Shown here: positions 1 to 64,000 of the stretch, one piece after another | How positions within the stretch are numbered: the stretch's first letter is position 1 | Layout: each line of letters begins with the position of its first letter | The notes under the pieces: generated by a model | What the model saw: the letters and a program-made list of their open reading frames with translations, nothing else | Database searches by the model: none | What the model was told of the DNA's origin: nothing | DNA from: a virus | Length of the DNA stretch: 64,000 nt | Reading direction: 5' to 3' (one strand) | IMG/VR virus record: IMGVR_UViG_3300028558_000016 | Coordinates: 406,014-470,013 of that record | Position numbers and translations under genes: made by a program

Positions 1-59
1 AAAAAACTGTAGAAAGCAAAAAACCAGCGAAGTCGGAAAGTCACAGTACAATCGCTGAA

Positions 60-650
60 TTGGAAGTACCAAAAAAATTAAATCAGAATGCTGCTTCTGT
101 AATTGAATCCTTAAATGAGGCAACAAGAAAGAAGAACAAAGAATTTAAAGAAATGTCTAAAATGGAAAAAAGAGTTTCTATTGCCAAAGACGTTATTGCA
201 TCTTTAAAATCAAAAAAATACATTGCCGAAGCTGGCATATATGTAAATCTTGTTAATGGAAAAAACGAAGATGAAGATATAGCCATCACGCTTAGCAACA
301 TGATGAAAAAAGATGTGAAATGTGAAGTATGCGCTATAGGAAGTTTATTCTTGTCTAATTTAAAAAAATCAAAAACCAGGATAGGCGCTGATGATGATGA
401 CGACATGTGTGCATCTTTGAGTGATGTGTATACTGAAGAAGAATTGAGAATACTTGAATATTGTTTTGAAGGAGATGACATTTCATCTTCTTTTAATACT
501 GACTCTTACAGAAACATGAGACGTGATGCCTGTGATTTTTATTCGGAGAATTCGGGATTCGGTTCGGATGATGATGCGAGATTAAACGCAATTATGAAAA
601 ATATAATTAAACACGAAGGACGTTTTATACACAAAAGCATTAAAGTATAA
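60..650 (+). CDS. hypothetical protein (196 aa; may extend upstream of the window)
   Basis: Long ORF at the start of the + block; acidic D-run; no recognisable motif. Confidence 0.5.
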   Translation: MEVPKKLNQNAASVIESLNEATRKKNKEFKEMSKMEKRVSIAKDVIASLKSKKYIAEAGIYVNLVNGKNEDEDIAITLSNMMKKDVKCEVCAIGSLFLSNLKKSKTRIGADDDDDMCASLSDVYTEEELRILEYCFEGDDISSSFNTDSYRNMRRDACDFYSENSGFGSDDDARLNAIMKNIIKHEGRFIHKSIKV

Positions 651-653
651 CTT

Positions 654-968
654 ATGAAACAACTTGGAGAAACAACAAAACCAATTAAGCAAGCTGGATA
701 CCTGCTTCCATGGGATAAAGAAAATGAGCAACCGTGCATGATCATGATTGAGAATGTTCGTTTCATTCCTGTATTTTCTGATAAGGATAAGCTTGATGCT
801 CATATACAATTCACTAACTATGGATTTAAACCGACAATAAAGGAAATAACAGACACAGATGATTTTCTCGATTCTGTTCAACCTTTTAGAGTTGCATTGG
901 ATCCACGACCTACGGAAAGAAACACAACACGTTTCACCGAATTATTTTTACAAAGCAAAAGGAACTAA
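654..968 (+). CDS. hypothetical protein (104 aa)
   Basis: ORF tightly packed after the preceding gene. Confidence 0.45.
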   Translation: MKQLGETTKPIKQAGYLLPWDKENEQPCMIMIENVRFIPVFSDKDKLDAHIQFTNYGFKPTIKEITDTDDFLDSVQPFRVALDPRPTERNTTRFTELFLQSKRN

Positions 969-1495
969 TGAAAGAAAAGGAAGATAAAGAAGATTTCAGA
1001 ATTGAACCTATTGATGGAGCTCCAATTTCCTTGAAGAAGGTTTCTGACCATCTATCTAAAGAAAAGAAGAGCTTGATCAATACTTATGTTCTCATTGATG
1101 GAACAGGATCTGGATTTGTCAATGATCATCCAATGATGGCGAACATAACAATAGAGGAAAGAGAACGTCAAGCTGACTATTTCCTTGGATTAAATCTTCC
1201 AATGCCAGCATATCTTCGTCCATATTTGGAATTGATGTTCCCTGATGAAAACATCGATGGCTTGTATAAGTATGCAAAAACAAATGGTGAAATGAGACAC
1301 ATCATTGCTCTTGTTCAATTGTTTGGAGGAAGCTTAAATGTTGCTAAGAAGGAAAAGGTGGGAGTTAAGATTTACATAGAAGAACCTGAAACGAGAATGC
1401 ACCCTAAGAGAGAAGCAAAAATGATGATGCTGATTGAGAAAATAAAAAAGGATTACGGCTTTAAAGAAGAAGAAAATGGAACAGACGAAAAATAA
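968..1495 (+). CDS. hypothetical protein (175 aa)
   Basis: ORF with start/stop overlap to the upstream gene. Confidence 0.5.
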   Translation: MKEKEDKEDFRIEPIDGAPISLKKVSDHLSKEKKSLINTYVLIDGTGSGFVNDHPMMANITIEERERQADYFLGLNLPMPAYLRPYLELMFPDENIDGLYKYAKTNGEMRHIIALVQLFGGSLNVAKKEKVGVKIYIEEPETRMHPKREAKMMMLIEKIKKDYGFKEEENGTDEK

Positions 1496-2195
1496 AGAAG
1501 AGCATTTGGGTCAATTAAAAAATTTAAAGTTGAACATAGACAAACCTATGACTTTAAATTTTGACATGGAATACAACAAGCTAACTTTGCTTACCGGATT
1601 AAATGGAAGTGGAAAGTCTTTGATAATGAAACTCAATTGGGCTTTTGAAACCATCATGTCAATACTCATCCACAATCCTCCTTCAGCAGATGAGACAGTA
1701 CAATACATCATGGATTCAACATTTGAGCAACAAGATTTCAACGGAGAAATAGAAGCATTCTTTCCAAAGGGATCTTTAAAAGCACAATTTGACAATGGAA
1801 AAGTAAAACGAGTTGAGTACTTTGTAGATCCTGCTGTAAAAATCATAACTCCTTCTCTTTACATGTCTACCAATACAAGAACATTCACGCAGATCAATCA
1901 ATTCCTAAAGGTTGAAAAACTAATTAAAACAGAAGAAGAGATTCTTAGCATGTACAGATTGTATGATGTCGTCTTCGTTAATGTGCTAAAACAGAAATTG
2001 GGAAATGGATTAAAACCAACAAAAAATTTCAAGGATTCAATGGCAAATGAATTCAGCATGAAATATGATTTCGATACATTTGCCATTGAAAATGAATCTG
2101 TAGTGTTCATTGATAAAGATGGAAAAAGAACTGACCTGTCAACTTTATCGGCAGGAGAACAATCATTAATTAATATGAACTTAGCAGCGATGTAA
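1476..2195 (+). CDS. P-loop NTPase (Walker A LTGLNGSGKS; ABC-like LSAGEQ motif at the extreme C-terminus)
   Basis: Walker A GxxxxGKS near residue 40; LSAGEQ resembles the ABC signature, but the ORF ends 8 aa later with no Walker B. Confidence 0.55.
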   Translation: MEQTKNKEEHLGQLKNLKLNIDKPMTLNFDMEYNKLTLLTGLNGSGKSLIMKLNWAFETIMSILIHNPPSADETVQYIMDSTFEQQDFNGEIEAFFPKGSLKAQFDNGKVKRVEYFVDPAVKIITPSLYMSTNTRTFTQINQFLKVEKLIKTEEEILSMYRLYDVVFVNVLKQKLGNGLKPTKNFKDSMANEFSMKYDFDTFAIENESVVFIDKDGKRTDLSTLSAGEQSLINMNLAAM

Positions 2196-2196
2196 T

Positions 2197-3180
2197 ATGA
2201 TTTTAGAAATTGCAATAGGAGATGCGTACGGACGTCCATTTGAATTCAACACACCAGAATTCATAGCCAAACACAATGATGTTCTTGGTTATAAGCATCG
2301 TATTGGTGAAGAAGAAAATGGAATAGGAATTTATACAGATGACACTCAAATGTCTATTGGCGTTGCAGAACAAATGGGTTCAGACCTTCCTGGTACTCAA
2401 GTAAGATTTGCTGCACACTTTGTCACCTCTTATAAGAGAGACCCAAGAAAAGGATATAGCAAAAGAATAACGAAAGCTCTCGAGGAATCAAAACCAAATC
2501 TTCCATTTGAATTTATATTGAAAGCTAAACAGGCAGGAATGTCGAGCAACGGAAGCGTAATGCGTTCTGTTCCTCTTGGCATGATGTCTGATCCAAAGGA
2601 AATAATGCACAGGAGCATTGTTCAAACATCAACATCACATGGACACATTGATGCCGTTAATTCTGCGGTTGTTGTTGCATTGACCGCACATTTCTTTTAT
2701 CACTTATATCCTCGATTGGAAGATTACATTCAATCGGATAAATTGATAATGTATAAGGAATGGATGAATGGACAAGTTGGTTCAGCTGTGTTTAACGATG
2801 TATATGACTCTTACATCTTTAAAAGGAAAAACGATAAGTTGCAATGTGATTCAAAAACAACTGCTTCATTGTCTATCAAATTAGCATGGGGAGTTAAGAT
2901 TAGTGGTGGAAATTTAAAGACATCCGCTAAACAAATATTAAAGAGAGCTGTTGATATTGGAGGAGACGTTGATTCGTCAGCATCGATTGCAATGGGATTG
3001 TACAGCTTAAGGACTGATGCAATAATGGATCTCCCTGATGTGTTATATGAAAATCTCGAGAATGGACCTTTTGGTAGAGACTTCTTGGTTGACATGGATG
3101 TTCAAATGCAAAAGAAATTTCCAAGAAATGTAAGGGAAGAGAAAGCTGAGTCTGAAAAATTAACCGACATAATAATATAA
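2197..3180 (+). CDS. ADP-ribosylglycohydrolase family protein (ARH/DraG-like)
   Basis: N-terminal IAIGDAYGRPFEF matches the GDAxGxPxEF hallmark of the ADP-ribosylglycohydrolase family; 327 aa fits; start overlaps the ATPase stop (ATGTAATATG). Confidence 0.7.
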   Translation: MILEIAIGDAYGRPFEFNTPEFIAKHNDVLGYKHRIGEEENGIGIYTDDTQMSIGVAEQMGSDLPGTQVRFAAHFVTSYKRDPRKGYSKRITKALEESKPNLPFEFILKAKQAGMSSNGSVMRSVPLGMMSDPKEIMHRSIVQTSTSHGHIDAVNSAVVVALTAHFFYHLYPRLEDYIQSDKLIMYKEWMNGQVGSAVFNDVYDSYIFKRKNDKLQCDSKTTASLSIKLAWGVKISGGNLKTSAKQILKRAVDIGGDVDSSASIAMGLYSLRTDAIMDLPDVLYENLENGPFGRDFLVDMDVQMQKKFPRNVREEKAESEKLTDIII

Positions 3181-3183
3181 CAC

Positions 3184-3399
3184 ATGGGAAAAGAAAAAAT
3201 AATATACGTTGGTCAATTAAAAAAGAAAGACGTATCAGTAGAAGATGGAGGTCAGGCAATGGTATCAGATCCTTTCAGCACTAACGGCGATAATGGAATG
3301 TTTGTGAGAATCCAATCTTGGGACGAAAATAAAAAGCATGAGGATTTTAAAAAATTCCAAGGAAGAAAAATAAAAGTTACTATTGAAACTGTGGACTAA
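3184..3399 (+). CDS. hypothetical protein (71 aa)
   Basis: Small ORF between coupled genes. Confidence 0.4.
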   Translation: MGKEKIIYVGQLKKKDVSVEDGGQAMVSDPFSTNGDNGMFVRIQSWDENKKHEDFKKFQGRKIKVTIETVD

Positions 3400-4067
3400 T
3401 GAAATATAAATTACGTGAAATAAAAGATGGAATATTCCTTGCCGAGTTCGATAATCATTACGACTTGGCAATGACCTTTTTAAGGTATCAGGAATTTTAT
3501 GAATCTGCTAATCCCAAATTCAAGGGAAGAAGATTCATCATACTTGATTACATGGAATGGTACAGCAAAAATCATAAAGGATTATTCACATATCCTGCGG
3601 ATTGGGCAGGGTTTAATATTCCAATGAGCGTGGTATTTGAAGTTCAATCCTCTTATCCTGGAATGGGACCTATAAAAGACTTCAACAAGTATGATGAGTT
3701 GATGAAGCAGATCGTTCTCAAGATAGAAAAGAAGAAGGAAAGAAAAAGCAACGGTTACCGTTCTATGGGAAAGAAATACATCATAGGAGCTTTGGAAGGA
3801 AAAAAATCAGTTATGAAGCACGAAATAGCTCATGGCTTGTATCATGTGTATCCTTATTATAAGATTGACATGGATAAGCTTTATTCAAAACTATCCAAGG
3901 AGAGCAAGAAGAAATTGGAAGTTGAATTTGAGTCAATGGGTTATCATAAATCAGTTTGGAAGGACGAAGCTCAGGCATATCTTTCAACTGGAGATTATTT
4001 GACACCTGAAGAAAGAAAACCGTTTCAGGATTTATTAAAGAAGTTTTTAAAGGATGTCAAGCTCTGA
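3399..4067 (+). CDS. putative HExxH zinc metallopeptidase (SprT-like?)
   Basis: MKHEIAHGLYH contains HExxH followed by a second His 4 residues later; 222 aa. Confidence 0.4.
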   Translation: MKYKLREIKDGIFLAEFDNHYDLAMTFLRYQEFYESANPKFKGRRFIILDYMEWYSKNHKGLFTYPADWAGFNIPMSVVFEVQSSYPGMGPIKDFNKYDELMKQIVLKIEKKKERKSNGYRSMGKKYIIGALEGKKSVMKHEIAHGLYHVYPYYKIDMDKLYSKLSKESKKKLEVEFESMGYHKSVWKDEAQAYLSTGDYLTPEERKPFQDLLKKFLKDVKL

Positions 4068-4743
4068 AAAATATAATTTTTTTCCATTTAATATACGTGA
4101 CAAGAAGTATAAGAAAGTCACTTATAAAAATAGGTGCGTTCTTGTTCCGCTTGAAGGAAATAAAGATTATCTCAGACATTTATGTGGTTATGCAGTGTTT
4201 AAGAAAACTGACATTCCAAAAGATTGGTGGGGAAATTATAACGCACCTGGATTGCAAGAATTAAATGTGCATGGTGGAATAACATATTGCAGACAATTTA
4301 AAGTTCCAAACCAAGCTAAGATAGAAAAGAAATTTCATGATCAAATTGATGCGTTATATGACATCTCAAACAGAGAAACTTATGACCATGAAAAAGTTTC
4401 TAAAAGGATGAAAGAAGTGAAGAGGCTGGAAAAAGAATGCAACGATGAATTGTCAAAGAGCGATGAAGGATATATTGTGTTTGGTTTTGACTGTGGACAT
4501 TATAGGGATGCAGAGAATCCAAATCTAAAAGATCCTAACCATGTAATGATATTGACCGAGCAGATGGATACGCTGCTCAAAAAATTTAAGGAAAGTTACG
4601 AGGATTATAGAGATGCGGATGGAGTGACAAAACATGTAGTTAGAAAATCCATCATGGCAAACGTAAACAGAGAAGCAGAAATTCAATGTGAGTTAGGTTT
4701 TGGCGGACTTATTAATTTGCTTTCAGGAGAAACAGAAGATTAA
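4054..4743 (+). CDS. hypothetical protein (229 aa)
   Basis: ORF with no recognisable motif. Confidence 0.45.
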   Translation: MSSSEKYNFFPFNIRDKKYKKVTYKNRCVLVPLEGNKDYLRHLCGYAVFKKTDIPKDWWGNYNAPGLQELNVHGGITYCRQFKVPNQAKIEKKFHDQIDALYDISNRETYDHEKVSKRMKEVKRLEKECNDELSKSDEGYIVFGFDCGHYRDAENPNLKDPNHVMILTEQMDTLLKKFKESYEDYRDADGVTKHVVRKSIMANVNREAEIQCELGFGGLINLLSGETED

Positions 4744-4760
4744 CAAATAAAATAAATAAC

Positions 4761-6056
4761 ATGAAAAAAACAGTAATCATTATTGGAGGTGGAACAGTAT
4801 CTCACGTCAGATCACATCTCGCCTTAGCTGCAGTTGCGTATGGAACTACAGCAAGACATTTAAAAGCAATTTGCGAAAGCCATTCGGATAAATTGGACGT
4901 CAAATTACATCTAACCAAAATGGCCGAAGGTTGGGCAACAAAGGATGGAATGGAAACAGCCGAAGATGTTGCAGCCTTAGTTCAAAAATTAAAAGCTGAT
5001 GTGAATGTGAAGATCATATTCTTTAATCCCGCCTTGGTGGATTTTTCTGGAGAAGTTACCGGACATGCTGCTTATAATACTAATGACTCTTTCACTAAAA
5101 TTGAAAGCGGAAAGTATTCTAAACGTTTAAACAGCAGAACTGGAAAAACAAGCATTGAGTTGTCTCCAAAAGAAAAGATCATAAAAGAAATACGCAACGG
5201 AAGAAAAGACATCTTCCTTGTTGGGTTTAAAACAACATGTGGTGCAACACAAGATGAACAATACATAGCAGGATTAAATCTTTTGAAAGAATCGAGTTGC
5301 AATCTTGTTCTTGCCAATGATACCAAAACGAGATTGAACATGATCATAACTCCAGAAGAAGCGAGATACCATGTAACAAAAAACAGGGATGAAGTTTTGG
5401 AGATGCTTGTTGAAATGGCATACTTAAGAAGCCATTTGTCTTTCACTCATAGCACAGTGATTGCCGGTGAAGCTATTCCATGGAAATCAGAATTAGTTCC
5501 AGACTCATTAAGAAAAGCAGTTGATTATTGCATTGAGAAAGGTGCATACAAAGAATTCAGAGGTTCTACTGTTGGTCACTTTGCTTGCAAGATAGATGAG
5601 AAAACCTTCTTGACGTCTAAACGTAAAACAAACTTCAATGACCTTGAGAAGAATGGTCTTGTTAAAGTTGTCGTTAATGGCAAGGACACTGTTATTGCGT
5701 ATGGAGCAAAACCTTCCGTTGGTGGACAATCACAGAGAATAATATTCTCTGAACATAATGATTATGATTGCATCGTACATTTCCATTGTCCTAAAAAAAT
5801 AAATTCACCAGTTCCTTCTGTATCACAAAGAGAATATGAATGTGGAAGCCATGAGTGTGGCAAAAACACTTCTAATGGTTTGAAACGCTTTGGTAATCTT
5901 TCTGCTGTTATGTTAGACAATCACGGGCCAAACATTGTATTCAATCATACTATTGATCCGCAGGAAGTAATTGATTTCATTGAAGCCAATTTTGACCTTG
6001 CTGGAAAAACCGGTGGTCCAGTTAAACTTGAACAAACATTACAAACTTCGTTATGA
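4761..6056 (+). CDS. two-domain protein: CoaB-like (phosphopantothenate--cysteine ligase fold) N-domain fused to a class II aldolase/adducin-like C-domain
   Basis: The N-domain (IIIGGGT...VR...; LVGFKTTCGATQDEQYIAGLNLLKESSCNLVLANDT) parallels CoaB motifs (ITAGPT...VR; VGFAAET..EYA..KNLDLICANDV); the C-domain has DCIVHFHCP and MLDNHGPNIVFNHT, which resemble the metal-binding His motifs of class II aldolase/epimerase enzymes. Confidence 0.55.
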   Translation: MKKTVIIIGGGTVSHVRSHLALAAVAYGTTARHLKAICESHSDKLDVKLHLTKMAEGWATKDGMETAEDVAALVQKLKADVNVKIIFFNPALVDFSGEVTGHAAYNTNDSFTKIESGKYSKRLNSRTGKTSIELSPKEKIIKEIRNGRKDIFLVGFKTTCGATQDEQYIAGLNLLKESSCNLVLANDTKTRLNMIITPEEARYHVTKNRDEVLEMLVEMAYLRSHLSFTHSTVIAGEAIPWKSELVPDSLRKAVDYCIEKGAYKEFRGSTVGHFACKIDEKTFLTSKRKTNFNDLEKNGLVKVVVNGKDTVIAYGAKPSVGGQSQRIIFSEHNDYDCIVHFHCPKKINSPVPSVSQREYECGSHECGKNTSNGLKRFGNLSAVMLDNHGPNIVFNHTIDPQEVIDFIEANFDLAGKTGGPVKLEQTLQTSL

Positions 6057-6271
6057 AAAAAATAATAACATGCATCCTACTTGGAGCCGCATTGTTTTCA
6101 AGCTGTGGTCCATCTGCTGAAGAATTAGCAGTAGGCAGAAAGAAAAAACAAGACAGCTTGACATTAGAAATTCTTAAAGTACAATTACGTACTCTTGATT
6201 TGATTGGAAATCTAAACAAGAAAGTTGATGCAGTAGACAAGGATCTACAGGATCATTGTAAAAATAAATGA
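6053..6271 (+). CDS. small lipoprotein
   Basis: Signal peptide with lipobox LFSSC (MKKIITCILLGAALFSSCG). Confidence 0.5.
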   Translation: MKKIITCILLGAALFSSCGPSAEELAVGRKKKQDSLTLEILKVQLRTLDLIGNLNKKVDAVDKDLQDHCKNK

Positions 6272-6876
6272 CTCTCGAAGAAGCCATAAAATCTGCAGAC
6301 TCTCGTTCGAGGAACATGAACCTTCATTGGTTTGTGTGTGAGTGGAATGATGGTTACATCATCCATTCTTCCTCGCACATGATAAGATTTCCTGACACAA
6401 AGTATGTGTGGAGTACAGGAGAACTTCAATCGTGGAAGGTGATTTACGATGAGGAAGAAAGAAAATTTAAACATGTTGTAAAGAAATTAAAAATGGAAAA
6501 AGAAGAAGCTTTAGAAATAGCAAAACAATTCATCGACGGAGAAAAATTGTTCATGCAAATGTCAAACGCAGTTCCTGCTATAATAACCCACAGAGGAAAG
6601 CAATTGCTTGGATCTGTTTCAAGCATAATTCCAGCGGATCCTGAGATTGTGTTATGCGCACATACCAGCTTTCCAGTTGGACAGGAGATCATAGATGCCG
6701 TAAAAGAAATATCTCCAGACAGATTGTTGTTATCGATAGACGATGAACTCGATTTGGCGCCTCGTCAGGATGTTATGAGATTGGTTGGAACTAATCTAAC
6801 GAAGATGACTCCGTCCCAAACTAAAGTGGCGCAAGAGGAATTAAAAGGAAAAGACATCATTGAGATCAATGGCTGA
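6268..6876 (+). CDS. hypothetical protein (202 aa)
   Basis: ORF. Confidence 0.45.
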   Translation: MTLEEAIKSADSRSRNMNLHWFVCEWNDGYIIHSSSHMIRFPDTKYVWSTGELQSWKVIYDEEERKFKHVVKKLKMEKEEALEIAKQFIDGEKLFMQMSNAVPAIITHRGKQLLGSVSSIIPADPEIVLCAHTSFPVGQEIIDAVKEISPDRLLLSIDDELDLAPRQDVMRLVGTNLTKMTPSQTKVAQEELKGKDIIEING

Positions 6877-7108
6877 TTATTACTGTGATAATAAAAGACA
6901 TCTTGTTTGCATTCCATATTCAGTGGAGAATTTACATGAGATGGCAAAGGATCTTGAAATAAAAAAATGTTGGTATTCAATCAAGCCTTGGCCGCATTAC
7001 GATATTCCATTAAGACGAATTGATGAGATACAAAGTAAATGCAATGTTGTTAATTTCAGAGACATAGTCAACATTAAAAGAGGCACTTTTAAAAATGAGA
7101 ATAAATGA
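6860..7108 (+). CDS. hypothetical protein (82 aa)
   Basis: ORF. Confidence 0.4.
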   Translation: MRSMADYYCDNKRHLVCIPYSVENLHEMAKDLEIKKCWYSIKPWPHYDIPLRRIDEIQSKCNVVNFRDIVNIKRGTFKNENK

Positions 7109-7529
7109 AGGTGACATATTAGTATGCAAGCCTGGATATTGGGGACATGAAGATAATCCAGCAAAATCAGATAATGTAAGACCAAAAGAAAATCCAACTT
7201 ATGGTGGAGCAGGGTACATAGATGGATTAATGCAAAAAGCATCATCAAGCTATAATGGTGAAGATCCATTTGATCTTCACGTTTTTTGGAAATTTCACAA
7301 TGAAGCTGGAGTATTTTCAAGAGCTGTAAGACTTGCAAACGAAGAAGAAAAGAAAGCGTATAAAGAAGGAATAAGAAATGCTAAAGATATTCAACGAACA
7401 ACTTTCAAAATATCATACGTTTCCATTGATGGTGAAAACAAGAATGTTGAAGTAGAAGCTTTTTATGAAACTGCCGCAGTAAGCTCCATAAAAGATTTAA
7501 AACGAGTCAATTATGTCATTTCTGGTTAA
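7095..7529 (+). CDS. hypothetical protein (144 aa)
   Basis: ORF. Confidence 0.45.
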   Translation: MRINEGDILVCKPGYWGHEDNPAKSDNVRPKENPTYGGAGYIDGLMQKASSSYNGEDPFDLHVFWKFHNEAGVFSRAVRLANEEEKKAYKEGIRNAKDIQRTTFKISYVSIDGENKNVEVEAFYETAAVSSIKDLKRVNYVISG

Positions 7530-7536
7530 TAGAGAA

Positions 7537-7576
7537 AATAAATTTTTTAGTTTCAGAAATAGTTCCTATATTTGCA
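7537..7576 (+). promoter_or_regulatory. Bacteroidota-type promoter (TTTG ... TAnnTTTG); copy 1 of a conserved 40-bp module
   Basis: AATAAATTTTTTAGTTTCAGAAATAGTTCCTATATTTG, with a −7-like TATATTTG at 7567–7574; near-identical to 11101–11140. Confidence 0.6.
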
Positions 7577-7579
7577 GAT

Positions 7580-7893
7580 ATAAACATTGAAACAATTTTA
7601 AAAAGAAAAGGTATATAGTTTAGAAGATTGCTTACAGCAAAACAAAATGGTTAAAGAATCACCGAAAGGTGGTTTTTTCGGTTCGATCCCGAAGCTCTGA
7701 GATTACATCAATGAGTTTTAAGGCAATCTGAAAGACATTAGAATAACAATACAATGAAGAACAGGAATCACATACACAAGCATCAGATATGGCATAGAGA
7801 TATGTCGGGCTTGGGTGTTACCTGTACTTTGAAGTAAGTATTGGTTATTTACGAAAGTAAAACCTCAAGGCCTAAAACCTTGAGGTTTTTTTT
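7580..7893 (+). ncRNA. candidate about 300-nt non-coding RNA with a 6-codon mini-ORF (unclassified)
   Basis: Lies between a promoter and a strong terminator with no protein ORF; 7-bp hairpin ACCGAAA-GGTGGTTT-TTTCGGT; mini-ORF ATGAGTTTTAAGGCAATCTGA at 7711–7731; AAGGTATATAG block shared with the 11.1-kb module. Confidence 0.4.
7858..7893 (+). terminator. rho-independent terminator
   Basis: AAACCTCAAGG-CCTAAAA-CCTTGAGGTTT followed by TTTTTTT. Confidence 0.75.
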
Positions 7894-7901
7894 ATTTACA
7901 T

Positions 7902-7984
7902 ACGTCGGTGTCCGAGCGGTCAAAGGTAGCGGTCTCCAAAACCGCGGAGTTTCTCCATCGTGGGTTCGAATCCTACCCGGCGTG
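7902..7984 (+). tRNA. tRNA-?(CCA): class II (long variable arm) tRNA with anticodon CCA, decoding UGG; G73 discriminator; Ser/Tyr-like body
   Basis: Acceptor ACGTCGG/CCGGCGT (one G·U); D region TCCGAGCGGTCAAAGG typical of Ser/Tyr/Leu; anticodon arm GCGGT-CTCCAAA-ACCGC; variable-arm hairpin GGAG-TTT-CTCC; T arm GTGGG-TTCGAAT-CCTAC. Confidence 0.6.
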
Positions 7985-8005
7985 CAAAAATTAAAAGAAG
8001 AAAAC

Positions 8006-8350
8006 ATGAATGCAACAGATGTGAAGAAAGAGCTTTACAAAAGCAAAGTGACAGCAAAGTTAACAGACATTGTTAATGGAACAATGTTTTATTCTGTTCA
8101 ATTGGAAGATGGCTTATATCGTTTCCCAATAGTTCAGGTGAAAGAAGTTGGTGGACCATTATACAGGCTTGAGGCAAAAACACAAACAAGCCCAACAGTT
8201 TCTTTGACGTACACGAAACTCGAAGAGAAATGTTATTCACTTTCTTCTGATCTCGGAAGCACTCCTTTCTATCCTGAAATGAAAGCTTCTGAATTAAACA
8301 GGTGGATTGAAAAGGCAATAAAGGATGGAGAGTTTGTGAAGTTGTATTAA
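8006..8350 (+). CDS. hypothetical protein (114 aa)
   Basis: ORF beginning MNATDVKK, downstream of the tRNA; the annotated longer ORF overlaps the tRNA, so the start was trimmed. Confidence 0.45.
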   Translation: MNATDVKKELYKSKVTAKLTDIVNGTMFYSVQLEDGLYRFPIVQVKEVGGPLYRLEAKTQTSPTVSLTYTKLEEKCYSLSSDLGSTPFYPEMKASELNRWIEKAIKDGEFVKLY

Positions 8351-8360
8351 TGGAAATTAT

Positions 8361-8450
8361 GGTGCAGGTATCCAAGGGGTTGAAGGGACCAGGCTGTGGA
8401 CCTGGTTGAAGCGAAAGCTGAACACGCGAGTTCGAATCTCGTCTTGCACC
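8361..8450 (+). tRNA. tRNA-His(GTG): tRNA-His-like (anticodon GTG) with G-1 and C73 but an unusually long variable region (about 89 nt)
   Basis: G-1 plus acceptor GTGCAGG/CTTGCAC and C73; anticodon arm CCAGG-CTGTGGA-CCTGG; extra hairpin AGC-GAAA-GCT before T arm GCGAG-TTCGAAT-CTCGT. Confidence 0.5.
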
Positions 8451-8456
8451 CACATG

Positions 8457-8530
8457 TGGATTGTAGCTCAATGGTAGAGCGCTGGTTTGTGGAACCAGAT
8501 ATGCGGGTTCGATCCCCGTCTTTCCAACCA
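8457..8530 (+). tRNA. tRNA-His(GTG): tRNA-His (anticodon GTG), class I, encoded CCA; acceptor stem with two U·U mismatches
   Basis: D arm GCTC-AATGGTA-GAGC; anticodon arm CTGGT-TTGTGGA-ACCAG; T arm GCGGG-TTCGATC-CCCGT; 3' ACCA; acceptor TGGATTG/CTTTCCA. Confidence 0.6.
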
Positions 8531-8539
8531 AAAGAAGCA

Positions 8540-9172
8540 ATGATGAAAGAGTTAAAGTTAGATAGCACGTACAAAGGAACGAGAATTCTTGTAGGAAACG
8601 AGAAGCGTGGAATGATCAATGACATGGTCATGATTTTATTGAATCAAGGCTTCACTGAGATTTCCATTCCGATCATTCAGTTGCAAGAAACATTTGCAGG
8701 AAAGGTTGGAGAAGAAAATAACAATCTAATGTTCAATTTTAAAGATCGTGGAGAAAGGAATGTTTGCTTGGCTCCTGAATACACAGCAGTGATTCAACAA
8801 TTGGCAAAGACGAAATACAAACAAGAAAAGGACGTAAAGCTTTTCTATGTGCAAGAATGTTTTAGAGGAGAAAAGCCTCAAGCAGGAAGATACAGACAGT
8901 TTACTCAATTTGGAGTTGAAATTTTAAATCCAAAGAAAGAAACTATGGAAGGATTAAAAGAATTAGCCGTCAGCCTTTTGTCCGGTTATGATTTCAAATT
9001 CAACGTCAACAGTGATGTGACGAGAGGTTTGGATTATTACAAGGACGGAAAAGGATTTGAGATCACATGCGATGAGCTTGGATCAAGCAAACAGATTTGT
9101 GGTGGAGGTTCTTATGAAGGTGGAATGGGTTTTGCAATTGGAATTGATAGGATATTAAAAACACAGTCATGA
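8540..9172 (+). CDS. compact histidyl-tRNA synthetase-like protein (class II catalytic core, about 210 aa; no anticodon-binding domain)
   Basis: Motif 2 CFRGEKPQAGRYRQFTQFGVEIL (compare HisRS FRhERPQkGRYRQFhQ); motif 3 CGGGSYEGGMGFAIGIDRIL; N-terminal GTRILVGNE...EISIPIIQLQETF matches HisRS motif 1; about half the length of canonical HisRS. Confidence 0.75.
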   Translation: MMKELKLDSTYKGTRILVGNEKRGMINDMVMILLNQGFTEISIPIIQLQETFAGKVGEENNNLMFNFKDRGERNVCLAPEYTAVIQQLAKTKYKQEKDVKLFYVQECFRGEKPQAGRYRQFTQFGVEILNPKKETMEGLKELAVSLLSGYDFKFNVNSDVTRGLDYYKDGKGFEITCDELGSSKQICGGGSYEGGMGFAIGIDRILKTQS

Positions 9173-9900
9173 AATATTTAGTAGGAATACAGCCAACAGG
9201 AAAGATCCATATTGGAAACTATATGGGTTGCTTAGCAAAGGGGTTGAGATACCAGGAGCAGGGACACGAAGTAACGTTTCTCATTGCCAACTATCACAGC
9301 ATGACGACAGACTCATACTCTGATGTGACTGAGAAGGAATTGAGAATGCTTGGATGCAAGAACATTGTGCACCAGACTCCGGCTTACACTGAATTGTTCT
9401 TCAAGCTTTGTTGCAAGATGAACCTTGGAGTTTTGCAGAAGATGCCTCAGTACAAGGATAAAAAGGAAAGTGTTGATTTCGATATGGGGATTCTTTTATA
9501 TCCAGTTCTAATGGCAGCAGACATCATCATGAATGATCCTGATGTTGTGTTGGTTGGAAGAGACCAGGTTCCACACATGGAATTGACGAACGATATTGCA
9601 AAAAGAGTTGGAGTAACAAAGAGGTTTGAATACGAGCTTGGGGATGTTGAAAAGGTGATGTCGTTAATTGATCCAACAATGAAGATGTCAAAGTCATCTG
9701 GCGAAGCTCACGTGCTTTACCTATTTGACGAGGATTACAGTAACAAATTGAAAAGAGCAAACATGAACGGAGAAGGACTCATTAATATACAAAAGATAGG
9801 AGACTTCTTTGGAATAGAAAGAAACGATATGAATTCCATATACAAAGAAAATATAGCAATAAAACTGTCATCGGTGTTCGGCACCGTCCCGGTGACTTAA
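9169..9900 (+). CDS. compact tryptophanyl-tRNA synthetase-like protein (class Ic; 243 aa; C-terminal anticodon-binding region truncated)
   Basis: GIQPTGKIHIGNYMG matches the TrpRS N-terminus (SGxQPSGelTIGNYxG); YPVLMAADI; VGRDQVPHMELTNDIAKR; KMSKS at residues 172–176; ATGA overlap with the HisRS-like stop. Confidence 0.75.
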   Translation: MKYLVGIQPTGKIHIGNYMGCLAKGLRYQEQGHEVTFLIANYHSMTTDSYSDVTEKELRMLGCKNIVHQTPAYTELFFKLCCKMNLGVLQKMPQYKDKKESVDFDMGILLYPVLMAADIIMNDPDVVLVGRDQVPHMELTNDIAKRVGVTKRFEYELGDVEKVMSLIDPTMKMSKSSGEAHVLYLFDEDYSNKLKRANMNGEGLINIQKIGDFFGIERNDMNSIYKENIAIKLSSVFGTVPVT

Positions 9901-9922
9901 ATAAAACCGGTGCCGTCCAAAT

Positions 9923-10007
9923 GGGCGTGTACCGGTGGAATCTTATACATTCTATACCCGTAGTCTGGTCGTTGAAAACGGGGGTTCAAATCCCTCCACG
10001 CCTACCA
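9923..10007 (+). tRNA. atypical tRNA-like gene (no recognisable D arm; anticodon-like hairpin with TAT; encoded CCA)
   Basis: Acceptor GGGCGTG/CACGCCT; T arm GGGGG-TTCAAAT-CCCTC; 3' ACCA; the only 5+7+5 hairpin is GGAAT-CTTATAC-ATTCT; a 26-nt extra segment precedes the T arm; 85 nt in total. Confidence 0.4.
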
Positions 10008-10011
10008 AATT

Positions 10012-10050
10012 TAGCTTCATGAATTATGATATATAGTTCATGAAGCATTT
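10012..10050 (+). promoter_or_regulatory. 9-bp inverted repeat spanning the start codon of the downstream ORF
   Basis: CTTCATGAA-TTATGATATATAG-TTCATGAAG; the ATG of ORF 10040 lies in the 3' arm. Confidence 0.4.
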
Positions 10051-10576
10051 ACAGACATATCAGCAGCTTAACGAGAGCATGATAGATTCCAATTTGAAGA
10101 AGGAATTTGCATTTACCCTAAAACAAATGGATGAAATTTCCAATGCAATACTCAATGCAAAAGATTTCAAGAACAGGGTAAAGCTTATGAAGAAAGAAAA
10201 CCCAGATATTGGAAAAGCTATGGGAGATTACAAAGAATATCTTGATCTCGCCACCAAGGTGCAAAAAATAGTAAAACAAATTAGATCAAAAGGACTTTCT
10301 TCAGACAGAAGAAAAGCGACTAAACAATTGAGAGCCATCCAGGGGTTTTCTGGTACACTTAAAACAGTTTTCGATAATTTGAATAAGTTTGATAAAAAAA
10401 CCAAAAAGGGTTTTGAAAGCAACGAAGGAATAGCAACCATCATTGGAAATACATTAAGAAATATATTGACTGGTCAGTTCATAGTTAACATATTAAAAAC
10501 CATAAAAGGAAATTTAATGGATTCACAAGCAGAACTAACTACTGTGCAAGATGTATTTGATATAAAAGATTATTAA
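10040..10576 (+). CDS. hypothetical protein (178 aa); the N-terminus MKHLQTYQQLNE weakly resembles the MKHIKLFE leader family
   Basis: ORF with a loosely similar N-terminal motif. Confidence 0.45.
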   Translation: MKHLQTYQQLNESMIDSNLKKEFAFTLKQMDEISNAILNAKDFKNRVKLMKKENPDIGKAMGDYKEYLDLATKVQKIVKQIRSKGLSSDRRKATKQLRAIQGFSGTLKTVFDNLNKFDKKTKKGFESNEGIATIIGNTLRNILTGQFIVNILKTIKGNLMDSQAELTTVQDVFDIKDY

Positions 10577-10577
10577 T

Positions 10578-10817
10578 ATGCAAAAGATTAAGGACGCTTT
10601 AAAATGGATGGTTTGTACCAAGCTTGGATGGTTGATAATATCATTCTTATGGATTGGTGTGTTCATGATAATAAACGATAACATAGAATCTGGATGGGCC
10701 TTTTGGGTTGCAATTCCAGGATTCGCATACATCATAGGTTTATTCCTTGTCATGATGTTTTATGCGGTAAAGAATACGATAGGAGACATAAAAGAAAATA
10801 GAAATGAAAAATCTTAA
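10578..10817 (+). CDS. small membrane protein (2 predicted TM helices)
   Basis: Hydrophobic stretches WLIISFLWIGVFMII and FAYIIGLFLVMMFYAV. Confidence 0.45.
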   Translation: MQKIKDALKWMVCTKLGWLIISFLWIGVFMIINDNIESGWAFWVAIPGFAYIIGLFLVMMFYAVKNTIGDIKENRNEKS

Positions 10818-11100
10818 AAAGTTCGGTGAGTTAAACGAGGGTGGATTAGGTTATGAAAACAACAAAACGCTTCCTCCATCTGGGACACACATAAAATATG
10901 TTGCTGACACAACAGATCCAAAGACCAAAAAAATTCTCAAGATTATTTGGAATTCATGGGACGAGGCAAAAAGGAAACAGATGCTTAACAAAATGGGACA
11001 CAGCGAAAAGTATTTTGATGCTTCTTTTGAAGACCTGACAGGAGAGATCCAAGGAAAGATCGTAATGCTTGATGCCTCATTGCCAGAAAACAAGCGATAA
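10804..11100 (+). CDS. MKHIKLFE-leader family member on the + strand (N-terminus MKNLKKFGELNE)
   Basis: N-terminus matches the MKNIKxFxELNE sub-variant found in the 62–64 kb array. Confidence 0.5.
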   Translation: MKNLKKFGELNEGGLGYENNKTLPPSGTHIKYVADTTDPKTKKILKIIWNSWDEAKRKQMLNKMGHSEKYFDASFEDLTGEIQGKIVMLDASLPENKR

Positions 11101-11140
11101 AATAAATTTTTTAGTTTCAAATATAATACCTATATTTGTA
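11101..11140 (+). promoter_or_regulatory. Bacteroidota-type promoter; copy 2 of the conserved module
   Basis: AATAAATTTTTTAGTTTCAAATATAATACCTATATTTG, with a −7-like TATATTTG at 11131–11138. Confidence 0.6.
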
Positions 11141-11338
11141 AAAGATTAAGAAACAAAGAAAACCGCAAGGTATATAAGATACAAATGATGAATACAGTAA
11201 ATATTACCCGAATTATTAGGATTAGACGCAGATCAGCGACTCGCCTGGGTAGTATTATTTTATCATGAAAGTTTTAAGGATTTAGAAAACTATGAATGGA
11301 ATAAGCCCAGGACGAAAGTTCTGGGCTTTTTTCATTTT
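11141..11338 (+). ncRNA. candidate about 190-nt small RNA with a 6-codon mini-ORF; paralogous to the 7.6-kb element
   Basis: Promoter followed by AAGGTATATAAG, then a mini-ORF ATGAAAGTTTTAAGGATTTAG at 11265–11285, then terminator AGCCCAG-GACGAAAGTT-CTGGGCT followed by TTTTTT. Confidence 0.4.
11306..11338 (+). terminator. rho-independent terminator
   Basis: AGCCCAG...CTGGGCT stem followed by TTTTTT. Confidence 0.7.
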
Positions 11339-11382
11339 AAAAATATCGAAAATGAAATGGTTTAAGAAATTACAGGAAATAA

Positions 11383-11466
11383 CGGCACGTACTCAGACCA
11401 TCCTGATAAGATGGATAACTTGTAGCGGTGTTGCAAACGTGGGTTCAAATCCCTCCGTGCCGACCA
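11383..11466 (+). tRNA. atypical tRNA-like gene (anticodon-like hairpin GAT; no recognisable D arm; long extra segment; encoded CCA)
   Basis: Acceptor CGGCACG/CGTGCCG perfect; hairpin CCATC-CTGATAA-GATGG (canonical Ile-GAU loop); only 6 nt between position 9 and the hairpin; 24-nt extra segment; T arm GTGGG-TTCAAAT-CCCTC; ACCA end. Confidence 0.4.
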
Positions 11467-11737
11467 TGAAAAATATGTTGTATAAAACCGCAAGAAGGTC
11501 GTTGTCAAAAAAGACAAACAGACATTTGAGACAAACCACGTTTCTCTACGAGATGTGTGGAAATGATTTTCAAAAGCTGTTAAAGGTGGAAGAGAGATTG
11601 AAAAATTATTTTCTCTTTTATTGTCCAGGCGATCCTGAAGAAGTGGAAAAAGTTTTGGCATTGCCTGAAAAATTTTTATTGAACGATAAGAAGTGGCAAG
11701 ATGGATCAAAATATTTTTGCTTAGAAGAATTTTACGA

Positions 11738-11811
11738 CGGAATGTAGCTCAGTTGGTTAGAGCACCCGCCTGATACGCGGTAGGTCGGCAGTTCGAATCT
11801 GCCCATTCCGA
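11738..11811 (+). tRNA. tRNA-Ile(GAT): tRNA-Ile (anticodon GAT), canonical cloverleaf
   Basis: Acceptor CGGAATG/CATTCCG; D arm GCTC-AGTTGGTTA-GAGC; anticodon loop CTGATAC; T arm GGCAG-TTCGAAT-CTGCC. Confidence 0.75.
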
Positions 11812-11814
11812 CAG

Positions 11815-11960
11815 ATGTCCTTAGCTCAGTGGTTAGAGTATTATGCTGATAAAAGGTTTTAGATCTTGTAATGGAAAAATATCACGGCTCATAACCGTGG
11901 TACCAAAACAAAAATTTAAAATGCACATAAGGGTCGGTGGTTCGAATCCATCAGGACATG
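11815..11960 (+). tRNA. tRNA (Ile-GAT-like) interrupted by an about 72-nt insertion in the anticodon loop
   Basis: Acceptor ATGTCCT/AGGACAT perfect; D arm GCTC-AGTGGTTA-GAGT; anticodon-stem halves TTATG ... CATAA separated by 72 nt that begin CTGATAA and contain the hairpin CACGG-CTCATAA-CCGTG; T arm GGTGG-TTCGAAT-CCATC. Confidence 0.5.
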
Positions 11961-11969
11961 CATAAAAAT

Positions 11970-12043
11970 GCCCGCGTAGCTCAACTGGATAGAGCACCTG
12001 ACTACGGATCAGGAGGTTTAGAGTTCGAATCTCTACGTGGGTA
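11970..12043 (+). tRNA. tRNA-Arg(ACG): tRNA-Arg (anticodon ACG)
   Basis: D arm GCTC-AACTGGATA-GAGC; anticodon arm CCTGA-CTACGGA-TCAGG; T arm TAGAG-TTCGAAT-CTCTA. Confidence 0.75.
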
Positions 12044-12047
12044 CATT

Positions 12048-12121
12048 GGTTTTGTAGCTCAATTGGATAGAGCAATTCCGTCCTAAGGAAAAGGTTATAG
12101 GTTCGAGTCCTATCAAGATCA
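12048..12121 (+). tRNA. tRNA-Arg(CCT): tRNA-Arg (anticodon CCT)
   Basis: D arm GCTC-AATTGGATA-GAGC; anticodon loop GTCCTAA; T arm ATAGG-TTCGAGT-CCTAT; acceptor GGTTTTG/CAAGATC with two G·U pairs. Confidence 0.65.
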
Positions 12122-12126
12122 CAAAT

Positions 12127-12199
12127 GCCTGCGTAGCTCAGTGGACAGAGCGCCGGTCTTCGGAACCGGGCGTCGGGAGTTCGAATCTCTCCGTGGGTA
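12127..12199 (+). tRNA. tRNA-Arg(TCG): tRNA-Arg (anticodon TCG)
   Basis: D arm GCTC-AGTGGACA-GAGC; anticodon arm CCGGT-CTTCGGA-ACCGG; T arm GGGAG-TTCGAAT-CTCTC. Confidence 0.75.
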
Positions 12200-12223
12200 C
12201 TGAAGTAAAATGGAATTAAATAT

Positions 12224-12313
12224 GCCCGTGTAGCCGAGGAAGTTTTCTAAACTTTTATCCGTAATTGGAGCTGCGTCTCACGACTAATGGGGGTTCGAAT
12301 CCCTCCACGGGTA
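12224..12313 (+). tRNA. atypical tRNA-like gene (anticodon-like hairpin TCT; no recognisable D arm; 33-nt extra segment; 90 nt)
   Basis: Acceptor GCCCGTG/CACGGGT; hairpin GAAGT-TTTCTAA-ACTTT; T arm GGGGG-TTCGAAT-CCCTC; same architecture as the elements at 9923 and 11383. Confidence 0.4.
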
Positions 12314-12328
12314 CTTAAAATTAAAGTT

Positions 12329-13492
12329 ATGAAAATTGATATTGATAAAATAAAACAGATCCCCAAAGAGATTTCGGAAGAATTTGGGATGTGCGTCTAT
12401 GGACCAATCTCAGATGAGATTAAGGCATGGATGGAATTCCATGGTATGCAATCGCAAAACATGGGAAATTATACAAACATCTATACAGATAAAAACATTA
12501 TTGATCTGTTCAATAAACCAGAACCATTTGAATACATCGATGGGTTCAGTCCAAACCTAAACAAGAATCTTCACATTGGACACTTCTCAAATTTAGTTCT
12601 TGCAAAGGCTTTCGTCTCTCTTGGAATAGCAAAGAAGACTGTGGCAATATTGGGAGACACGTTAGAAGGGGATGTTTCAAAGGAAGATGCGTTGAACAAC
12701 TACAATGAGATATGTGAGAAATTCTCATACCCCGTAGATAAGATGTTCATGGCTTCTGAAATGGAATCTGATTACAACCTCGTGGATGGTGTTCATGAAT
12801 ATGAAGGAACCAAAGTGTTCTATCTTGATACGCCATTAGTTGGAATCAAAAGCGATGGGTCAACAACATATTTCTATCAGGACGTTGCATTGGCACAAAA
12901 ATTAAATGCTCCAACATTATATCTTACAGGAAGCGAACAGAACGGACATTTCAACAGCTTAAAGGAAATGTTTCCTAAAATAAAGCACATTGGACTTGGA
13001 CTTGTAAAAGCAAAAGGAGGAAAGATGTCAAGCAGACTCGGAAATGTTATTTGGATGCAAGATGTCATCGATGAAATGATGAGCAACTTTCAAGACGAAA
13101 AAGTGTGCTATAATGTTTTTGCAGGATTTATTTTGAAATCAACTCCTAAGTCTGAAAAGAACATAGACATATATCAATTGGACAATCCATTGAATTCACC
13201 TGGATTGTACTTAAGCTATACGTTAGCAAAACTAAAAAGCGCTGGAGTGAAATGTGAAGGAAAAACATTCACCTCTCAAGATCTTCAATTCAAATACATG
13301 AAGGCCTTGAACTCTCTTTCTCCAAATATTTTGCTTGAAGGTTTAATTGATCATGCAAAGAAGATAAGCGGTTTATACATCACTCACAAGATAAAAGATA
13401 ATGCGGTGAACCAGTCCATGTTTGAAATATTGGGTTCAGATTTATTATTAGGAATGAGCCTCCTGGGTTTATTTGATGTTGACAAGGTTTAA
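12329..13492 (+). CDS. compact arginyl-tRNA synthetase-like protein (class I; 388 aa versus about 570 aa canonical)
   Basis: HIGH motif SPNLNKNLHIGHFSN; ArgRS-specific KMSSRLGN in place of KMSKS (compare ArgRS kkMSTRkG) followed by ...QDVIDE; starts 16 nt after the last tRNA-like gene. Confidence 0.7.
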   Translation: MKIDIDKIKQIPKEISEEFGMCVYGPISDEIKAWMEFHGMQSQNMGNYTNIYTDKNIIDLFNKPEPFEYIDGFSPNLNKNLHIGHFSNLVLAKAFVSLGIAKKTVAILGDTLEGDVSKEDALNNYNEICEKFSYPVDKMFMASEMESDYNLVDGVHEYEGTKVFYLDTPLVGIKSDGSTTYFYQDVALAQKLNAPTLYLTGSEQNGHFNSLKEMFPKIKHIGLGLVKAKGGKMSSRLGNVIWMQDVIDEMMSNFQDEKVCYNVFAGFILKSTPKSEKNIDIYQLDNPLNSPGLYLSYTLAKLKSAGVKCEGKTFTSQDLQFKYMKALNSLSPNILLEGLIDHAKKISGLYITHKIKDNAVNQSMFEILGSDLLLGMSLLGLFDVDKV

Positions 13493-13549
13493 TTAATTTT
13501 TCGTAAATTAGTCTTGCGCATCTATTTATAAACTGATAATCTAAATCAA

Positions 13550-14506
13550 ATGGCAACCAAAACATCTAAAGCCGCAACAGGAACCGTGAAAGCACGAACA
13601 GCAGGAAGAAAAGCAACGACATCAACAAAGACACCAATGAAAGCAGAAACTACATTGGAACCAAAAAAGGCCTCGAAGATTAAAATAAGTGGAAAAGAAG
13701 TTACATTGAACGGGTATTTTAAAATTGAATTGGGAACCTTTTCGATTTTAAAGCACAACATCCGAAACAACATAAGCACTCTTTTAATAGGTCCAACAGG
13801 ACTTGGAAAAACAGATGTCGCAGTTAACATTGCGTCTGTGCTCGATGTTCCTATAACCATATTTGATATGGGAACGATGACTGACCCCATCATGGGACTT
13901 GTTGGAACTCACGTCATAGAGGTTAAAGATGGAAAAACATATTCTGAATTCAAGAAAAGCAGATTCTCTGACGTCATCCAAAAACCAGGAATAGTTTTAT
14001 TGGATGAGGTCAATCGTGCTGCATCAGCCGCTAACAACTTATTATTTCCTTGTTTAGATTTCAGAAGAGAGCTTCCAATGGAATATTCGTTTGGAGATAC
14101 TAAGCCAATTCCAATTCATCCTAAATGTGTTTTCTTTGCAACGGCAAATATAGGATCTCAGTATACCGGAACTCACAAGCTTGACAGAGCATTAATCGAT
14201 AGGTTCATGATTATTGCAGTTGATAGTCTCAACACTCAACAAATTATGTCCACGTTAGAAGTGACTCATTCTAAATTAAGTGAGACTGACAGAAAAAAGA
14301 TTGTTGACATTTACAACAAGATAAACAAAGAGCATGACGATTTCAAAATAGGTTTCAATTTGTCAATACGACATTTGAAAACTGTTGCGACACTTGTGCA
14401 AAACAAGTTCACGATATATGATGCGTATTATGCAATATGCAAAGGACTTGGTGGACCAGAAGGATTAAAAGCTATTGAATCGATCTTAAGCACCTCTAAA
14501 AAATGA
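13550..14506 (+). CDS. MoxR/CobS-like AAA+ ATPase
   Basis: Walker A LLIGPTGLGKTDVA; Walker B VLLDEVNRA (the DExNRA form typical of MoxR/CobS); K/T-rich N-terminal tail. Confidence 0.7.
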   Translation: MATKTSKAATGTVKARTAGRKATTSTKTPMKAETTLEPKKASKIKISGKEVTLNGYFKIELGTFSILKHNIRNNISTLLIGPTGLGKTDVAVNIASVLDVPITIFDMGTMTDPIMGLVGTHVIEVKDGKTYSEFKKSRFSDVIQKPGIVLLDEVNRAASAANNLLFPCLDFRRELPMEYSFGDTKPIPIHPKCVFFATANIGSQYTGTHKLDRALIDRFMIIAVDSLNTQQIMSTLEVTHSKLSETDRKKIVDIYNKINKEHDDFKIGFNLSIRHLKTVATLVQNKFTIYDAYYAICKGLGGPEGLKAIESILSTSKK

Positions 14507-16242
14507 TAGGATTTGATATTACAGGAAAGAAATCAAAAAGCGTAACTAAATGGGAAGACTCATTGTTTGGAGGCTATTACAGAACTGTAATGGATTACCC
14601 GGACGTGAAAGTTCACAGCAACGTTGATTTTGATTTTGGAACCATAGCGTATGGAAGTTACTTTTTAAAAGAGAAGATCTTGAAGATTTTCTTATCTAAG
14701 GTTAAAACACACGGTTACACTACAAAGCTTTTGGATAACTGTACTGTCGAAAGAAAACGAGATGCATGGGGTGATGAAATCACTGAGGCCACCGTAGATA
14801 ATAACAGCAAGCTCAGTACAATAAGAGCTGTGATTGCAAGAGAACCAGAGTTTGCTCCTATGTTTTCCCATTATATGAAGTTTATAATGGACACCAGAAT
14901 TTACTTTTACAAAAGCAATTCTAAAGCTCCAAGCAATGGGACTGGTTCTTCAGACGACGATTTTGAAGAATTTAAGGATGAAAACGAAAATGACGAATCA
15001 TCCGGAAAATCAGAAGAAGAAAAATCTAAAAACGGAAACTCCGGTAAAGGCAAAGAGAAAGAGAAAGAAGAAGAGAAACCAGAAGAAACCAAGGATGAAA
15101 GCTCTGGTGATGGAGAAGGAGAAGAAAAAGAGGAGCCAGAAAATTCCGAATCTGATGGTTCAAATTCTGAAGAAGAAAAGGAAGAAGAAAAAGGAGATGG
15201 AGAAGGAGAAGGAGAAGAAAAATCTCCAGAGGATAAGGCGTTGGAAGATAAATTAGAAAAAGAACTTGAGAAAAGGAAACAGGAAATAGAAGAACGAGAA
15301 CAGAAGGCAAAACAAAAACCTGTCAAAAAATTAACTCAGGCTGAAATAAATCAAATCCAAGAATCTTTCAAAAAGGCCATTCAAAGTATAGTTGAAGAGT
15401 CCATTGTTCATAGCTACATTTCAGGATTTAAAAAACCTGTTAAAGTAATTTTTGAACGACCAAATGTTAGAGACACTGAGTTTAATTACGAAGACAAAAG
15501 AATAGCCGAGAATCTCGTTAAGATGCTCGACATTTCATTTGACCCAGCGAAAGAAATAGTAAAGAACTTGCGTCTTGGCAAATTGGACATATCAAAGATT
15601 GCAGAGGTTCCAGCCGGAAATATTGCCATATACAAGCAGGATGTGGAAAATCAAACGACTAAACCATTTAGCATTGTAATATTATGTGATGAGTCAGGAA
15701 GCATGGGTTCTGGACATGAATACAAAGGACGTGGCGATAAATTGTATTCGCAATATAGAATAGTCAAACAATTGTACTTGGCATTTTCTGACATCATTCC
15801 ACAGAATAAACTCTATGTGTATGGACATTCGGGATCAGAAGAACCTGAGCTTTATGTTTATCAAGATTCTTATCGTCCAAATTTTACCAAGACGATTGAT
15901 CACATGATCCACAACCATAATCACCATTCCAATTATGATGGACCTGCAATAGAAGAAGTTTACAATCAGGTAAGAAATTCCACCGATGATAGAATAATTT
16001 TTATTTGTCTTTCTGATGGTCAACCTGCTGGAAATAATTATGGAGGTCACGATGATCAATTGAAAATGAAACAAATAATTGAAAAATGTAAGAGGGATGA
16101 ATTCGTGACTGTTGGTGTTGGAATTCAATATTTCACCGTAAAGAATCTTTATCAATACAGCACGGTGGTAACTGATCTGGATGAAATGGCTAAGAAAGTG
16201 AGTCACATAGTCAATCACGTGGTCAAAAGTGAGTTTCAATAA
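14503..16242 (+). CDS. CobT-like protein: acidic low-complexity centre plus a C-terminal VWA domain
   Basis: E/K/G-rich region EEEKEEEKGDGEGEGEEK; MIDAS motif ILCDESGSM (DxSxS); the partnership with the upstream AAA+ gene mirrors CobS/CobT and other MoxR–VWA pairs. Confidence 0.6.
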   Translation: MIGFDITGKKSKSVTKWEDSLFGGYYRTVMDYPDVKVHSNVDFDFGTIAYGSYFLKEKILKIFLSKVKTHGYTTKLLDNCTVERKRDAWGDEITEATVDNNSKLSTIRAVIAREPEFAPMFSHYMKFIMDTRIYFYKSNSKAPSNGTGSSDDDFEEFKDENENDESSGKSEEEKSKNGNSGKGKEKEKEEEKPEETKDESSGDGEGEEKEEPENSESDGSNSEEEKEEEKGDGEGEGEEKSPEDKALEDKLEKELEKRKQEIEEREQKAKQKPVKKLTQAEINQIQESFKKAIQSIVEESIVHSYISGFKKPVKVIFERPNVRDTEFNYEDKRIAENLVKMLDISFDPAKEIVKNLRLGKLDISKIAEVPAGNIAIYKQDVENQTTKPFSIVILCDESGSMGSGHEYKGRGDKLYSQYRIVKQLYLAFSDIIPQNKLYVYGHSGSEEPELYVYQDSYRPNFTKTIDHMIHNHNHHSNYDGPAIEEVYNQVRNSTDDRIIFICLSDGQPAGNNYGGHDDQLKMKQIIEKCKRDEFVTVGVGIQYFTVKNLYQYSTVVTDLDEMAKKVSHIVNHVVKSEFQ

Positions 16243-16259
16243 TTTTTTGTATATTAGCT

Positions 16260-16532
16260 ATGTTCTTTGACACGATACAAAATATTCTTCTCGCAAAGAG
16301 AAAGAGAAAAGAGTATGGATATACAGCAGTAGGAGAATTGCTTAGAAATGTTCATGGAACTGAAGCAAAAATAATAGATGTTATTTTTAATCCGGCTGGA
16401 TCCATTATAAAATTTGCTTACGATGATGACATGTTCTATTATACAACAATAGAGAAGCTCCAGACAAAATATTTTAAGATGATTGAATATTCTTCTGGTA
16501 GAATGTCAAATGAAGAATATGGAAATGAATAG
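16260..16532 (+). CDS. hypothetical protein (90 aa)
   Basis: ORF ending at the tRNA-Arg(TCT). Confidence 0.4.
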   Translation: MFFDTIQNILLAKRKRKEYGYTAVGELLRNVHGTEAKIIDVIFNPAGSIIKFAYDDDMFYYTTIEKLQTKYFKMIEYSSGRMSNEEYGNE

Positions 16533-16605
16533 GTCCCGTAGCTCAGCTGGATAGAGCACAGGTTTTCTAAACCTGCGGTCCTTGGTTCGAATCCAAGCGG
16601 GATCA
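16532..16605 (+). tRNA. tRNA-Arg(TCT): tRNA-Arg (anticodon TCT)
   Basis: Acceptor GGTCCCG/CGGGATC; D arm GCTC-AGCTGGATA-GAGC; anticodon arm CAGGT-TTTCTAA-ACCTG; T arm CTTGG-TTCGAAT-CCAAG. Confidence 0.75.
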
Positions 16606-16609
16606 CAAA

Positions 16610-16849
16610 ATGGAGAAATTTTTTAGCGACATACAGAAACACATCCTAATCGTCAGAAAAGGAAAGATGATGGGAAAGGAACTCAGCGATAAAATAAAAG
16701 ATTTATCCTCAGTTACTGACAAAATGAGAAAAAATTTGTTGAACGATCTTGAAACAAAATTTGGAATAAGGATTGAAGCAATGACAACAGTGACATTCGA
16801 TAAAAATGGAAAAGTTAAAACGGAAAGAATAATAGATTTTAAGGAATAA
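16610..16849 (+). CDS. hypothetical protein (79 aa)
   Basis: ORF. Confidence 0.4.
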   Translation: MEKFFSDIQKHILIVRKGKMMGKELSDKIKDLSSVTDKMRKNLLNDLETKFGIRIEAMTTVTFDKNGKVKTERIIDFKE

Positions 16850-17190
16850 TGGAAATAATAATGTTTATACTTGGAGCAGCCACGGTGCTGTTCATTCAGT
16901 TTTTAATGAAGAACAATTCTACAAAGAAGGTGATGAAAACTATTTATAACCCAATAGTTGAAGCCACTTATGAGAAAGGAATTATGACTGTGAAATATCA
17001 CAATGGACAAGTTTCTCGATACCAGGGAAGTTCCACAGTGTGGCATTCATATCCATTGATGCACAGGATAGGAACTTTGGGAGAAGGAAGATTGTGTGAT
17101 ATTTACCAATACATTAAAACTCATGGAAATCCTTATCCAACAGCACACAAGAAATTAGAAGAAGAAAAGAAAAACGCGTTTTACGAATAA
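16849..17190 (+). CDS. membrane-anchored hypothetical protein (113 aa)
   Basis: N-terminal TM helix IIMFILGAATVLFIQFLM. Confidence 0.45.
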   Translation: MEIIMFILGAATVLFIQFLMKNNSTKKVMKTIYNPIVEATYEKGIMTVKYHNGQVSRYQGSSTVWHSYPLMHRIGTLGEGRLCDIYQYIKTHGNPYPTAHKKLEEEKKNAFYE

Positions 17191-17561
17191 TGTTCATGTA
17201 CGGATTATATGCAAATGATGAAACCATGCGACAGTATGTGGAATTCATCTGTGCTCAAATAAGCACACGCTGTGGAGCATCCGTTAATGCGACCAGCGGT
17301 TTTCCTATGAAAGGCTATTACGTTCCCGTTAAGTTGGAAATAAAAGAAAAGCTTTCAAGATCTGCTGAAATGAAAATGACCGTGTTTGGATATGAAAAAG
17401 AATTCATATTCTTCATGAGCAGACACAAGAGTCCTGATTCATTGTTGCATGAGCTCCAAAGAAAGATCGATGAATTGACTTTGGAAGTAATAAAAGAAAA
17501 TAACATGGACCAAGACAAAATATACAATGACCATCATCCTTTAAAAAATTTAAAATTATAA
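17190..17561 (+). CDS. hypothetical protein (123 aa)
   Basis: ORF. Confidence 0.45.
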   Translation: MFMYGLYANDETMRQYVEFICAQISTRCGASVNATSGFPMKGYYVPVKLEIKEKLSRSAEMKMTVFGYEKEFIFFMSRHKSPDSLLHELQRKIDELTLEVIKENNMDQDKIYNDHHPLKNLKL

Positions 17562-17562
17562 T

Positions 17563-18255
17563 ATGTCAGCATTTAATTTAGCAGTTCCACCACATCCACT
17601 ATCCTCGTTATTACTAAGAGCAATTAACTGGGCACAGCCTGATGATCCTGAAAAGAAATATCCTATTCTTGGAAGAATGAGATATGTTTGGATCGATGAA
17701 GAGAAAAATATTAAGATTCTGGTTAGAGATGCTCCTGACTCATGGTCAGAGGAAAAGGACGAAGTGATGAAACAAATCAAAGGTCATGAAACTTTTGTGA
17801 GTGTTGAAGTTTCTGAAAAAGATTCTACACATCTAATTGCCACATTCAAGCCTGTAATGGAAACTTCTTATGACAGAAGCATTCCAATGGATGAATTCCT
17901 CGATAACATCCACATATTTGATGAGGGTGCTCAATCTAAAGGTTGGCCGTCTCTTCTTGTTGGACCATGGGAATTATTTGATATTGCTATGGAGAAAATG
18001 AAAAATGGAGAGATGAGTCCCAAGATGGAGAGATTTGGTGAGCAATTAAAAGAAATGCTAAATGAGTCGGAAGCGGAAGACAAGCTTGAAGAGATGACAA
18101 AGGAAGCTGGTATTGATGGATTTGAAACTAAGAAAATAAAAGTGATGACAGTCGACAGAGTAGGAAATTTGAGTGATGAGACTGAAAGATTCATGAAAGA
18201 AAATGACAATGGAAAAACTCCTGGACAAGATACAAGCCAAGATACTCGTTCTTAA
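17563..18255 (+). CDS. hypothetical protein (230 aa)
   Basis: ORF. Confidence 0.45.
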   Translation: MSAFNLAVPPHPLSSLLLRAINWAQPDDPEKKYPILGRMRYVWIDEEKNIKILVRDAPDSWSEEKDEVMKQIKGHETFVSVEVSEKDSTHLIATFKPVMETSYDRSIPMDEFLDNIHIFDEGAQSKGWPSLLVGPWELFDIAMEKMKNGEMSPKMERFGEQLKEMLNESEAEDKLEEMTKEAGIDGFETKKIKVMTVDRVGNLSDETERFMKENDNGKTPGQDTSQDTRS

Positions 18256-18360
18256 GCGAAAGAAACTGGCTAACATTGCAGTTTATTCAAAAGCTGTAAA
18301 TGAAAGGTTTTATGGAAACATTACGGTGAAAACATTCACAATTGAATTAAAAATAAAGGA

Positions 18361-18690
18361 ATGAAAATAATTGAAAAGGAAAATAAAGAGGTAAACGTAT
18401 TAAAGGATGTCATCTGCGACTGCTGTGGGAAAAGCTGTAACATATTCTTGGAAAAAGATCACCTTGTATCAAATTTCGAGTGCATGACACTCAAAGCCAA
18501 TTGGGGATATGGCACTAAGAAGGATATGGAAAGATGGACTGCTCAAATATGCGAAAAATGCGTGGATGAAAAATTAGTTCCATTAATTAAGTTTAAAAAG
18601 GAAGATCTCGATTTCAATACCGTTATAGGAACTCAATCAGATTATGGAAATAGATTAGAAGAAGGTCCATATCCAGGAATAGAAGACTAA
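18361..18690 (+). CDS. Cys-rich (zinc-ribbon-like) protein
   Basis: CDCCGKSC ... CEKC cysteine pairs. Confidence 0.4.
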   Translation: MKIIEKENKEVNVLKDVICDCCGKSCNIFLEKDHLVSNFECMTLKANWGYGTKKDMERWTAQICEKCVDEKLVPLIKFKKEDLDFNTVIGTQSDYGNRLEEGPYPGIED

Positions 18691-18983
18691 TGGAAAAATT
18701 TGCAAATAAAATAACCGAATTGCTCGTTTTAAAGAGAAAAAATAACAAAATCTTTAAAAACGTTTCAGGAATGGAATTTATTTGGGAAATGGCAGCAAAT
18801 TTTGGAATCCATAATATACAAACTGTTTCTATAATAGCAGAAAAAGATTTTATGACGCCGATGGTAGTTATAAATGGATTGGTTGTCGGAAACATATCGC
18901 GTGAAATGCTTCAGGATATTAAATCTAAAGGTTCACCGCCGGCATGTTGGAATGAGGAAATAATGGAAATAATGGTCCCTTAG
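18690..18983 (+). CDS. hypothetical protein (97 aa)
   Basis: ORF; the stop abuts the tRNA-Met. Confidence 0.4.
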   Translation: MEKFANKITELLVLKRKNNKIFKNVSGMEFIWEMAANFGIHNIQTVSIIAEKDFMTPMVVINGLVVGNISREMLQDIKSKGSPPACWNEEIMEIMVP

Positions 18984-19047
18984 CTCAGTTGGTTAGAGCG
19001 CCTGACTCATAATCAGAGGGTCGCAGGTTCAAATCCTGCAGGGACCA
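18974..19047 (+). tRNA. tRNA-Met(CAT): tRNA-Met (anticodon CAT; could also be an Ile2/lysidine type)
   Basis: Acceptor GGTCCCT/AGGGACC perfect; D arm GCTC-AGTTGGTTA-GAGC; anticodon loop CTCATAA; T arm GCAGG-TTCAAAT-CCTGC. Confidence 0.75.
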
Positions 19048-19048
19048 C

Positions 19049-19636
19049 ATGATAACAATTGGTATAGCTGGTGGAATGGGTTCTGGTAAGAGCCACATAA
19101 GCAAAGCATTTGCAAAGAATGGAATTCCTGTTTATGACTGTGATAGCCAAACTAAGGATTTGTTAAACAGGAATGAAAGATTAAAATCCAACATGATTTC
19201 CGCGTTTGGAGAAGGATGTTATGTTAACGGAAAATACAGCAGAGATTACATAGTCGAATTGGCATCTAAAAATCCTAATGTGGTAGATGATACTGGAAAA
19301 ATAATAGGTCCGTATCTTATTGAAGACTTCAAAACATTTAAAGAAATTAATGAGTCTTTCCATACTCCATTCATTGCTATAGAATCTGCGATACTTACTA
19401 AATCAAAAAAGCTTATGAATGAAATCAATAAGCTTCTTGTGGTGACTGCCCCATTTGAAATAAGAATGGATAGAATTAAAAAGAGAGATCCATTTAGAAC
19501 TGACGATGAAATCAAATTGTTATTAAGCAAACAGCCTGAGATCAAATTGTGTGAAATAGATTTTCTTATAGATAATGATGGAACTAAAAATGTGGATGAT
19601 GCCGTTGTGACAATTATTAATGGACTTATTCCTTAA
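19049..19636 (+). CDS. dephospho-CoA kinase (CoaE)-like P-loop kinase
   Basis: N-terminal ITIGIAGGMGSGKSHISKAF...IPVYDCD matches the CoaE signature (IGLTGGIGSGKS...VIDAD); 195 aa. Confidence 0.6.
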   Translation: MITIGIAGGMGSGKSHISKAFAKNGIPVYDCDSQTKDLLNRNERLKSNMISAFGEGCYVNGKYSRDYIVELASKNPNVVDDTGKIIGPYLIEDFKTFKEINESFHTPFIAIESAILTKSKKLMNEINKLLVVTAPFEIRMDRIKKRDPFRTDDEIKLLLSKQPEIKLCEIDFLIDNDGTKNVDDAVVTIINGLIP

Positions 19637-20165
19637 CTATCTGAATGCACTTAGGATTGAAAACGATATAGCTATAAATGTCATCTCCTTTTAAAACTGT
19701 TGCTCCATCATATTTTATGTGAACCATGTTCTTGGCAAATAAATCAGGTTTCCCTTCGTAAAATTCATCAGCTAAAATCTTATAACAGTTGTGAGCACTT
19801 CCACCATTCATGATGTGATCAATGGCTTTGAAATATGCTTCCCTTGCATTGTGATCAAACTTCTTTAATGTCTCATCCTTGTCTGGCGCATAAGACAACA
19901 TGTAAACGACGTCATCTCTTTTTGGAGGTCCTTGGTCAGAAACCATTCTTCCTAATTTAAGTTGTGCTTTGGTAACATAGGCTCCATGTTTTCTTGCATC
20001 ATTTTCCTTGGACAAAAATAATATTCCAGACACCTCATCTTTGTGTTCAAACATGTTATCAAACGTGAATCCTTTTTTCACTTCAATTCCACCATGATAG
20101 CCCACGATCATTTCAGGTCCTACCTTGTCAGGAAATCTTTCTTTGAAACGTTGAATGTATCCCAT
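19626..20165 (-). CDS. hypothetical protein (179 aa); inverted relative to the surrounding + genes
   Basis: ORF on the opposite strand, converging on the CoaE-like gene. Confidence 0.45.
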   Translation of the reverse strand: MGYIQRFKERFPDKVGPEMIVGYHGGIEVKKGFTFDNMFEHKDEVSGILFLSKENDARKHGAYVTKAQLKLGRMVSDQGPPKRDDVVYMLSYAPDKDETLKKFDHNAREAYFKAIDHIMNGGSAHNCYKILADEFYEGKPDLFAKNMVHIKYDGATVLKGDDIYSYIVFNPKCIQIVKE

Positions 20166-20482
20166 TACTTTTTAAATAATTTCTTTAAATCATTGATGCA
20201 AATCCTCTTCCATACCATGGCGTGCAATTTCAATTTTTTGAAAAAAGACTTCTCGCCAACTTTCTTAATTCTCATCCTTCTTACAAGCATTCGCTTCTCA
20301 TTCAAAAGAGCATTCGACATTTCATATTCTTCAAACTGTGTGCAGCTTTTAATCCATCTGTTCAGTAATAAAATCTTTTGATTGTCGTTTAGCTTTTTTC
20401 TTTCAGCAGAGTACCAGGCAAGAATGAATTTAACTTTGTTGCGGCTATTATTTCTATCGTTATTGTTGCTCACGTTATCCAT
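20165..20482 (-). CDS. basic hypothetical protein (105 aa)
   Basis: ORF coupled to the upstream − gene. Confidence 0.4.
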   Translation of the reverse strand: MDNVSNNNDRNNSRNKVKFILAWYSAERKKLNDNQKILLLNRWIKSCTQFEEYEMSNALLNEKRMLVRRMRIKKVGEKSFFKKLKLHAMVWKRICINDLKKLFKK

Positions 20483-20661
20483 CTATTCTATATATTCGTG
20501 ATTTTACGAAGTATTTTTCTATTATGAATATCATTTATTGAATGGAAATTTGCATGGAAATGTCATTTTGTAACTATTTGATAATCAATAAGTTACGCAA
20601 TCATTTTTATATATGGAAAATAGTTAGTATATTTACATTGTAAATCAAAACCAACCAAAAA

Positions 20662-20922
20662 ATGAGTGCAACCAAAGCGTACTATGAACAGTTCTTCCAG
20701 GAAGAACATCATGATTTTGTAGATGAATCCTCTTATGAAGATTTTCTTCGTATGGAAAGAGAACATCAACAACAAGAATTAAATCTTCTTGAAATGAGCG
20801 TCGAAGAACATGATGAAGAAATCATCGTTCAAAGAAGTCCAAAAACCCAAATAAATTGGGAAGAAAAAGCCAATGAGTTTTTGGCAGGAAGCAAAACTCC
20901 AATTCGTGACTTACCATTTTAA
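20662..20922 (+). CDS. acidic hypothetical protein (86 aa)
   Basis: ORF. Confidence 0.4.
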   Translation: MSATKAYYEQFFQEEHHDFVDESSYEDFLRMEREHQQQELNLLEMSVEEHDEEIIVQRSPKTQINWEEKANEFLAGSKTPIRDLPF

Positions 20923-20932
20923 AATTTAAAAC

Positions 20933-21397
20933 ATGAAATCATTATTGACATTAAAAGATACGGATGTTATGCAAGGATATAACACCATCATGGAAAGAAT
21001 CGAAAACGGTTTTTATGACCAATACATAGGAACCAAAACTTTCGGAAGAAAAAGCCATTATAAAAAACTAATCGATAGAACTGGAATTTCTCTTACTCAA
21101 ATGGATTCGCTCCTTTCTGTAAAAGATTACACTACTATTCAATTTCATTTTGAACAAAATTATAAACCAAAAGCTGTTAGCTTGGCTCAAGATGAATTGA
21201 AAGGAAAAAATGCAGAAATTCTAATGCAAAATAACATTGAAAATTCTGAATTGGCCGATAAAGAAGAAAGAGAAAGAATCAATGGAATTCTTTCATCTAT
21301 TCCAAGCGAAGATCTTAATGGATATGGTTATTCAGAAGGAGCAGAGATTGCAATAGCTCATATTCTGAAGAACTATAATTTAACTTTTAAAAATTAA
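20933..21397 (+). CDS. hypothetical protein (154 aa)
   Basis: ORF. Confidence 0.45.
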   Translation: MKSLLTLKDTDVMQGYNTIMERIENGFYDQYIGTKTFGRKSHYKKLIDRTGISLTQMDSLLSVKDYTTIQFHFEQNYKPKAVSLAQDELKGKNAEILMQNNIENSELADKEERERINGILSSIPSEDLNGYGYSEGAEIAIAHILKNYNLTFKN

Positions 21398-22027
21398 ATG
21401 AAAAACATAAAACCATTTTCGAAAGTTTCACTTAATGTGGAACTTTCGTACGTTTCGCCGGGTGCCTTCAAAGAAGGAAGCAATTGTTGCGATTGGAATA
21501 ATCCAACTGAAGTTGCACTCGTAAAAGCAGCTCACATGAACGATGAAGCAAAAAAGGTTTTGAACTCAACAATCAGAGCTAATTTCCATGTTGAAATCAA
21601 AACAAAGGATAAAACAATGTTTGAAGTTGTTTCAGAAATGAATAGATTAAACACAGATGAAAAAATTCAAAGGGTCATTCAGTTATCTAAAGAATTACAA
21701 GAATATATTCTGTCTGTGACAAAATCTGTTTTTCCAGACCATCCTGCAACATATCCAGAAATAGTTGAGAAAGATTGGATGGATAAAATGAAGTTCAACA
21801 AAAAGACTGTTGATTATAATACCAACATTTACAGATGGAGCACCGACCATTCAATAGAAATAAAAATTCTTGATATTCTCCAAAAGTTCGTTGATGAAGG
21901 TTTAGAAAAACATATCAATCTTACAATGCACTATAATTGTTGGGCATATTTTTATAACAACAAACAAGTGTATGAGTCTCCGTTACAGGAAATAATTAAC
22001 CACAGAAGAAAACAAATAACACTATGA
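21398..22027 (+). CDS. hypothetical protein (209 aa)
   Basis: ORF. Confidence 0.45.
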   Translation: MKNIKPFSKVSLNVELSYVSPGAFKEGSNCCDWNNPTEVALVKAAHMNDEAKKVLNSTIRANFHVEIKTKDKTMFEVVSEMNRLNTDEKIQRVIQLSKELQEYILSVTKSVFPDHPATYPEIVEKDWMDKMKFNKKTVDYNTNIYRWSTDHSIEIKILDILQKFVDEGLEKHINLTMHYNCWAYFYNNKQVYESPLQEIINHRRKQITL

Positions 22028-22218
22028 AAAAAACATCATTACACCTTTCCGGATTTTGGTTTCACATCACTTGGGAAAACGATTGCGTTGGCCATGATCA
22101 GCATGGAACAAAGTGGAACAACATTAAAAATCCACAATGCAGCAATCCAGTCATCGCTCCTATATGCGAAATAATGCATGATACAATTATAAAATTAACT
22201 AAACTGCAATTACAATAA
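22024..22218 (+). CDS. hypothetical protein (64 aa)
   Basis: ORF. Confidence 0.35.
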   Translation: MKKTSLHLSGFWFHITWENDCVGHDQHGTKWNNIKNPQCSNPVIAPICEIMHDTIIKLTKLQLQ

Positions 22219-22661
22219 TGGAAATTATATTAGATTTCGACGGAACAGTCGTAGAACACAATTACCCTAAAATGGGAAGATGCAACTTCGGTTGTTTTGA
22301 AGTTTTAAAGAAGCTGCAAGATGCAGGACATAAAATCATTCTGAATACATACAGGGCTGATTGTAACAATGGAACTCTCGAACAAGCTTTGAAATTGCTC
22401 AACGAACAATATTGGATGATGCTAAAAGACAGAAGCATGAGAGAAGATTTCGAAATGAAACCGATAACGGAATTTTATAAAAGCAAAGTTGATCCACACC
22501 CATTTGATTGGGAAGCCATCAAACGCGACAACAGAATATTCATAGATGACATCGCATATAATATTCCATTGAAGAAAGCTTGCATGGTACAAAGCGATAT
22601 GGTTGATTGGGATGAGCTTGATAAGCAGTTTGAAGAAAACGGAATGTATGAAAAATTGTAG
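22218..22661 (+). CDS. HAD-superfamily phosphatase-like protein
   Basis: Motif I ILDFDGTVV (DxDGT). Confidence 0.5.
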   Translation: MEIILDFDGTVVEHNYPKMGRCNFGCFEVLKKLQDAGHKIILNTYRADCNNGTLEQALKLLNEQYWMMLKDRSMREDFEMKPITEFYKSKVDPHPFDWEAIKRDNRIFIDDIAYNIPLKKACMVQSDMVDWDELDKQFEENGMYEKL

Positions 22662-23016
22662 AGGAGAATCAATAGGACAACCCATCGTCGGTTGTGATTG
22701 CGAATATTGCTATCCTCGTTTGAGGAAATGGTATAAGGAGAAAAGAGAAAAGGAAGCTCCACACAAAGCAAACAGATTCAAATTTGTGAAAGCTGTTGTT
22801 GAGTCTGGTATTCCTGTCGATGACAATAATTGTGAGATGATAGCTAAATGGAATCAAATCATTGGAGACGAATCAAGCTTAATGACCACAACTAATATCA
22901 TGAAAGTTCCTGCGTTGCTGTCTCGATTGAAACTTTACATCCCATTTGATGGAAGAAATTTAAAACAAGAAACCAAAGATAGAGTACGCGAAATATGGAA
23001 CAGTCTAAAAAAATGA
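22648..23016 (+). CDS. Cys-rich hypothetical protein (start uncertain)
   Basis: ORF; the annotated TTG start overlaps the previous gene, so an internal ATG (MKNCRG) was chosen. Confidence 0.35.
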   Translation: MKNCRGESIGQPIVGCDCEYCYPRLRKWYKEKREKEAPHKANRFKFVKAVVESGIPVDDNNCEMIAKWNQIIGDESSLMTTTNIMKVPALLSRLKLYIPFDGRNLKQETKDRVREIWNSLKK

Positions 23017-23279
23017 AAAACAAGCAACTGGTAATAAACTTCTTTAATCATCTGGTTGAAGGAGGAATGCGCCAGGACGTTGCGGCAAGAAAGACTGCTA
23101 AAACATATTCTATTCCCGTAAAGAAGATCAGAGCGTTACTCCTGATTAAACCCAACAAAGTCACTGACCAAAGAAATGCCCTAATTAAATACCTTCATAA
23201 AGAACACAAAATGGGTGCCGACGAGATAGGAATTATCATAGGAATGGCACCAGTTTACATTAAGAGATTTCTAAAGTAA
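22995..23279 (+). CDS. hypothetical protein (94 aa), possibly DNA-binding
   Basis: ORF. Confidence 0.4.
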   Translation: MEQSKKMKNKQLVINFFNHLVEGGMRQDVAARKTAKTYSIPVKKIRALLLIKPNKVTDQRNALIKYLHKEHKMGADEIGIIIGMAPVYIKRFLK

Positions 23280-23284
23280 TAATT

Positions 23285-23335
23285 TTTTATTTGTCATAAA
23301 AATGTTATATTTGTGACAACTTATCTATTATTAAC
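23285..23335 (+). promoter_or_regulatory. promoter-like region with a TTGTCA-N17-TGACAA palindrome overlapping a TAnnTTTG box
   Basis: TTTATTTGTCATAAAAATGTTATATTTGTGACAAC. Confidence 0.4.
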
Positions 23336-23350
23336 TAAAACAAACACAAC

Positions 23351-23911
23351 ATGATCGGAATCTTATTATTTGGAACACTGTGGTTTTGGGTATTGGTTGC
23401 AGTGGCATCAATCCTCATTATCTTCTTCTTGGAAAGAGCACTTGACGATGAATATCACGACACTGGTGGAGGATTTCCATCAACAATCACCATCCTGATT
23501 TTTATTGCACTCTACTACTTCTTGGGATCAAAACAAGACGTATATGATTTCTTCGCATACATGCGAGATTACCCTTGGTTCACTATTGGCAGAGTGGCAG
23601 CTTACATTGGAATTGGAGTTATTTGGTCCATATTCAAATGGTATTTCTTCTTGCAAAATAAGAAGTATCAATTGACGAAAAAAATGGAAGACAGAGAGAT
23701 CGATGAAATAAACGAAAGCGATATTCCTCAAGCAAAGAAAAACAAAGCAAGAATTATTTCTTGGATGTCATATTGGCCATTCTCCATGTTATGGACGTTG
23801 ATCAACGAACCTGTAAAGAAAACATTCAGATTCATCTACTCGAAAATCGAAGGCATCTTCCAAAAGATGTCCGATCGTATTTTCAAGGATTTCAAAGTAA
23901 AAAAGAAATAA
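23351..23911 (+). CDS. integral membrane protein (186 aa)
   Basis: Several hydrophobic helices. Confidence 0.45.
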   Translation: MIGILLFGTLWFWVLVAVASILIIFFLERALDDEYHDTGGGFPSTITILIFIALYYFLGSKQDVYDFFAYMRDYPWFTIGRVAAYIGIGVIWSIFKWYFFLQNKKYQLTKKMEDREIDEINESDIPQAKKNKARIISWMSYWPFSMLWTLINEPVKKTFRFIYSKIEGIFQKMSDRIFKDFKVKKK

Positions 23912-23938
23912 ACCCCATCAATTAAAATCATCATTAAT

Positions 23939-25657
23939 ATGAGCACTACCAGAAGCGAACGCAATGAGAGTTTCAAGAAGGCTTTTGTAATAAAAGCCAT
24001 TCCATTTCTCAAATCAATTTTTGCAAAAACTCAACTCGGTTACAATAGCATTGACGTCAAAAGCACTTGTGACAAACATGAAATCCCGACAAATGCCGTT
24101 CCAACGATGGTTGACCTCGGCATTTTAAAGATGCAAGGAGAAAAACGATCCGCAATGTACCATTGGAAAGGTGGTCTTATTAGTGATGATATGGCGGCAA
24201 GAATTTACGAAAGAATTCAGATGAACAAGCAACACGCCAAGATTAAAAAGAAAATGGAAGAACAACACGATAATAAGCTATCGAGCAAAAAGCTTGTTAA
24301 AGTGATTGGTTCTAAAAGACCGGTTGAATTTAAAAACGATCACGAAGCTGCCGCCATATTAAGATCAATGGTTGAAGTGTATGCTGGAACCAAGAACAAA
24401 GGAATGAAAACGGCAGGAATGATCCTCGAGATTATTAGAAAGGAAGTTAATAATGATACGTTGGCCGATAGAATTTTGAAAGGGCTTGTTGATGGAAATT
24501 ACATTACGGTCAATAAGAATTTAAACACGATCGACTTATACACCTGGAACGAAGATGAACCAAACGAGGAACATGCTCTATTTATGAAGGACATGATCAA
24601 GGAAACAGTAGGAGACGACAGACCAAACAGAATATTTAATTTCCTGATGTACCTCTATAAGTTTAAGACCTTCACACACGCTAAATTACGTTCAGAGGTT
24701 GTCAAGTTTAATTTGACTTATAATGACCAATCAGTCATCACGGCAGATGTTCTTGAATTCAGAGGTTCAAAAATCGATAGAGAGTATAAATGGAAATTGA
24801 GCGAAGCTCCATCAATACAGCTCGCAGAAGTGCTTGACCGAAAAGTAAAAGCATACGGAGCCAAATACAAAAAGGATTACACTCCTAAAAAGGAATCTCC
24901 TAAAATGGATAAACACGTCAAGGAAGAAAAGCCTAAAACAGTTGGTACAACCAACTATGGAGCTTCAACATTAACCGTGTTAGAATATCTTAAAACACAC
25001 GATCAGATGACAACTGATGAAGCGTGTGAGCTTCTTAAGCAAGACAAGCATACAATTTCCAATATATTCTGGAGATTGTGTAAGGATAAATTGACATACC
25101 GAGTTAAAATGAAAACCTATGCAATGGTTGGAAATTCAGCTCCTGTTAAAAAAGAAGAACCGGTTGTTGTAGTTCAACACGTAAACAAAGAAGTAATGAC
25201 ACATGATAATGATTTCTTAAGCAGTTTAAAATCTGCTTTGGACACCATGAGAGAGAAAGAGATTAAGCTTACAAGAGAATTGAATGATGTTAAGGAAAAG
25301 ATTAAAGAAGGTGAGGATCTTCTCGCCCTTAAGGAAAGAGAACATTCTTACATGGCTTCAATAGGAAAGTTTATAGGAAAGAAGAAAAATCCTGTCATTG
25401 ACCAAATATCGACAGCTCTTATAAAGAGCCAAGATAATGGAAGAAAGAGACACGCGCATGACAAACAAACGATACTTGATACTCTTAACAGAAAAGAACA
25501 AGTAACGCTTGATGAATTCATTGAAATATTTTATCCTGGAAAAGGTTTAAACTGGAACAGCGATGAAGTTAAATCACTATCTGCAATGATATATTCTTTG
25601 AAAAAGGATGGAAAAATTGAATCTCCGGAAAAAGCAATATACAAGTTGAAAAAGTAA
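23939..25657 (+). CDS. hypothetical protein (572 aa)
   Basis: Long ORF with no clear motif. Confidence 0.5.
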   Translation: MSTTRSERNESFKKAFVIKAIPFLKSIFAKTQLGYNSIDVKSTCDKHEIPTNAVPTMVDLGILKMQGEKRSAMYHWKGGLISDDMAARIYERIQMNKQHAKIKKKMEEQHDNKLSSKKLVKVIGSKRPVEFKNDHEAAAILRSMVEVYAGTKNKGMKTAGMILEIIRKEVNNDTLADRILKGLVDGNYITVNKNLNTIDLYTWNEDEPNEEHALFMKDMIKETVGDDRPNRIFNFLMYLYKFKTFTHAKLRSEVVKFNLTYNDQSVITADVLEFRGSKIDREYKWKLSEAPSIQLAEVLDRKVKAYGAKYKKDYTPKKESPKMDKHVKEEKPKTVGTTNYGASTLTVLEYLKTHDQMTTDEACELLKQDKHTISNIFWRLCKDKLTYRVKMKTYAMVGNSAPVKKEEPVVVVQHVNKEVMTHDNDFLSSLKSALDTMREKEIKLTRELNDVKEKIKEGEDLLALKEREHSYMASIGKFIGKKKNPVIDQISTALIKSQDNGRKRHAHDKQTILDTLNRKEQVTLDEFIEIFYPGKGLNWNSDEVKSLSAMIYSLKKDGKIESPEKAIYKLKK

Positions 25658-26154
25658 TGTCCTATGACGTCATATTAAAGGAAGTAGGTCGTGCTAAATT
25701 AGGAGTGGTTAAGACGATCATGGATCTAACTGGTCTTGGATTAAAAGACTCAAAGGACTTGGCAGATGATGTGGACCCTCGTGTTGGAAAAGGAAGAGTG
25801 ATAAGAAGAACAGATTCGCTCGAAGAAGCAGAGTCAGTAAAAATACCGCTTGAAAATGCTGGAGCAACAGTTGAAATCATGAATAATACTACATTGGAAA
25901 CAATACAATCAACATTAACGAGTTTCAAAGTTGTCACCAGCGGTTCAATATTGCAATACACATCTTCCACGCCAAGTTTAACTGGAATATTTGAACCTAT
26001 CGCTGGTACTGGGATTGGCGGGAAATCATTTCGCATTAATTACAGATCTAAAGATGGCGAAGATAAAACAGAAACAATAGAAGCTCCTACTTTAGAAATT
26101 GCTAAAACAAAGATACTTGATTTAGATTATGTTAACTACCACATGGGAGGTTGA
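25657..26154 (+). CDS. protein with an N-terminal ribosomal bL12 (L7/L12) C-terminal-domain homologue plus an about 90-aa extension
   Basis: YDVILKEVGRAKLGVVKTIMDLTGLGLKDSKDLADDV...LEEAESVKIPLENAGATVEIMN aligns closely with the E. coli L7/L12 CTD ([38 protein letters not shown]...LEEAGAEVEVK); the L10-binding N-terminal domain is absent. Confidence 0.7.
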   Translation: MSYDVILKEVGRAKLGVVKTIMDLTGLGLKDSKDLADDVDPRVGKGRVIRRTDSLEEAESVKIPLENAGATVEIMNNTTLETIQSTLTSFKVVTSGSILQYTSSTPSLTGIFEPIAGTGIGGKSFRINYRSKDGEDKTETIEAPTLEIAKTKILDLDYVNYHMGG

Positions 26155-26185
26155 AACAAGTTAACATCTGTGCCATAAAATTGAT

Positions 26186-26896
26186 ATGGCATTATTACCA
26201 CATTACAGACCTGTTATGGTCTCCTCCGAACTTGTAAAAGTTCAACCGATGTCTCCTCCCGATGGAACGGCCCTGTTAGCATATATGGATGTTAAATACG
26301 AATCAAAAATGGAAAAGAAAAGCAGAAGGAAAAGCACGATGAGACGTTTTAAAATAAAATATACAAATACAAAAGGTGTTGTAAAAACTCGTAACATCAA
26401 AGCCACAAGCGAAGAGAGGGCAATGTCTGAAATTAAAGACATGGGTCAACATCATTATACTATCGTGGAATCTCTTGATGAGCCTGATCCTGTCAATCCA
26501 TGCAAAGAAGTAAAACTTGATTTATCCAAGTTCACACGTCCCGGAATTTATTCAAGAGAAAATGATCAAAATCTTGGACGGTTGGAAAGATTAGAAAAAT
26601 GGTCAACCGTTATCACTGGTTTAGCTGGTTCTGGGAAAAGTAATCTTAGTGCTGAAAAAATAGGATGGCTTAGCGAATATGCAGCAAACCATGCACAATG
26701 GGAATCATCTTCAAATTCCATTTACACTCCATATTTAGATACTTGGGATGACAGTAGCCATGCTGCGATGAAAATAGCTGACAATTCATCGTATGGAATT
26801 TTTACTGAGTTACCTATTGCGAGACGAGTATTTTCATCACTTACGCCGCAATCGGCAATTGATGTCTCTCCTTTGAACGCGGAGAAAAAGAACTAA
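26186..26896 (+). CDS. hypothetical protein with a weak P-loop-like motif
   Basis: ITGLAGSGKSNL. Confidence 0.4.
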   Translation: MALLPHYRPVMVSSELVKVQPMSPPDGTALLAYMDVKYESKMEKKSRRKSTMRRFKIKYTNTKGVVKTRNIKATSEERAMSEIKDMGQHHYTIVESLDEPDPVNPCKEVKLDLSKFTRPGIYSRENDQNLGRLERLEKWSTVITGLAGSGKSNLSAEKIGWLSEYAANHAQWESSSNSIYTPYLDTWDDSSHAAMKIADNSSYGIFTELPIARRVFSSLTPQSAIDVSPLNAEKKN

Positions 26897-27368
26897 CGAT
26901 CCTGAATTCAATGTTTGGATTTTGTTCTTCCATTTTAGTTAATCTACTTTCAAAATTTTCATCTTTTGGATTTCTTACGATCTCTATCGATGATATAAAT
27001 CTTTTTATTCCTTTGATTTCTTTCTTAGTAATTCTTTCTTCTCTTTCATCTCCATATAATTCTCTTCTCTCCTTATAATCCATGTGTTCTGGATCATAAA
27101 ACATTGGATCTTTTTCTGGGTCATAAAGGAATGGTTCAAAATGGAATTTATCACTCATGGCATCTCCGTCAAAAGTTATTCTACAATTTCTTCTATGGAA
27201 TTTGAATAATGGATTTCGTGTGAATGAAATATAATCGAACATGGCAGATGATTCCATTCTATCTTCCTCGAGTATTCCCTCAAGCGAATCAAACAAAGTA
27301 AAATGGTAAATTGAACCTACTTGTTTTTTCTCACATACAAATGACTCGAATGTTCTCAAATGCCTCAT
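26841..27368 (-). CDS. MKHIKLFE-leader family member (N-terminus MRHLRTFESFV); inverted inside the + block
   Basis: N-terminal motif; opposite strand. Confidence 0.45.
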   Translation of the reverse strand: MRHLRTFESFVCEKKQVGSIYHFTLFDSLEGILEEDRMESSAMFDYISFTRNPLFKFHRRNCRITFDGDAMSDKFHFEPFLYDPEKDPMFYDPEHMDYKERRELYGDEREERITKKEIKGIKRFISSIEIVRNPKDENFESRLTKMEEQNPNIEFRIVSSFSPRSKERHQLPIAA

Positions 27369-27548
27369 GGTCTATATATTCAAAATCATTTATCTATTCT
27401 CTATTATACAACAGCTTAATAGCCAGTTAGTTATGTACTTCTAACTGCTTGATAATCAATAGATTAGATTTCCATTTATTAATGGAAATATTTTTTTATA
27501 TGATAAAAATTTAGTAATTTTACTATGTAAATCATTATAAACCAACTT

Positions 27549-28556
27549 ATGAAAAAGCAAACTAAAAAAACAAGCAAACCTGCTGCAAAAAAACCTGCTG
27601 CAAAAAAATCAACAAAACCTGCAAAGAAAGTTACGGCTAAAAAACCGGCAAAACCTTCTGCAAAGAAACCATCTGCTAAAAAACCAGCAAAAAAAGTTGT
27701 TGCTGCGAAACCAGCGAAACCGGTTTCTAAAAAACCATTTAAGCTGGATCCCAAAGTAGGTACAATCATTGTTTTAAGCAAACCTGTAACTGCACCAGTT
27801 AGCAAAAGCAAAAAACCACACATTTCTGGTTTTATTCCAACTGTGGCTGTTGACAAAAAACAAAAGTTTAAAAAACCTGCAATCGTTCAAACTGAACATG
27901 GTCTTGGTTTAGTTTATGAACATGAACCAAAAGTTTCTGTAAAACAAGGTCCATTTAATTCAATTGAAAAAACCATTGTTCACTTGGTGAAAGATAACAT
28001 GGAGCCAAGGACAATGAATGGTCAACCTAAAAAAATTCTGACCAATAATTTCTCAGTTATTAAACCTGCTGAAGAAATTAAAGTTGAAAGAACAAAACGT
28101 GTTAAAGGTGAACCTTCAAACAAGGATTTCAGCAAGTATAAATTCCAAGGAAAACTTTTAAGCAAAGGAAGATTGATCCTTGCAGTTATCGCAAAATTCG
28201 CTGAAGACAACAATCCTTCAATGATTGAATTGAATACCGCATTCCCTCATGAATTAATTCGTCCTTACGGTAAAGGTTTATTCGTTTCTCTTGAAGAAGC
28301 TGAGAGAATTAACACTGAGTCAAAACGTACAAGGTTCTTCACAAACAAAGAAGATGTTGTGAAAATCAAAGGTGCTAAAGTTGCGGTGTCAAACCAAATC
28401 GATGGTGAACTTGTAAAACGTTTCTTACCTATCGCGGAAAAACATGGTTGCAAAATAACCATGGAGAATTCAACAGAAGTTAAACCTGTTGTCATCGGTG
28501 GCCCAAAGGTTACCAATAACATGGAAATCGGAAGCGAAGCTTATATGAGTAACTAA
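27549..28556 (+). CDS. lysine/alanine/proline-repeat (histone H1-like) protein with a C-terminal globular domain
   Basis: N-terminal 80 aa made of KKPAAKK / AKKPAKP repeats. Confidence 0.55.
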   Translation: MKKQTKKTSKPAAKKPAAKKSTKPAKKVTAKKPAKPSAKKPSAKKPAKKVVAAKPAKPVSKKPFKLDPKVGTIIVLSKPVTAPVSKSKKPHISGFIPTVAVDKKQKFKKPAIVQTEHGLGLVYEHEPKVSVKQGPFNSIEKTIVHLVKDNMEPRTMNGQPKKILTNNFSVIKPAEEIKVERTKRVKGEPSNKDFSKYKFQGKLLSKGRLILAVIAKFAEDNNPSMIELNTAFPHELIRPYGKGLFVSLEEAERINTESKRTRFFTNKEDVVKIKGAKVAVSNQIDGELVKRFLPIAEKHGCKITMENSTEVKPVVIGGPKVTNNMEIGSEAYMSN

Positions 28557-28882
28557 TGAAAGAATTATTAACTATATTGGAAACTGCTGCCAAATCGGTA
28601 GCATTTCCGCCGACGATAAAATACATTTGTGTTTGCCGTGCGAGTTTATGCGGTGCAGAAAGAGAACGCCAATTGCCATCGTTCATTCAATCTAAAAGTG
28701 CATTAACCATAAATTTGTGGTTGATGCCAGAAGTTGCCGCTGGATTCAAATACAGAGAAGCGTGCAAAATCGCGTGTGAGGAACTCCAATCCCAATTGGG
28801 AGAAGGATATAACGTTGGAACATGTCCAACGAAAAGTGATCTAATTATGTCAAATGACAATTTTATAACAATAAACAAATGA
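28556..28882 (+). CDS. Cys-rich hypothetical protein (108 aa)
   Basis: ORF. Confidence 0.4.
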   Translation: MKELLTILETAAKSVAFPPTIKYICVCRASLCGAERERQLPSFIQSKSALTINLWLMPEVAAGFKYREACKIACEELQSQLGEGYNVGTCPTKSDLIMSNDNFITINK

Positions 28883-29022
28883 AAAAGTTTTGGAAAGAAT
28901 ACTCAGAAACATTTTGGGTAGTAACAATGATGCTGGGATGCCTTTGTGGATTATTTTTTGTTCAAGCGAGCAGAAATGAAAAAGCTGAAAAAAAGCCTTC
29001 TACATTAACCATTCCAAAATAA
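28879..29022 (+). CDS. small membrane protein (47 aa; not in the ORF track)
   Basis: ATGA overlap with the upstream stop; hydrophobic core VVTMMLGCLCGLFFV. Confidence 0.3.
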   Translation: MKKFWKEYSETFWVVTMMLGCLCGLFFVQASRNEKAEKKPSTLTIPK

Positions 29023-29079
29023 TTCTCTTTGAGTAACATGGTTGGTTAACCTTGATTTACATACTCAAAGTTGAAGAGG

Positions 29080-29107
29080 AAGCCCCGAAAGGGGCTTTTT
29101 CTTTTTT
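29080..29107 (+). terminator. rho-independent terminator
   Basis: AAGCCCC-GAAA-GGGGCTT followed by TTTTCTTTTTT. Confidence 0.75.
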
Positions 29108-29153
29108 AGAAACTTTTTGTTCTGACGGTGATATTATTTATGATATTATTTAT

Positions 29154-29573
29154 ATGATCACTGCTTGCGGCATAATTGTTTTATACGAAAACAAAGTTCT
29201 TCTTTGTCACCCAACTAATTCTCGTTGGGAAGGAACTTATGGTGTTCCTAAAGGCAGAATAGAAGAAGGCGAAGAAACAATAGATTGTGCTGTAAGAGAA
29301 TTTTTCGAAGAAACAGGCATCATAATAGATAAAGATAAATTGAATGCCAAGACCATTATTGGTTATAAGAATTATCAGTCGGGCGAAGTCTACAAAGAAC
29401 TTTGCTTATTCATACACAAAATCAATCACCTATCAGAGATAGGACTCGATAATGAGGTTATCCCACAATCTCAATTACAGATAACAGAAATAGATTGGTG
29501 CGGATTCTTAACAAAAGATGAAGCAACACCAAAAATGTTTATCAAACAAATCCCAGTATTAAATTTTCTATAA
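29154..29573 (+). CDS. NUDIX hydrolase
   Basis: Nudix box GRIEEGEETIDCAVREFFEETG; start trimmed to the ATG downstream of the terminator. Confidence 0.7.
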   Translation: MITACGIIVLYENKVLLCHPTNSRWEGTYGVPKGRIEEGEETIDCAVREFFEETGIIIDKDKLNAKTIIGYKNYQSGEVYKELCLFIHKINHLSEIGLDNEVIPQSQLQITEIDWCGFLTKDEATPKMFIKQIPVLNFL

Positions 29574-29625
29574 TTTCTTTTTTACTATATTAGCTTCAAC
29601 CATCAATCACTGATAACTGAGGCGT

Positions 29626-30075
29626 ATGAAATTGTTCCTGATAAAAGAGATTAAAAGCAAAGAAGGTGAATTACACTTTCGCAGATGGAGATTGCTTTCA
29701 ACTCCTTGGTTCAATATCTACGTTCATGGAATTTATAAAGAGGATGAAGATGCACATCTGCACGATCATCCGTGGAATTATCTCTCGATCGTGTTGAGAG
29801 GTTATTTCTCCGAGAAGACTTTGAACTATGATGTAATTACGGACGAGAAAGCAAAGGAATGGAAAAGCAGAAGAATAGAAGAAATAGTTGTTGGACCAAG
29901 CTCTTTTATTTATAGAAAAGCCGAGTCATTTCACAAGATACAAAAATTGCATTCTAAATCAGTATACACTTTGTTCTTCACTGGAAAAAGAAAAAGAGAA
30001 TGGGGATATGATGTTAATGGTCGTTGGATCGATAATGTCACATATAGGAAGATGAAGAACGAAAACAAGTTGTAA
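29626..30075 (+). CDS. hypothetical protein (149 aa)
   Basis: ORF with a His-rich patch HLHDHPWN. Confidence 0.45.
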   Translation: MKLFLIKEIKSKEGELHFRRWRLLSTPWFNIYVHGIYKEDEDAHLHDHPWNYLSIVLRGYFSEKTLNYDVITDEKAKEWKSRRIEEIVVGPSSFIYRKAESFHKIQKLHSKSVYTLFFTGKRKREWGYDVNGRWIDNVTYRKMKNENKL

Positions 30076-30090
30076 CCAAAATAAACAAAT

Positions 30091-30351
30091 ATGGCAAATC
30101 TAAGAAAAAACATCGCGCGAAAAAGACAACTCGCAAAAAGAAATCACATCATTCGCAGAAATGCAGGTGAAGCGACAGAACTACAGGTTAAAAAGAACTA
30201 CACCGTTAGAGCCGGTTCAAAGGTAGGTCTTATGGAAACTATCGAGAAAGTTAAGGTTGTTAGAAAGGATAACAATATCCCACCAACAAAACCTTCTTTT
30301 GTTTTCCACAAGTATGGGAAAAATAGCGTACGTAAATTTAAAGTTGCGTAA
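30091..30351 (+). CDS. small, very basic protein (86 aa)
   Basis: R/K-rich; composition resembles ribosomal or nucleic-acid-binding proteins. Confidence 0.4.
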   Translation: MANLRKNIARKRQLAKRNHIIRRNAGEATELQVKKNYTVRAGSKVGLMETIEKVKVVRKDNNIPPTKPSFVFHKYGKNSVRKFKVA

Positions 30352-30352
30352 C

Positions 30353-30508
30353 ATGAAGAAATTTATGGATCTCCTTGACAAGGACAAAAAGAACATTGTA
30401 CCAATCATCATGGTGACTATAATGTTCGCATGCGCGATAATCATCTCATTGAAGAATGATCGTGAAGCAAAAACAAAAATGGAAAGTAAAATAAATATAA
30501 ACAAATAA
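30353..30508 (+). CDS. small membrane protein (51 aa)
   Basis: TM helix IVPIIMVTIMFACAIIISL. Confidence 0.3.
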   Translation: MKKFMDLLDKDKKNIVPIIMVTIMFACAIIISLKNDREAKTKMESKININK

Positions 30509-30520
30509 AAACAAAAACAA

Positions 30521-30712
30521 ATGAAAACAGCAGAAAGTTTAAAAGCTCTTGTTGAGACCTTAGCGTCAGACGAGCAAAAATTCAGTGATGGAAACAATTC
30601 AGCAGGTTCTCGCATGAGAAAAACCTTGCAGGAGATTAAGAAACTCGCACAAGCCGGCCGTGTGGATGTTCTTGCTAAACAAAAAGCAAACAAGCCTGCA
30701 AAAGCGAAGTAA
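30521..30712 (+). CDS. small basic (histone-like?) protein, 63 aa
   Basis: Lys-rich C-terminus KQKANKPAKAK. Confidence 0.4.
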   Translation: MKTAESLKALVETLASDEQKFSDGNNSAGSRMRKTLQEIKKLAQAGRVDVLAKQKANKPAKAK

Positions 30713-30743
30713 TTAATTAACCGTTCGTAATCACAACAATTAA

Positions 30744-33260
30744 ATGATGACTCCAACTGAAAGAATCGGCGACCTCGTGTTGCCACAGGGAACTTACGTT
30801 CTCATTCAGGATGGATCAAACGGTCAGGTCGATGTCATTGTTGGTCCAAACAAGACTGCAATGCAGGAAACAGACAAACCTGTGATCTATAAACCTGAAA
30901 CTGGTCGGTTTGAAAAAATCTCGAATGCGCTTGATGCGGTTCAGAGTTTTTCCACCGCAAACGAAGGACAGTACATCGTCCTTCATAATCCTTCCAAAGG
31001 AAACAAAGAACACCCTAACAAGGGAAGAAACACCGAGTCCACAGAATTAAGCATTGGAAATAAGATCAACATCACCGGTCCACAATCTTTCGCTTTATTT
31101 CCTGGACAACACGCGCAAATAATCGACGGACACCAACTCAAATCAAACGAATACTTGGTTGTGAGAGTGTACAACGAGGAATCTGCAAAAGAAAACATCG
31201 CAAAAGCGATAGTTAAAGCGGCAGAAGGCGCTGAGAAAAAGAAAAGCGAAATCAAAAAGGAAGATCTTGTTAATGGAAAATTGTTCATTATCAAAGGTAC
31301 TGAGATTTCGTTCTACATTCCTCCAACCGGTATTGAAGTAGTGAAAGAGCCAACAAGCAATTCTTACGTAAGGAAAGCTGTTACTCTTGAAAGACTTGAG
31401 TATTGCATTCTTCTTGAGCAAAATGGAAACAAACGTTACGTAAAAGGTCCTGATGTTGTGTTTCCTGAACCAACAGAAGAATTCATAGGACAAAACGGAA
31501 ACAACAAGTTCAGAGCTCTTGAATTAAACGATAACATGGGTATTTATATCAAGGTTATTGCGGACTACAAAGATGGAGACAATGAACACAAAGCAGGTGA
31601 TGAAATGTTCATCACCGGAAAAGAACAAAAAATTTATTACCCACAGCCTGAACATGCCATCATTAAATATGGCGATCAAATAATCCATTATGCAATTGCA
31701 ATTCCTTCCGGAGAAGGTCGTTACATTCTTAACAAGAATAACGGAGCAGTTGAAATGGTTAAAGGTCCAAAAATGTTCTTGCCAGATCCACGTAAGGAAG
31801 TTGTTGTTAAGAGAATTCTTGATGACAAGACTGTGGAATTGTTCTATCCTGGAAATTCCGAAGCGGTGGAATACAACCGCGAACTTCAAGGAGTAATGGA
31901 CACTCTTGAAGAAGATGAAAACTCACGCTCATTCTCAAATTCCGGAAGATACTTCTCTGCTGGAAATATGGGAGGAAGCAACAGAAGCCACGCACAATTA
32001 AATGAGTTCCTCGATCTTTCTGCACAAGGAAGCTTAGGATTAGAAGGTCCTTTAGGAAACTCAACACTTTCGAGATCTAAATCTGCTTCTTCGTCCACTA
32101 TGAAGCGTTCAACCAAACACACCAAACCAAGAACCATCACCCTTGATACTAAATATGAGGGAGTTGTTTCCATGAACGTTTGGCCTGGTTACGCTATACA
32201 AGTGATTAAGAAGAATGGAGAACGCGAAGTAGTGTATGGCCCTAAGGTCGTATTGCTTGAATACGATGAGACGTTAGAAGTTCTTGAGCTTTCTACTGGA
32301 AAACCTAAGAGTGATGGAAACCTCATCAAAACAGTTTACCTGCAAACAAACAACAACATTGTTTCAGACATCATCGAGGTTGAGACCAAGGATTCTGTCA
32401 CAGTGTCTATAAGATTGTCTTACAGAGTTAACTTCAAAGAAGACGATGCGAAAAAATGGTTTACCGTATCCAACTACGTGAAGCTTCTAACACAACACCT
32501 GCGTTCAGTTGTAAGAAACAGCGTGAAGAAGAACACCATCGAAGAATTCAACAACGCGGCAACAGACATCATACGTAACATAATTCTCGGAGAACCAAAA
32601 GATGGTAAGCGCGAAGGAAAATACTTCGAGGAAAATGGAATGAATGTGTATGACGTTGAAGTATTAAACATCAAAATCGGTGACGATAGAATCGCATCGA
32701 TGTTAAAAGATGCTCAGTACAACACCGTTGAAAAGAATCTTCTCATCGCAAAAGAAAAGAAGAACCTGGAGTACGTTAAGGAAACAGAGGGATTCAAAAG
32801 AGAGAGGATCAAAGAGGAAGCAAGTACGGAAGAACAACGTATGGTAAGCTTACTCGAAAAAATACAGTCCGATGCAAAAGCTGAACTTGAGAAATTAAAG
32901 AACGAAGAAGCTGCACAAGCTTCTAAGAGCAAAATCGCCGATGATGTTCTCGAAAGAGAAAGAAAATCGAAAGAAATGATCTTGAATTTCTTAAGCAAAG
33001 AAGCTGACATCGAGATTAAGAAAGTGAAAGAGAAGATGGAAGCAGTAACTCCAGGACTTATTGAAGCGATCACATCGCTTGGTACAGTTTCGTTATCAGA
33101 AATTCTTGCTAAGAACCTCAGAGCTCAAACGAGCGGATTGCATGGAATATTCCCTGAAGGCGGAATGGATGGATTAATGCACACCATCAAAGGAACAGCT
33201 CTTGAAAAACAATTTACTGACTTGCTTAACAAGCATGCAAAAACTCCAATAACCAACTAA
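30744..33260 (+). CDS. major vault protein (MVP) homologue, 838 aa
   Basis: N-terminus PQGTYVLIQDGSNGQVDVIVGPNKTAMQETDKPV matches MVP [33 protein letters not shown]; MVP-repeat-like GDEMFITGKEQKIYYP (compare GDEWLFEGPGTYIP); shoulder-domain block DIIEVETKDSVTVSIRLSYRVNF...FTVSNYVKLLTQHLRSVVRNSV matches MVP [23 protein letters not shown]...; Glu/Lys-rich coiled coil near the C-terminus. Confidence 0.75.
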   Translation: MMTPTERIGDLVLPQGTYVLIQDGSNGQVDVIVGPNKTAMQETDKPVIYKPETGRFEKISNALDAVQSFSTANEGQYIVLHNPSKGNKEHPNKGRNTESTELSIGNKINITGPQSFALFPGQHAQIIDGHQLKSNEYLVVRVYNEESAKENIAKAIVKAAEGAEKKKSEIKKEDLVNGKLFIIKGTEISFYIPPTGIEVVKEPTSNSYVRKAVTLERLEYCILLEQNGNKRYVKGPDVVFPEPTEEFIGQNGNNKFRALELNDNMGIYIKVIADYKDGDNEHKAGDEMFITGKEQKIYYPQPEHAIIKYGDQIIHYAIAIPSGEGRYILNKNNGAVEMVKGPKMFLPDPRKEVVVKRILDDKTVELFYPGNSEAVEYNRELQGVMDTLEEDENSRSFSNSGRYFSAGNMGGSNRSHAQLNEFLDLSAQGSLGLEGPLGNSTLSRSKSASSSTMKRSTKHTKPRTITLDTKYEGVVSMNVWPGYAIQVIKKNGEREVVYGPKVVLLEYDETLEVLELSTGKPKSDGNLIKTVYLQTNNNIVSDIIEVETKDSVTVSIRLSYRVNFKEDDAKKWFTVSNYVKLLTQHLRSVVRNSVKKNTIEEFNNAATDIIRNIILGEPKDGKREGKYFEENGMNVYDVEVLNIKIGDDRIASMLKDAQYNTVEKNLLIAKEKKNLEYVKETEGFKRERIKEEASTEEQRMVSLLEKIQSDAKAELEKLKNEEAAQASKSKIADDVLERERKSKEMILNFLSKEADIEIKKVKEKMEAVTPGLIEAITSLGTVSLSEILAKNLRAQTSGLHGIFPEGGMDGLMHTIKGTALEKQFTDLLNKHAKTPITN

Positions 33261-33390
33261 ATTGGAAAGATAGTAGAGTAGTGTAGTAGTTCATGTGTTA
33301 ATGTTTATTTGGTTAGCTTGAAGGCCATTCGCGAGAATGGCTTTCTCGTTTAACAACCCTGAGTCTTGAGGGGTAAATGCACCAGCAGAG

Positions 33391-33447
33391 AGATTACGGA
33401 GTCCAACCTCTGAGTGATACTGCTGGTTTTTTTGTGATATATACTTC
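33391..33447 (+). terminator. terminator within a structured intergenic region
   Basis: ACCAGCAG ... CTGCTGGT (8-bp stem) followed by TTTTTTT; two further hairpins lie upstream (GCCATTC-GCGAGA-GAATGGC and CCCT...AGGG). Confidence 0.55.
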
Positions 33448-33462
33448 ATAATAACAAACACC

Positions 33463-33759
33463 ATGAAAGTATACCTCCTAATAAACGAAGAAGGAAAATA
33501 TAAGATCGGTTTCACAGAACGAGAAACAAAGAAGCGAATAAAAGAATTACAGACAGGATCACCATCAGAAATGAGAGTCGTCCAAGAATATGAAAGCGAC
33601 AATGCAAGGAAGATAGAAACAATCCTACACAGGTTCCTAAGGTCTAAACGAATAAGTGGAGAGTGGTTTGAATTGACGAATGAAGAGGTTGCAGACTTTA
33701 AGAACAGATGCGCCAAGATCGATTACAATATAAAATTTCTCGAAGAAAATAAAATATAA
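33463..33759 (+). CDS. T5orf172 / GIY-YIG-like domain protein
   Basis: YKIGFTER...RIKELQTGSP...HRFL...GEWFELT matches the T5orf172 (GIY-YIG-related) pattern. Confidence 0.55.
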   Translation: MKVYLLINEEGKYKIGFTERETKKRIKELQTGSPSEMRVVQEYESDNARKIETILHRFLRSKRISGEWFELTNEEVADFKNRCAKIDYNIKFLEENKI

Positions 33760-33760
33760 T

Positions 33761-34036
33761 ATGGAAAACCTAAAGACATTTGAAAGCTTCAATGATCCAA
33801 ACCAGAAAACGGTTGAGAAGATCCAGCTTTCTTCCTACATCACAAAAAGTGATTTCTTTTCTATGAAGAAGAAAAATGAAAAGGATGCTATTAAGAAATT
33901 GATTGCTGTTGGCGAAGTGCTACCAGACAAATACAAGAAAGACAGTGAAGGAAACTATGTTATAGAAACTGGAAATCCTGATGTCAAAGAATTGACAATC
34001 CCAAAGAAATTCATTTACGAAATTTTTAAGAAATAA
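33761..34036 (+). CDS. MKHIKLFE-leader family member (N-terminus MENLKTFESFND)
   Basis: N-terminal motif. Confidence 0.45.
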   Translation: MENLKTFESFNDPNQKTVEKIQLSSYITKSDFFSMKKKNEKDAIKKLIAVGEVLPDKYKKDSEGNYVIETGNPDVKELTIPKKFIYEIFKK

Positions 34037-34654
34037 TTAGAATTTATTTGGAAACTCTTTTTCGAGAGTTTTTCCAATTGATTTTTGCCCAGGAGATGTT
34101 TCTACAAAAGTTTTTAGTTCTTCTGGAAACCATTCCTTGACGGCTCTATATGCAAAATCTTCCCACGAATCACCTACTTCATAAACTTTTCTAACAACCA
34201 AGATTTTCTTGACAAGCTTATTCCAATCAGGAATAGCTTTAATACGAATTTCTGCCTCGCTGTTATCCGTTAAATTGAGAACATCAAATTTTTCTAATAA
34301 ATCTTTCATAGAAAAGACTAAACAAATGTTTGACTCTCCAGTGACTCCAGCCGAAACGTAACTTGGATCTATTGTCAGACAAACTCCAGCTGCGGTAGAA
34401 ATTCCAGAAGAAATTTCATTTGTTTCTGATCCAAGAATAAATTTTGGTTTAGGTAAAGCAGGCATCTCTACTTTTTTTCCTGTGTTTGGATTCTTTCTTA
34501 AAACGTAAGGACCTGTGTTAATGTCTGGTAATTCATATATTTGACTAAAAAGATTTCCTTCATTTACCCAATGATAGGCATAATCAATAGTAGACAAGTC
34601 TTCTATCTTGCGTTGCTCATCTCTGAATTTTTCAAAAAGTTTTAAATATTTCAT
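34037..34654 (-). CDS. MKHIKLFE-leader family member (MKYLKLFEKF), 205 aa
   Basis: N-terminal motif. Confidence 0.5.
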   Translation of the reverse strand: MKYLKLFEKFRDEQRKIEDLSTIDYAYHWVNEGNLFSQIYELPDINTGPYVLRKNPNTGKKVEMPALPKPKFILGSETNEISSGISTAAGVCLTIDPSYVSAGVTGESNICLVFSMKDLLEKFDVLNLTDNSEAEIRIKAIPDWNKLVKKILVVRKVYEVGDSWEDFAYRAVKEWFPEELKTFVETSPGQKSIGKTLEKEFPNKF

Positions 34655-34878
34655 TACAGGTTTGAAATAAGAGCCCTGAACAATACGTCTTTAGCATCTT
34701 CTACAGAAAGATTTCCGTATTCTGGTTTGTTGGCAATATCGTTAGCCAATATGTTCATGTTAATATCCTGATTGTCGGAATCATTAGCATAATCTGTAAT
34801 TCTCCTTTTTACTTCAGGAGTTAATTTAGTTAAGTCGACAGATTCAAATATTTGTGTATAAGTTCTAATATGTTTCAT
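34654..34878 (-). CDS. small protein (MKHIRTYTQIFESV), family-like
   Basis: N-terminal similarity. Confidence 0.4.
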   Translation of the reverse strand: MKHIRTYTQIFESVDLTKLTPEVKRRITDYANDSDNQDINMNILANDIANKPEYGNLSVEDAKDVLFRALISNL

Positions 34879-34879
34879 G

Positions 34880-35143
34880 TTATCTGCTTCTTCCGTTTTT
34901 TAAATCATTCCAAAACTGCATAGTTTTGTATGCCACTATAGAAGCGACAGTTGGAGCTAATCCATATCCAAGAATATCCATAACAAAATCAACTCCTGTG
35001 TCCGACTTAAAATGTCCTATCACAGAACCTATTGTTATTAGTTCATAAATCGTTATTCCGAATGCTACCAAAAATATTTGGATGAATGTGTTCTGCCACA
35101 TTATCTTGAAGAAATTCTTAAAGCTGTTGTCAAATTGTTCCAT
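34880..35143 (-). CDS. small membrane protein (87 aa)
   Basis: Two hydrophobic helices. Confidence 0.4.
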   Translation of the reverse strand: MEQFDNSFKNFFKIMWQNTFIQIFLVAFGITIYELITIGSVIGHFKSDTGVDFVMDILGYGLAPTVASIVAYKTMQFWNDLKNGRSR

Positions 35144-35427
35144 TAGTCGTTCTTAATTATTTGTGACACAGTGTGTTTTTTGTTAGCTTCTGCATCCTTT
35201 TTGATTTTAGGCCAAAGTGTTTCGCAGATGTATTGTAATTGTTCGAGAGACATTACTGCTGTTCCGCTTGTTGCAATGTCAATTCTCCAATCTGATGTAG
35301 CCATTTTCTGCAAACTGTTTCTTAATGTAACAGTACAATATCCAACATCTTTTGGTTTGATGTCGTAAGATTTTCTGATTGAATCTTGCCCCTTTAAAGC
35401 TTCATTTATGTCTTTAATGTGTTTCAT
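35143..35427 (-). CDS. family-like small protein (MKHIKDINEAL)
   Basis: N-terminal motif. Confidence 0.4.
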   Translation of the reverse strand: MKHIKDINEALKGQDSIRKSYDIKPKDVGYCTVTLRNSLQKMATSDWRIDIATSGTAVMSLEQLQYICETLWPKIKKDAEANKKHTVSQIIKND

Positions 35428-35888
35428 TAGAAATCGCTAAATTTTTTTATGTTCTTCAAACCATTTGATTTTTCAAATGTTGCGGGTTCTCCAGAAGTGT
35501 AATCCATGAGTCCAGTATCTACAGGTTCTCCTTTAACTCCAGACTGATTTCCTTTATCACCGCCTTCAGCGAATTTAACGCTGCTTGGAGCCAATTCAAT
35601 AACCTCACCGTCTTCTTCTATCTCAATGGATATGTTCTCTCCTTTTTCATCCTTCTGAACTCTAACAACACTACCTGTGTGTTCTTTAGAATCTTCAACA
35701 CCTTTTCCAGTTATGAAATCTCCTTCTTCAATTCCATCGATAACGTCATTGACAGGTTTATCAATAGAGTCTGGGGCTTTCTTGTTAGAAAGAGTATCCA
35801 ATGAACGATAACGAATCTTAAAGATGTCATTAGCGTATGTTGGATCCCACATGGATGGAAGATCTTCAAAAAGTTTTATGTGCTTCAT
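35427..35888 (-). CDS. MKHIKLFE-leader family member (MKHIKLFEDL), 153 aa
   Basis: N-terminal motif. Confidence 0.5.
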   Translation of the reverse strand: MKHIKLFEDLPSMWDPTYANDIFKIRYRSLDTLSNKKAPDSIDKPVNDVIDGIEEGDFITGKGVEDSKEHTGSVVRVQKDEKGENISIEIEEDGEVIELAPSSVKFAEGGDKGNQSGVKGEPVDTGLMDYTSGEPATFEKSNGLKNIKKFSDF

Positions 35889-36467
35889 TTAGTATATACC
35901 ATTCTTCTTGTTATCCTTAATGGCCTTGTCAAGCTTTTTTAATCTTGAATGGATCACGGCTGAGAGTTCATAGTTTTCTTCCTTCACAGATTTCACGAGC
36001 ATCTCTTTAAGAACATCTCTTTCAATCTCATCGGAATTTCCTACTGGATCTTCTTCTTCTGGTGAATTATCATTCTCACACATAACAGCACGCGTCGGAG
36101 TGAATACGATTTCAAGTCTGTATCCACTTTCTTTGTTGGACCAAAAAATAATCCAATTGTTATGCTGCAATTCATTAAAATTGCTGTCAATAACAAACTT
36201 AACAAGGTCTCTTAATTCCTTCTTAATTGCAAAGACGCTCTTCGTGGTTACGCGTACTTTTTTACCCTTTTTACTCGTAGTGTCCTCGTAAGCATCTCCA
36301 TGCTGCGTTTCAAAATACCTCATGATGTGGTCCCAATCTAAACGTTTGAACACCTCATCTATCAACTTTGAATAGTTTTCCATTTTAAATTTTTCGTTCA
36401 TTTCTAATAAACGGAAAGCGCTTTCTATTCTTACTTTATATATTTGATTTTGTATGGAAATCACCAC
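35889..36467 (-). CDS. hypothetical protein (192 aa)
   Basis: ORF. Confidence 0.45.
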   Translation of the reverse strand: MVISIQNQIYKVRIESAFRLLEMNEKFKMENYSKLIDEVFKRLDWDHIMRYFETQHGDAYEDTTSKKGKKVRVTTKSVFAIKKELRDLVKFVIDSNFNELQHNNWIIFWSNKESGYRLEIVFTPTRAVMCENDNSPEEEDPVGNSDEIERDVLKEMLVKSVKEENYELSAVIHSRLKKLDKAIKDNKKNGIY

Positions 36468-36477
36468 ATTTTCCTAA

Positions 36478-36510
36478 ATAAAAACGCCTTACAAAGTAAG
36501 GCGTTAAGTA
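36478..36510 (-). terminator. rho-independent terminator (− strand)
   Basis: AACGCCTTAC-AAAG-TAAGGCGTT with a T-run on the − strand. Confidence 0.65.
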
Positions 36511-36512
36511 TT

Positions 36513-36704
36513 TTAATCAAGTCTATTTGTGTGATGATGAGGGCTTTCCTTTCTCTCATCTTCAAGAACTTTTTTGTATGATTCAAAACAATCTTCCAAA
36601 AATTGCTTGTACTCACTTTCAGTAAATTTCGTCGAACGATCTTTACAAAAACCTTTGCTGTAGAAATAAGACGCAACATAATTTGTAAATTTATCCTGAT
36701 CCAT
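36513..36704 (-). CDS. hypothetical protein (63 aa)
   Basis: ORF. Confidence 0.35.
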   Translation of the reverse strand: MDQDKFTNYVASYFYSKGFCKDRSTKFTESEYKQFLEDCFESYKKVLEDERKESPHHHTNRLD

Positions 36705-36720
36705 TTTACATTAAATTATT

Positions 36721-37065
36721 TTACAGAACAAAAGGATACTGTTGGTATCTAAATCCAATAAAGGAAGCTCCACCATCTGCAACAAGCTTTTTCAAGTACA
36801 TGTAATAAACAACTCCTTGCTTGAAAGATCCAGCTGGATAAGATACTGCGGCAGCATCACCAAGCAATTGAACTTGTGTAGTTCCTGTTGAAGTAACTGT
36901 ACAGAACAATGCAAACACAGGAGAATTTAATCCTGCTGCTACAGTTGGACCTGGAGGAGATGTTGGTCCTAAATTTGGATCAACGTGTGTTGTTGTTTGC
37001 TGTGTTGGAGTGTAATCTGTTCCCACTGCAATTGCGATTTGCGAATAAGCTGAATTTGGATTCAT
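36721..37065 (-). CDS. hypothetical protein (114 aa), possibly structural
   Basis: T/G/P-rich ORF. Confidence 0.4.
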   Translation of the reverse strand: MNPNSAYSQIAIAVGTDYTPTQQTTTHVDPNLGPTSPPGPTVAAGLNSPVFALFCTVTSTGTTQVQLLGDAAAVSYPAGSFKQGVVYYMYLKKLVADGGASFIGFRYQQYPFVL

Positions 37066-37088
37066 TATATTTTTATTATTATTTTGTT

Positions 37089-37598
37089 TTAGTTGAATGC
37101 AAGTACTTTAACTCTCACATCAAAATTTAAGTGTGGATTAAAAATCGTAATTCCACCTGGAGATTCATCGAGTCCCCAACCTGAACCTATCTTAGTTGTT
37201 CCTGACAACATCATTATCTTTCCAATGTTTAAGTAACCGCTACCCATTGTTGGATATAAGAACTTAATGTATTTTTCTGTAGTCTCAACTATGATTTGAT
37301 TTACGTCTGCCTGAGGATATTTTACTACCAATGCGATAAATTGTACTTCTCCAGCATCATTTAAAATGCTATCAATGTCTAACAACACAGAAGCATTTGC
37401 TTTCACAACATACTCTTGGCTCATCCATTGATCAGCAGGCATGAACACGTCCTTCAAAGAGAATTCAAGAAGCGTGTCAGCTCCTTTAACAATCGACATG
37501 CTTGGATTGTTATTGGTTCCATCAAATATAAATCCCTGAAACGATGAACCATCGTCGCATTTAAGATTGTTATTTGGATTTTGATTAGGAAGTCCCAT
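37089..37598 (-). CDS. hypothetical protein (169 aa)
   Basis: ORF. Confidence 0.45.
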   Translation of the reverse strand: MGLPNQNPNNNLKCDDGSSFQGFIFDGTNNNPSMSIVKGADTLLEFSLKDVFMPADQWMSQEYVVKANASVLLDIDSILNDAGEVQFIALVVKYPQADVNQIIVETTEKYIKFLYPTMGSGYLNIGKIMMLSGTTKIGSGWGLDESPGGITIFNPHLNFDVRVKVLAFN

Positions 37599-37617
37599 TA
37601 TTCTCTTTTAATTATTT

Positions 37618-38193
37618 TTACTGGTCGTGATTTGTATAAGGAGCAATGTCATCCTCATCTGTCTTATTTATCTTTTCAGACTCAACAATTTTAGGTTCTT
37701 CCACTTTTTCATTGGAGGATTCCTTCTGTCTAAGCTTATCACCAAATTTGATGTAGTAGTTTAATGCTATCAAAGACATCATAGGAATTGAACCTCCTTG
37801 TACTATAGCCAATAATCTCCTGTGATCTACAGGAGTCCAATCTTCAAAGAACGGTTGGACGAGTTCCATCCATGATTTAAACAACGAACCATTTTGGTCT
37901 ATGTCGTTAAATTCAAAGAAGACGTTACCTATGATTTGAATGGAAGTTACAAGCGCAAATAGAAACCAAACTGACGCACGATTAATGTTTATGCTTGCTG
38001 CAGAAACAGAAGCCAATGCAAATATCTCAATTGCTATTGAAAGATAAACTGCCCAGGCAAATGGGTTTCCTAAATCATACCAGCTCACAACGTGTGAAAT
38101 GGACATTGCAACAACCAATAAAATTGGCAAAAGGAAAGAATTCTTTATAAGAACGTCTCTCCTCATGCCTTTCAACCAATTTAAAATTTTCAT
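37618..38193 (-). CDS. integral membrane protein (191 aa)
   Basis: Multiple TM helices. Confidence 0.45.
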   Translation of the reverse strand: MKILNWLKGMRRDVLIKNSFLLPILLVVAMSISHVVSWYDLGNPFAWAVYLSIAIEIFALASVSAASININRASVWFLFALVTSIQIIGNVFFEFNDIDQNGSLFKSWMELVQPFFEDWTPVDHRRLLAIVQGGSIPMMSLIALNYYIKFGDKLRQKESSNEKVEEPKIVESEKINKTDEDDIAPYTNHDQ

Positions 38194-38534
38194 TTACCAG
38201 AGCTTAATTTTTCTTGAAGCTCTTTGATCTTTTGATCGTATTCATTCATCCTGTCGTCGGGTCTCACTGTGGTCCTGACGATTGCATTCTGGTCATAGAG
38301 CATTCTCTTCGAGATTTCATATCCCTCAATGGTCATTCTTGTGTCAAGCTCTTGCTTTCCATAAGTATTGTCCTTGAGAGCCTTAACTGTCGTACTCAAG
38401 CTGTCAACCTCCTTACGCAACTTAATGTTCTCTTTTTGGTGGCTGCAACTCTGACAGCTGTTTATGCCGGTCAAAATAAGCAATAAATATATTGCTATGA
38501 CCACAAATCTGTTGAGTTTATCTAAGATGTTCAT
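38190..38534 (-). CDS. lipoprotein with a coiled-coil region (spanin-like?)
   Basis: Signal peptide plus lipobox LTGINSC; heptad-like C-terminus. Confidence 0.4.
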   Translation of the reverse strand: MNILDKLNRFVVIAIYLLLILTGINSCQSCSHQKENIKLRKEVDSLSTTVKALKDNTYGKQELDTRMTIEGYEISKRMLYDQNAIVRTTVRPDDRMNEYDQKIKELQEKLSSGK

Positions 38535-38535
38535 T

Positions 38536-39066
38536 TTACTTTTCCGGAGTTTTTTCTATTTCAATTCCATTTTCAGCAGCTGCCAATTTGCTTTCAAGTG
38601 AATTAACTTTATCCGTATCCTGCTTGATTAATTTCAAAGCTTCATCCAAAGGCTTCACAAACTTAATGTGTCTTTCTGCTCTTTGAAGTCCTTTGTCCTC
38701 AACCTTTGAAAGGAAGAAGCTTAATGCTTGGATTGGAAGAGACTGTAGAAAAATGTTTCCAGATTTTAATCCTTTTGCTTTTTCTACGTGTAATGCTTTA
38801 GAAACTTCTATTATTCCAAGAGCTTCCATGTTCTTCCATGTTGCACCATTGTCGATGAAATCGATCAAAGCTATTAGAGAAATTTCGTCTTCCAATTTTA
38901 TTGGATAAACCTTATTCTTCATGTCAGCATTTAATGCGTCAAGCTCCTTTGTGATGTCATCCACAAGCTTTTGGTCTATTGCAACCGGTTTTGATTCTGT
39001 TGGATTAGCTTCCACTGTATTTTCTGTTGATACGGCGGTTAAATCTTTGTTGTCTTCTGTGCTCAT
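38536..39066 (-). CDS. hypothetical protein (176 aa)
   Basis: ORF. Confidence 0.45.
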   Translation of the reverse strand: MSTEDNKDLTAVSTENTVEANPTESKPVAIDQKLVDDITKELDALNADMKNKVYPIKLEDEISLIALIDFIDNGATWKNMEALGIIEVSKALHVEKAKGLKSGNIFLQSLPIQALSFFLSKVEDKGLQRAERHIKFVKPLDEALKLIKQDTDKVNSLESKLAAAENGIEIEKTPEK

Positions 39067-39132
39067 TTTTATATGTTTTAAACGTTATACGGTTAATAAA
39101 TTACATTGTTTCAGCTACTTTTCTATATATTC

Positions 39133-40077
39133 TTAAAATAGGAGAGGATCACCGAAATTAAGCAGATCTCCCATCTGGGTGGCCTTCTCTAATTGGTACT
39201 CTGGAATAGAAGGTCTCACATAAGGACGCACCTTAAACATGTCTGGGTTCTTCTCTTTGAACTCAAGCATCTTAAGAACTTCATTTGTCATATCTCTGCA
39301 TTCTATTATCTGTGGGTCATCGTTATGCTCATTAAACCATACGATGTACATTTTCTCATGAAGCTTAATGTTGGTGTTCTTTTCCAACAAATACTTGTAA
39401 GTGTAAAGCTGCAAAGAATAAGTGTTAAGCTCGCACGAGTCAAGATGACTTAAGCATTCCTTCATTTGGTACTTATTGGTCCATGCCAGTTTCCTGTTGG
39501 TCTTCCAATCGTAGAGTTGTAAGGCATTAAGCTGAGTGTTATAGAACAATTGATCAATCTGACCAGCAAGCTTCAGCTCCTTTGCTCCTACGACCAATTC
39601 TGATTTAACTGGAATTAGTATTCCAGTTTCAATGTATTTCTTGTAAAAGTTATTAGCAAGCTTCTTCATCATGAAGAAGGTTTTTTCGATGTCGTCGAAA
39701 GTAACAACGTCTTGGCCGGATTTATCTTCCATTACATCCTTGTTGGCCATTAGATTTTCGAGGTAGCTGTGGATCAATCTTCCTTCGTAAATTCCATGTC
39801 TGTTCTTGTAGGTCCACTCGGCTTTTAAATCTTTCTTGTGGCGTTCGAGAGCTTGATCATAAGTTTCCAATGAAAATTCGGTAATGCCTCCAGCTGCGTT
39901 TATTCTTTCGTCAGCTTTTATCTTGAGCCATTTCTCTTCATCAAATTCCTCTGTGAATCTGTGAATTAATCCTGTGACTGAAATGACTTGCTCGTCGTCT
40001 ATGAAATAAACGTGAGGCTCATCGTAGAATTTAATGTTATTAAACTTTGAAAATTCCTTAAAGATTTCGTAATTCAT
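39133..40077 (-). CDS. PD-(D/E)xK-family nuclease (YqaJ/RecB-like exonuclease)
   Basis: Motif progression HVYFID ... IDQLF ... LYDWKT (D ... D/E-x-K). Confidence 0.5.
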   Translation of the reverse strand: MNYEIFKEFSKFNNIKFYDEPHVYFIDDEQVISVTGLIHRFTEEFDEEKWLKIKADERINAAGGITEFSLETYDQALERHKKDLKAEWTYKNRHGIYEGRLIHSYLENLMANKDVMEDKSGQDVVTFDDIEKTFFMMKKLANNFYKKYIETGILIPVKSELVVGAKELKLAGQIDQLFYNTQLNALQLYDWKTNRKLAWTNKYQMKECLSHLDSCELNTYSLQLYTYKYLLEKNTNIKLHEKMYIVWFNEHNDDPQIIECRDMTNEVLKMLEFKEKNPDMFKVRPYVRPSIPEYQLEKATQMGDLLNFGDPLLF

Positions 40078-40116
40078 CGTTGGTTTTCTTTGTTATACCA
40101 ACGACAATATTAAAAG

Positions 40117-40578
40117 TTACGGATGTATGAAATTGTATAACCAAGAGAAACCCATTCCGATTTTGTGTATTAAATCGAATTTAGATTCTGCCCACCACAA
40201 TAACAATAATATTGCAGTCCACTTGATAATCCAATAGAGAGAAAGTTCTCTGAACAAAGGAATGTATTTAACACCAAACGCATAAACGCCAGCATCAGGA
40301 TTGCATTGATCGTCGATCTTAACTGTGACAACTTCTTGCAAATTCAAAGCAGCGAGATATTCGTTGATGGGTTTTAATTGCTCTATGACATAGAGCTGGT
40401 AGTATTGTTTTTCTGATTCATAAACTTCTGGTGGAAGATTTATGACGGTGTACATTATTCCGAAATAACCAACTCTCAGATTTTTGGTTTTCCAATCTTC
40501 TGTGTTCTTGTTTTTCTTTATGGTCTTCCTAATGAAGAAGTAGTTACTGATTTCCTTTAGTATTCTGAATAATTTCAT
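40117..40578 (-). CDS. hypothetical protein with a C-terminal TM segment
   Basis: ORF. Confidence 0.4.
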   Translation of the reverse strand: MKLFRILKEISNYFFIRKTIKKNKNTEDWKTKNLRVGYFGIMYTVINLPPEVYESEKQYYQLYVIEQLKPINEYLAALNLQEVVTVKIDDQCNPDAGVYAFGVKYIPLFRELSLYWIIKWTAILLLLWWAESKFDLIHKIGMGFSWLYNFIHP

Positions 40579-41374
40579 TTTGCATTACGTAATTTACGTA
40601 CCCTTTAACGGACTCTGGTACTCGACCAAGTGCTCTCGGAAGTGAATCTCCCATTGCATAACATGCCAAAGCCATTTGCCATGCTTCTCCTTGATCCTTT
40701 TTTCTTTTATACCAATACTCATACTTTTGTTTCAGCAACAAAGAACCACAGATGAGATTGTTTAGAGATGTGTTTCCTCCTTTCAGAGAAAGGACATCGT
40801 AGAAATGTTTAAATGTGATAGGCATCATTTGCATGTAACCCATTGCGCCAGAAGATGAATTGACTGCTGATGAATCAAATCTCGATTCGTGGTGAATAAC
40901 CCTCACATAAATGGAGATAGGAATGTTCATCTTCTCAGCATTATCTTTTATGGCCAACAAGTGATTGTCAGGAACTTTGCTTGGAACTAAAATTCCGCTC
41001 TTACTGTAAATCACAAATCTTATGTATGACTCGGTGTTCATCAGAGAATCCATGCATTCATCATACACGGTTTCCTTTGCGTTTGAATAGAGATTGGAAA
41101 TTTCCTTATATGTTCCTTTGAGCTCTTGATCTTTGTTGTCTATTGTATCCATCAAGACAAAGTTGTTTAAAAGGACAGCTCCCATAAAATAAATGACTGC
41201 CATGAAGGCAGTCACTTTAAAAAATCTTTTAATTGGAAATGTTTTAGTCCTGAATTCTGGATACAAAATGTACTCACAAAAAGAGATAGCGATCCTGTTG
41301 AACCGTGTATCCTTCTCATAACCCATTCTTAATCTTCTATAGAAATTTCTGATATTATTTTTCATCTTCTCCAT
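40544..41374 (-). CDS. membrane-anchored lytic transglycosylase (SLT domain)
   Basis: IHHESRFDSSAVNSSSGAMGYMQMMPIT matches the SLT catalytic motif (ES ... GLMQ); N-terminal TM helix. Confidence 0.6.
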   Translation of the reverse strand: MEKMKNNIRNFYRRLRMGYEKDTRFNRIAISFCEYILYPEFRTKTFPIKRFFKVTAFMAVIYFMGAVLLNNFVLMDTIDNKDQELKGTYKEISNLYSNAKETVYDECMDSLMNTESYIRFVIYSKSGILVPSKVPDNHLLAIKDNAEKMNIPISIYVRVIHHESRFDSSAVNSSSGAMGYMQMMPITFKHFYDVLSLKGGNTSLNNLICGSLLLKQKYEYWYKRKKDQGEAWQMALACYAMGDSLPRALGRVPESVKGYVNYVMQNEIIQNTKGNQ

Positions 41375-41569
41375 TTTAGTATCAATTGATTATCTAATAC
41401 AAATATACTAAAAAAATGTCAAAAAAGGAAATAAATTAGTTACTTTTTTCTATAGACTTTATCTTATCCTCGATTTCCACGAGTTCTTCTGTAAGAACCT
41501 CTATTAGGTCATCCGATAGCTTTTTTAACAGCTCGTCGTTCAAGGATTCATTCATTGTAGGCATTGTGC

Positions 41570-42040
41570 TCATATTTCTTGGTTGTTGTATAATATAGTG
41601 CTTGAATGTAAGTTCAATGTTATCTCTTTAGTTCTTGCAGCCTGCAGAAAATTATTTTCTTCCAGGTGTGTGAAAAAAAGAAGATCATCAAAGTCCACGC
41701 TCATGTTGCACTCCTTATATATCAAGGTGCCTATGATTTTACCCTTCTTACCATAATCATTATCCAAAATGGAAATTATGACGTCAGACTTCTTTTGGCT
41801 GTTTTTAAGCTTCAAAAGAGAATCGACAGGAACTATCTTCCTTGTGTCATTTTGGTAATAGAGTCCAAATGTTATCTCACGAGATGAAACAGACTTCACA
41901 CAATCGTGCAAGATCTGTTTATCCTCGTCAGTTAAATCTACTGAAGTGAATTCAACATCAAAGTATGTCGAATAAATCGGTTCCAGCTTCTTCACATTTT
42001 CCTCTTGCTTCAATAATTGATTGCTCGAATTCGTCTTCAT
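41570..42040 (-). CDS. hypothetical protein (start uncertain; overlaps the end of the sigma-factor gene)
   Basis: ORF. Confidence 0.35.
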   Translation of the reverse strand: MKTNSSNQLLKQEENVKKLEPIYSTYFDVEFTSVDLTDEDKQILHDCVKSVSSREITFGLYYQNDTRKIVPVDSLLKLKNSQKKSDVIISILDNDYGKKGKIIGTLIYKECNMSVDFDDLLFFTHLEENNFLQAARTKEITLNLHSSTILYNNQEI

Positions 42041-42986
42041 CGTTATGTTGGGTTTGTTTGTTTTTATTTCGTGACTGAACGAGCTTGAAGTATTCTGGAT
42101 TGTTCTCAATGATCTGAGTTCTCGCCCTCTTTATTCTCGTCTTAACGCTGTTAATGTTTATGTTGTGCTTCTCAGCAATTGCTTTATACTTCATTCCATT
42201 TAATTCTCTGTCGATCATGATCTCCTTGTAAAATCTTGAAAGGCCATTTATCTCCTTTAAAACTTTTTCATAGACAACCTGATGAACATCTTCAGACTCA
42301 TTGAGATCCCAATCAGGATCCACTTGCACCAATTCTTCGTCAGCACCACATCTTATCAAGTTGTGCTCGCTGTATTGCATTGCTTCCGAATGATTGCTTC
42401 CAGCATTTAATGAAACCAGCATCTTATTTTTTCTGATGTGTTGCATCGCCTCGTTGTGTACTATTCTATAAGCCCAAGTCGAAAAGTTCCAGTACTTGTT
42501 GTATTGATCTATCTTGCTCCAGATCTTTGTGAATGCAATAGACACAACATCTTCTGCAGAAGCTTCGTCTTTCAATATGTTCATTGCATGGAAAATCATT
42601 CCAGGTTTTAATCTTGCGTAAAGATTATTGAAATCTCTTTCTGATCTGCTCTTGTAAAATTCAAGTGCTATCTTCTGTAATCCTTTTGCCTTGATGATGT
42701 CATCCTCGGTTACTATTAATTCCTTTGGAATTTCTACTTCTATGTCTGCAACTTTTTCTGGTAAAGCAACAACTGCAGGAAGCTTTTGACAGTCGATGTA
42801 ATTATCGAACTTCAATTCACCTTTCTTAAGTTTACCTTTGTACCATGAAATATTTCCAGGTCCAGTCCTCGATCCCATTATTCTCATCACCTCATCCGCG
42901 ATCTGCTTGTTCGTCCACTCCTTGTTGTAGAAGATCAAGTGCATTGCACAATGTGCTATGCTTGGAAATTTTTGTTCTGTTGACAT
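41958..42986 (-). CDS. sigma-70/ECF-family RNA polymerase sigma factor with an about 130-aa N-terminal extension
   Basis: Region 2-like FSTWAYRIVHNEAMQHIRKNK; region 4 HTH YKEIMIDRELNGMKYKAIAEKHNININSVKTRIKRART. Confidence 0.65.
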   Translation of the reverse strand: MSTEQKFPSIAHCAMHLIFYNKEWTNKQIADEVMRIMGSRTGPGNISWYKGKLKKGELKFDNYIDCQKLPAVVALPEKVADIEVEIPKELIVTEDDIIKAKGLQKIALEFYKSRSERDFNNLYARLKPGMIFHAMNILKDEASAEDVVSIAFTKIWSKIDQYNKYWNFSTWAYRIVHNEAMQHIRKNKMLVSLNAGSNHSEAMQYSEHNLIRCGADEELVQVDPDWDLNESEDVHQVVYEKVLKEINGLSRFYKEIMIDRELNGMKYKAIAEKHNININSVKTRIKRARTQIIENNPEYFKLVQSRNKNKQTQHNDEDEFEQSIIEARGKCEEAGTDLFDIL

Positions 42987-43022
42987 TGTTGTTACTTTTA
43001 TTTTTACGTTCCGTTTATAATT

Positions 43023-43316
43023 TTACTTTAAATCTGACATCTTCGTTGTTGATCTTAACATCAATCTTATCATGATGACCAACAAATAAGTTTTGATATA
43101 AGACAGCGGATGTTCAGTGACTACGTAATTCCAAATCCACCAAATTGCAATTGATTCTGCTGCGACAATTCCTGCCGCCCAAAATATGCTTGTCACCATT
43201 GACCTGACAGAATTTTTAACCTTATCTACTGGTGATATTTTTTCTTTTTTCTCTTCTCCAATCGGACCATCTTTTTCTATTCCTCTTCCTTGTTGGTAGT
43301 GTCTCATGTTATTCAT
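43023..43316 (-). CDS. small membrane protein (97 aa)
   Basis: TM helix. Confidence 0.4.
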   Translation of the reverse strand: MNNMRHYQQGRGIEKDGPIGEEKKEKISPVDKVKNSVRSMVTSIFWAAGIVAAESIAIWWIWNYVVTEHPLSYIKTYLLVIMIRLMLRSTTKMSDLK

Positions 43317-43704
43317 TTTTAAATTGTTTTATCATTTCCACAAAAGCTGGATTCATCCAACCTCCAAAATCATCTCTCGCTTCTAACTTTAGAATTAAAT
43401 CATAAGATTCTTTTTGTCCTATTTGAACTTGCATCTCTCTTGGTTCCATTCCAACTTGACTGTCCTCGAGTTCTCCCCAAGAATCTTGTCTTGCTTTTAT
43501 GAAAGCATTTAATGGATCTGTTGGTCCGTTGCCGTTCATTCCATAAGTCATGTTCATCATGAATGCTCTCATTCTTTCGTTTGAAGCCCTGCTGACATAA
43601 GCTTGTTTTTCTTCCTCGCTCATGTGTTTAATCATGTTGATCTTGTAATGCAAAGTTCCTATTGCACCTGGTTCAAGATCGTAAAATCCTGGTTCGGTAT
43701 ACAT
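43309..43704 (-). CDS. hypothetical protein (131 aa)
   Basis: ORF. Confidence 0.45.
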   Translation of the reverse strand: MYTEPGFYDLEPGAIGTLHYKINMIKHMSEEEKQAYVSRASNERMRAFMMNMTYGMNGNGPTDPLNAFIKARQDSWGELEDSQVGMEPREMQVQIGQKESYDLILKLEARDDFGGWMNPAFVEMIKQFKNE

Positions 43705-44114
43705 TAATCAATGTTTATTTTTTCTACTAATAATCCCTGAGACTTTAAGAAATCTATTCCAGTCGTGTCTCTGTATTCTTCACAATAAACAATTCGAGTT
43801 ATCCCGGATTGGAGAATAAGCTTGCTGCACTCCTTGCACGGTGAAAGAGTGACGTATAACGTAGAACCTATAGATGATACTGGATTTTTTGCAAGCTTCG
43901 CAAGAGCGTTTGACTCAGCGTGTAGAACTTGCCAATTAGTATTATTGTTTTCATCCTCACAACAGTTGTCCATTCCTGTTGGCATTCCATTGAAGCCATC
44001 AGAGATGATCACATTGTCTTTTACGACCAATGCGCCTACTTTATTTCTATTGCAGTGAGAATTTTGGCCCCAAATGGAAGCCATTTTCATGTATGAAACA
44101 TCAAACCTATTCAT
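43704..44114 (-). CDS. dCMP deaminase (cytidine/deoxycytidylate deaminase zinc-binding family)
   Basis: VLHAESNAL (HAE) and SPCKECSKL (PCxxC) zinc ligands. Confidence 0.75.
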   Translation of the reverse strand: MNRFDVSYMKMASIWGQNSHCNRNKVGALVVKDNVIISDGFNGMPTGMDNCCEDENNNTNWQVLHAESNALAKLAKNPVSSIGSTLYVTLSPCKECSKLILQSGITRIVYCEEYRDTTGIDFLKSQGLLVEKINID

Positions 44115-44298
44115 CAGATATTCAGGGTCTGGTTATATGCAAAGATGACAGCAATGTTTCGCGGCATTTATGCAGACAACAATGTTTGGGCAATAGGGGA
44201 TTTGATATGGATTGGAGGGCTTTTGACCCATCTGAACGAGAGTTCAGAATTTCCTGACGAGACAAATATAGATTAATTACTTGAAACAAAAAAATTAA

Positions 44299-47200
44299 TT
44301 ATGCAACAGTTTGCACTTTTAACGTTCCTTGTAAAATCATTTTTATGTCCTTCAATGCGCCAGCCATACTCGCCATGTTTGTAGTTAAATCAGTCATCAT
44401 CTGAGTTAACTGAGCATTATTTTGCTGAGCACCTGGTTTTGTTTGTGTAGCAACCTCAGCTGGTTTAACAGCAGTTTTTCCTGGTTCAGAATTTATTGCA
44501 GTTGTAGGAGTTGGCTCTGTAACAGGCGTTGCAGGTTTAGCATTACCTTTTTCATAAATGAAATTGATGAGTGCTGCACCCTTATCCGTCAATGTACTGA
44601 ACGCATTTGGATCAACCTTAGCAAAAGTAACTAATGATTGAATCAACAAGTCAGAAGTCTTAACGGTCTTTCCGTCCATCTTCTTAAATGTTCCTGCAAA
44701 CTTGTCCATGCTCTTAGCAATTCTCTCAAAAGAGTCTGCGAGCTTAGTTAATGGATCAGCAGTTGCAGCCATTCTCTCGAGATAACCAACGGCTTTATCA
44801 AGAGACGTCATGTCCATGTTAGGTTTTATTCCTGCGATGGTTGCCATTATTTTGGAAAGGCTTGATGACAATCCGCTTCCAGTTTTTTCTGTTATCTTCT
44901 TCTCTTCAACCTTAGCAAGAAGGTCAATGAAGTTTTTCAAAGGATCCACGAGGGTTCCGAATATGTTTGTTACAGCCTCAAGTTTTTCTTTATTAGGCTC
45001 AATTATTTTCGCAGCATCCAAGAATGCTTGCGGAATGACCATCAACGTTAATTTAATTCTGTTTGCTACCTGAGAGAAATCTTTAACTGCAGCGACAGAT
45101 GTAACCATCGCAGCAATTCCATTTAAGTCTGCAGAAATTCCTTGTATTGCAGCTTTACCTTTTTCAATGTCGCTGTCTCTGAACCAACCTGAATTTGCTG
45201 CTTCACCAGAACCAACATCAGCTAAAGCTCCAGTAACAGCCTTGATCATGTTGATGATGTTAGTTCTAACAGAACCACCTTCAGCCAACATGGAAGGATC
45301 AATTACAGTTACTCCGGTCTGTTTACCGTTTTTGTCGTAAATAGGGAAAGTTAAGTTTGCAGCCTTCTGAACGAAATCAGCAAGACCAACAAGATCACCA
45401 CCAATTCCTCTAATTACTTCTGCACCTTTTTCTCCGTCAGATTTACTGAACCATCCTGTCTCACCTTGAGATTTTCCAACCTCAGTTAAAGTTCCTGCAA
45501 TGGCAGTGATCAACATCTTCATGTTGGTCGTAACCTGCTGGAATTGCTTGTCGCCTATTCCGAAATATCCTGTGATCTTTCCGTTCTTATCGTAAATAGG
45601 GAATTTCAAGTCTGCCATCTTGGCAACACCTTCAGCCATTCCCTTAATAATATTTCCTACACCTGAGACTGCATCAATACCATCCTCAACATCATCCCAA
45701 TCAACTGCAGTTCCTTTTCCTCTGCTAACATCAACAAACGCATTCAACACGCTCGTCAATACTGAATTGACAGATTTGCTTACGCCTTCTATTCCTCCAG
45801 GAATTCCTCTTTGGATTATGTTTGCAAATCCTGCTAAACCACCTGCGATGCTCATCAATGCAAAACCTGCCATCAACCAAGCTGGAACTGAAGCGTAGAA
45901 TCCTAATAATTTTATTGGACCCATCACCATGCCATCGACTACTGAAGAAAGAGCTGCGTCTATATTTGTTCTTCCTTTATAAGCACTCATCGTTGATTCT
46001 TCAAACAACATAGCAGATTTCTTGTAAGCAAAATTGAATGCAAGAAGTCCACCAGTCAATGTGATCAACGCAACAGATGCTACTATCAATCCAGCGGCAC
46101 CCAATAACATGAATGCACTCTTGATTGGATTTATTGTGAATGCGCTCACGATTCCTGTAATTACAGAATTCATCATGAGCTCCTCAGGATCGTTTGGATC
46201 TTGTTTTAAAATTCCGTCCTTAGCTTTATTGAACGCAAAATTTATTGCGAGCAAACCGACAGACAACGTGATCATTGCTATTGAAGCAACGAGCAACGCA
46301 GCGGCTCCGGCAAGCATGAATACCGATTTGATTGGATTTATTGCAAACGCATCTGCAATTCCTCCGATCATTACTTCCATGTTAGATTCATCTGGATATT
46401 GCGTGCTTGGTGCGAGAAGTCCTGTCATCGCTTTTTGATAAACCGCGTTCAACGTCAAAATTCCTAATGACAACGTGATCATTGCTATTGAAGCAACGAG
46501 CAACGCAGCGGCACCCAACAATATTGGAATTGCCATCAATCCTGCAAGGAACATGGCTCCACCAACCGCAACAACTGCTGCGCCAGCCATGAGAAAATCT
46601 TCTGAAGTAATCTTAAATAATTTGAATGAACCAATTCCAAGAGCAAGCGCAATCAATGCTAATCCTCCAAATGCGAGAGCCAATGCACCTTCTTCTATTT
46701 CGCTTGCAAACATTCCTACAAGACCCATTGCCAATCCTGTTACTGCAACAGCGGCTCCGGCAATCAGGACAGATTTTATATCGATCTTTAATAATTGGAA
46801 TGAAGCAATACCGAACGCAAGGGATATTAAAGCAAGTCCCATCCAAGCGGCTGCCTTTGCACCTTGCTCAATTGGATCTGCGAATTGTCCAAGGAAATAA
46901 AACGCGAGACTGAACACAGTCAATCCAGCAATAACTATCAAAGCTCCTTCGGCGTAGGCCTTCCAGGAACCTCCAGCTAATTCTTTTGTTGCGAATAAAG
47001 CGATGGAAAATCCTACGATTCCCAACGACATCCATCCTATGGATTTTGCACCTTCTGTTATGTTCTCAGCCACCTCACCTATCTTTGAGAAGGTGTAAGC
47101 GTAAAGAGCCAACATTGGAATGATTATAAGAGATCCTATCGCGCCAATGACATAAAGAGGAGTTGCTAAAAATAAAACCAATCCAAGCTGTGCGATTCCT

Positions 47201-47658
47201 AAAGCCATCACGCTTAATCCTTCGCCACCTTCTTTTATTTTCTTCGTGTCAATGCTTTGAAATTGATCTGAGATTTTCTTTAAAAATTGTATTAAATTAT
47301 CGACGGCATCCTCTGGGATTTTTGAATAAAATTTCAAAGCAACGTTTAAAGATTTTAAACCTTCCGTCAATGCCTTGAATCCTTCTTTTAGTTTTGGACC
47401 TGCCTCAGCCAAATCAGAAAGACTGCTTGTTAAATTCTTAAATTTATTTGCTATTCCTCCCAATGCGGCTTCCTCAGCTTTTCCACCAGATTTACCGCTT
47501 CCGCCTTTACCAATAGAGTCGAGCCTGTCAGCAAGTCTGTCCAACGTGGCAGCTTGTTGTTCTGCAAGGGACTCCAACTTGTTAACTACGTGGTCCATCG
47601 ATCTTGCCGAATCGACCAACATAGATGCGGCCATTAATAATGCTTTTTCTGATGCCAT
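44299..47658 (-). CDS. large (1119 aa) multi-TM protein with an N-terminal coiled coil and internal tandem repeats; possible tape-measure or ejection protein
   Basis: More than 10 hydrophobic helices; repeated about 70-aa units (…GAAALLVASIAMITLS…); C-terminal duplicated FPIYDKNGK(I/Q)TG; 41-nt exact DNA repeat at 46270 and 46470. Confidence 0.45.
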   Translation of the reverse strand: MASEKALLMAASMLVDSARSMDHVVNKLESLAEQQAATLDRLADRLDSIGKGGSGKSGGKAEEAALGGIANKFKNLTSSLSDLAEAGPKLKEGFKALTEGLKSLNVALKFYSKIPEDAVDNLIQFLKKISDQFQSIDTKKIKEGGEGLSVMALGIAQLGLVLFLATPLYVIGAIGSLIIIPMLALYAYTFSKIGEVAENITEGAKSIGWMSLGIVGFSIALFATKELAGGSWKAYAEGALIVIAGLTVFSLAFYFLGQFADPIEQGAKAAAWMGLALISLAFGIASFQLLKIDIKSVLIAGAAVAVTGLAMGLVGMFASEIEEGALALAFGGLALIALALGIGSFKLFKITSEDFLMAGAAVVAVGGAMFLAGLMAIPILLGAAALLVASIAMITLSLGILTLNAVYQKAMTGLLAPSTQYPDESNMEVMIGGIADAFAINPIKSVFMLAGAAALLVASIAMITLSVGLLAINFAFNKAKDGILKQDPNDPEELMMNSVITGIVSAFTINPIKSAFMLLGAAGLIVASVALITLTGGLLAFNFAYKKSAMLFEESTMSAYKGRTNIDAALSSVVDGMVMGPIKLLGFYASVPAWLMAGFALMSIAGGLAGFANIIQRGIPGGIEGVSKSVNSVLTSVLNAFVDVSRGKGTAVDWDDVEDGIDAVSGVGNIIKGMAEGVAKMADLKFPIYDKNGKITGYFGIGDKQFQQVTTNMKMLITAIAGTLTEVGKSQGETGWFSKSDGEKGAEVIRGIGGDLVGLADFVQKAANLTFPIYDKNGKQTGVTVIDPSMLAEGGSVRTNIINMIKAVTGALADVGSGEAANSGWFRDSDIEKGKAAIQGISADLNGIAAMVTSVAAVKDFSQVANRIKLTLMVIPQAFLDAAKIIEPNKEKLEAVTNIFGTLVDPLKNFIDLLAKVEEKKITEKTGSGLSSSLSKIMATIAGIKPNMDMTSLDKAVGYLERMAATADPLTKLADSFERIAKSMDKFAGTFKKMDGKTVKTSDLLIQSLVTFAKVDPNAFSTLTDKGAALINFIYEKGNAKPATPVTEPTPTTAINSEPGKTAVKPAEVATQTKPGAQQNNAQLTQMMTDLTTNMASMAGALKDIKMILQGTLKVQTVA

Positions 47659-47659
47659 T

Positions 47660-47692
47660 TAATAAGAGAATTCTATTCATCCTATATATTTG
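47660..47692 (+). promoter_or_regulatory. third copy of the TAnnTTTG promoter box (+ orientation), between two − genes
   Basis: GAATTCTATTCATCCTATATATTTGG resembles GAAATAGTTCCTATATTTG at 7552. Confidence 0.4.
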
Positions 47693-47693
47693 G

Positions 47694-47725
47694 AAAAAAA
47701 GAAGCCCCGAATCTCTTCGGGGCTT
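47694..47725 (-). terminator. rho-independent terminator (− strand)
   Basis: AAGCCCCGA-ATCTCT-TCGGGGCTT with AAAAAAA on the + side (a T-run on the − strand). Confidence 0.7.
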
Positions 47726-47857
47726 AAAAGTAAGAATGCAGAGTTATTCTATTGTTTCCAATTCTTTATTAACCTTACGGTCGCAGTTTTGAGCTTTTAT
47801 AAGCGGACTAATTCCTGTTATTCCAGCACCTCCATCAGATTTTCCCTGATTGCATTC

Positions 47858-48616
47858 TTATTTATTGTCTGTATCTTTTTTCAAGTCCTTGTTCAATTCT
47901 TCCTCTTTTTCTGCACCGTTGTCAGCTATCAAAGAATCCAATGAAGCAGAATACATCCTTGAATTTGAATTAGAAGATCTCAGTTTAGAAACTGAAGCGC
48001 TCATGTTCATATATGCGGTGTTGACACCTTTTCCTGTATTGGAATAAGATAGAGTGTTTCCTGCAGAAACTCCCATGCTTCCACCTGCCTGCATAGTATC
48101 AATGTTTGCTCCAATGAATACGAAAGCCCATTTGTCTTCGTCCTGTCTTTTCTTGATGGACTCAAACACGGCTTTTTGGGTGTATTCCCTGCTGGAATTT
48201 TCCTCACCGTCTGTCATGATTAATACCACAACCTTATCCGATTTGTCTGCTGCGTCCTTCCATTGATTATAGACTGTATCGATTGTAGAACCGATTGCAT
48301 CATACATCGCTGTCATTCCTTTAGGAACGTAAGTTTCTTTGGTCAATTGAGGAATGCTTTGAATGTCAGCACGATCGTGGATTATCTCGTAAGTTTTTCC
48401 ACCACCAGCAGCATCACCGTATCCGCCGTCAAATAAGCAAAGAGTCAAAGTCGCTTTGCCGACGGCTTTCTTTTGTTCTCCAAGAAATGCGTTAAATCCT
48501 TCAATTGTTTTTTCTACCAATCCAGACGTTTGGATAGAAGTAGACCTGTCGAGAATACAGATGATGTCTGTAGTTTCGTCTTCGGCATTTTTGATTGTTT
48601 TGTGTTCCGTTGTCAT
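47858..48616 (-). CDS. VWA-domain protein
   Basis: MIDAS ILDRSTS (DxSxS) and MTDGEEN. Confidence 0.65.
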   Translation of the reverse strand: MTTEHKTIKNAEDETTDIICILDRSTSIQTSGLVEKTIEGFNAFLGEQKKAVGKATLTLCLFDGGYGDAAGGGKTYEIIHDRADIQSIPQLTKETYVPKGMTAMYDAIGSTIDTVYNQWKDAADKSDKVVVLIMTDGEENSSREYTQKAVFESIKKRQDEDKWAFVFIGANIDTMQAGGSMGVSAGNTLSYSNTGKGVNTAYMNMSASVSKLRSSNSNSRMYSASLDSLIADNGAEKEEELNKDLKKDTDNK

Positions 48617-48623
48617 TTTTATT

Positions 48624-48884
48624 TTAGTTAAAGTTTTTTGCAGATTCTAATAATTTTTTTGCTATTTCCTTGTGCTCTTCCGGCGTATGTTCGATGGTTA
48701 ACAAATGCTTGTTTTCCGTCAAAAATTCCAAACATTTATCATATTCTCCGGAATGAAAATTCTGGTAATAATCAATATGTTCTGGATTCAGATAAATATT
48801 TGTATTTATCAATGCAATTTCTGACGGTTTAAATGTTGCCATTATTTTTTCCGTCAATTCTTCCTTCGTTTTTAAAATTTCCAT
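48624..48884 (-). CDS. hypothetical protein (86 aa)
   Basis: ORF. Confidence 0.4.
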   Translation of the reverse strand: MEILKTKEELTEKIMATFKPSEIALINTNIYLNPEHIDYYQNFHSGEYDKCLEFLTENKHLLTIEHTPEEHKEIAKKLLESAKNFN

Positions 48885-48966
48885 TTGGTTTGGTTTTAAT
48901 TGTTATTAGATAATTATAGCAATATACTAAAAGAATATCCCACCTTTTTTATCAGTGGGATATTTA

Positions 48967-49323
48967 TTATTTAAACTTAGATGGCATGTTTGGCATTTTA
49001 GCTGATGGCATCTTCACGCCTTTCATAAATTTGCCTGCCTCTTGACTCGGATTCATCGAACCTGATTGAGAGCTTGTGTCTTTTTCTGCTGCCTGTTTCT
49101 TTTTAAGAACGTCAGTTAAAAGTTCCACATATTCCTCGTATTCCCAATAGGGCCAATTGTCTATTTGTTCCGGAGAGATCTGCATGTGGTACATGAAGGC
49201 AAATTTAACCTTGATGTAGTTCTCGAGATTTACTTGGAATAATCCAAACAATCCCTGCACTTCAGATTCTTCCATCAAACCTTCATCACTCTCCTCCAAG
49301 TATGTCTGCGAGAGGGTCGCCAT
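48967..49323 (-). CDS. hypothetical protein (118 aa)
   Basis: ORF. Confidence 0.4.
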   Translation of the reverse strand: MATLSQTYLEESDEGLMEESEVQGLFGLFQVNLENYIKVKFAFMYHMQISPEQIDNWPYWEYEEYVELLTDVLKKKQAAEKDTSSQSGSMNPSQEAGKFMKGVKMPSAKMPNMPSKFK

Positions 49324-50323
49324 AAAGGAAGAGGGATCGAACTCCTCCGGGAAAGCTCAGAGGTGCAGAGACCTCAGCTCCGCATTTGTTACATTGTCTC
49401 GTCAATTTCGTCTTAACTCCGAATCTTATTAATTCTACAAGCTTCAACATTGCTGAAAGCTTTTTGGTGTTCCAACCAAAAGAATCCTGTTCAGCTTTCT
49501 TGTAAGAAGCATCTGTCATTGTTCTCCAATCGGCGAACGCAAACGAAGCAACCTTTGCAAAAGTTCTGTCAAAGAATTCTTGTTTTCTTCCCTTGTCTCT
49601 CAGGTAATTCTTAATGAAAGTCGTCACTCCAAGAGATGGAATATAGAGCTTTAAAGTTCCAACTTCTTTTGAGGGAATCACGAAGCATCTTTCAGAAGGA
49701 GAATAGAATCTCATCAGCTTAGGATCTATCGTGTAGTATTCAAAATTGTCGTTGTTCAATTCGATCTTCTCGTTGTAAGAACCGTCTCCAAGGCAGGTCT
49801 GTCCGCATTTTAAATTCACGAAAAGCTTGTTCTCTCCATTCTTAAATGTCAAGGCTCTTATCGCGAAAATCAAACAGAATCTGTCCTCTTCTTTTAGGTC
49901 CTTCCAGTTTGCGTGTCTGTCTGGAAATTTAACCTGAAGACATTTGTCAACAACCATGTTAAGCTTGTCGTCCAAATCCAACGGGTCATTCTCGTCAATC
50001 GTAGAGAAGTGTCTCACCTCTGCAACGGATGCCGCTCTGATGTTGAACGTTGTTCCGTCTGGGTAGAACATGCCTCTTGATGGAAGGTTCTCTGATGGGA
50101 AAGGCTTCCATCCTATCTCAACTCCTGCAGCTTCTTCCTGAATGGTTTGCTGCTGTTTCCAACCTTCTGATTTTCCGAGTGGAGCAACCGTTTCGGCAAC
50201 TTCTTCCTTGGTCAAATCTTCTGGCTGTCCTTGCGGTTCATCGTATACTATACCTGAAGCCGCTTCCTTTTGCTTGAGAAGCTTTGCAGCATCCTCGTCG
50301 CTTATTTTCTTATTGTTATCCAT
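49286..50323 (-). CDS. hypothetical protein (345 aa)
   Basis: ORF. Confidence 0.5.
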   Translation of the reverse strand: MDNNKKISDEDAAKLLKQKEAASGIVYDEPQGQPEDLTKEEVAETVAPLGKSEGWKQQQTIQEEAAGVEIGWKPFPSENLPSRGMFYPDGTTFNIRAASVAEVRHFSTIDENDPLDLDDKLNMVVDKCLQVKFPDRHANWKDLKEEDRFCLIFAIRALTFKNGENKLFVNLKCGQTCLGDGSYNEKIELNNDNFEYYTIDPKLMRFYSPSERCFVIPSKEVGTLKLYIPSLGVTTFIKNYLRDKGRKQEFFDRTFAKVASFAFADWRTMTDASYKKAEQDSFGWNTKKLSAMLKLVELIRFGVKTKLTRQCNKCGAEVSAPLSFPGGVRSLFLYGDPLADILGGE

Positions 50324-50346
50324 TTGAATCTATTATCGTTTTGTAG

Positions 50347-51144
50347 TTATACATCTGAATCATCAGATTGTTCCTCTTGGTCATTTTCGAGGATCCTTCT
50401 TATCTTGTCTCGTACCCTTGCCGCTTCCTCATAGTCTTCATTCTCAATCAGATTCTGAAGCTCTTTCTTTAGCTTTTCTATGTCATCTCTGTCTTTGAGT
50501 TTAAATGCTTCTATCTTTTCCACGCCAAGCGATTCAAGAACCTCATCAAGGACTTTCTTCCTTGCTTCAGGATCTCCGTAATAGCTCATCTCAAAAAGAA
50601 TGGAATGGATCACCTCGAATAGCGTGAAGGCCTTCGTGCAGGAGAGAACAATCGACTCTTTTTCTGCGGAGTTTACCTTTCGTACTATGTAATTTTCGTT
50701 CAACCTAACTTCCATTTTCCTGTATGATGATACCGGAGAGAATTCGACGCTAAACAGTTCTCTGTCCTTACCAACACCTCTCATTCTTGCGACGCTGTAC
50801 AATGTCATGTCGTCATCCGTAACCGGATCTATCTCATGCGCAATCTCCATCCAGGAGAGCGTTTGATCTTGTGGGGATTCTATGTTCATTTCGTTCCAGA
50901 ACTTGATGAAGCTTTGCCCTGCAAGAGACGAATCGAAAATATAATCGGTCGTCTCGGGATTCAACGCAAGTAAAAACATGATGTCTTCCACTAAGACTCC
51001 CTCGTCAACCGTCACCGGAAAGGTGAGGTATGACACTATTCCGAGGCTTGTGCCAAGTACATCCAATGATTGTCTCGTCTCGTTTCCCTCTTCATCAATC
51101 TCAACGAATTCGAAAAAGACTCCTTCCTTTGAAATTCTTATCAT
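50347..51144 (-). CDS. hypothetical protein with a UVR-like motif (265 aa)
   Basis: ENEDYEEAARVRDKI resembles the UvrB/UvrC UVR motif. Confidence 0.45.
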   Translation of the reverse strand: MIRISKEGVFFEFVEIDEEGNETRQSLDVLGTSLGIVSYLTFPVTVDEGVLVEDIMFLLALNPETTDYIFDSSLAGQSFIKFWNEMNIESPQDQTLSWMEIAHEIDPVTDDDMTLYSVARMRGVGKDRELFSVEFSPVSSYRKMEVRLNENYIVRKVNSAEKESIVLSCTKAFTLFEVIHSILFEMSYYGDPEARKKVLDEVLESLGVEKIEAFKLKDRDDIEKLKKELQNLIENEDYEEAARVRDKIRRILENDQEEQSDDSDV

Positions 51145-51224
51145 GAGGTTCGTATTATTTGAGGCGGTAACAGAATATCTGTGGCCGTCAAATTATATAT
51201 TTTCTGGAAAATTTAGGCAAAATC

Positions 51225-51758
51225 CTACTTGTCCATCAAGGACAGATTGTGCAACTCTATCTTAGCGATGAGCTTTTTAGAATAACCTGGATCTGTTGCA
51301 TATCCAGCTTTAAGCAATCCCTCGGCCCAACCCTTATAGTCGCATGGGTCCAGTTTGAAAAGGAAAGCGTATCGTTTTGCGCCTGCAAGGAAAACTGAAT
51401 GGTCTCTGTAAGAATCGAGAACCGTCGGATATTTTCTAAAGCATTCGTCTTTTAAATCGTCAGTGTATTTGTAGGTTTCTCCCCACCAATCTCCCTTGCA
51501 TTTTATTCCAAAGTGGTTGTTGGCCTTTGTGGCAAGGTCGCTCTTTCCAGCAGCACTTTCTAACAATGCCTGAGCGAGAGTTATGCTTGCCGGAATTTTG
51601 AAGATCTTCATCTCAAGTATGGCAGCATCTCTGTATTTAGAAATGTATTCGCTCTCGGTTTTAAATTCTATCTCAGCCGAAACGGCAGGTGAAAATTCTC
51701 TATAAATGAAGAAAATAACTATGAAAGAGAAGAATAATCCTATTAATAAATTTTTCAT
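51225..51758 (-). CDS. endolysin: N-acetylglucosaminidase (GH73/FlgJ-like) with an N-terminal signal-anchor
   Basis: LAQALLESAAGKSDLATKANNHFGIK ... YPTVLDSYRDHSVFL matches the glucosaminidase family (AQAxLESGWG ... NNLFGIK); N-terminal TM helix. Confidence 0.7.
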   Translation of the reverse strand: MKNLLIGLFFSFIVIFFIYREFSPAVSAEIEFKTESEYISKYRDAAILEMKIFKIPASITLAQALLESAAGKSDLATKANNHFGIKCKGDWWGETYKYTDDLKDECFRKYPTVLDSYRDHSVFLAGAKRYAFLFKLDPCDYKGWAEGLLKAGYATDPGYSKKLIAKIELHNLSLMDK

Positions 51759-52030
51759 TTTTTCTTGTAGAAATCAAATAAATCCTGCCACATGTGCTGG
51801 TTGGTTCCAGTCTTAATGTCTTCCAAATAGGCATCAAACATTCCTCTGTCCTGTCTGTATAAGTAATCACCGGCTAAACTCTTTCTTGCTCCTGTCGCTC
51901 TGCTGCTTGCGGTCTTGTTGTCTTTTCCATAAACCTCGTTCATGAGTTTTCTCAATAAAGGAGCCGTGATAATCTTTTTAAAATTCTCAAGTTCTTGGTC
52001 AAATCCCTCGAATATTTTTAGGTATTTCAT
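51755..52030 (-). CDS. MKHIKLFE-leader family member (MKYLKIFEGF)
   Basis: Conserved N-terminal motif. Confidence 0.5.
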   Translation of the reverse strand: MKYLKIFEGFDQELENFKKIITAPLLRKLMNEVYGKDNKTASSRATGARKSLAGDYLYRQDRGMFDAYLEDIKTGTNQHMWQDLFDFYKKK

Positions 52031-52380
52031 TTGATGTTATTCTTCTTGAGAACCGCTCTGTACATCTTGGCGATGTCATTGAGCTGAGGAATTCCGTCAA
52101 ATTCCATTCTCGCCTGAGTCACTCGGTCTTTCTTAAGTTTATCCTTTCCAGAACCATCATATTCAGTGTATTCTATGAAAAGATTCTTGTTCTTGTAAAC
52201 TACCGGCTTATATTTCATTGGAGCTTCCCATGTGCTCGATTTGTCGATTACTTCCAAAGGATCTCCATCAATATCAATCGCTTTAGCAATCAAAGCATTT
52301 ACCTCTGCAACCTTCTTTTGAATTGCTGCGTCTGACATCCCCTCATTTAGGAAGTTCTCATATAGTTTTATGTGTTTCAT
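52027..52380 (-). CDS. MKHIKLFE-leader family member (MKHIKLYENFLNE)
   Basis: Conserved N-terminal motif. Confidence 0.55.
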   Translation of the reverse strand: MKHIKLYENFLNEGMSDAAIQKKVAEVNALIAKAIDIDGDPLEVIDKSSTWEAPMKYKPVVYKNKNLFIEYTEYDGSGKDKLKKDRVTQARMEFDGIPQLNDIAKMYRAVLKKNNIK

Positions 52381-52985
52381 GTAATGGAAGCTTCTACGGT
52401 AGCTTTAATTATTTTTGGCATTTCGTCTTCAAAATTCTTTGCGAGATTAACGGTATCTATATTAGACAATTCGGCAATGACATCATGCGTTGACAAGAAA
52501 GAATCCAATAATTCATCAGAAAGCTTTCCAGCAACAATGCAAATCATTACTGTTAGAGCAACGTTACCGAATGTTTTCTTTTGTTCTCCGTTCAACGAAT
52601 CTATGAAATTCTTCAAAAGAGGAATCTTATTAGAAATTCTTAAAATCAATTTGAAAATTCCTGCCGTGTATATGTCTCCTTTGTGCTTCAACCATTCAGC
52701 CATTTTAAATGTGACTCTGCCAACCTTCTCGCTTGATTCCATTCCAATATATGTCAATGCAGCACTCGCGAGATGTGCTACTTTTCCAAGACTCAATGCT
52801 GCACCTATTGCTAATGTGGCCAAAACGGCTTCATTATTTCCGTCAAGCTTTGCTACAAGCACTCCGTCTTTTTTAATCTCTTTCTCGGTATCGGAAGCGA
52901 TCTTATCGTCATCAACGATTTTTAATATCTCGTCGAAGATGTTTACGTCGATCTCAAATTCCTCAAACAGTTTTATGTGTCGCAT
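52377..52985 (-). CDS. MKHIKLFE-leader family member (MRHIKLFEEFE), 202 aa
   Basis: Conserved N-terminal motif. Confidence 0.55.
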   Translation of the reverse strand: MRHIKLFEEFEIDVNIFDEILKIVDDDKIASDTEKEIKKDGVLVAKLDGNNEAVLATLAIGAALSLGKVAHLASAALTYIGMESSEKVGRVTFKMAEWLKHKGDIYTAGIFKLILRISNKIPLLKNFIDSLNGEQKKTFGNVALTVMICIVAGKLSDELLDSFLSTHDVIAELSNIDTVNLAKNFEDEMPKIIKATVEASIT

Positions 52986-53242
52986 TACTTTTCTTCTTTA
53001 TCTGTTTCTTCCCATTCTCTTATGGTGCCTTCAGCATCCCATAGAGCACAACACATTCTCTCAGAAACCTTCTGGTCAACCTGAGGATGCTTGCACATCT
53101 TTTCTTTTAGATCTATGAATTTACAATTAGCACAGTTTGTGCCTTCAACATTTTCTGGAAGCGTGACAAGATCTGCCGCTTTTGCTCTATCGAGACGGCT
53201 TGGTTTGTCCTCTTCATTCTCGTAAATCTTTAAGTGTTTCAT
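52985..53242 (-). CDS. family member (MKHLKIYENEED)
   Basis: Conserved N-terminal motif. Confidence 0.5.
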   Translation of the reverse strand: MKHLKIYENEEDKPSRLDRAKAADLVTLPENVEGTNCANCKFIDLKEKMCKHPQVDQKVSERMCCALWDAEGTIREWEETDKEEK

Positions 53243-53244
53243 TG

Positions 53245-53574
53245 TTATCCGAGTAATTTTTCAAGCTTTTTAACGAGCGTTTCTACGGTAGTTGAATATC
53301 CGTATAAACCATTAATGTCTGTTCCAAGACTTACTCCTCTGTTTGACATTGTAATTTTGAAATTGGTTCCAAGATAGGAACATTCAAAATAATCATTGGT
53401 AAAAAAGTCTATGTCATCATTTTTAATGACAGTCTTCTTTATTCTTATTCCAGCGGCCTTCAATTGAGTAGCAACAGCGCTCATGTATTCTTTCTTTGCT
53501 TCGCTGTAGATTCCACGTTTGACGTCCATAAGATTTCCAGCAGATGCAGCCTCAAATAATTGTAAGTGTTTCAT
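53245..53574 (-). CDS. family member (MKHLQLFEAA)
   Basis: Conserved N-terminal motif. Confidence 0.5.
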   Translation of the reverse strand: MKHLQLFEAASAGNLMDVKRGIYSEAKKEYMSAVATQLKAAGIRIKKTVIKNDDIDFFTNDYFECSYLGTNFKITMSNRGVSLGTDINGLYGYSTTVETLVKKLEKLLG

Positions 53575-53575
53575 A

Positions 53576-53884
53576 TTATGCTTTAGCTCTTTTTATGTGC
53601 AAGTAAACAAACTCATCCACGTCTTCCAAGCTTCCCTTTACTTTCTTTGGAAATTTGTCAGTCACCAACTTATAAATACGTCTTGCTTCTGTCTTATCTT
53701 TATCACCTGGAGTTTCATCTCCTGTGTTACCATTTTCTCTTGTAGTCAATAGGATCTCATCATCGTCTTCCTCTTCAATGTCAAACCAACTATGTTCTTT
53801 CTTTACGAAATCACATATTTCTTTCCATTCAGTCGAGGTTGTTTCTTCGTTCAAGAATCCCTCAAATAGTTTAATGTGTTTCAT
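53576..53884 (-). CDS. family member (MKHIKLFEGFLNE)
   Basis: Conserved N-terminal motif. Confidence 0.55.
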   Translation of the reverse strand: MKHIKLFEGFLNEETTSTEWKEICDFVKKEHSWFDIEEEDDDEILLTTRENGNTGDETPGDKDKTEARRIYKLVTDKFPKKVKGSLEDVDEFVYLHIKRAKA

Positions 53885-53886
53885 AT

Positions 53887-54282
53887 TTAAGATTTTTTAG
53901 TTTGGTCGCTGATGTCTCCAGGTTCTACGTCTGCTGGAATTTCTTCCACGATGTCAACCATAGTTCTGTTATACAAAGCTGCTTCCTTTTCTGAAAAAGA
54001 ATCAGATAAAGCTTTGATGAAAGCCTTTGGAGTTTTTGGATTTAAGTTGATGCTTCTCTTATGTGAGTGTCCAATCTCAAGAGTGTAACCGAAATATCCG
54101 ATCATGTCCTCAACTGTTCCCTTCACATATTTAATTCTTGTTCTTCCTTGACCCTTGTCGTAGGTTACTTTAACGATGAAAGCTTTTCCAGGTTTTGCTG
54201 GCTTTGCAGCTGATTCAGGATTAGGTGCATCAGTGAATTTATTCTCGTTGATAAATCCTTCAAACAATTTAATGTGTTTCAT
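53887..54282 (-). CDS. family member (MKHIKLFEGFINE)
   Basis: Conserved N-terminal motif. Confidence 0.55.
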   Translation of the reverse strand: MKHIKLFEGFINENKFTDAPNPESAAKPAKPGKAFIVKVTYDKGQGRTRIKYVKGTVEDMIGYFGYTLEIGHSHKRSINLNPKTPKAFIKALSDSFSEKEAALYNRTMVDIVEEIPADVEPGDISDQTKKS

Positions 54283-55267
54283 TCTTCTTGATTATTATTT
54301 CTCTGTTACCAGGTATAACGTTGTATTCTTTTCCTAAAACATCCTGTATCATTTTGATCTTGCTCGTCATGTCACCGGTTTGTTTAACCGTAAATCTTCC
54401 AGTAGCATCGAAGGTCTTGCTGTATGTTATAGGTTTCCATGTGCTGTCTGTTCCGAAATTATGTCCAAAGCTATCTCCAAGTTTTGCTCTTAATAATTTT
54501 AATACCTCTTTATATGGATGTGTTTCTGCCGTTTTTACTATTTTTACTGGAACTTTTAATCTCGATTTTATCTTCAGCATGTTAGTGTTCTCGCTCTCGT
54601 CTGGAGTGCTTAATGCTTCCAAATAAATTTTTTCTGTAAATTTCTTAGCATCTTCTATTTGGTCCTTTTCAAATCTTTTATTCATAACCATGTTTGGACC
54701 GCTGGTAGTTTGAAATGAAATCTTCCATTGGTCAAGACCGTCTCCTCCAAGATTTGAAGCTAAAAAACCAGAATTGTATAATGATGCAACAGTCTCTCCG
54801 TGAATGGTCAAATGCCAAGCTCTTAATTCATTGTCATGGCCTATTGAAGATTTTCCATATTCTTTGGCATTCTGCTTCCAAGAAAATTTAACGGATTCTT
54901 CAGCTTCATCCAATTCCTCGTTGGATTTTCTGTCTCCCATTATGGTGTAATAAGTTCCTTCACCGTTCATGCCTTCGCCAATAATGTCAAGCTTGTAATC
55001 GCTTTTTTGTAATGCTTCTATGGCATCCCATGCGTGACCTTCTGAATCGAAGTAGTCATCGGTTCCATCAAATCCTTCATAATCGTCATCAACGGTCAAC
55101 TCGTGGATGTAAAGAGTCTCACCTGCTTTCAACCTCTCTTTTACTTCTTTAACCTCTTCCTTATCGAAATATTCTTCATAATCAGAAAAACTCTGTGAAG
55201 TTAATTTTTCAAAATCTGGGCCGAGATCATTAGGATCGAAATTTTCAAATAGCTTAATGTGTTTCAT
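54269..55267 (-). CDS. family member (MKHIKLFENFDPND), 332 aa; start trimmed to the MKHIK Met
   Basis: Conserved motif at an internal Met of the annotated ORF. Confidence 0.5.
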   Translation of the reverse strand: MKHIKLFENFDPNDLGPDFEKLTSQSFSDYEEYFDKEEVKEVKERLKAGETLYIHELTVDDDYEGFDGTDDYFDSEGHAWDAIEALQKSDYKLDIIGEGMNGEGTYYTIMGDRKSNEELDEAEESVKFSWKQNAKEYGKSSIGHDNELRAWHLTIHGETVASLYNSGFLASNLGGDGLDQWKISFQTTSGPNMVMNKRFEKDQIEDAKKFTEKIYLEALSTPDESENTNMLKIKSRLKVPVKIVKTAETHPYKEVLKLLRAKLGDSFGHNFGTDSTWKPITYSKTFDATGRFTVKQTGDMTSKIKMIQDVLGKEYNVIPGNREIIIKKNETH

Positions 55268-55269
55268 TA

Positions 55270-55530
55270 TTATGCTTTGCTTGCTTTTACCCATTCATCC
55301 CAAAAGTCTTCACCGTCCATTAAATAATAACCTATGAAGTCGGCTATCTTTTCTGGAAAATCTTCGATGCCTTTTATTTTTTTAGGATCAATTCCAAATC
55401 TTTTAGCGTTATCAAACACGAATTTACCCAAAGGCTCTTTCATGTGTCCTCTGTTTCCAAGCTCTTTTGTAACTTTTTCTACAGTGTTTAATTCTGTATG
55501 GAAGTTCTCGAATAATTTAATGTGCTTCAT
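55270..55530 (-). CDS. family member (MKHIKLFENFHTE)
   Basis: Conserved N-terminal motif. Confidence 0.55.
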   Translation of the reverse strand: MKHIKLFENFHTELNTVEKVTKELGNRGHMKEPLGKFVFDNAKRFGIDPKKIKGIEDFPEKIADFIGYYLMDGEDFWDEWVKASKA

Positions 55531-55540
55531 AATTATAAAT

Positions 55541-55837
55541 TTATTTTACCCAATCCTTAGATCTTCCGGCGTTGTCATCTCCTAAATTATTCTTGTATTG
55601 CTCGTGTTCTTTCTTGTCTTCAGGTTTAAGCAAAGGTTCAACCTCTTTATAAGTTGCATCCTGACAATCGTCAAGACTCTTTCCAATCTTATACTTGATC
55701 ATGTAATTGGTTTCTCCAGCCATGTCACCAAACGGTTCTTCCCAAAAGAACACTTTCTTTCCGTTAGTTAAGTCGTAATAGTCTGGACCCATGTTTGAAT
55801 CCTGATCGAAATCCTCAAATAATTTAATGTGATTCAT
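55541..55837 (-). CDS. family member (MNHIKLFEDFDQD)
   Basis: Conserved N-terminal motif. Confidence 0.55.
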   Translation of the reverse strand: MNHIKLFEDFDQDSNMGPDYYDLTNGKKVFFWEEPFGDMAGETNYMIKYKIGKSLDDCQDATYKEVEPLLKPEDKKEHEQYKNNLGDDNAGRSKDWVK

Positions 55838-56247
55838 TATTTAAAACTTTTAGTTAAAAAATTCCATGCAGCGTTTGCTTCAGACTCTTTCTTAATATCT
55901 ACTGATGCTATAGTTCCAGCCATTGGATCGTCGTATAGAATAGAAAATTTTCCTTCTTCATTAAAGAAGAATAGTTGTCTTTCTGACTTATCTTCGTTCT
56001 CAAGGAAATATCCATCAATAGAATTACCCTGTTTAATTTCCATATCAGATGCTTCAGAGACAGTCCATTTTCCTTTTTTTGATTTTACATCATTAGAAAA
56101 ATCTTCTAAAAATTTCTTGAAGCTCTCATACTCTTCATCATAAGTAAGAACGTCCAATGCGAACTTTCCAACTTTTTCTATAGCGTTAGCAACGTCAACG
56201 AGGATCCCCTCGTTTGTAAATTGCTCAAATAGTTTAATGTGCTTCAT
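55837..56247 (-). CDS. family member (MKHIKLFEQFTNE)
   Basis: Conserved N-terminal motif. Confidence 0.55.
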   Translation of the reverse strand: MKHIKLFEQFTNEGILVDVANAIEKVGKFALDVLTYDEEYESFKKFLEDFSNDVKSKKGKWTVSEASDMEIKQGNSIDGYFLENEDKSERQLFFFNEEGKFSILYDDPMAGTIASVDIKKESEANAAWNFLTKSFK

Positions 56248-56429
56248 TATTTCTTATTAAGGATTTCTTCTATTTTTGTCCTCTGTTCAACAGACAAAGC
56301 AATTGGTTTGCCCATGTGAATGAACGAATAAACGGTTTCGCCTGAATTTTTACCTTCAGCTCTTTCTATTCTTATTTGTTCTGGGTTAAGATAGTTTGTA
56401 TCTTTTTCGAAAATTTTAATGTGTTTCAT
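56247..56429 (-). CDS. family member (MKHIKIFEKDTN), 60 aa
   Basis: Conserved N-terminal motif. Confidence 0.45.
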   Translation of the reverse strand: MKHIKIFEKDTNYLNPEQIRIERAEGKNSGETVYSFIHMGKPIALSVEQRTKIEEILNKK

Positions 56430-56430
56430 G

Positions 56431-56916
56431 TTACTTGTTCTTTAAATATGTATCAAGCAATTTCTTGCCGCTTTTCGTCCACTTCTGTTTGTATAGGTCT
56501 ATGTCCTTCCAACGTTTCAGAGCTTCCTTAAATAATTCCATACCAGTTCCCTTTGATTGTTCTTTTGGATCGACCATGACATTTATGTTTCCCTTGTCCT
56601 CGTATGGTGGAAAATCGAACGGGTAATGATTTAAAACACCTATGAGCTTTCCTGATTTATTTCTATATAAAAGACAGTCAACCCATTTGTCTCCAACCTC
56701 ACCTTTGAAATAACTTATTCCAGGTTCTCCTTTTTTATCATATTGTCCAATCTGGTGATCCCAGAATTCCTTGAAGTTTTCAATGTCTGGAATCTCAATG
56801 ACCTTCTTCTTTGAATTCGCTTTTTCCACGTTTGCTCTAACGTGAGCCAAATCATGAGACTTTGCGTATTGGTCGTCCTTGTTTTCAAATAACTTAAAAG
56901 ACGTTAGGTGTTTCAT
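56431..56916 (-). CDS. family member (MKHLTSFKLFENKDD), 161 aa
   Basis: Conserved N-terminal motif. Confidence 0.5.
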   Translation of the reverse strand: MKHLTSFKLFENKDDQYAKSHDLAHVRANVEKANSKKKVIEIPDIENFKEFWDHQIGQYDKKGEPGISYFKGEVGDKWVDCLLYRNKSGKLIGVLNHYPFDFPPYEDKGNINVMVDPKEQSKGTGMELFKEALKRWKDIDLYKQKWTKSGKKLLDTYLKNK

Positions 56917-57140
56917 AAAGATGCAATACTTTTTTTAAATGAATCAACATCAGATTGAGACTCAGATATAAAATACTTTACGCCTGAATGTGAAGCTAAT
57001 AAAAACATTTTGTGTTCTTTTGCCAGCTTGGTGATTTTCTTGTTAGTTTCTGAATCTTTCGACCATATCTTAACACCTAAAAAATCCTTTAAAAATTCAA
57101 TATTTGAGTTTTCACCCTCAAAAAGCTTTATGTGTTTCAT
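56913..57140 (-). CDS. family member (MKHIKLFEGENSN); start trimmed to the MKHIK Met
   Basis: Conserved motif at an internal Met. Confidence 0.45.
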   Translation of the reverse strand: MKHIKLFEGENSNIEFLKDFLGVKIWSKDSETNKKITKLAKEHKMFLLASHSGVKYFISESQSDVDSFKKSIASL

Positions 57141-57160
57141 TATCGTATATATTTGGTTAT

Positions 57161-57190
57161 AAAACAAAAACAGCAGGTTTCCCTGCTGTT
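57161..57190 (-). terminator. rho-independent terminator (− strand) after the tail-tube gene
   Basis: ACAGCAGG-TTTCC-CTGCTGT with AAAACAAAAA on the + side. Confidence 0.65.
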
Positions 57191-57219
57191 CCGTTAATTT
57201 TATTGAAGTAAACCGAATA

Positions 57220-57789
57220 TTAGACGAAAGTGTCCTCCCAGTAGTCAGCTGCAAATGTCAGCGACAGAATCCAAACGTCAGTAGATTGGTAATCTAATTC
57301 CATTGGATTGATAGGAGTGATAGGCCACATTACCGGTAGTCTCACTTTTCTGTGAATGTCTCCAGCTTTGTTGAATATTGTTATTAAACCTGAACCAACG
57401 TAATCCTTCTTTAATCCCATACCACCGGTATTTGGATTGTAGATAAGGTCGCTCCATTGTCTCAAAGTCTTGAAGGTGTACATGCTGTTTGCATCGTTTA
57501 AGTTAACCTCGAAATCGATTGCTACATCGATCGTGGTTGTCTCTGGACGAGCACCTGCATACCTTCTCTTAGCGAACTTGTAGTATTGTTCCACAGTTCC
57601 AGGGTTCTTGTCTATCTCTAAACCAGATACCTTCTTAACGTGTTCCAACAATAGGTTCTGCCCGTTGTTTCCTGTTCCAGCATCAATTCCAGAGGGTGGA
57701 ATCAATGTGACTTCGAACTGATTCAAAAATACAGGTTCGAAATTTTTCATCGAAGCCTTACTATTCTTATAATGCGATAAACCTGCCAT
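57220..57789 (-). CDS. tail tube protein (T4 gp19-like)
   Basis: N-terminus EPVFLNQFEVTL matches gp19 RPNLFQVEIS; C-terminus PVMWPITPINPMELDYQSTDVWILSLTFAADYWE matches gp19 GLWPTNVGELQLDWDSNNEIQTFEVTLALDYWE; has its own terminator and a 170-bp upstream region. Confidence 0.6.
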   Translation of the reverse strand: MAGLSHYKNSKASMKNFEPVFLNQFEVTLIPPSGIDAGTGNNGQNLLLEHVKKVSGLEIDKNPGTVEQYYKFAKRRYAGARPETTTIDVAIDFEVNLNDANSMYTFKTLRQWSDLIYNPNTGGMGLKKDYVGSGLITIFNKAGDIHRKVRLPVMWPITPINPMELDYQSTDVWILSLTFAADYWEDTFV

Positions 57790-57958
57790 TATTATAAAGT
57801 GTTATTTTTCTCTTTTATTATATATCTAAACAGTTTCGAATTTCCACTTAAACCCATGAGCTGTCTTTCTTTTTGTTCCAGCACAACATTCACGTATGTT
57901 TCTGTGATTATAACCTGTTTCTCTATATATCTCGTATCTTGTATATGACAGACTTCAT

Positions 57959-58210
57959 TTACTTTATATTCCCGTCTTTATCCCAAGTTTTTTCTCCAGC
58001 CAAATTATTATCAGGTTTTATTGTCTTTAGAATGTCTTGGTATTTGATCTTGTATTGTTTAGCTATTTCTTTCGCTGCCTTTATAGTTCTTGTATTGGAA
58101 CCTAAAACCTTTTTGTATAATTCCTTTTTCAAGGAATAAAAATCTCTAAGGACTTCATCCATAACAACCTCTTCGTTCAGAAAATTTTCGTATAATTTAA
58201 TATGTTTCAT
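57959..58210 (-). CDS. family member (MKHIKLYENFLNEE); start trimmed
   Basis: Conserved motif; TAATG overlap with the upstream stop. Confidence 0.5.
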   Translation of the reverse strand: MKHIKLYENFLNEEVVMDEVLRDFYSLKKELYKKVLGSNTRTIKAAKEIAKQYKIKYQDILKTIKPDNNLAGEKTWDKDGNIK

Positions 58211-58548
58211 TATTCTGTTCTTAAAGGCCAATTCTTCTTTATTCCTTCTATGTTAGCATTAAGCCATTCCTTTGCAGCCTCTAACGTCTCAGACTCATGT
58301 TTCAATGTAATCCACTTCCACTTGCAATTAGGATTGTCATCCGTTATGGTTGTCCCGTTCTTCATGACCATGAACCTAATCTTAAATGGCTTCTCTGGGT
58401 TAATACTTCCAACTTCAAAACCTTTAAGCTTAATATGATGACTTGAACTATAGAATGATCTGTAACGTCCGGTAGGTTTTTCAGTTTTGAACGTGAACTT
58501 TTCAACTGCTTCATTCAAGAAGTTTTCATATAGTTTTACGTGTTTCAT
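58210..58548 (-). CDS. family member (MKHVKLYENFLNE)
   Basis: Conserved N-terminal motif. Confidence 0.55.
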   Translation of the reverse strand: MKHVKLYENFLNEAVEKFTFKTEKPTGRYRSFYSSSHHIKLKGFEVGSINPEKPFKIRFMVMKNGTTITDDNPNCKWKWITLKHESETLEAAKEWLNANIEGIKKNWPLRTE

Positions 58549-58838
58549 TATTTAAAGTCTTTCAGCCAGCCTTTTTGCTCTGCATATTTTGCATGTTCTG
58601 TGTCAAGCTGTGTTGTATCTCCTTCAACATCGTTCACCATCAATTGAAGCGCATCATCTATGGTTGCAGGAGTTATTTCTCCTCTTAACATTCCGAAGAA
58701 GAAATATTCTGTTCCAGCTTGCATGTCATCTAAAACTTTCTTTTGTTCTGGAGTTGCAACTGACATAACCTTCTTTGCCTTTTCTGTATTATCGGTTTTC
58801 TCGTTTAAGAAACCTTCAAACAATTTAATGTGCTTCAT
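58548..58838 (-). CDS. family member (MKHIKLFEGFLNE)
   Basis: Conserved N-terminal motif. Confidence 0.55.
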   Translation of the reverse strand: MKHIKLFEGFLNEKTDNTEKAKKVMSVATPEQKKVLDDMQAGTEYFFFGMLRGEITPATIDDALQLMVNDVEGDTTQLDTEHAKYAEQKGWLKDFK

Positions 58839-58845
58839 ATATTTA

Positions 58846-59142
58846 TTAATCTATTCTTAATGCACCTTGCATGTGGCCAAACAGGTAAACCCCGTAAGCT
58901 GATGTGAACTCAATCGTATAACCAACAAGATCTCCTCCTTTGGTGTTTCTAAATTGCTTGAATTCAGATACGTGTTTCTGGTCCTTCATTTTTGTAAGAA
59001 TGTTCTCTACGTTGGAAACCTGATCCTGACCAAATGAAACATCCAGTGTTACTGGAACTTTTTCTTTTGGAAATCCATCTCTGAATTTTGTCGTATCATT
59101 TTCTGAAGCACCAAAATTTTCAAATAATTTTATGTTTTTCAT
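58846..59142 (-). CDS. family member (MKNIKLFENFG)
   Basis: Conserved N-terminal motif. Confidence 0.55.
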   Translation of the reverse strand: MKNIKLFENFGASENDTTKFRDGFPKEKVPVTLDVSFGQDQVSNVENILTKMKDQKHVSEFKQFRNTKGGDLVGYTIEFTSAYGVYLFGHMQGALRID

Positions 59143-59423
59143 TATTTAATTTTTTCTATTTGTGAAATAATATCCTTCTTCAAAGCGGCTTTTATTCCAG
59201 GAGACAAAGCATCTCCAGCTTCATCCAATGCAGCCTTTGCTTTCTTGGTGAATTCATCAAGAGCTTTAATAAGATCTTCCACGGCTTTCTTTGGTTTACC
59301 GTATTTGTAATCATCGTACGTCAACCAATGGCTCAATTCAGCTTCATTGATTCCGCTAATTTGTGCTAATCTTGCTTTTAATTCGCTGGTATCGAATTTT
59401 TCAAATTGTTTGATGTTCTTCAT
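59142..59423 (-). CDS. family member (MKNIKQFEKFD)
   Basis: Conserved N-terminal motif. Confidence 0.55.
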   Translation of the reverse strand: MKNIKQFEKFDTSELKARLAQISGINEAELSHWLTYDDYKYGKPKKAVEDLIKALDEFTKKAKAALDEAGDALSPGIKAALKKDIISQIEKIK

Positions 59424-59716
59424 TACAATTTCTTTATTTCTTGTGCTAAGTCATCGAAGTTTGAATCTTCCAATGCGTATGAAGCAACATCTATAATCTT
59501 GTCGCCATCCCACTCACAAAACTTAGATACGATTATTCCAAGAACCTGTTCGTCAGTTATCTTTCCAGACTTCTGTGCTTCAGGCGTGAATATCACACTC
59601 TTGCAATAAGCTATAATCGGAGTTAAATGTTCCTTGATATAAGCTTCTGTGTTCTCAGGAACCTTTGTGAAAGGAGCTGAAACCTCATTTAAGAATTCGT
59701 CGAATTTCTTTATCAT
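59423..59716 (-). CDS. family member (MIKKFDEFLNE)
   Basis: Conserved N-terminal motif (shortened). Confidence 0.5.
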   Translation of the reverse strand: MIKKFDEFLNEVSAPFTKVPENTEAYIKEHLTPIIAYCKSVIFTPEAQKSGKITDEQVLGIIVSKFCEWDGDKIIDVASYALEDSNFDDLAQEIKKL

Positions 59717-60240
59717 TATGCTGCTTGTTTAAATTTACCTGCTTTCATCTGTTCTTTCCATTCCTTCCATAAATCGAAATAAGATCTCTTGAAGTAATCC
59801 TTGCCATAATCCTTAAGGAGGTCAAGGTCCTTCAACATCTGCAATTTCTCATTAGCAATCTTTGCCGTTGCAGCAAACATTACTCCTGAGCTTTGTCCTA
59901 TCATCCATTCCCAATTTGCAATTCCTTTTGTGTAACCATACTTGTCAACACAAACGTAAGAAGCTTCATCTTGTAAATACAAATCAAAATACTTTGAACC
60001 TTCTGATGCCATCATGCCAACCGGTTTTGGAGCCGGAGCCATTCTTGGTCTTACCTCATCTACGTCTTTTATTTTGTCTGCATATCTTTTCTTTTCTGAA
60101 TCATCTTCATTGACAGGTGCCTTTTCCGATTTTGCATCGAATAAATCTCCAAATGCATCATCATCCCAAGTTGTGTCAGGTTTAGTTTCTCCTGGATCTT
60201 GCTCGTTGAGGAAAGCCTCATATAGTTTTACGTGTTTCAT
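59716..60240 (-). CDS. family member (MKHVKLYEAFLNE), 174 aa
   Basis: Conserved N-terminal motif. Confidence 0.55.
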   Translation of the reverse strand: MKHVKLYEAFLNEQDPGETKPDTTWDDDAFGDLFDAKSEKAPVNEDDSEKKRYADKIKDVDEVRPRMAPAPKPVGMMASEGSKYFDLYLQDEASYVCVDKYGYTKGIANWEWMIGQSSGVMFAATAKIANEKLQMLKDLDLLKDYGKDYFKRSYFDLWKEWKEQMKAGKFKQAA

Positions 60241-60241
60241 A

Positions 60242-60577
60242 TTATTCGTCTTTTTTCATTAATTGAGCTACCTGAGATCTTTCTACTTTCACTGTGTCTC
60301 CAATTTTCACATTGTGCACGACAGCAGGATCGTTATCAAGCTTTCCTTCAAAATGATCTGCGTCAACAACCTTCTCAATGTTAACCCACATCCATTCGAC
60401 TTCCTCATCTTCTATGAAAGCAATCTTAACCCAATCTCCAATTTCTACAGGAGTCTTTGCGTTATCGTCTTGCCATTTTTTAAGTCTTGCATATCCTGCA
60501 TCCTTATGAAGAATTCCAAGATTTTCAATTGGTTCTCTTTCTTCGTTAAATTCTCCGAATTGTTTAATGCGGTTCAT
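60242..60577 (-). CDS. family member (MNRIKQFGEFNEE)
   Basis: Conserved N-terminal motif. Confidence 0.5.
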   Translation of the reverse strand: MNRIKQFGEFNEEREPIENLGILHKDAGYARLKKWQDDNAKTPVEIGDWVKIAFIEDEEVEWMWVNIEKVVDADHFEGKLDNDPAVVHNVKIGDTVKVERSQVAQLMKKDE

Positions 60578-60578
60578 A

Positions 60579-60950
60579 TTATTTTCTTTGGTTTTTGAAA
60601 TGATTATTAAACTTCATCTGTTGAATAAAATCTTGTCTCTTCAATGATTTGAGAACCGCACCATACGCTTCCCACGCATCTCCAAGGTTAATGTGTTGTA
60701 AAGTGATATTATCTCCACCATTATCTTTGGTAACTCTGTATTGTGCACGTCCGTCACCCATAGGCATCTCCCAAATAAAACCAACGAGATTTTGTTCTGT
60801 TGCTTTATCAGAAGCTTCTTCCAATTCCTTTTCTACTTTGTTATATTCAGCTTCATCTTTATCCCAACCTATGAGAGTTTCTTTAGGATACGATTCCTTT
60901 TCAAGCTTTGCTTCTCCCAAGAAGCTTTCAAATAATTTTAATCTTTTCAT
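60579..60950 (-). CDS. family member (MKRLKLFESFLGE)
   Basis: Conserved N-terminal motif. Confidence 0.55.
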   Translation of the reverse strand: MKRLKLFESFLGEAKLEKESYPKETLIGWDKDEAEYNKVEKELEEASDKATEQNLVGFIWEMPMGDGRAQYRVTKDNGGDNITLQHINLGDAWEAYGAVLKSLKRQDFIQQMKFNNHFKNQRK

Positions 60951-61558
60951 TTCTTAATTTCTTTTACTTTTGGAAGAGCTAATACTTTCTTTAAATCGTC
61001 TTCGGTGATATAGAATTTTCCTCTTGCTTCTATTCCTCCACCAAGTACAATATTCCCATCAGCATCGATCTTTGACCATGAATACATTGGAAAATGCATG
61101 TTCATTGCTTCAGTTTCTTCTTCAGTTAAATCTCTCTTTATAGGTTCTTTAGGAAGTGTTGGCTTGTCAAATTGCTTTACCAACTTCATTGCTTCAGTTG
61201 ATTCGTTTACAAACGAAACCTCAGACTCATTTATTCTTACAGTCTTTTCAAAATCGTCAAAGCTTTTCATGTTGTATATATTTTGATTATTCTCGAACAA
61301 TCCAGGATATAAATGAACCATGTCAGGCATTGGAAGGGGATCAACCTCTTGCAATAAATTCAAGATGTCATCACCTATTTCCTTTGTAGGAAAACTAACT
61401 TCGTATGTGACATCCTTGCCACTTCTGCTTTCTTCCTTAACTGAAGCTCCAAGAACTTCAAGTCTCATTATGATATTGTCATCAAGATTATACATCGTGA
61501 TTATTCCTGAATTAGCAACATTGTACTCGTTAAGGAAATCTTCAAATAGCTTTATCAT
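60947..61558 (-). CDS. family member (MIKLFEDFLNE), 203 aa
   Basis: Conserved N-terminal motif. Confidence 0.5.
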   Translation of the reverse strand: MIKLFEDFLNEYNVANSGIITMYNLDDNIIMRLEVLGASVKEESRSGKDVTYEVSFPTKEIGDDILNLLQEVDPLPMPDMVHLYPGLFENNQNIYNMKSFDDFEKTVRINESEVSFVNESTEAMKLVKQFDKPTLPKEPIKRDLTEEETEAMNMHFPMYSWSKIDADGNIVLGGGIEARGKFYITEDDLKKVLALPKVKEIKK

Positions 61559-61603
61559 TTTTTAGGTTTGGTTTTAGGTTTTTTAGGAAAGCAACACATG
61601 TTA

Positions 61604-61906
61604 TTATTTGTTTATGTCTAATAGTTCTTTGATGATGTACTTCTTATTCTTCTCATACATTTTCTTTTCATCTTCGGTGAACGATGGAGCACACATTCTT
61701 TTGTACACATCTTCAATGACTTGTATCTTTGTCTTCTCTTCAAGAAACTTAAACAGCTTATTACCCTTCATTAACCCTGAAATATCATCGTTAATGTCTT
61801 TGATTAGTTTTTCTTTAGAATCTTCCACATCATTTTTTCCAATCGCATATTTACTGTGCGTTGCATAATGAGCATCCAATCCCTCGAAAGTTTTTAGGTT
61901 TTTCAT
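61604..61906 (-). CDS. family member (MKNLKTFEGLD)
   Basis: Conserved N-terminal motif. Confidence 0.5.
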   Translation of the reverse strand: MKNLKTFEGLDAHYATHSKYAIGKNDVEDSKEKLIKDINDDISGLMKGNKLFKFLEEKTKIQVIEDVYKRMCAPSFTEDEKKMYEKNKKYIIKELLDINK

Positions 61907-62313
61907 TTGTTTTTCTTTTTTAGTTCATCTTTTATCTCGATCACAAGTCTCTCTACGTTATTCAATTGCTTCTTTATTTGTCTTATCTCTTTCTCAGCCT
62001 TCATGTCAATATCCAAATCCTGCATGGATCTCTTTCTGTCTCGCTCCTCAACTCTTCTTTGGCTCATCATAATTATGGGAGCCTGTAATGCTGCCACTGT
62101 TGATAATATCAAATTCAGTAATATGAATGGATATGGATCAAACGGCTTCCAAAGAAATTGAACAGAATTTATTATCATCCACAAGAACAAAAATCCAAGG
62201 AACGATAATATGAATGCCCAGCTTCCACCAAACTTCGATATTTTGTCAGAGACTCTATCTGCAAATGAAAGAATTTCTTCTTCGTTTCCTATTGTAGAAT
62301 TTTGGTCTTTCAT
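61903..62313 (-). CDS. membrane protein (136 aa), not a family member
   Basis: Two TM helices; C-terminal coiled coil. Confidence 0.45.
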   Translation of the reverse strand: MKDQNSTIGNEEEILSFADRVSDKISKFGGSWAFILSFLGFLFLWMIINSVQFLWKPFDPYPFILLNLILSTVAALQAPIIMMSQRRVEERDRKRSMQDLDIDMKAEKEIRQIKKQLNNVERLVIEIKDELKKKNK

Positions 62314-62537
62314 TAAATACCTTCTTTTATTGATTTAGCATCTTTTTTCGTGAGATATTGATTTATGTAAACAACCAATAAATCCGCCTTAGGATTAACA
62401 CCATCAACTTCTTCTGCGTTTGATGTTAATTGTTCCAACAAATTGTCTAATTCTTTTGTATGAAAATAAGCATCATCACCATGTGGACCTGCTTCATTTA
62501 ATTCGTTAAATCCTTTTATGTTTTTCATGTTAGTCAA
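62313..62537 (-). CDS. family member (MTNMKNIKGFNELNE)
   Basis: Conserved N-terminal motif. Confidence 0.5.
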   Translation of the reverse strand: MTNMKNIKGFNELNEAGPHGDDAYFHTKELDNLLEQLTSNAEEVDGVNPKADLLVVYINQYLTKKDAKSIKEGI

Positions 62538-63018
62538 GTCTTATATCTATTATAGATGGAATTTGTTTGTGCAATGCACCTAAAGTTCCATTGTGTCCAT
62601 ACATCATACTGCTCGTGTTTCTGAACGGTTTAGGTAGATCTTCATACGCATCTGACGGATTTAATTCATCATCCAATTTAATGAAAACAGTATTAACACC
62701 ACCAGTTGATTCTCCGTCTTCGAATATATCGTATCCTTCAACAAAAATATCCAATTCTGGAATGTATCCTAAATAAGACTCTTGTCCATCAACTTCTCCT
62801 GAATCTCCTTTTAATTGGTTATCGGCAAATTCCATTAAAACTTTCATATAGATCTTATCAAAGAATTCATTTCCTCTGTATGTCAACTTATCATGGTAGT
62901 GATCGTTGATCACCTTTGTTGCTTCTGCGTGATTCATGCCTTTAGTTGCAGTAATCTCAAACTTTTCTTTTCCAACTTTTTCACCAAGGAACGACTCAAA
63001 TAATTTAATATGTTTCAT
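62530..63018 (-). CDS. family member (MKHIKLFESFLGE), 162 aa
   Basis: Conserved N-terminal motif. Confidence 0.55.
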   Translation of the reverse strand: MKHIKLFESFLGEKVGKEKFEITATKGMNHAEATKVINDHYHDKLTYRGNEFFDKIYMKVLMEFADNQLKGDSGEVDGQESYLGYIPELDIFVEGYDIFEDGESTGGVNTVFIKLDDELNPSDAYEDLPKPFRNTSSMMYGHNGTLGALHKQIPSIIDIRLD

Positions 63019-63024
63019 AAGATA

Positions 63025-63336
63025 TTAGTTTTTTGGAATTCCATAATCATTTTGAGCTGCCTCAATGTCAGATATAATAAGATCTTTTAATTGAGAAGCA
63101 ATCTTCTGGTATTCTTCATGAAGCTTGATCATCTTATCAAACGCAGATCCATTATGTTTTCTTGCTTCGATGTATTCATCGAAGTCACCGCCAAATAATC
63201 CTTCTTCTTGTGCTATTTCAAATGCACCATAGAAATTATATTTCTCGCAAGCAGCATCAAAAAGTTTTAAACCTTCTAAGTTGATTTCGTTTTCGTCATT
63301 CTCATTGAGCTCATCAAATCTTTTTATATTCTTCAT
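63025..63336 (-). CDS. family member (MKNIKRFDELNE)
   Basis: Conserved N-terminal motif. Confidence 0.55.
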   Translation of the reverse strand: MKNIKRFDELNENDENEINLEGLKLFDAACEKYNFYGAFEIAQEEGLFGGDFDEYIEARKHNGSAFDKMIKLHEEYQKIASQLKDLIISDIEAAQNDYGIPKN

Positions 63337-63348
63337 GTTAGTTATTGT

Positions 63349-63633
63349 TTATTTCAATTCAAATAATTTTACGAACTTTTTAAGTTCTCCTGAATCTCCT
63401 TCAGAATTTTTGCTTATTACAAGTACCATATTATCCGTAACGAATTGTGCATCACAGTTTGCTTGTTCAGCAACGGATCTAATCCATTTTACTTTATTTG
63501 GAATGTTCTTATTGTTAGACAAGTAAAGAACTATAGCATTATCGTATCCTGAAATCTCTTCAGATGTTTGATAACTGTTTTGTGAACCTTCATTTAGTTC
63601 ATTTAGTTCATTGAAGTTCTTAATGTTTTTCAT
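63349..63633 (-). CDS. family member (MKNIKNFNELNE)
   Basis: Conserved N-terminal motif. Confidence 0.55.
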   Translation of the reverse strand: MKNIKNFNELNELNEGSQNSYQTSEEISGYDNAIVLYLSNNKNIPNKVKWIRSVAEQANCDAQFVTDNMVLVISKNSEGDSGELKKFVKLFELK

Positions 63634-63892
63634 AGTTCTTCATTTTATTTTCGTAATCATTGATTTGCTCCATTGACAACCATTCAGGCTTTTCTTTTAA
63701 AGCATTCCATATCTTTTTCATTTCAGCGATCTGTTTTTCAACAGACCCTTGATGTAAAACTCTTTCAGAACCTTTTCCATAATTCAAGAAATATTCACAA
63801 TCTGATTGTAATCTATTAAGCATCATGTAATCAAATTCTGTACCTTCGTTTAAAAATGCTTCGTATAATTTTATATTCTTCATGGATGTCAA
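63620..63892 (-). CDS. family member (MTSMKNIKLYEAFLNE)
   Basis: Conserved N-terminal motif. Confidence 0.5.
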   Translation of the reverse strand: MTSMKNIKLYEAFLNEGTEFDYMMLNRLQSDCEYFLNYGKGSERVLHQGSVEKQIAEMKKIWNALKEKPEWLSMEQINDYENKMKNYEKH

Positions 63893-63904
63893 TTTATTTC
63901 TATC

Positions 63905-63939
63905 AAAAAAGGCGAAGAGAATTCTCCCCTCGCCTTTTT
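63905..63939. terminator. bidirectional hairpin terminator-like element upstream of the array
   Basis: AAAAAA-GGCGAAGAGAATTCTCCCCTCGCC-TTTTT. Confidence 0.5.
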
Positions 63940-64000
63940 AGCTTTTTTGTTAGTTATGTGATTACGCGATTGTAAATCCACCAGATGCAATTGCACCTGT

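Follow-up and report, generated by a model that had tools for sequence, protein, structure and literature searches.

We analyzed a stretch of 64,000 nucleotides of viral DNA (the window), which is part of a 482-kb metagenomic phage contig. The window bears the marks of a virus of bacteria: a sigma-70-type factor, peptidoglycan hydrolases, and intrinsic (bacterial-type) terminators. It includes a tRNA array in which a tRNA gene with a 73-nt insert in its anticodon loop lies between tRNA-Ile(GAU) and tRNA-Arg(ACG). The tRNAs and the parts of the insert-bearing gene that belong to the tRNA body are as follows.

11303-11328: strong terminator, after which the Ile-Arg array begins
11738..11811, + strand: canonical tRNA-Ile(GAU), 3 nt upstream of the insert-bearing gene (70.4 bits with Rfam; also found by ARAGORN)
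11815..11851, + strand: 5' part of the tRNA body, tRNA positions 1-37 (Rfam alignment, ARAGORN intron mode, and sequence)
11815-11821, + strand: 5' strand of the acceptor stem
11824-11839, + strand: D arm
11841-11845, + strand: 5' strand of the outer anticodon stem, TTATG
11846-11851, + strand: loop bases CTGATA
11925..11960, + strand: 3' part of the tRNA body (Rfam alignment and sequence)
11925, + strand: A38
11926-11930, + strand: 3' strand of the outer anticodon stem, CATAA
11931-11935, + strand: variable loop, GGGTC
11936-11952, + strand: T arm
11953-11959, + strand: 3' strand of the acceptor stem
11960, + strand: discriminator base, G
11970..12043, + strand: tRNA-Arg(ACG), 9 nt downstream of the insert-bearing gene (ARAGORN and Rfam)
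18974-19048: intact Ile2-type CAU tRNA

No CCA is encoded in the insert-bearing tRNA or in the tRNAs of the Ile-Arg array (11738-12200). The same array also holds other conserved non-canonical tRNA-like RNAs. Reduced HisRS-, TrpRS-, and ArgRS-like genes in the window adjoin their cognate tRNAs, and the ArgRS-like protein belongs to a large family with members on phage contigs as long as 726 kb. The phage uses AUA codons heavily (25.8 per 1000 codons).

The gene at 11815-11960 (+ strand) matches Rfam's covariance model for tRNAs (RF00005) with a score of 48.7 bits, versus a gathering score of 29, and with E = 2.3e-7 when the whole window is searched. Model positions 1-71 are all aligned, and the one large insertion in the alignment follows CUGAUA and separates tRNA positions 37 and 38. 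ARAGORN missed the gene in its default mode, and in its intron mode it reported a tRNA-Ile(gat) with intron i(38,73). The layout of the gene is ATGTCCT TA GCTC AGTGGTTA GAGT A TTATG CTGATA [73 nt] A CATAA GGGTC GGTGG TTCGAAT CCATC AGGACAT G. The acceptor stem (ATGTCCT/AGGACAT) has 7/7 pairs, and the D arm (GCTC/GAGT), the T arm (GGTGG TTCGAAT CCATC), and the outer anticodon stem (TTATG/CATAA) are all present. As read from the sequence, the bases of the elbow and of the tertiary contacts are intact as well (U8, A14, G15, G18, G19, A21, C48, G53, U54, U55, C56, A58, and C61). An earlier note on this DNA had claimed that the exon parts fold into a good cloverleaf; the Rfam match, which runs end to end with all arms present, bears this out.

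The two halves of the outer anticodon stem are 80 nt apart (a 7-nt loop plus the 73-nt insert), and the primary transcript does not have a continuous 5-bp stem with a 7-nt loop. When exactly 73 nt are removed, the stem is again a canonical one of 5 bp, and it closes a 7-nt loop, CUGAUAA, that has U33, A37, and A38. This loop and its GAU anticodon fit tRNA-Ile(GAU); the discriminator, however, is G, G, or U in the three sequence variants that we describe below, and the body is nearer to that of CAU (Ile2-type) tRNAs. The usual discriminator of tRNA-Ile is A. The canonical tRNA-Ile(GAU) upstream already provides the anticodon that a spliced product would have.

We compared the body of the insert-bearing tRNA, without its anticodon arm, to over 200 tRNAs that are encoded at loci of related huge phages. 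An Ile2-type CAU tRNA matched best (score 34); the neighboring tRNA-Ile(GAU) scored 23. Further CAU tRNAs and several tRNA-Arg(UCU) were also among the top matches. The outer loop, CUGAUAA, is one base off the Ile2 loop CUCAUAA, and the inner loop, at the tip of the insert, is CUCAUAA. We also tried to assign the isotype by BLAST against E. coli genomes and annotated phages, but the top matches were mixed (Val, Arg, Lys, Asn, and Met) and uninformative.

The insert and the elements of its predicted fold are as follows.

11852..11924, + strand: insert of 73 nt ("intron" or stalk; Rfam alignment and ARAGORN intron mode)
11856..11922, + strand: stalk helices overall (minimum free energy and centroid fold)
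11856-11864 with 11914-11922, + strand: stalk helix of 9 bp
11866-11869 with 11908-11911, + strand: stalk helix of 4 bp
11872-11874 with 11903-11905, + strand: stalk helix of 3 bp
11880..11902, + strand: tip hairpin with an 8-bp stem and the 7-nt loop CTCATAA (loop at 11888-11894; fold and sequence)

An insertion of about 72 nt in the anticodon loop had been noticed before; the insertion is there, and its exact size is 73 nt. With slashes for the junctions, the boundaries are ...GAUA/AAAGG...AUGC/ACAUAA. An A is repeated at the junctions, so the insert could equally be drawn one base further on (11853-11925, between positions 38 and 39). Whether folded alone or within the pre-tRNA, the insert is predicted to form a single interrupted rod of about 24 bp (helices of 9, 4, 3, and 8 bp), without junctions or pseudoknots. 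The helices of the stalk are interrupted by bulges that are rich in A, such as AAAAA at 11875-11879. The predicted fold of the whole pre-tRNA has a free energy of -36 kcal/mol (z = -2.8 versus shuffles). Between the outer anticodon stem and the rod, there are 10 unpaired bases on the 5' side (C32-G41) and just 3 bases on the 3' side (GCA, a 3-nt bulge).

The tip of the rod resembles the anticodon arm of a tRNA. The 5+7+5 hairpin with loop CTCATAA that the earlier note had pointed out is indeed present, at 11883-11899, and its stem extends to 8 bp (11880-11902). This 17-mer, CACGG CTCATAA CCGTG, is the anticodon arm of many CAU tRNAs in IMG/VR (of the Met, fMet, and Ile2 types): 19/20 of its matches in IMG/VR lie inside tRNA genes, and 1 is not in a tRNA. 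By a rough estimate from the sequence, the chance of finding a CUCAUAA loop that is closed by five pairs in 73 nt is about 3e-5. The suggestion of a nested tRNA thus holds in a weak sense, as the insert contains a copy of an anticodon arm, but it has no acceptor or T arm. A CCA (11903-11905) directly follows the tip hairpin, and the combination of a 7-bp stem, an A, and CCA looks like a microhelix; this likeness is unproven, and the CCA is paired within the rod. We judged a 7-codon mini-ORF inside the insert (ATGGAAAAATATCACGGCTCATAA) to be coincidental. We also rejected the reading of the tip hairpin as a terminator on the minus strand, as there is no minus-strand gene to end and the stem and the T-run are weak.

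We found the gene in four independent assemblies, which represent three sequence variants: the window and a second ENA sample that is identical to it (L157), an NCBI assembly (L022), and a Logan assembly (L155). Because the gene is present in four independent assemblies, we reject the idea that it is an assembly artefact. The insert is 69-70/73 identical (95-96%) in L022 and L155, and the three variants differ from each other at 3, 4, and 2 of the 73 nt. For comparison, synonymous third positions of the adjacent upstream ORF are 57-72% identical among the variants, and identity at the 4-fold sites of the ArgRS-like gene is 61%. If the 73 sites were neutral, the binomial probability of such a small number of changes would be 7e-13 for the window versus L155 and 2e-7 for the window versus L022. 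Because the insert is so much more conserved than the neighboring neutral sites, which have diverged by 30-40%, we conclude that purifying selection acts on it as strongly as on the exons. The earlier suggestion that the insert might be an insertion scar is contradicted by this selection.

Just four positions of the insert vary: a bulge base (C, G, or U), the adjacent base of the stalk (position 52, which is changed from U to C in L155 and unpairs or shifts one pair), and two stem bases whose changes keep the pairing (G-C to G.U and U.G to U-A). Apart from the three-state bulge base, the unpaired segments of the insert are invariant across the three variants. Such a pattern of changes would be expected of an RNA that works as such, and not of a discarded intron. 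Across the three variants, 99.3% of the cells of the stalk pairing are paired, as compared to 38-51% for slid controls. There are no compensatory double changes in the stalk among the three variants, and covariation neither supports nor contradicts the fold, which therefore rests on conservation and thermodynamics. Outside the insert, the variants differ by one extra U in the D loop, by T-loop position 59, and by the discriminator (G, G, and U). A discriminator that varies among close variants is unusual for a charged tRNA. The short spacers that flank the gene also differ between the variants, so a recent transfer cannot by itself explain the conserved block.

The next closest lineage (L148-L154, whose upstream ORF is 79% identical) has tRNA-Ile(GAU), 11 nt, and then tRNA-Arg(ACG), with no trace of the gene. 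At the same site between tRNA-Ile and tRNA-Arg, L146 has an unrelated spacer of 128 nt and L022 has an extra tRNA-like element of 233 nt. The insert-bearing gene is an accessory cassette at a variable site and is dispensable in relatives. We found no intron-less allele or more distant homolog of the gene in IMG/VR or in GTDB genomes. Patterns from the exons had no match in IMG/VR, and an exact-pattern scan with the stalk sequence had no match in GTDB genomes. Peptide patterns from the single ArgRS-like protein identified no close relative in IMG/VR, and an alignment-based scan for relatives of this protein found only 43-56% identity, with none of these relatives accompanied by the insert-bearing gene. 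When we searched the window and about 1 Mb of related loci with blastn for further copies of the insert, we found only the orthologous copies. Because there are no other copies of the insert, we reject the idea that it is a MITE-like repeated mobile element.

These observations bear on whether the gene is simply disabled, that is, a scar or a decaying pseudogene whose conserved look is due to very recent divergence or to recombination. The gene is dispensable, as the site is occupied by a direct succession of the two tRNAs in L148-L154 and by the 128-nt spacer in L146; the content of the site is variable, as illustrated by the additional element in L022; and the discriminator varies. All of this might be expected of a decaying gene. 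However, decay does not account for an insert that is 95-96% identical next to synonymous sites that are 57-72% identical, nor for substitutions that spare the unpaired segments and leave the pairing of the tip hairpin in place. Also, the differing spacers argue against a simple recent transfer, and the lack of other copies in the window or in the related loci argues against a repeated mobile element. We consider it very improbable that this is a disabled gene.

We next consider the known classes of introns. To our knowledge, the tRNA genes of bacteria and phages have been thought to be interrupted only by group I self-splicing introns and, very rarely, by group II introns. Group I introns are roughly 200 nt or longer, and their hosts in bacteria include tRNA-Leu(UAA), tRNA-fMet, tRNA-Ile(CAU), and tRNA-Arg(CCU). 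Like these introns, the insert interrupts a bacterial-type tRNA at its anticodon loop and leaves exons that fold as a normal cloverleaf, and tRNAs of the Ile family are recurrent hosts. Unlike these introns, it is 73 nt long, it is at position 37/38, its 5' exon ends in A, and the insert itself ends in C or A. The statement in the earlier note that the insertion is far shorter than bacterial group I tRNA introns was correct. In a survey of 4,934 bacterial genomes, group I introns were found at nearly every position of the anticodon loop except 37/38, and by the group I rule the 5' exon ends in U and the intron ends in G (PMC13011429). The Rfam model Intron_gpI had no match at E<=1 on either strand of 9800-12400. 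Given this, the length of 73 nt, and the boundary bases (A and C, or A and A), we reject the identification of the insert as a group I intron. We also reject a group II intron, as there was no Rfam match.

The insert might be a miniature ribozyme of an undescribed class, one that splices or cleaves itself within the tRNA. This would fit the high conservation of the insert, which includes unpaired bases as in the cores of ribozymes, and known small ribozymes are similar in size. But no ribozyme or intron family from Rfam matches at E<=1 on either strand, the predicted structure, a plain interrupted hairpin, has neither a junction nor a pseudoknot, and the boundary bases break the U/G rule of group I introns (PMC13011429). 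We would be surprised if the insert were such a ribozyme.

The protein-spliced tRNA introns of archaea and eukaryotes present a closer comparison. These are recognized by a bulge-helix-bulge (BHB) motif, in which a 4-bp helix lies between two 3-nt bulges, and are processed by a splicing endonuclease together with RtcB or Trl1. They resemble the insert in being short, in their location at position 37/38, and in having the 3' junction in a 3-nt bulge. In contrast, our gene belongs to a virus of bacteria, its insert is conserved over its full length, no endonuclease was found in the window, and there is no BHB. We looked for this motif at the boundaries of the insert, as the earlier note had proposed, by enumerating all central helices of 4 bp; none of them fits with the cloverleaf and the junctions, a 3-nt bulge is seen on the 3' side only, and neither a BHB nor a relaxed BHB is present. 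A Pfam scan of 103 ORFs of the 64-kb window (83 ORFs of about 90 amino acids or more in bulk and 20 individually) found no domains of RNA ligase, RtcB, EndA/splicing endonuclease, or TilS; the window is 64 of 482 kb, or 13% of the genome. The miniature intron that had been put forward at first thus stands as a possible but unproven reading, with no BHB and no splicing enzyme found in the window. Some introns of this type are known to contain functional RNAs, namely the box C/D RNA of the archaeal pre-tRNA-Trp and the tricRNAs of metazoans (for the latter, also PMC4536317).

We also compared the gene to other kinds of structured RNAs. The idea of a permuted tRNA, which had been raised along with the miniature intron, is without support, as the cloverleaf is an ordinary one with collinear exons; the collinearity also rules out a split tRNA. 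Scanning the site with cmscan gave no match to ribozymes, vault RNA, or tmRNA at E<=1. There were weak matches to YrlA (21.8 and 19.5 bits versus a threshold of 69), which are driven by ordinary D and T arms; YrlA has a permuted topology, unlike the insert-bearing tRNA. We rejected a tmRNA, as ARAGORN found none at the site and base pair 3-70 is G-C, not G.U. A vault RNA was suggested by a major-vault-protein-like gene at 30744-33260 and was rejected for lack of a vault RNA match. A Ro/TROVE and Y RNA system was also considered, but the neighboring 579-amino-acid VWA protein is CobT-like and has no TROVE signal.

The tRNA cluster of phage T4 encodes two stable RNAs, species 1 and 2 (rnaC and rnaD, of 139 and 119 nt). 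Like the insert-bearing gene, these are small and partly tRNA-like RNAs in a phage tRNA cluster with no function assigned. When we fetched and folded rnaC and rnaD, we found that only location and size are in common, with no similarity of sequence or architecture: rnaC combines a T arm with an acceptor-like end, and it lacks a full cloverleaf and an insert in an anticodon loop. In its design, the gene is reminiscent of the engineered "tRNA scaffold," and also of tmRNA and YrlA, in which the elbow of the tRNA serves as a module for processing and stability and a foreign helix occupies the site of the anticodon arm. We know of no natural RNA of this exact design.

To see if other phage tRNAs have short inserts, we scanned IMG/VR with patterns and then applied a strict cloverleaf filter. 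This identified further viral tRNAs with inserts of 35-84 nt in the anticodon loop, and Rfam confirms several of these at 45-60 bits. Four of the inserts are nested mini-tRNAs that end in CCA (one in L194, two in L204, and one in L267): the two ends of the insert pair as an acceptor-like stem of 7 bp, and there is a T-arm-like hairpin, a discriminator, and CCA. Exact deletion of the nested unit gives the loops CUUUUAA or CUUCUAA in all four of these cases. A parser for nested mini-tRNAs gave 7/7 for L194, for L204 (twice), and for L267, and nothing for the gene in the window. Our insert is like these in that it is short, is not a group I intron, is in the anticodon loop of a phage tRNA, and is made of tRNA-like parts. 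It differs from them in that its internal hairpin copies an anticodon arm and not a T arm, its 3' end is UGCA, and its basal helix is preceded by 3-4 unpaired bases. Another example, from the huge-phage group, is a tRNA-Ile2 in L103 with an insert of about 100 nt that holds a degenerate tRNA (26.4 bits); its ortholog in L111 is uninterrupted. Because exact removal restores perfect loops in other phage tRNAs, a route for splicing in phages is plausible, and these sequences suggest that some phages can excise and reseal short inserts that are not group I introns. Within our incomplete coverage of the literature, phage tRNAs were nowhere described as having short introns outside group I.

The insert could then be a new kind of intron, neither group I nor BHB: proteins would excise the 73-nt stalk and an RNA ligase would seal the ends, to yield a 73-nt tRNA-Ile(GAU). 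The excision could be due to a phage or host endonuclease, possibly guided by the stalk or its tip, and the ligase could be RtcB or of the Rnl type, both of which jumbo phages commonly encode. The excised stalk might be a second functional RNA. If spliced, the exons would be joined as ...UUAUGCUGAUA followed directly by ACAUAAGGGUC..., with the spliced-junction k-mer TATTATGCTGATAACATAAGGGTCGG; the k-mers for the unspliced junctions are GCTGATAAAAGGTTTTAG and TTTAAAATGCACATAAGG. This proposal accounts for the perfect cloverleaf and the canonical loop that result when exactly 73 nt are removed, for the location at 37/38, which is the canonical site of protein-spliced introns, and for the position of the 3' junction within the 3-nt bulge between two helices. 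The other viral tRNAs with inserts of 35-84 nt, the four nested mini-tRNAs whose removal restores loops, and the tRNA-Ile2 of L103 that is intron-less in L111 argue for it as well. Furthermore, jumbo phages often encode ligases that seal the anticodon loops of tRNAs (PMC7824862).

On the other hand, this route would have neither a BHB nor, within the 64-kb window, a ligase or endonuclease domain. No protein-dependent pathway for tRNA splicing is known to us from bacteria or from viruses of bacteria. The product would be redundant with the tRNA-Ile(GAU) that is encoded 3 nt upstream, and it would have a variable discriminator, G or U, where tRNA-Ile usually has A. Conservation over the full length would be unexpected for a discarded intron unless the insert has a function of its own, and the architecture differs from that of the nested mini-tRNA inserts that end in CCA. 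Overall, we view a new protein-spliced intron as the main rival of the explanation that we prefer, though as rather unlikely. That the insert belongs to a wider, unrecognized set of short inserts in the anticodon loops of phage tRNAs, including the nested mini-tRNAs, seems to us similarly doubtful.

We tentatively prefer another explanation, although we put it at somewhat less than an even chance: that the gene encodes an unspliced RNA in which a tRNA scaffolds a stalk that displays a mimic of a CAU anticodon arm, and that it is a selected accessory gene of a lineage of huge phages, in which a tRNA closest in its body to the Ile2-type (CAU) tRNAs had its anticodon arm turned into the 73-nt stalk. 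The earlier note did not include the possibility that the insert is a functional part that is kept in the RNA, and the pattern of conservation favors it. Four considerations lead us to favor retention. First, a discarded intron would not keep every unpaired base. Second, splicing would produce a duplicate of the adjacent tRNA-Ile(GAU). Third, the discriminator drifts. Fourth, there is no known splicing signature. The intact tRNA body and its likeness to Ile2-type tRNAs, the copy of a CAU anticodon arm at the tip, and the simple rod shape also speak for this reading, and the stable RNAs of T4 and the other non-canonical tRNA-like RNAs of the array are precedents. Against retention, removal of the 73 nt restores a canonical stem and loop, other phage tRNAs have short inserts whose exact removal gives perfect loops, and tRNA-sealing ligases are common in jumbo phages. 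Also, as far as we know, whenever an otherwise perfect tRNA gene is interrupted in its anticodon loop, the insert is an intron that is removed.

If the stalk is retained, then the gene would probably be transcribed with the surrounding tRNA array, from which it is separated by spacers of just 3 and 9 nt. Both ends would be cut as for any tRNA, by RNase P and by 3' trimming, and CCA would be added. The acceptor, D, and T parts would form a normal tRNA elbow, which would provide for processing and stability. The retained insert would form the interrupted helix of about 24 bp and would place the CUCAUAA stem-loop about 65 Angstrom beyond where it would be in a real tRNA. Such an RNA would be unable to decode on the ribosome, but it could still be bound by proteins that read the CAU arm or the stalk. 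It might then act as a decoy or as a handle, for instance against a nuclease that cleaves anticodon loops or for an enzyme that modifies or charges tRNAs. Jumbo phages invest heavily in countering anticodon nucleases (PMC7824862). The anatomy of the gene, its conservation, its absence from relatives, and its misfit to the known types of introns are observations. Co-transcription, processing of the ends, retention of the insert, and the role as a decoy or handle are inferred; such a role in a conflict that centers on tRNAs is plausible.

In summary, the feature is real, selected, and unusual, and it does not fit any known family of introns or RNAs. Default tRNA finders skip genes such as this one, so under either reading, the tRNA repertoires of phages are under-counted. 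If the insert is removed, then this would be a new splicing route in bacteria and viruses, and the first protein-dependent tRNA splicing in the bacterial world, with a class of intron that is new there. If instead the insert is retained, then this would be a natural case of a tRNA scaffold on which a second RNA module is displayed. The module, which is an exact CAU anticodon arm, would point to tRNA-centered conflict or regulation in huge phages.

A mini-tRNA is nested inside the anticodon loop of a host tRNA at the phage loci L194, L204 (twice) and L267, all from IMG/VR. These tRNAs, and a further RNA at one of the loci, are:

L194 812-928, minus strand, tRNA with a nested mini-tRNA
L204 5279-5402, minus strand, tRNA with a nested mini-tRNA
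L204 4216-4366, minus strand, second tRNA with a nested mini-tRNA in this locus
L267 717-856, minus strand, tRNA with a nested mini-tRNA
L267 1933-2061, minus strand, RAGATH-33 RNA (126.8 bits)

Each nested mini-tRNA has a 7-bp acceptor-like stem and a T-arm-like hairpin and ends in a discriminator followed by CCA; its exact deletion leaves a 7-nt loop, either CUUUUAA or CUUCUAA. This layout suggests that the mini-tRNAs would be excised at tRNA-type processing sites and the host tRNA then ligated. We found no description of nested mini-tRNA inserts in phage tRNAs in the literature that we searched. The RAGATH-33 RNA of L267 shares its viral contig with one of the inserts.

A degenerate tRNA also lies within an insert in a related huge phage, at locus L103. 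There, about 100 nt are inserted after position 36 of a tRNA-Ile2 (CAU), and the insert contains a degenerate tRNA at 775-855 (26.4 bits in Rfam). The same tRNA is found at locus L111 with no interruption.

L103 738-912, interrupted tRNA-Ile2 (CAU)
L111 2969-3043, uninterrupted tRNA-Ile2

Anticodon-loop inserts of 50-60 nt are present in more tRNAs, at the IMG/VR loci L183, L192, L250, L251 and L254 (also L241, L248 and L255); some of the IMG/VR contigs are from eukaryotic giant viruses. A common feature of several of these inserts is a hairpin with the motif ACAGC(A/G)A after it. In the tRNAs of L192, L241 and L255, the insert appears to come before the 7-nt loop, at position 31/32.

Partial and possibly composite tRNA elements were found as well. 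At L022, which like the window carries the insert-bearing tRNA, this tRNA and tRNA-Ile are separated by one such element:

L022 4227-4459, tRNA-like element of 233 nt

An acceptor-like stem (TACCGAG/CTCGGTA) and a short D-like arm are present, and the T arm matches the one in tRNA-His exactly; about 160 nt of unassigned sequence lie between these tRNA-like parts. The element had no match in Rfam, its fold was not better than that of shuffled sequences (z = 0.3), and the window has no counterpart of it. At six other IMG/VR loci (L282, L313, L331, L333, L366 and L390), a complete CAU tRNA, in many cases with a terminal CCA, has a lone T arm plus acceptor 3' strand 2-20 nt downstream, and no 5' half that would match these is found close by. 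The arrangement may represent attachment-site remnants or a different type of composite tRNA gene.

The window itself encodes tRNA-like RNAs, tRNAs and synthetase-like genes:

7902-7985, tRNA-Trp, 84 nt, long variable arm
8362-8451, one of two tRNA-His genes, 90 nt, long variable arm
8540-9172, HisRS-like gene, 210 aa, much shortened
9169-9900, TrpRS-like gene, 243 aa, much shortened
9923-10004, tRNA-like RNA (UAU), anticodon loop CUUAUAC
11383-11463, tRNA-like RNA (GAU), anticodon loop CUGAUAA
11466-11747, ORF upstream of tRNA-Ile(GAU), 93 aa
12224-12313, tRNA-like RNA (UCU), anticodon loop UUUCUAA
12329-13492, ArgRS-like gene, 387 aa, much shortened

The three tRNA-like RNAs, which are conserved, score 33.8-37.4 bits against the Rfam tRNA model. 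All of them lack the D arm and have anticodon stems of 6-7 bp and long variable arms. The site of the UAU RNA is occupied in the relative L148 by a canonical tRNA-Ile(UAU), and the GAU RNA of the relative L146 has stem changes that keep the pairing. The UCU RNA, which ends 15 nt ahead of the start of the ArgRS-like gene, is almost unchanged in relatives whose protein identity is 71%. One possibility is that this RNA mimics an operator; another is that it partners an ArgRS without the D-loop-binding N-terminal domain.

The 93-aa ORF runs into tRNA-Ile(GAU): its end, with the stop codon, covers the first 10 nt of that gene. Automatic gene calling gives this ORF 131 aa, probably too many, with a start inside a D-arm-less tRNA-like RNA.

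Other genes in the window include:

2197-3180, ADP-ribosylglycohydrolase
13550-16242, MoxR/VWA (CobS/CobT-like) pair
30744-33260, major-vault-protein-like gene, 838 aa, shoulder and repeat domains (E = 1e-27)

Major-vault-protein domains are unusual in phage; the window's tRNA region had no match to vault RNA. Bulk Pfam scans of the first 37 kb and of 37-64 kb, which give domain matches by region and not per ORF, identified a ribosomal L7/L12 C-terminal domain, a T5orf172/MUG113 (GIY-YIG-like) domain, NUDIX and CoaE domains, a cytidine/deoxycytidylate-type deaminase (with APOBEC-like matches too), a sigma-70 factor, and a PD-(D/E)XK nuclease.

A long variable arm is unusual for tRNA-Trp and tRNA-His, and in the window these long-armed tRNAs adjoin the HisRS-, TrpRS- and ArgRS-like genes. 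The shortened synthetase-like genes and the long-armed tRNAs may form a phage-specific set of synthetase/tRNA pairs.

Follow-up and report, generated by a model that had tools for sequence, protein, structure and literature searches.

Vaults are hollow particles of animal cells, built by the major vault protein (MVP); in the rat they consist of 39-fold half vaults, and to our knowledge the question of what vaults do has gone without an answer since 1986. Human MVP binds NAD+, ADP and ADP-ribose at its shoulder (PMC12280208; bioRxiv 10.64898/2026.05.01.722283); S501, G503, P505 and K506 belong to the 'keyhole loop' of this NAD+/ADP pocket, whose affinity for nucleotides is merely tens of micromolar (PMC12280208), and this pocket, which was described in human MVP only recently, does not define the family. 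Bacterial MVPs have been reported in Cytophagales and Myxococcales (bioRxiv 10.1101/872010). Two phage MVPs, those of Caudoviricetes ctOa11 and ct2Ri15, were described by Santos et al. 2023 as proteins of ~811 aa with ~23% identity to human MVP, with repeats, shoulder and cap helix in their AlphaFold models and with bacterial MVPs as their nearest relatives (bioRxiv 10.1101/2023.11.10.566534). In Borgs, giant extrachromosomal elements, a predicted vault protein 'sometimes co-occurs' with histone genes (PMC12660748). Since the 2023 preprint had reported phage MVPs, their existence is not new, and the remark in a sequence-only reading of our locus that no MVP was known from a virus has to be dropped; what appears to be unreported in the literature that we searched is the breadth of MVP in huge phages and the link of a sister clade to RNA repair.

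The MVP gene analysed here lies in a 64-kb stretch of DNA (the window) that belongs to a huge phage genome of ~482 kb, a protein identical to its 838-aa product being found on a 482-kb contig. The window holds an array of 9-12 tRNA genes and encodes HisRS, TrpRS/TyrRS and ArgRS fragments, an L7/L12 homologue, a phage-type sigma factor, an SLT protein and families known only from PHROGs; most of its ORFs have no Pfam family, and bacterial housekeeping content is absent from it. The phage probably infects Bacteroidota, and no relatives at the nucleotide level were found among deposited phages. At the protein level, the 838-aa MVP falls in a large clade of prokaryote and phage MVPs that is spread through large phages: more than 6,105 matches were found, the family comprises 1,171 clusters at 50% identity, 191 IMG/VR viral contigs carry relatives, and the JGI labels of many relatives already read 'major vault protein'. 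The huge phages LR756500 and LR756501 (735 kb) carry relatives at 50-52% identity, and the 735-kb LacPavin phage has an MVP copy. The best GTDB matches (57% identity) are labelled as Cytophagales MAGs. Many of the 'bacterial' MAG copies sit in CPR or Nanoarchaeota bins that hold contigs of 330-390 kb; such organisms are implausible hosts, and these copies are probably mis-binned phage.

The 838-aa protein truly belongs to the MVP family and resembles it over its full length, beyond the SPFH domain. It matched the Pfam models MVP_shoulder (PF11978; 96.8 bits, E 1.1e-27, cut-off 25, profile positions 2-118 of 118) at residues 537-647 and Vault_3 (PF17795, the MVP repeat; 42.8 bits, E 5.9e-11, cut-off 28.8) at residues 482-534, with Band_7 (E 1.2e-6) far below MVP_shoulder. 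All six PDB sequence matches at E<=1 were MVP, the best of them in phmmer (E 2e-20) pairing residues 470-798 with rat MVP 453-801, and a profile search of the PDB matched MVP only (best 2.6e-32). For the structural comparison, a poor AlphaFold model from a shallow alignment (pLDDT 62.5) was replaced by an AF2 monomer model built from a deeper one (pLDDT 82.6, pTM 0.61). With this model, Foldseek ranks 1-12 were all MVP (E 1e-32 to 7e-26, over 826-948 alignment columns) and ranks 13-16 were murine MVP R1-R7 crystal structures, which are free of SPFH (E 4e-14 to 1e-12, TM 0.50-0.55), while generic SPFH proteins started only at E 1e-6, ~20 orders of magnitude away from MVP. Pfam, PDB sequence matches and whole-chain structural matches hence agree with the sequence-only reading in identifying an MVP homologue with an SPFH-like shoulder. 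Its match is not restricted to the generic SPFH domain, since generic SPFH proteins reach only E values of at least 1e-6, and R1-R7 were matched separately.

Table 1. Features of the MVP gene, its product and selected genes in the window (positions are those of the window).
Feature	Position	Strand	Evidence or remark
ADP-ribosylglycohydrolase gene	2197..3180		in window
NUDIX gene	29052..29573		in window
Histone H1-like Hc1 gene, 63 aa	30521..30712	+	Pfam Hc1 E 1.3e-14; 31 nt upstream of MVP gene
MVP-homologue CDS	30744..33260	+	ATG start, 838 aa plus stop; ORF listing, Pfam, PDB sequence matches, Foldseek
N-terminal beta-rich MVP-type repeat region, residues 1-391 (predicted)	30744..31916	+	AF2 model, Foldseek
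Ser/Gly/Asn-rich linker, residues 392-470, largely disordered	31917..32153	+	between penultimate and last repeat
Last MVP repeat (R9 equivalent), residues 471-536	32154..32351	+	Vault_3 E 5.9e-11; ends in S517-x-G519-x-P521-K522 loop
Shoulder (SPFH-type) domain, residues 537-647	32352..32684	+	MVP_shoulder E 1.1e-27, Band_7 E 1.2e-6, pLDDT ~95
Cap-helix equivalent, residues 648-766	32685..33041	+	DSSP on model: single unbroken helix
C-terminal region, residues 767-838 (72 residues)	33042..33257	+	short model helices, GGFxGLLETIKGTPL-like motif
MVP-gene intrinsic terminator	33320..33351	+	hairpin GAAGGCCATTC-GCGA-GAATGGCTTTC then T-rich tail
Second hairpin plus T7 run	33381..33433	+	in predicted fold; within window-specific ~85-nt insertion
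T5orf172/MUG113 gene, 98 aa, GIY-YIG-related	33463..33759	+	Pfam, synteny in relatives

The order of parts in the phage protein is collinear with that of MVP, with N-terminal beta repeats, an SPFH-type shoulder, a ~119-residue helix and a short C-terminal region (Table 1). About 530 residues stand before the SPFH domain, and no membrane anchor is present, the N-terminus being, as is visible in the sequence, a soluble beta repeat. Residues 1-391, with AF2 pLDDT above 90 throughout, comprise an estimated ~7 repeats, judged from the grouping of strands and from xGP / Y-x-P motifs that recur, and we put the N-terminal beta repeats at ~8 in all; the exact number stays an estimate because hhalign signals of internal repeat similarity were weak (best E 2e-4). 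HMMER paired residues 225-367 weakly with rat MVP 294-427, and MVP was matched in the PDB neither by residues 1-230 alone (phmmer) nor by a 14-sequence profile of residues 1-225, and it is the fold, through the R1-R7 Foldseek matches, that supports an MVP-type repeat region here. The N-terminal 'repeat-1' motif proposed from the letters likewise found a counterpart in this fold match and no statistical support at the sequence level. For its companion, a repeat motif likened to GDEWL...YIP, an alignment of GDEMFITGKEQKIYYP to rat AGDEWLFEGP--GTYIP and to AGDCWLIRGPLE--YVP was recovered, though a weak one by sequence (i-Evalue 0.74 with the single sequence, 0.061 with the profile).

The linker, with pLDDT below 50 at residues 395-456, falls between the stretches aligned by HMMER (query up to 367/rat up to 427 and query from 470/rat from 453), and we assign it to the inside of the span given to rat R8. 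Among family members the linker is 39-99 residues long; a conserved linker charge, considered as a possible RNA binder, was rejected because net charge is not conserved in the family. The predicted helix, which the sequence-only reading had correctly noticed as a Glu/Lys-rich tail, is 46% charged (27 K+R, 28 D+E) and was paired by HMMER with the MVP cap helix. Beyond it, model helices at residues 771-794, 808-815 and 819-832 have low to moderate pLDDT; the GGFxGLLETIKGTPL-like motif there is conserved in the family consensus, and residues 767-838 are possibly the equivalent of the cap ring.

The loop that ends the last repeat is kept across the family, with S517, G519, P521 and K522 found in 96/96, 94/96, 95/96 and 96/96 sequences, respectively. 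These four residues align with the identical S501, G503, P505 and K506 of human MVP; phage K520 corresponds to human R504, and N538 to D521. Human pocket residues R507, P508, H509, P565, K573 and W545 are replaced in the phage protein, and within the aligned stretch the replacements are dissimilar at 6 of the ~11 pocket residues.

Directly around the MVP gene in the window are genes for Hc1, NUDIX, cupin and T5orf172 proteins, none of them structural. The Hc1 and MVP genes are probably co-transcribed; the 31-nt gap between them contains no hairpin, and their adjacency is preserved in relatives at 80-86% MVP identity. As a family-wide rule this adjacency was rejected, an iterative search of all ORFs at 88 loci finding Hc1 only in the subclade of at least 80% identity. 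Downstream of the MVP gene, the position of the terminator hairpin is conserved, with stem sequences that covary in L122, L003 and L005, and the hairpin is part of the minimum-free-energy fold of 33261..33462. The insertion that holds the second hairpin is missing from relatives at 86%, 82% and 80% MVP identity. The fold of 33261..33462 has no more than a modest advantage over shuffled sequences (z -2.26), and the region downstream of the MVP gene has no Rfam match even at E<=1; an Rfam scan of the window gave no family other than tRNA and no vault-RNA-like element. What had been taken for a structured RNA region is thus a terminator hairpin with an extra hairpin particular to the window and not a conserved RNA gene, and we discarded a vault-RNA-like gene at this place, the conserved part being the terminator only. 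The T5orf172/GIY-YIG gene announced beyond it is indeed present (MUG113, E 1.3e-22, 80.6 bits against a cut-off of 22.3; T5orf172, E 7.3e-14, 52.5 bits against a cut-off of 20), with the element GATATATAC, invariant in four relatives, ~20 nt upstream of its start.

No gene proved to be a universal neighbour of MVP, the commonest family in an all-against-all clustering of neighbours being present at 18/88 loci. RNA-repair-type genes (counting RlaP, Thg1, PNK-like kinase, metallophosphatases, RNase T, DUF2828-vWA, NADAR and a putative RNA ligase, the last assigned by eye from a K-x-H-G-T-like motif) lay within 6 kb of MVP at 23 of the 58 non-redundant IMG/VR loci, and 18 of these 23 had at least two families. 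This linkage is confined to a sister subclade below 48% identity: no such genes were near MVP at the 23 loci of the window's own subclade, and they are rare at GTDB-labelled loci, with only NADAR at L091 and one phosphatase at L116. NADAR genes adjoin MVP in unrelated contexts (L036, L063-type and L053-type loci, L091). tRNA genes occur within 6 kb of MVP at ~27/57 loci, and at L056, L057, L061 and L084 a tRNA-Cys gene lies directly upstream of the DUF2828 gene. DUF2828-DUF7788 may be TROVE-like; as a TROVE homologue it was rejected, since neither the single sequence nor a profile matched Ro60 or TEP1 in the PDB with HMMER, and Pfam gave weak vWA similarity only. In the 64 kb of the 482-kb genome covered by our companion-gene searches, HMMs of the sister-clade DUF2828-vWA, RlaP, Thg1 and related neighbour clusters had no match, and no TROVE or PARP was among the Pfam families listed (25 of the 30 found) for the 85 window ORFs.

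Taking these data together, we favour, with fair confidence, a full-length MVP of a huge phage that would form a vault-like cage, perhaps an RNA/nucleotide compartment or scaffold. Its subunits would pack side by side through shoulder and long helix, as they do in MVP and in every solved SPFH relative, and such packing would close into a dome or vault-like cage of high symmetry that would be soluble in the cytoplasm of infected cells. The next-best Foldseek neighbours after MVP were all cage- or ring-forming SPFH assemblies (HflK/C, flotillin, stomatin, prohibitin and QmcA), a similarity that supports a closed-symmetry oligomer. Because the phage protein lacks about one repeat and its cap helix is ~37 residues shorter, a cage somewhat shorter than that of the rat is expected. 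As to its role, a compartment or scaffold made by the phage for handling RNA or nucleotides seems the most likely; this proposal, of low confidence, draws on the invariant S-x-G-x-P-K loop, which matches the human diphosphate-binding loop, and on the RNA-repair and tRNA islands of the sister clade. A shell protecting phage DNA or sequestering host factors, as suggested in the sequence-only reading, gains no specific support from our data.

Two alternatives concern what the protein is and whose it is. A plain SPFH/Band-7 scaffold at the membrane, comparable to HflK, flotillin or stomatin and MVP-like through its SPFH domain alone, could account for the Band_7 match and for the SPFH proteins among the Foldseek matches, but the MVP-specific Pfam models score far above Band_7, the repeat region matches R1-R7 independently of the SPFH domain, the Foldseek gap between MVP and generic SPFH proteins is too wide, and the N-terminus is a beta repeat without a hydrophobic anchor; the Pfam and Foldseek results effectively refute this explanation. 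Hardly more credible is a bacterial gene on a chromosomal fragment of a Cytophagales-like bacterium. The labels of the best GTDB matches and the MVPs reported in Cytophagales and Myxococcales would fit it; against it stand a window without housekeeping content and largely without Pfam families, the tRNA array with truncated synthetases, the phage-type sigma factor and the PHROG-specific families, as well as the relatives in curated huge-phage genomes and on IMG/VR contigs and the probable mis-binning behind many MAG labels.

The other alternatives accept a phage MVP and differ in what it does. If it were an open scaffold on which RNA is repaired or tRNAs are handled, and not a closed container, it would resemble the SPFH/Band-7 (and TROVE) scaffolds that Burroughs and Aravind reportedly placed in RNA-repair systems in 2016. 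In the sister clade, MVP shares its loci with RlaP, Thg1, a PNK-like AAA_33 kinase, three metallophosphatase families, RNase T, a putative RNA ligase, DUF2828-vWA and a flotillin-like Band_7 protein, with a gene order that varies on both sides of MVP and with the tRNA-Cys genes noted above. The absence of this linkage from the window and its subclade, the undetectable TROVE likeness of DUF2828 in HMMER, and the chance that the linkage reflects a shared accessory-gene region in a single phage lineage make such a scaffold unlikely. We give still less weight to a virion component (an internal, ejected or decoration protein of a very large capsid) in place of an intracellular cage: at L009, L014, L017 and L018 the second gene upstream of MVP encodes a tail-tube protein (phrog_45, E 6e-9), and baseplate-hub-like and SLT genes lie 7-17 kb downstream in the window, but the tail-tube adjacency holds at just 4 of ~120 loci, the immediate flanks are non-structural and no structural PHROGs family matches phage MVP. 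Equally improbable, in our judgement, is a protein that serves mainly as an NAD+/ADP-ribose sponge or reservoir against NAD+-depleting host defences, the cage being secondary. Nucleotide binding by the human shoulder, the invariance of the loop in the phage family, the NADAR neighbours and the NUDIX and ADP-ribosylglycohydrolase genes of the window are all in keeping with it; yet most of the aligned human pocket residues compared above are dissimilar, the human affinity is low, and the NUDIX/ADP-ribose linkage may be coincidental because such genes are common in large phages.

A vault-like cage that handles RNA or nucleotides, our preferred interpretation, would add a candidate self-assembling protein compartment to the huge-phage repertoire, beside the phage nucleus. 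Abundant and diverse phage MVPs, also in the largest known phage genomes, offer many natural variants, and the RNA-repair islands, NADAR, tRNA genes, the histone-like gene and an invariant loop to mutate offer clues to vault function. That large and huge phages widely build vault-like cages acting on RNA or nucleotides in infected bacteria is a more doubtful generalisation. Such cages might shelter or repair tRNAs, or buffer NAD+/ADP-ribose during host defence, and would echo the eukaryotic vault, in which MVP is joined by a TROVE protein, a small RNA and enzymes that consume NAD+. If true, this would provide a simple, genetically tractable system for vault function, and phage MVPs would bear on vault origins.

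Compared with eukaryotic MVP (rat 4V60/4HL8, human 9BW5/9MXV), the phage protein shares domain order and is of similar length (838 against 861-893 aa), at merely 16-19% identity in Foldseek alignments. It has ~8 repeats (an estimate) where eukaryotic MVP has nine, a 79-residue, largely disordered linker within the span assigned to rat R8, and a cap helix of ~119 residues against ~156. Four residues of the S-x-G-x-P-K loop are the same in both, whereas most NAD+-pocket residues differ, and none of the eukaryotic partners TEP1, vPARP and vault RNA was found in the 64-kb window. ctOa11 and ct2Ri15 are gut phages with likely Firmicutes hosts, one of them possibly temperate, in contrast to the huge phage with a probable Bacteroidota host described here. 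The MVPs of Cytophagales and Myxococcales (Sokolskyi 2019, bioRxiv 10.1101/872010; Daly et al. 2013, PMC3762200) belong to the same family and have the same length, and Band_7 is detectable in the phage shoulder as in the 'chemotrophic' bacterial MVP clade (bioRxiv 10.1101/872010); the window copy differs in being carried by a phage, and phage contigs may also be the source of many 'bacterial' MAG copies. HflK/C, flotillin, stomatin, prohibitin and QmcA, which form cages, likewise have an SPFH domain and, after it, a long helix that builds a closed dome (Foldseek E 1e-6 to 1e-4), but they are membrane-anchored and lack the repeat barrel, whereas phage MVP is anchor-free with ~450 residues of MVP repeats. 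In Borgs a predicted vault protein sometimes accompanies histone genes, as the MVP gene of the window accompanies the Hc1 gene; the histone families differ, with an archaeal histone fold in the former and a bacterial Hc1 protein in the latter, where the adjacency is limited to the subclade of at least 80% identity. The best viral structural neighbour (BFVD) is an 802-aa 'prohibitin domain-containing protein' of Harvfovirus sp. (A0A3G5A4K1; E 7.9e-13, 899 columns), similar in length to phage MVP at 10% identity and from a virus of eukaryotes, which may be a giant-virus MVP-like protein.

The open reading frame at 30744..33260 was confirmed on the + strand, with an ATG start and a product of 838 residues, and the sequence-only reading of this product as a major vault protein (MVP) is right and robust. 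In a Pfam scan it matched three families: MVP_shoulder (PF11978; E 1.1e-27; residues 537-647 against the full-length profile), which bears out the shoulder block proposed earlier; the MVP repeat Vault_3 (PF17795; E 5.9e-11; residues 482-534); and, far more weakly, generic Band_7 (E 1.2e-6). All six distinct sequences retrieved from the PDB at E<=1 were MVP, the best match (E 2e-20) pairing residues 470-798 with rat MVP 453-801, and HMMER aligned a second, weak stretch, residues 225-367, with rat 294-427. With a profile built from 52 relatives the best MVP match strengthened to 2.6e-32. The protein matched no PHROGs family.

An initial AlphaFold model, built on a shallow alignment, was of poor quality (pLDDT 62.5), with MVP still occupying the top 12 Foldseek matches, and a second, from a deeper alignment of 96 sequences with identity down to 36%, was confident. 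In Foldseek against the PDB, ranks 1-12 all went to MVP, from rabbit, human and rat, with E values of 1e-32 to 7e-26, alignments of 826-948 columns and TM scores no higher than 0.54; the large rmsd is due to the long and flexible chain. Murine MVP R1-R7 crystal structures, which are without the SPFH domain, followed at ranks 13-16 (E 4e-14 to 1e-12; TM 0.50-0.55), and generic SPFH proteins appeared only from rank 17 onward, from E 1e-6. MVP is thus the top match, and the likeness extends beyond the SPFH domain. The weakest part of the original case is the N-terminal 'repeat-1' motif: fold comparison speaks for it but sequence does not, since neither residues 1-230 nor a family profile of residues 1-225 matched any MVP in the PDB, and so it is the fold that backs this segment. 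In BFVD, the search with the phage model found no phage MVP; its best match was A0A3G5A4K1 of Harvfovirus sp. (802 aa; E 7.9e-13; 899 columns). This giant-virus protein is labelled 'prohibitin domain-containing protein' and may represent an MVP-like protein, so far unrecognised, of a virus that infects eukaryotes.

Domain boundaries in the protein (see table) are our reading of the model and alignments. The linker sits between the two HMMER stretches aligned to rat MVP, within the span assigned to rat R8, and varies from 39 to 99 residues across the family, its charge not being conserved. Because HMMER pairs residues 226-371 with rat R6-R8 and 471-536 with R9, and the first 225 residues form about four strand groups, we estimate about eight repeats, as against nine in rat MVP; internal repeat similarity (best hhalign E 2e-4) is too weak for an exact count. 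An N-terminal hydrophobic anchor is absent from the protein. As MVP and all the solved SPFH-plus-helix relatives among the Foldseek matches (HflK/C, flotillin, stomatin, prohibitin and QmcA) form closed domes, the phage subunits would, by homology, form a closed cage.

Among short motifs of the C-terminal half, conservation is highest in S517-x-G519-x-P521-K522 (S517 in 96, G519 in 94, P521 in 95 and K522 in 96 of 96 sequences), which aligns with human MVP S501, G503, P505 and K506. These human residues belong to the 'keyhole loop', in which the diphosphate of NAD+ and ADP is gripped by R504, K506 and R511 (PMC12280208). Human pocket residues R507, P508, H509, P565, K573 and W545, however, are not kept in the window protein; judged from the alignment, ligand binding at the loop may be conserved, its specificity not being inferable.

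Features of the window, of its MVP (residues) and of related loci (L-numbers)
Feature	Location	Strand	Remarks
ADP-ribosylglycohydrolase gene	2197..3180	+
tRNA array	7900..19050	+	interleaved with truncated synthetase-like genes beside cognate tRNAs
HisRS fragment	within ORF 8396..9172	+	ORF 5' end overlaps both tRNA-His genes
TrpRS/TyrRS fragment	9169..9900	+	synthetase fragments adjoin tRNA-Trp and tRNA-His genes
ArgRS-like gene	12287..13492	+
MoxR-type AAA_5 ATPase (318 aa), then 579-aa vWA-domain protein	13550..16242	+	between tRNA genes
L7/L12 homologue, phage-encoded	25657..26154	+	Ribosomal_L12 C-terminal domain, E 5.4e-15
NUDIX hydrolase gene	29052..29573	+	four genes upstream of MVP; also in L005 (80% identity)
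Histone H1-like Hc1 gene (63 aa)	30521..30712	+	E 1.3e-14; ends 31 nt before MVP start
Beta repeats	residues 1-391
Ser/Gly/Asn-rich linker, largely disordered	residues 392-470		pLDDT below 50 for 395-456
Last repeat (R9 equivalent)	residues 471-536		paired with rat R9 by HMMER
Shoulder	residues 537-647
Single unbroken helix	residues 648-766		46% charged
C-terminal region	residues 767-838		short helices
tRNA-Cys(GCA)	L056:2397-2467, L057:2458-2528, L061:2455-2525, L084:136-206		three to four genes before MVP

The window resembles part of a huge phage genome, and its phage origin is well supported. A protein identical to its MVP is encoded on a 482-kb contig; ARAGORN called nine tRNA genes and Rfam 12, the latter including a 146-nt tRNA-like match at 11815..11960; and a sigma factor, a dCMP deaminase, SLT, a baseplate-hub-like gene and PHROGs-only families are also encoded. 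The adjacent AAA_5 and vWA genes resemble the MoxR-vWA chaperone pair, and the vWA protein gave no match to the DUF2828-vWA profile. The MVP gene has no Shine-Dalgarno sequence ahead of it, which together with the Hc1 gene and the Cytophagales label of the closest MAG matches fits a Bacteroidota host, the phylum also predicted for the largest phages by Al-Shayeb et al. (PMC7162821). From the ADP-ribosylglycohydrolase and NUDIX genes, an ADP-ribose/NAD theme in the window is possible.

The 202-nt spacer that follows MVP, previously taken for a structured RNA, is better described as carrying an intrinsic terminator. It folds only modestly more stably than shuffles (z -2.26) and matched no Rfam family at a cut-off as loose as E<=1; alignment with relatives revealed one hairpin and a T-run immediately past the stop codon, whose stem pairs (GGCCATTC/GAATGGC, AGCCACTC/GAGTGGCT, GGCTCTTC/GAAGAGCC and GGGTCTCA/TGAGACCC) show compensating changes, and hence the terminator assignment. 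A second hairpin with a T7 run lies inside an insertion of ~85 nt found, among the relatives aligned, only in the window. Ahead of the T5orf172 start, the element GATATATAC does not vary among the relatives and shows no significant repetition elsewhere in the window. The T5orf172/MUG113 gene itself is present after MVP, as had been read, and about eight loci have GIY-YIG-type genes beside MVP. Homing-endonuclease-like genes of this type were seen at L013, L015, L019, L023, L029, L038, L042 and L122 (7522-7992). Homing elements typically settle beside conserved genes, and their recurrence beside MVP in several phages suggests that MVP serves mobile endonuclease genes as a conserved landing site. 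On the upstream side, the 31-nt gap between Hc1 and MVP contains no hairpin. Hc1-MVP adjacency is limited to the subclade at >=80% identity, and the order Hc1, MVP, T5orf172 is common to five independent contigs (80-100% MVP identity). The pairing of Hc1 with MVP has a parallel in Borgs, where vault-like proteins sometimes co-occur with histone genes (PMC12660748).

The family is broad. A word-indexed search at E<=1e-5 brought in more than 6,105 relatives, many of which JGI already names 'major vault protein', with several lying on contigs of 286-531 kb; an exhaustive search gave 1,171 clusters at 50% identity (578 at E<=1e-30), and two short peptide patterns alone retrieved 191 IMG/VR viral contigs of up to 501 kb. 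Deposited phage genomes yielded matches only in three unannotated huge-phage records, one being LR756501 (LacPavin phage, 735,411 bp); in the paper that describes this phage, vaults go unmentioned in the main text. All 31 MVP loci in GTDB genomes were in MAGs, many with implausible labels (CPR, Nanoarchaeota). Four of these MAG contigs with phage-type MVP genes (L092, L097, L117 and L119; 329-394 kb) were binned as Magasanikiibacteriota, Gammaproteobacteria, Nanoarchaeota or 'delta proteobacterium'. Such labels on contigs of 330-390 kb suggest that many GTDB MVP contigs are mis-binned huge phages, in small-genome lineages especially; some loci are likely genuine Myxococcota copies. MVP homologues are known in bacteria (PMC3762200; bioRxiv 10.1101/872010), and the view that none was known in viruses is out of date, two gut Caudoviricetes having been reported as carrying 'the first viral MVPs' (bioRxiv 10.1101/2023.11.10.566534). 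A jumbo-phage comparative review makes no mention of MVP.

No neighbour gene was universal across 88 loci. Around MVPs less than 48% identical to the window protein, which form its sister clade, RNA-repair-type genes lay within 6 kb in 34 of 56 loci and, after removal of redundancy at 90% identity, in 23 of 58 groups (18 with at least two families). These comprise RlaP, Thg1, RNase T, NADAR, three metallophosphatase families, a PNK-like AAA_33 kinase, DUF2828-DUF7788 (vWA-like), a flotillin-like Band_7 protein and a putative RNA ligase, the last one, outside the Pfam-scanned proteins, having been assigned by eye from a K-x-H-G-T-like motif. Gene order in the IMG/VR islands (L048-L088) varies on both sides of MVP. 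About 27 of 57 sister-clade loci have transfer RNA genes within 6 kb, and in four a 71-nt tRNA-Cys(GCA) directly precedes the DUF2828-vWA gene; this RNA may be a normal tRNA, or else a tRNA-like one with which the vWA protein partners. At L053 and L054 (165-239 in both) ARAGORN called a tRNA-Pyl with anticodon CTA, of amber-suppressor type, which may indicate stop-codon recoding in that phage.

In the window's own subclade RNA-repair linkage was found in 0 of 23 loci; such genes are lacking in the window and absent from nearly all GTDB MVP loci. The linkage is therefore a lead about the MVP family, not evidence on the window gene. Four loci of the window's wider subclade (L009, L014, L017 and L018) carry a tail-tube-like gene (phrog_45, E 6e-9) at the second position upstream of MVP, and nothing else hints at a structural-gene context. 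In another set of phages, about 170-220 kb in size (L024, L025, L027, L028), small paralogous genes (cluster c53) stand in tandem arrays of 7-14 that begin two to four genes downstream of MVP.

The breadth of MVP in huge phages and its sister-clade association with RNA repair seem unreported in the literature searchable here, and bring the old question of vault function within easier reach. TROVE-likeness of DUF2828 was not confirmed. Burroughs and Aravind reportedly described in 2016 an RNA-repair 'syntax' with SPFH and TROVE scaffolds, which the sister-clade MVP islands resemble.

Follow-up and report, generated by a model that had tools for sequence, protein, structure and literature searches.

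The Leader Array and Its Setting

The window analyzed here, 64 kb of a phage contig that measures at least 482 kb, carries between 51755 and 63883 an array of 32 back-to-back genes on the minus strand, found by ORF listing and regex scans much as the first-pass annotation had described it. A shared leader opens 30 of the 32, in keeping with the earlier count of about 30. Its canonical form is MKHIKLFExF(L/I)NE, accompanied by a sub-variant one residue shorter (MKNIKxFxELNE), by the short forms MIKLFEDFLNE and MIKKFDEFLNE, and, once, by a leader carrying an insertion, MKHLTSFKLFENK. Searched as a strict degenerate DNA pattern, M-K-[HN]-I-K-x-[FY]-E matched 15 times in the window and not once in any of 100 shuffles, so that the leader is far above chance. 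The bodies that follow are unrelated, as had been claimed, since BLASTP of 34 proteins without their first 15 residues gave no pair at E<0.01; the leader proteins are 60-332 aa long.

The array sits within a late tail module, in the order sheath, terminator, array, tail tube, terminator, array, endolysin. What the window shows of the tail sheath gene is its 3′ end (63962..64000, minus strand; …TGAIASGGFTIA*), whose translation matches exactly the C-terminus of an 894-aa Phage_sheath protein at the syntenic locus L145. Between it and the first array gene lies a terminator-like hairpin with a T-run (63914..63929, minus strand), conserved in L145. The gp19-like tail tube (57220..57789, minus strand, 189 aa; PHROG tail-tube families) lies within the array without a leader, and directly 3′ of it is another terminator-like hairpin, with an 11-bp stem and a T-run (57167..57192, minus strand). 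The second leaderless gene interrupts the array with a DUF1003 membrane protein (61903..62313, minus strand, 136 aa; Pfam E 1.3e-35). A glucosaminidase gene, endolysin-like and with an N-terminal hydrophobic segment, flanks the array in a position shared with L145 (51225..51758, minus strand; Pfam Glucosaminidase E 1.7e-35, PHROG endolysin). Intergenic spacing in the array is −14 to +12 nt, except for three gaps of 45, 79, and 169 nt. The array was earlier taken to be one operon, which is not obvious given the strong hairpins 3′ of the sheath and tail-tube genes.

From 63883 to 58210, all on the minus strand, the leader genes begin with MKNIKLYEAFLNE joined to a complete LPD11 domain (63620..63883, 87 aa; Pfam E 2.8e-31, residues 16-81), followed by the sub-variants MKNIKNFNELNELNE (63349..63633, 94 aa) and MKNIKRFDELNE (63025..63336, 103 aa), by MKHIKLFESFLGE (62530..63018, 162 aa; leader HMM E 1.3e-9) and by the sub-variant MKNIKGFNELNE (62313..62528, 71 aa; L145 ortholog 39% identical). 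Beyond the DUF1003 gene come MKNLKTFEGLD (61604..61906, 100 aa; L145 ortholog 50% identical), the short form MIKLFEDFLNE (60947..61558, 203 aa; 47%), MKRLKLFESFLGE (60579..60950, 123 aa), MNRIKQFGEFNEE with a DUF2314 domain (60242..60577, 111 aa; Pfam E 5e-7), MKHVKLYEAFLNE (59716..60240, 174 aa; L145 ortholog 69% identical), and the short form MIKKFDEFLNE (59423..59716, 97 aa). MKNIKQFEKFD (59142..59423, 93 aa), MKNIKLFENFG (58846..59142, 98 aa; L145 ortholog 70% identical), MKHIKLFEGFLNE (58548..58838, 96 aa), and MKHVKLYENFLNE with a beta-rich domain of unknown fold (58210..58548, 112 aa) complete this part.

The remainder, on the same strand, runs from MKHIKLYENFLNE (57959..58210, 83 aa) past the tail tube to MKHIKLFEGEN (56913..57140, 75 aa), and then to the leader with an insertion, whose body is weakly GNAT-like (56431..56916, 161 aa; Acetyltransf_1 E 1.3e-3, under the Pfam cut-off). 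Next are MKHIKIFEKD (56247..56429, 60 aa), MKHIKLFEQFTNE (55837..56247, 136 aa; L145 ortholog 76% identical), MNHIKLFEDFD (55541..55837, 98 aa), MKHIKLFENFH (55270..55530, 86 aa), and the largest member, MKHIKLFENFD (54269..55267, 332 aa), with no Pfam match. They are followed by MKHIKLFEGFINE (53887..54282, 131 aa), a second MKHIKLFEGFLNE (53576..53884, 102 aa), MKHLQLFEAAS (53245..53574, 109 aa), MKHLKIYENEE (52985..53242, 85 aa), MRHIKLFEEFE with a hydrophobic, TM-like segment (52377..52985, 202 aa), a second MKHIKLYENFLNE (52027..52380, 117 aa; L145 ortholog 66% identical), and the last member, MKYLKIFEGFD (51755..52030, 91 aa).

At least seven more copies had been reported elsewhere in the window, and about eight were found, six of them clearer than the other two. 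The six are MKHIKLFEDLP (35427..35888, minus strand, 153 aa), MKYLKLFEKFRDE (34037..34654, minus, 205 aa), the leader-like MENLKTFESFND (33761..34036, plus, 91 aa), MRHLRTFESFVCE (26841..27368, minus, 175 aa; E 3e-3), the sub-variant MKNLKKFGELNE (10804..11100, plus, 98 aa), and the weak leader MKHLQTYQQLNES (10040..10576, plus, 178 aa; E 9e-3); the two weaker copies are at 34654 and 35143, both minus. The 64 kb hold more than 35 distinct leader cargoes. A homologue of the major vault protein (MVP) is encoded at 30744-33260.

A Conserved and Detachable Peptide

Conservation of the leader lies in the peptide. Amino acids are kept while synonymous variation is free, and the DNA upstream of leader genes is not conserved. 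The identical 24-nt 5′ ends described earlier do not exist: among 351 pairs compared over their first 24 nt there is no identical one, and identity averages 74%; the proposed diversification by recombination through that shared sequence is therefore without basis. Leaders of the window vary considerably past residue 8, conservation ends sharply at residue 13, where variable linkers begin, and the aromatic and acidic positions show helical periodicity.

The leader is also detachable. Two cargo domains have homologues both with and without it, the closest homologues in each family consisting of leader plus a variable-length linker and the more distant ones beginning at the domain, on contigs in which no leader genes were found. 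Among 28 homologues of the LPD11 gene, most have the leader and a linker of ~0-15 aa, about seven have no N-terminal extension, and three have a different N-terminal region; in the beta-rich family, six carry the leader, five begin at the domain, and a single member has another N-terminal extension in its place. In AF2 models the leader is predicted as a helix of low confidence lying apart from the folded domain, with a pLDDT of 53 against 93-98 for the domain in the LPD11 protein, and below 50 (helix 3-12) against ~90 in the beta-rich protein, whose domain has no fold match in the PDB.

Cargoes include LPD11, GNAT, ankyrin, and LRR domains, DUF2314, and lysozymes matching the PHROG ‘internal virion lysozyme motif’. 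LPD11 occurs otherwise in polyvalent proteins predicted to enter with phage DNA. The tag is virus-specific: it is present in more than 116 IMG/VR stretches among the matches listed, and 596 Gb of cellular genomes gave only eight matches, each of them on a MAG contig.

Likeness to the T4 Capsid-Targeting Sequence

The leader had been said to resemble the T4 capsid-targeting sequence (CTS), and this held when an HMM built from megaphage leaders alone was run on the N-termini of 137 ORFs from a segment of a T4-like coliphage. The two best hits were internal-protein genes: MKTYKEFINEAV, annotated as an internal head protein, scored E 3.5e-4, and MKTYNEFLNEAA, from the gene in the ipII/ipIII position, scored E 5.6e-3; the third had an E of 0.37. 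In PTm1, a leaderless relative, the same HMM matched nothing (0 of 451). In the T4 CTS, residues 4 and 7 are required for targeting and residues 8 and 10 for processing (PMC9026906), and these align with the conserved F7, F10, [ILV]11, and E13 of the leader.

T4 gp21 cleaves after L/I-x-E, classically Glu-Ala. Of 100 IMG/VR leaders with h-x-E at residues 11-13, 32% have Ala at residue 14, where the background is 5.7% (p 5e-16, from phylogenetically non-independent sequences), and 17% have Ser; of 103 leaders lacking h-x-E, only one has Ala there. The L-x-E sites earlier ascribed to the leader are less general, as h-x-E at 11-13 occurs in only 10 of 31 canonical window leaders, which leaves the remaining ones L-F-E(8) as the cleavage site, or no cleavage.

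Related Phages

The source phage is related to Lak and the “huge phage” clade. By tblastn its tail tube is 41% identical to that of LR756500, 39% to those of Lak phages, and 33% to ORF-019 of the cultured relative PTm1, which adjoins the PTm1 sheath gene. Neighbors of leader genes include T4-type UvsW, gp32, polB, and primase, and the UvsW is nearest to those of the huge phages LR756500, LR756502, and LR756504. The closest complete relative is LR756500, with 24 leader ORFs. It encodes a Peptidase_S77 protease of the T4 gp21 family, to which a scaffold-like tail is fused, and a capsid protein of the Gp23 family beginning MIKLINEA…PIIEG. These two proteins, together with a tail tube that in a syntenic relative has the sheath and the large terminase as neighbors, bear out the T4-like virion proposed earlier. 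The protease of the source genome is absent from the window, and the best 120 of 732 hits did not reveal it. Array content differs among related phages, being variable between the window and L145 whereas the tail tube is 93% identical.

Possible Functions of the Leader

We lean towards reading the leader as a putative capsid-targeting propeptide of the T4 type that has come to serve dozens of cargoes. The tag would be a short amphipathic helix, followed by a flexible linker, that docks unrelated cargoes, during prohead assembly, onto the scaffold/protease core; a gp21-family prohead protease would then remove it after (L/I/V)-x-E, at E13 or E8, and the mature cargoes would remain inside the head, together with the packaged DNA, until both enter the host. 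The array would be a fast-changing block of tag-plus-cargo cassettes, lodged among the sheath, tube, and endolysin genes of the late tail operon, with whole cassettes gained, lost, and replaced. Of the initial proposal, the CTS likeness, the T4-like virion, and the variable content stand, while the identical ends with their recombination do not, and h-x-E at 11-13 is confined to a minority of the canonical window leaders. Documented CTS sets are far smaller than the set found here. Against packaging, the tag is missing from PTm1, whose head module is the same, some cargoes resemble ordinary cytoplasmic enzymes, such as a cytidylyltransferase-like protein, and most are acidic (pI below 6 in 20 of 34), whereas T4 internal proteins are basic. 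On other contigs many leader genes adjoin replication genes, not structural ones, and late expression is therefore not general.

These last points would also suit a handle for a different partner, encoded by the phage or by the host (a chaperone, a timed degron, or an early-protein hub, for example), with cargo that stays unpackaged and acts in the producing cell; any dedicated tag-receptor system would fit a tag that is modular and specific to viruses and to genomes. We regard this as rather unlikely, as it leaves unexplained the specific retrieval of T4-type internal proteins by the HMM, the coupled h-x-E and Ala/Ser signature, and the place of the largest array in the sheath-tube-endolysin module, and no candidate receptor was identified. 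It is improbable that the shared N-terminus is an inert leftover or generic helix that cassette duplication and illegitimate recombination have spread and that weak selection (e.g., on folding or solubility) maintains, with no addressing role. Large phages commonly hold arrays of small fast-evolving genes, and the variation past residue 8 agrees with this, but the peptide is under purifying selection while codons drift in genomes of 24% to ~36% GC, the boundary at residue 13 is sharp, and the tag is found on folds as unrelated as LPD11, DUF2314, GNAT, lysozyme, ankyrin, and LRR.

Loading of a non-capsid compartment, for which a vault-like shell of the MVP homologue is the candidate, is very improbable. 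The window and LR756500 each have leaders and an MVP homologue (52% identical) with leader genes nearby, and leaderless PTm1 has none; however, tblastn detected no MVP homologue in LR756502, with 11 leader ORFs in 40 kb, or LR756504, with four, and found it in only 3 of 50,697 phage records, and the tag is like the T4 CTS and unlike any known vault-binding domain. Hardly credible is conservation acting on the mRNA or translation initiation through an A/T-rich, unstructured 5′ coding region, as in Shine-Dalgarno-less initiation in Bacteroidota. The upstream DNA is indeed A-rich with no obvious Shine-Dalgarno sequence and leader codons are A/T-rich, but synonymous codons vary to the point that no pair of 5′ ends is identical, the highly expressed tail tube and sheath of the same operon lack the tag, the motif is at chance level in the cellular genomes, Bacteroidota included, and the aromatic and acidic residues follow a helical periodicity.

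Capsid targeting remains our preferred reading of the leader. As the tag is closely like the T4 head-loading tag, the ~30 array genes may encode co-injected effectors; if so, this giant bacteriophage may carry an unusually large set of effector proteins delivered with its genome.

Organization of the tagged array

Between positions 51755 and 63883 of the window (minus strand), 32 closely packed genes were found by ORF listing and regular-expression scans, 30 of which open with M-K-H-I-K-L-F-E-x-F-(L/I)-N-E or a near variant, a 13-residue N-terminus of the MKHIKLFEQFINEA type, here called the tag; the protein body behind it is termed the cargo. Variants in the array include MKNIKxFxELNE, MIKLFEDFLNE, MIKKFDEFLNE, and MKHLTSFKLFENK. 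The two untagged exceptions, both on the minus strand, encode a tail-tube homologue in the array interior (57220-57789) and a DUF1003 membrane protein in mid-array (61903-62313), the latter gene having no counterpart at the matching position of the syntenic relative contig L145. A 248-aa plus-strand ORF (52372-53118) was discarded as an antisense artefact of the ORF listing. Approximately eight more tagged genes occur across the window outside the array, giving a total of about 38 in 64 kb. A strict degenerate DNA pattern covering codons 1-8 had 15 matches in the window, and 100 shuffles gave none.

Conservation stops sharply after residue 13. When the first 15 residues were removed from 34 tagged proteins, no pair was similar at BLASTP E<0.01, and single array members matched different Pfam families (LPD11, DUF2314, and, weakly, GNAT); an ordinary paralogous family was rejected on these two grounds. 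Within the tag, I4, F7, F10, and L11 form one hydrophobic helix face. A Sec, Tat or lipoprotein signal peptide was also rejected, as the tag is rich in K and E, has only four to five hydrophobic residues with helical periodicity, and lacks the hydrophobic core, some 10-15 residues long, that follows the basic N-region in such peptides. The first-pass annotation, which had described a leader shared by nearly every array gene, unrelated downstream bodies, and no signal peptide, was thus borne out on all three points.

Genomic setting and turnover

Exact proteins of the window are present on a 482,156-bp contig, identifying it as huge-phage DNA. The tail tube is 41% identical to that of LR756500, a 462-kb uncultured phage and the closest complete relative, 39% to those of Prevotella Lak megaphages, and 32-33% to those of Tenacibaculum phage PTm1 and Sphingomonas phage PAU; among 50,697 phage records, megablast found no match to the array. 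The C-terminus of a tail sheath gene occupies the last 39 nt of the window (minus strand). In the relative (L145/L146), gene order runs from the large terminase through the sheath, an LPD11-tag gene, 11 small genes, the tail tube, seven small genes, and a glucosaminidase to a UVR protein. This order, together with the sheath end in the window, indicates that the array consists of two blocks inserted into a late tail module.

Strong terminator-like hairpins on the minus strand follow the tail-tube gene directly (57167-57192) and the sheath gene (63914-63929, conserved in L145), and therefore the array, earlier taken to read as one operon, is split into at least two transcription units. The T4 late-promoter motif TATAAATA was not enriched (six found, four expected), and sigma-70-like promoters were counted at the level of shuffled sequence.

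Array content was compared between the window and L145, a check proposed in the first-pass annotation. The flanking genes are 70-93% identical, and the tail tube 93%. The arrays share nine collinear orthologues, only 39-76% identical; no counterpart was found for at least 10 of the L145 cassettes and at least 20 of those of the window. The locus is thus hypervariable between related phages, and this sequence comparison indicates that entire tag-plus-cargo cassettes are gained, lost or replaced.

Other contents of the window

The rest of the window contains nine tRNA genes and encodes aminoacyl-tRNA synthetase homologues, an L7/L12-like protein, a sigma factor, and a probable MoxR-VWA pair. At 7902-9900 and 11970-13492 (plus strand), tRNA genes adjoin synthetase-like genes: ORFs 8471-9172 and 9169-9900 are closely preceded by tRNA-Trp and two tRNA-His, and ORF 12287-13492, which matches the ArgRS catalytic domain, is preceded by three tRNA-Arg. 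A pooled Pfam scan of the window ORFs also returned HisRS and Trp/Tyr-RS families, which we infer to belong to the two former ORFs. A 579-aa VWA-domain protein (14503-16242, plus strand) follows ORF 13550-14506, probably the AAA/MoxR-type ATPase of the same scan; if so, 13550-16242 would constitute a MoxR-VWA chaperone-like pair. Pooled over positions 1-50323, the scan shows the L7/L12-like protein as a homologue of the L7/L12 C-terminal domain and the sigma factor as a member of the sigma-70 family, alongside ADP-ribosylglycohydrolase, dCMP deaminase, CoaE, NUDIX, SLT, and a PD-(D/E)XK nuclease, a gene content typical of huge phages.

The gene at 30744-33260 (plus strand) encodes an 838-aa protein that is homologous to the major vault protein (MVP) of eukaryotes and has the Pfam domains Vault_3 and MVP_shoulder. 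It matches solved MVP chains at E 2e-20 (query residues 470-798 collinear with chain residues 453-801), is 52% identical to its homologue in LR756500 and 50% to that in the 735-kb phage LR756501/3, and was found by tblastn in only 3 of 50,697 phage records. A 1119-aa protein (44299-47658, minus strand) matches no family significantly, showing sub-threshold TraI_C and DUF3991 hits only, and has a weakly similar LR756500 counterpart (24% identity over 421 aa).

Distribution and modularity of the tag

In IMG/VR, the eight-codon pattern was found in more than 116 stretches among the matches listed, many of them with two to eight tagged genes; the 226 tagged proteins among these matches fall into 130 sequence clusters. 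At residues 9-13, which lay outside the search pattern, the listed matches have F/Y/W at position 10 in 91%, I/V/L at 11 in 60%, and E/D at 13 in 72%. Common neighbours of the tagged genes in these matches encode T4-type UvsW, gp32, polB, primase, and NrdB, the neighbouring UvsW being closest to that of LR756500 (57%), followed by 634-642-kb huge phages (36-39%) and T4-like cyanophages (34%). In LR756500, 24 ORFs are tagged, their tags following the form MKYIKEYEEF[ILV]xE; 40-kb pieces of LR756502 and LR756504 carry 11 and four, respectively. A whole-genome scan of the cultured relative PTm1 found no tag, nor was any cultured phage bearing it found. A tblastn search with a 20-aa leader, too short a query, gave no match; blastn with a 41-nt leader returned mostly noise but pointed to a T4-like Ip7 gene.

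The eight-codon pattern occurred in 596 Gb of bacterial and archaeal genomes on only eight contigs, all from metagenome-assembled genomes (MAGs), six of which show a leader-type ORF; by our own estimate, which assumes uniform base composition, about three matches are expected by chance. These matches (loci L122-L129) include CAZXZK010000149.1 (L126) and CAIWBA010000291.1 (L123), the latter a 254-kb contig from a Bacteroidetes bin. One 2-kb 'Cytophagales' MAG contig carries four tagged genes. The tag-bearing contigs are probably of phage origin and were placed in bacterial bins, which may hint at the host.

The tag is detachable. Most of 28 homologues of the LPD11 member are tagged, with a linker of about 0-15 residues, approximately seven have no N-terminal extension, and three have another N-terminal region. 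In the family of the gene at 58210-58548, six proteins are tagged, five begin with the domain itself, and a single one bears a different extension. Contigs encoding leaderless homologues had tagged genes in 0 of 25 and 0 of 48 ORFs. AlphaFold2 modelled both window members as a domain (pLDDT about 90-98) and the tag as a separate helix (pLDDT 48-53); Foldseek of the 58210-58548 cargo model against the PDB gave nothing below E 1. The tag is thus a short N-terminal propeptide-like element of 13 residues, common to unrelated bodies and separable from them in two cargo families.

Likeness to the T4 capsid-targeting sequence

In T4, a 10-residue capsid-targeting sequence (CTS) is the sole part shared by the internal proteins and loads them onto the scaffolding core (PMC9026906, PMC3012670); its residues 4 and 7 serve targeting, and residues 8 and 10 processing (PMC9026906). 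The prohead protease gp21 cleaves after L/I-x-E, classically at a Glu-Ala bond (PMC9026906, PMC3012670).

The internal head protein of a T4-like Enterobacter phage begins MKTYKEFINEAV, and the consensus of tagged proteins in the IMG/VR loci listed is MKHIKLFEQFINE, after which E, A or K is most frequent. The N-termini of all 137 ORFs in a 50-kb segment of the Enterobacter phage were searched with a profile built from megaphage tags only. The profile ranked the internal head protein first (E 3.5e-4) and an unannotated gene between denV and the lysozyme gene, MKTYNEFLNEAA, second (E 5.6e-3), the third hit having E 0.37. On the T4 map, the denV-lysozyme interval is the ipII/ipIII position. The proposed resemblance of the leader to the T4 CTS was thus recovered by the profile, and extends to the targeting (4, 7) and processing (8, 10) residues. 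In Enterobacter phage myPSH1140, gp104 (L152 14645-14941, minus strand), a 'hypothetical protein' of the endonuclease V-lysozyme interval, begins MKTYNEFLNEAAEQK; because this N-terminus is a clear CTS, gp104 is probably an unannotated internal head protein.

Candidate protease sites, hydrophobic (L/I/V)-x-E, are found in window tags at residues 11-13 in 10 of 31 and at 6-8 in 23 of 31. Among the IMG/VR matches listed, 100 of 203 tags have the distal site, at residues 11-13, and their P1' position is enriched in Ala or Ser. Ala occupies this position, residue 14, in 32% of the 100 tags against a background of 5.7% (p 5e-16), and in only 1 of the 103 listed tags without the distal site.

Neither a gp21-family protease nor a gp23-type capsid gene lies within the 64-kb window, and none of the best 120 of 732 matches could be recognised as the protease of the source phage. 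LR756500 encodes a gp21-family protease (Peptidase_S77, E 6e-11) that is fused to a long scaffold-like extension, as well as a capsid protein of the Gp23 family (E 8e-34); both types of protein are present in PTm1 by annotation. The N-terminus of the LR756500 major capsid protein (225025-226689, minus strand; loci L135-L144), MIKLINEAEIM…, resembles the short tag MIKLFEDFLNE. It contains I-N-E and I-I-E (MIKLINEA…WAPIIEG), which we take to parallel the N-terminus of T4 gp23, and it may share the recognition or cleavage logic of the tag.

Interpretation and alternative explanations

Taken together, the evidence leans towards a CTS-type role of the tag, as capsid address and propeptide, with a great expansion in this clade. 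The tag would bind the prohead core and be cleaved off, and the tagged cargoes would reside in the virion and be injected into the host. It is conceivable, and proposed here tentatively, that in Lak/'Mahaphage'-related huge phages one universal 13-residue tag loads dozens of rapidly exchanged effectors into the capsid. Against the CTS-type reading, only a third of the window tags have the distal site, the source protease is not among the best 120 of 732 matches, the cargoes are mostly acidic and some look cytoplasmic, and many tagged genes elsewhere sit among replication genes. The tag might instead be a handle for another partner, such as a chaperone, a degron system or a hub, which is considered unlikely; that the shared N-terminus is inert is less probable still. 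It is highly improbable that the tag loads a vault-like shell built by the window's MVP homologue, an idea weakened because LR756502 and LR756504 bear tags and show no MVP homologue by tblastn, and MVP was accordingly rejected as the tag receptor.

Conservation of the tag resides in the peptide and not in the DNA. Codons for its conserved residues vary freely (AAA/AAG, ATA/ATT/ATC, five Leu codons, TTT/TTC, GAA/GAG), the first 24 nt are identical in 0 of 351 leader pairs (mean identity, 74%), and the DNA upstream of tagged genes is not conserved. The identical 24-nt 5' ends through which recombination had been thought to diversify the array are therefore absent, leaving no basis for that mechanism. 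The same synonymous drift contradicts an effect on mRNA or translation as the cause of conservation, as does the chance-level occurrence of the pattern in cellular genomes; this explanation, the least probable of those considered, was rejected on the codon variation. The preferred reading remains a CTS-type address.

Comparison with known systems

Diverse internal proteins sharing only a CTS are already known in T-even phages (IPI/IPII/IPIII, Alt, and the polymorphic loci). As there, a short N-terminal propeptide is the only part common to unrelated small proteins, an aromatic-x-x-F-(I/L)-x-E pattern is present, in part of the tags with a candidate cleavage-type L/I-x-E followed by Ala, gene sets vary between related phages, the lineage includes a gp21-family protease and a capsid protein of the gp23 family, and the megaphage profile retrieves T4-type internal proteins. 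Unlike the T4 CTS, the megaphage tag has 13 residues instead of 10, with an extra H-I-K after M-K, and about two thirds of the window members lack the distal site; at least 30 tagged genes form one array (about 38 in 64 kb) compared with three to four in T4, the array is embedded in a sheath-tube module, and the cargoes are mostly acidic, whereas those of T4 are basic.

The giant phages phiKZ, 201phi2-1, and SPN3US package many ejection or inner-body proteins in the head, processed after Glu by a gp21-related protease, and the SPN3US paralogues gp53 and gp54 have an identical N-terminal 15-mer. However, their propeptides are mostly long (>100 aa) with no universal short tag, their cleavage motif is S/A-x-E, and they form a separate lineage, characterised by a phage nucleus and a virion RNA polymerase. 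Polyvalent proteins (Iyer et al. 2017), for which injection along with phage DNA is predicted, are related through one megaphage cargo that is a complete LPD11, a domain otherwise found in them; they join many domains in one giant polypeptide, whereas the megaphage domains are separate small tagged genes. As the tag would, encapsulin cargo-loading peptides and vault INT-domain loading send diverse cargo inside a protein shell by a short portable peptide, and an MVP homologue is encoded in the same window; yet encapsulin peptides are usually C-terminal and unrelated in sequence to the tag, and the MVP homologue is absent from other tag-bearing phages.

No description of the 13-residue motif was found in the literature searched (exact strings, keyword combinations, and a term check of jumbo-phage reviews), nor, in that literature, was such a version on at least 30 adjacent genes across an uncultured huge-phage clade.

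Implications

If the tag is a capsid address, the proteins injected by uncultured megaphages could be listed from sequence alone, making the injected 'effectorome' readable across hundreds of uncultured phages and hundreds of orphan genes would become candidates for effectors of host takeover and anti-defence. Like the T4 CTS, which already has this use, a portable tag of 13 residues would be a candidate means of bringing foreign proteins into large capsids. For the phages themselves, the virion would serve to deliver proteins as much as to carry DNA, which would help to explain what very large capsids hold besides DNA, and the T4 internal-protein principle would be extended from three or four proteins to dozens per genome.
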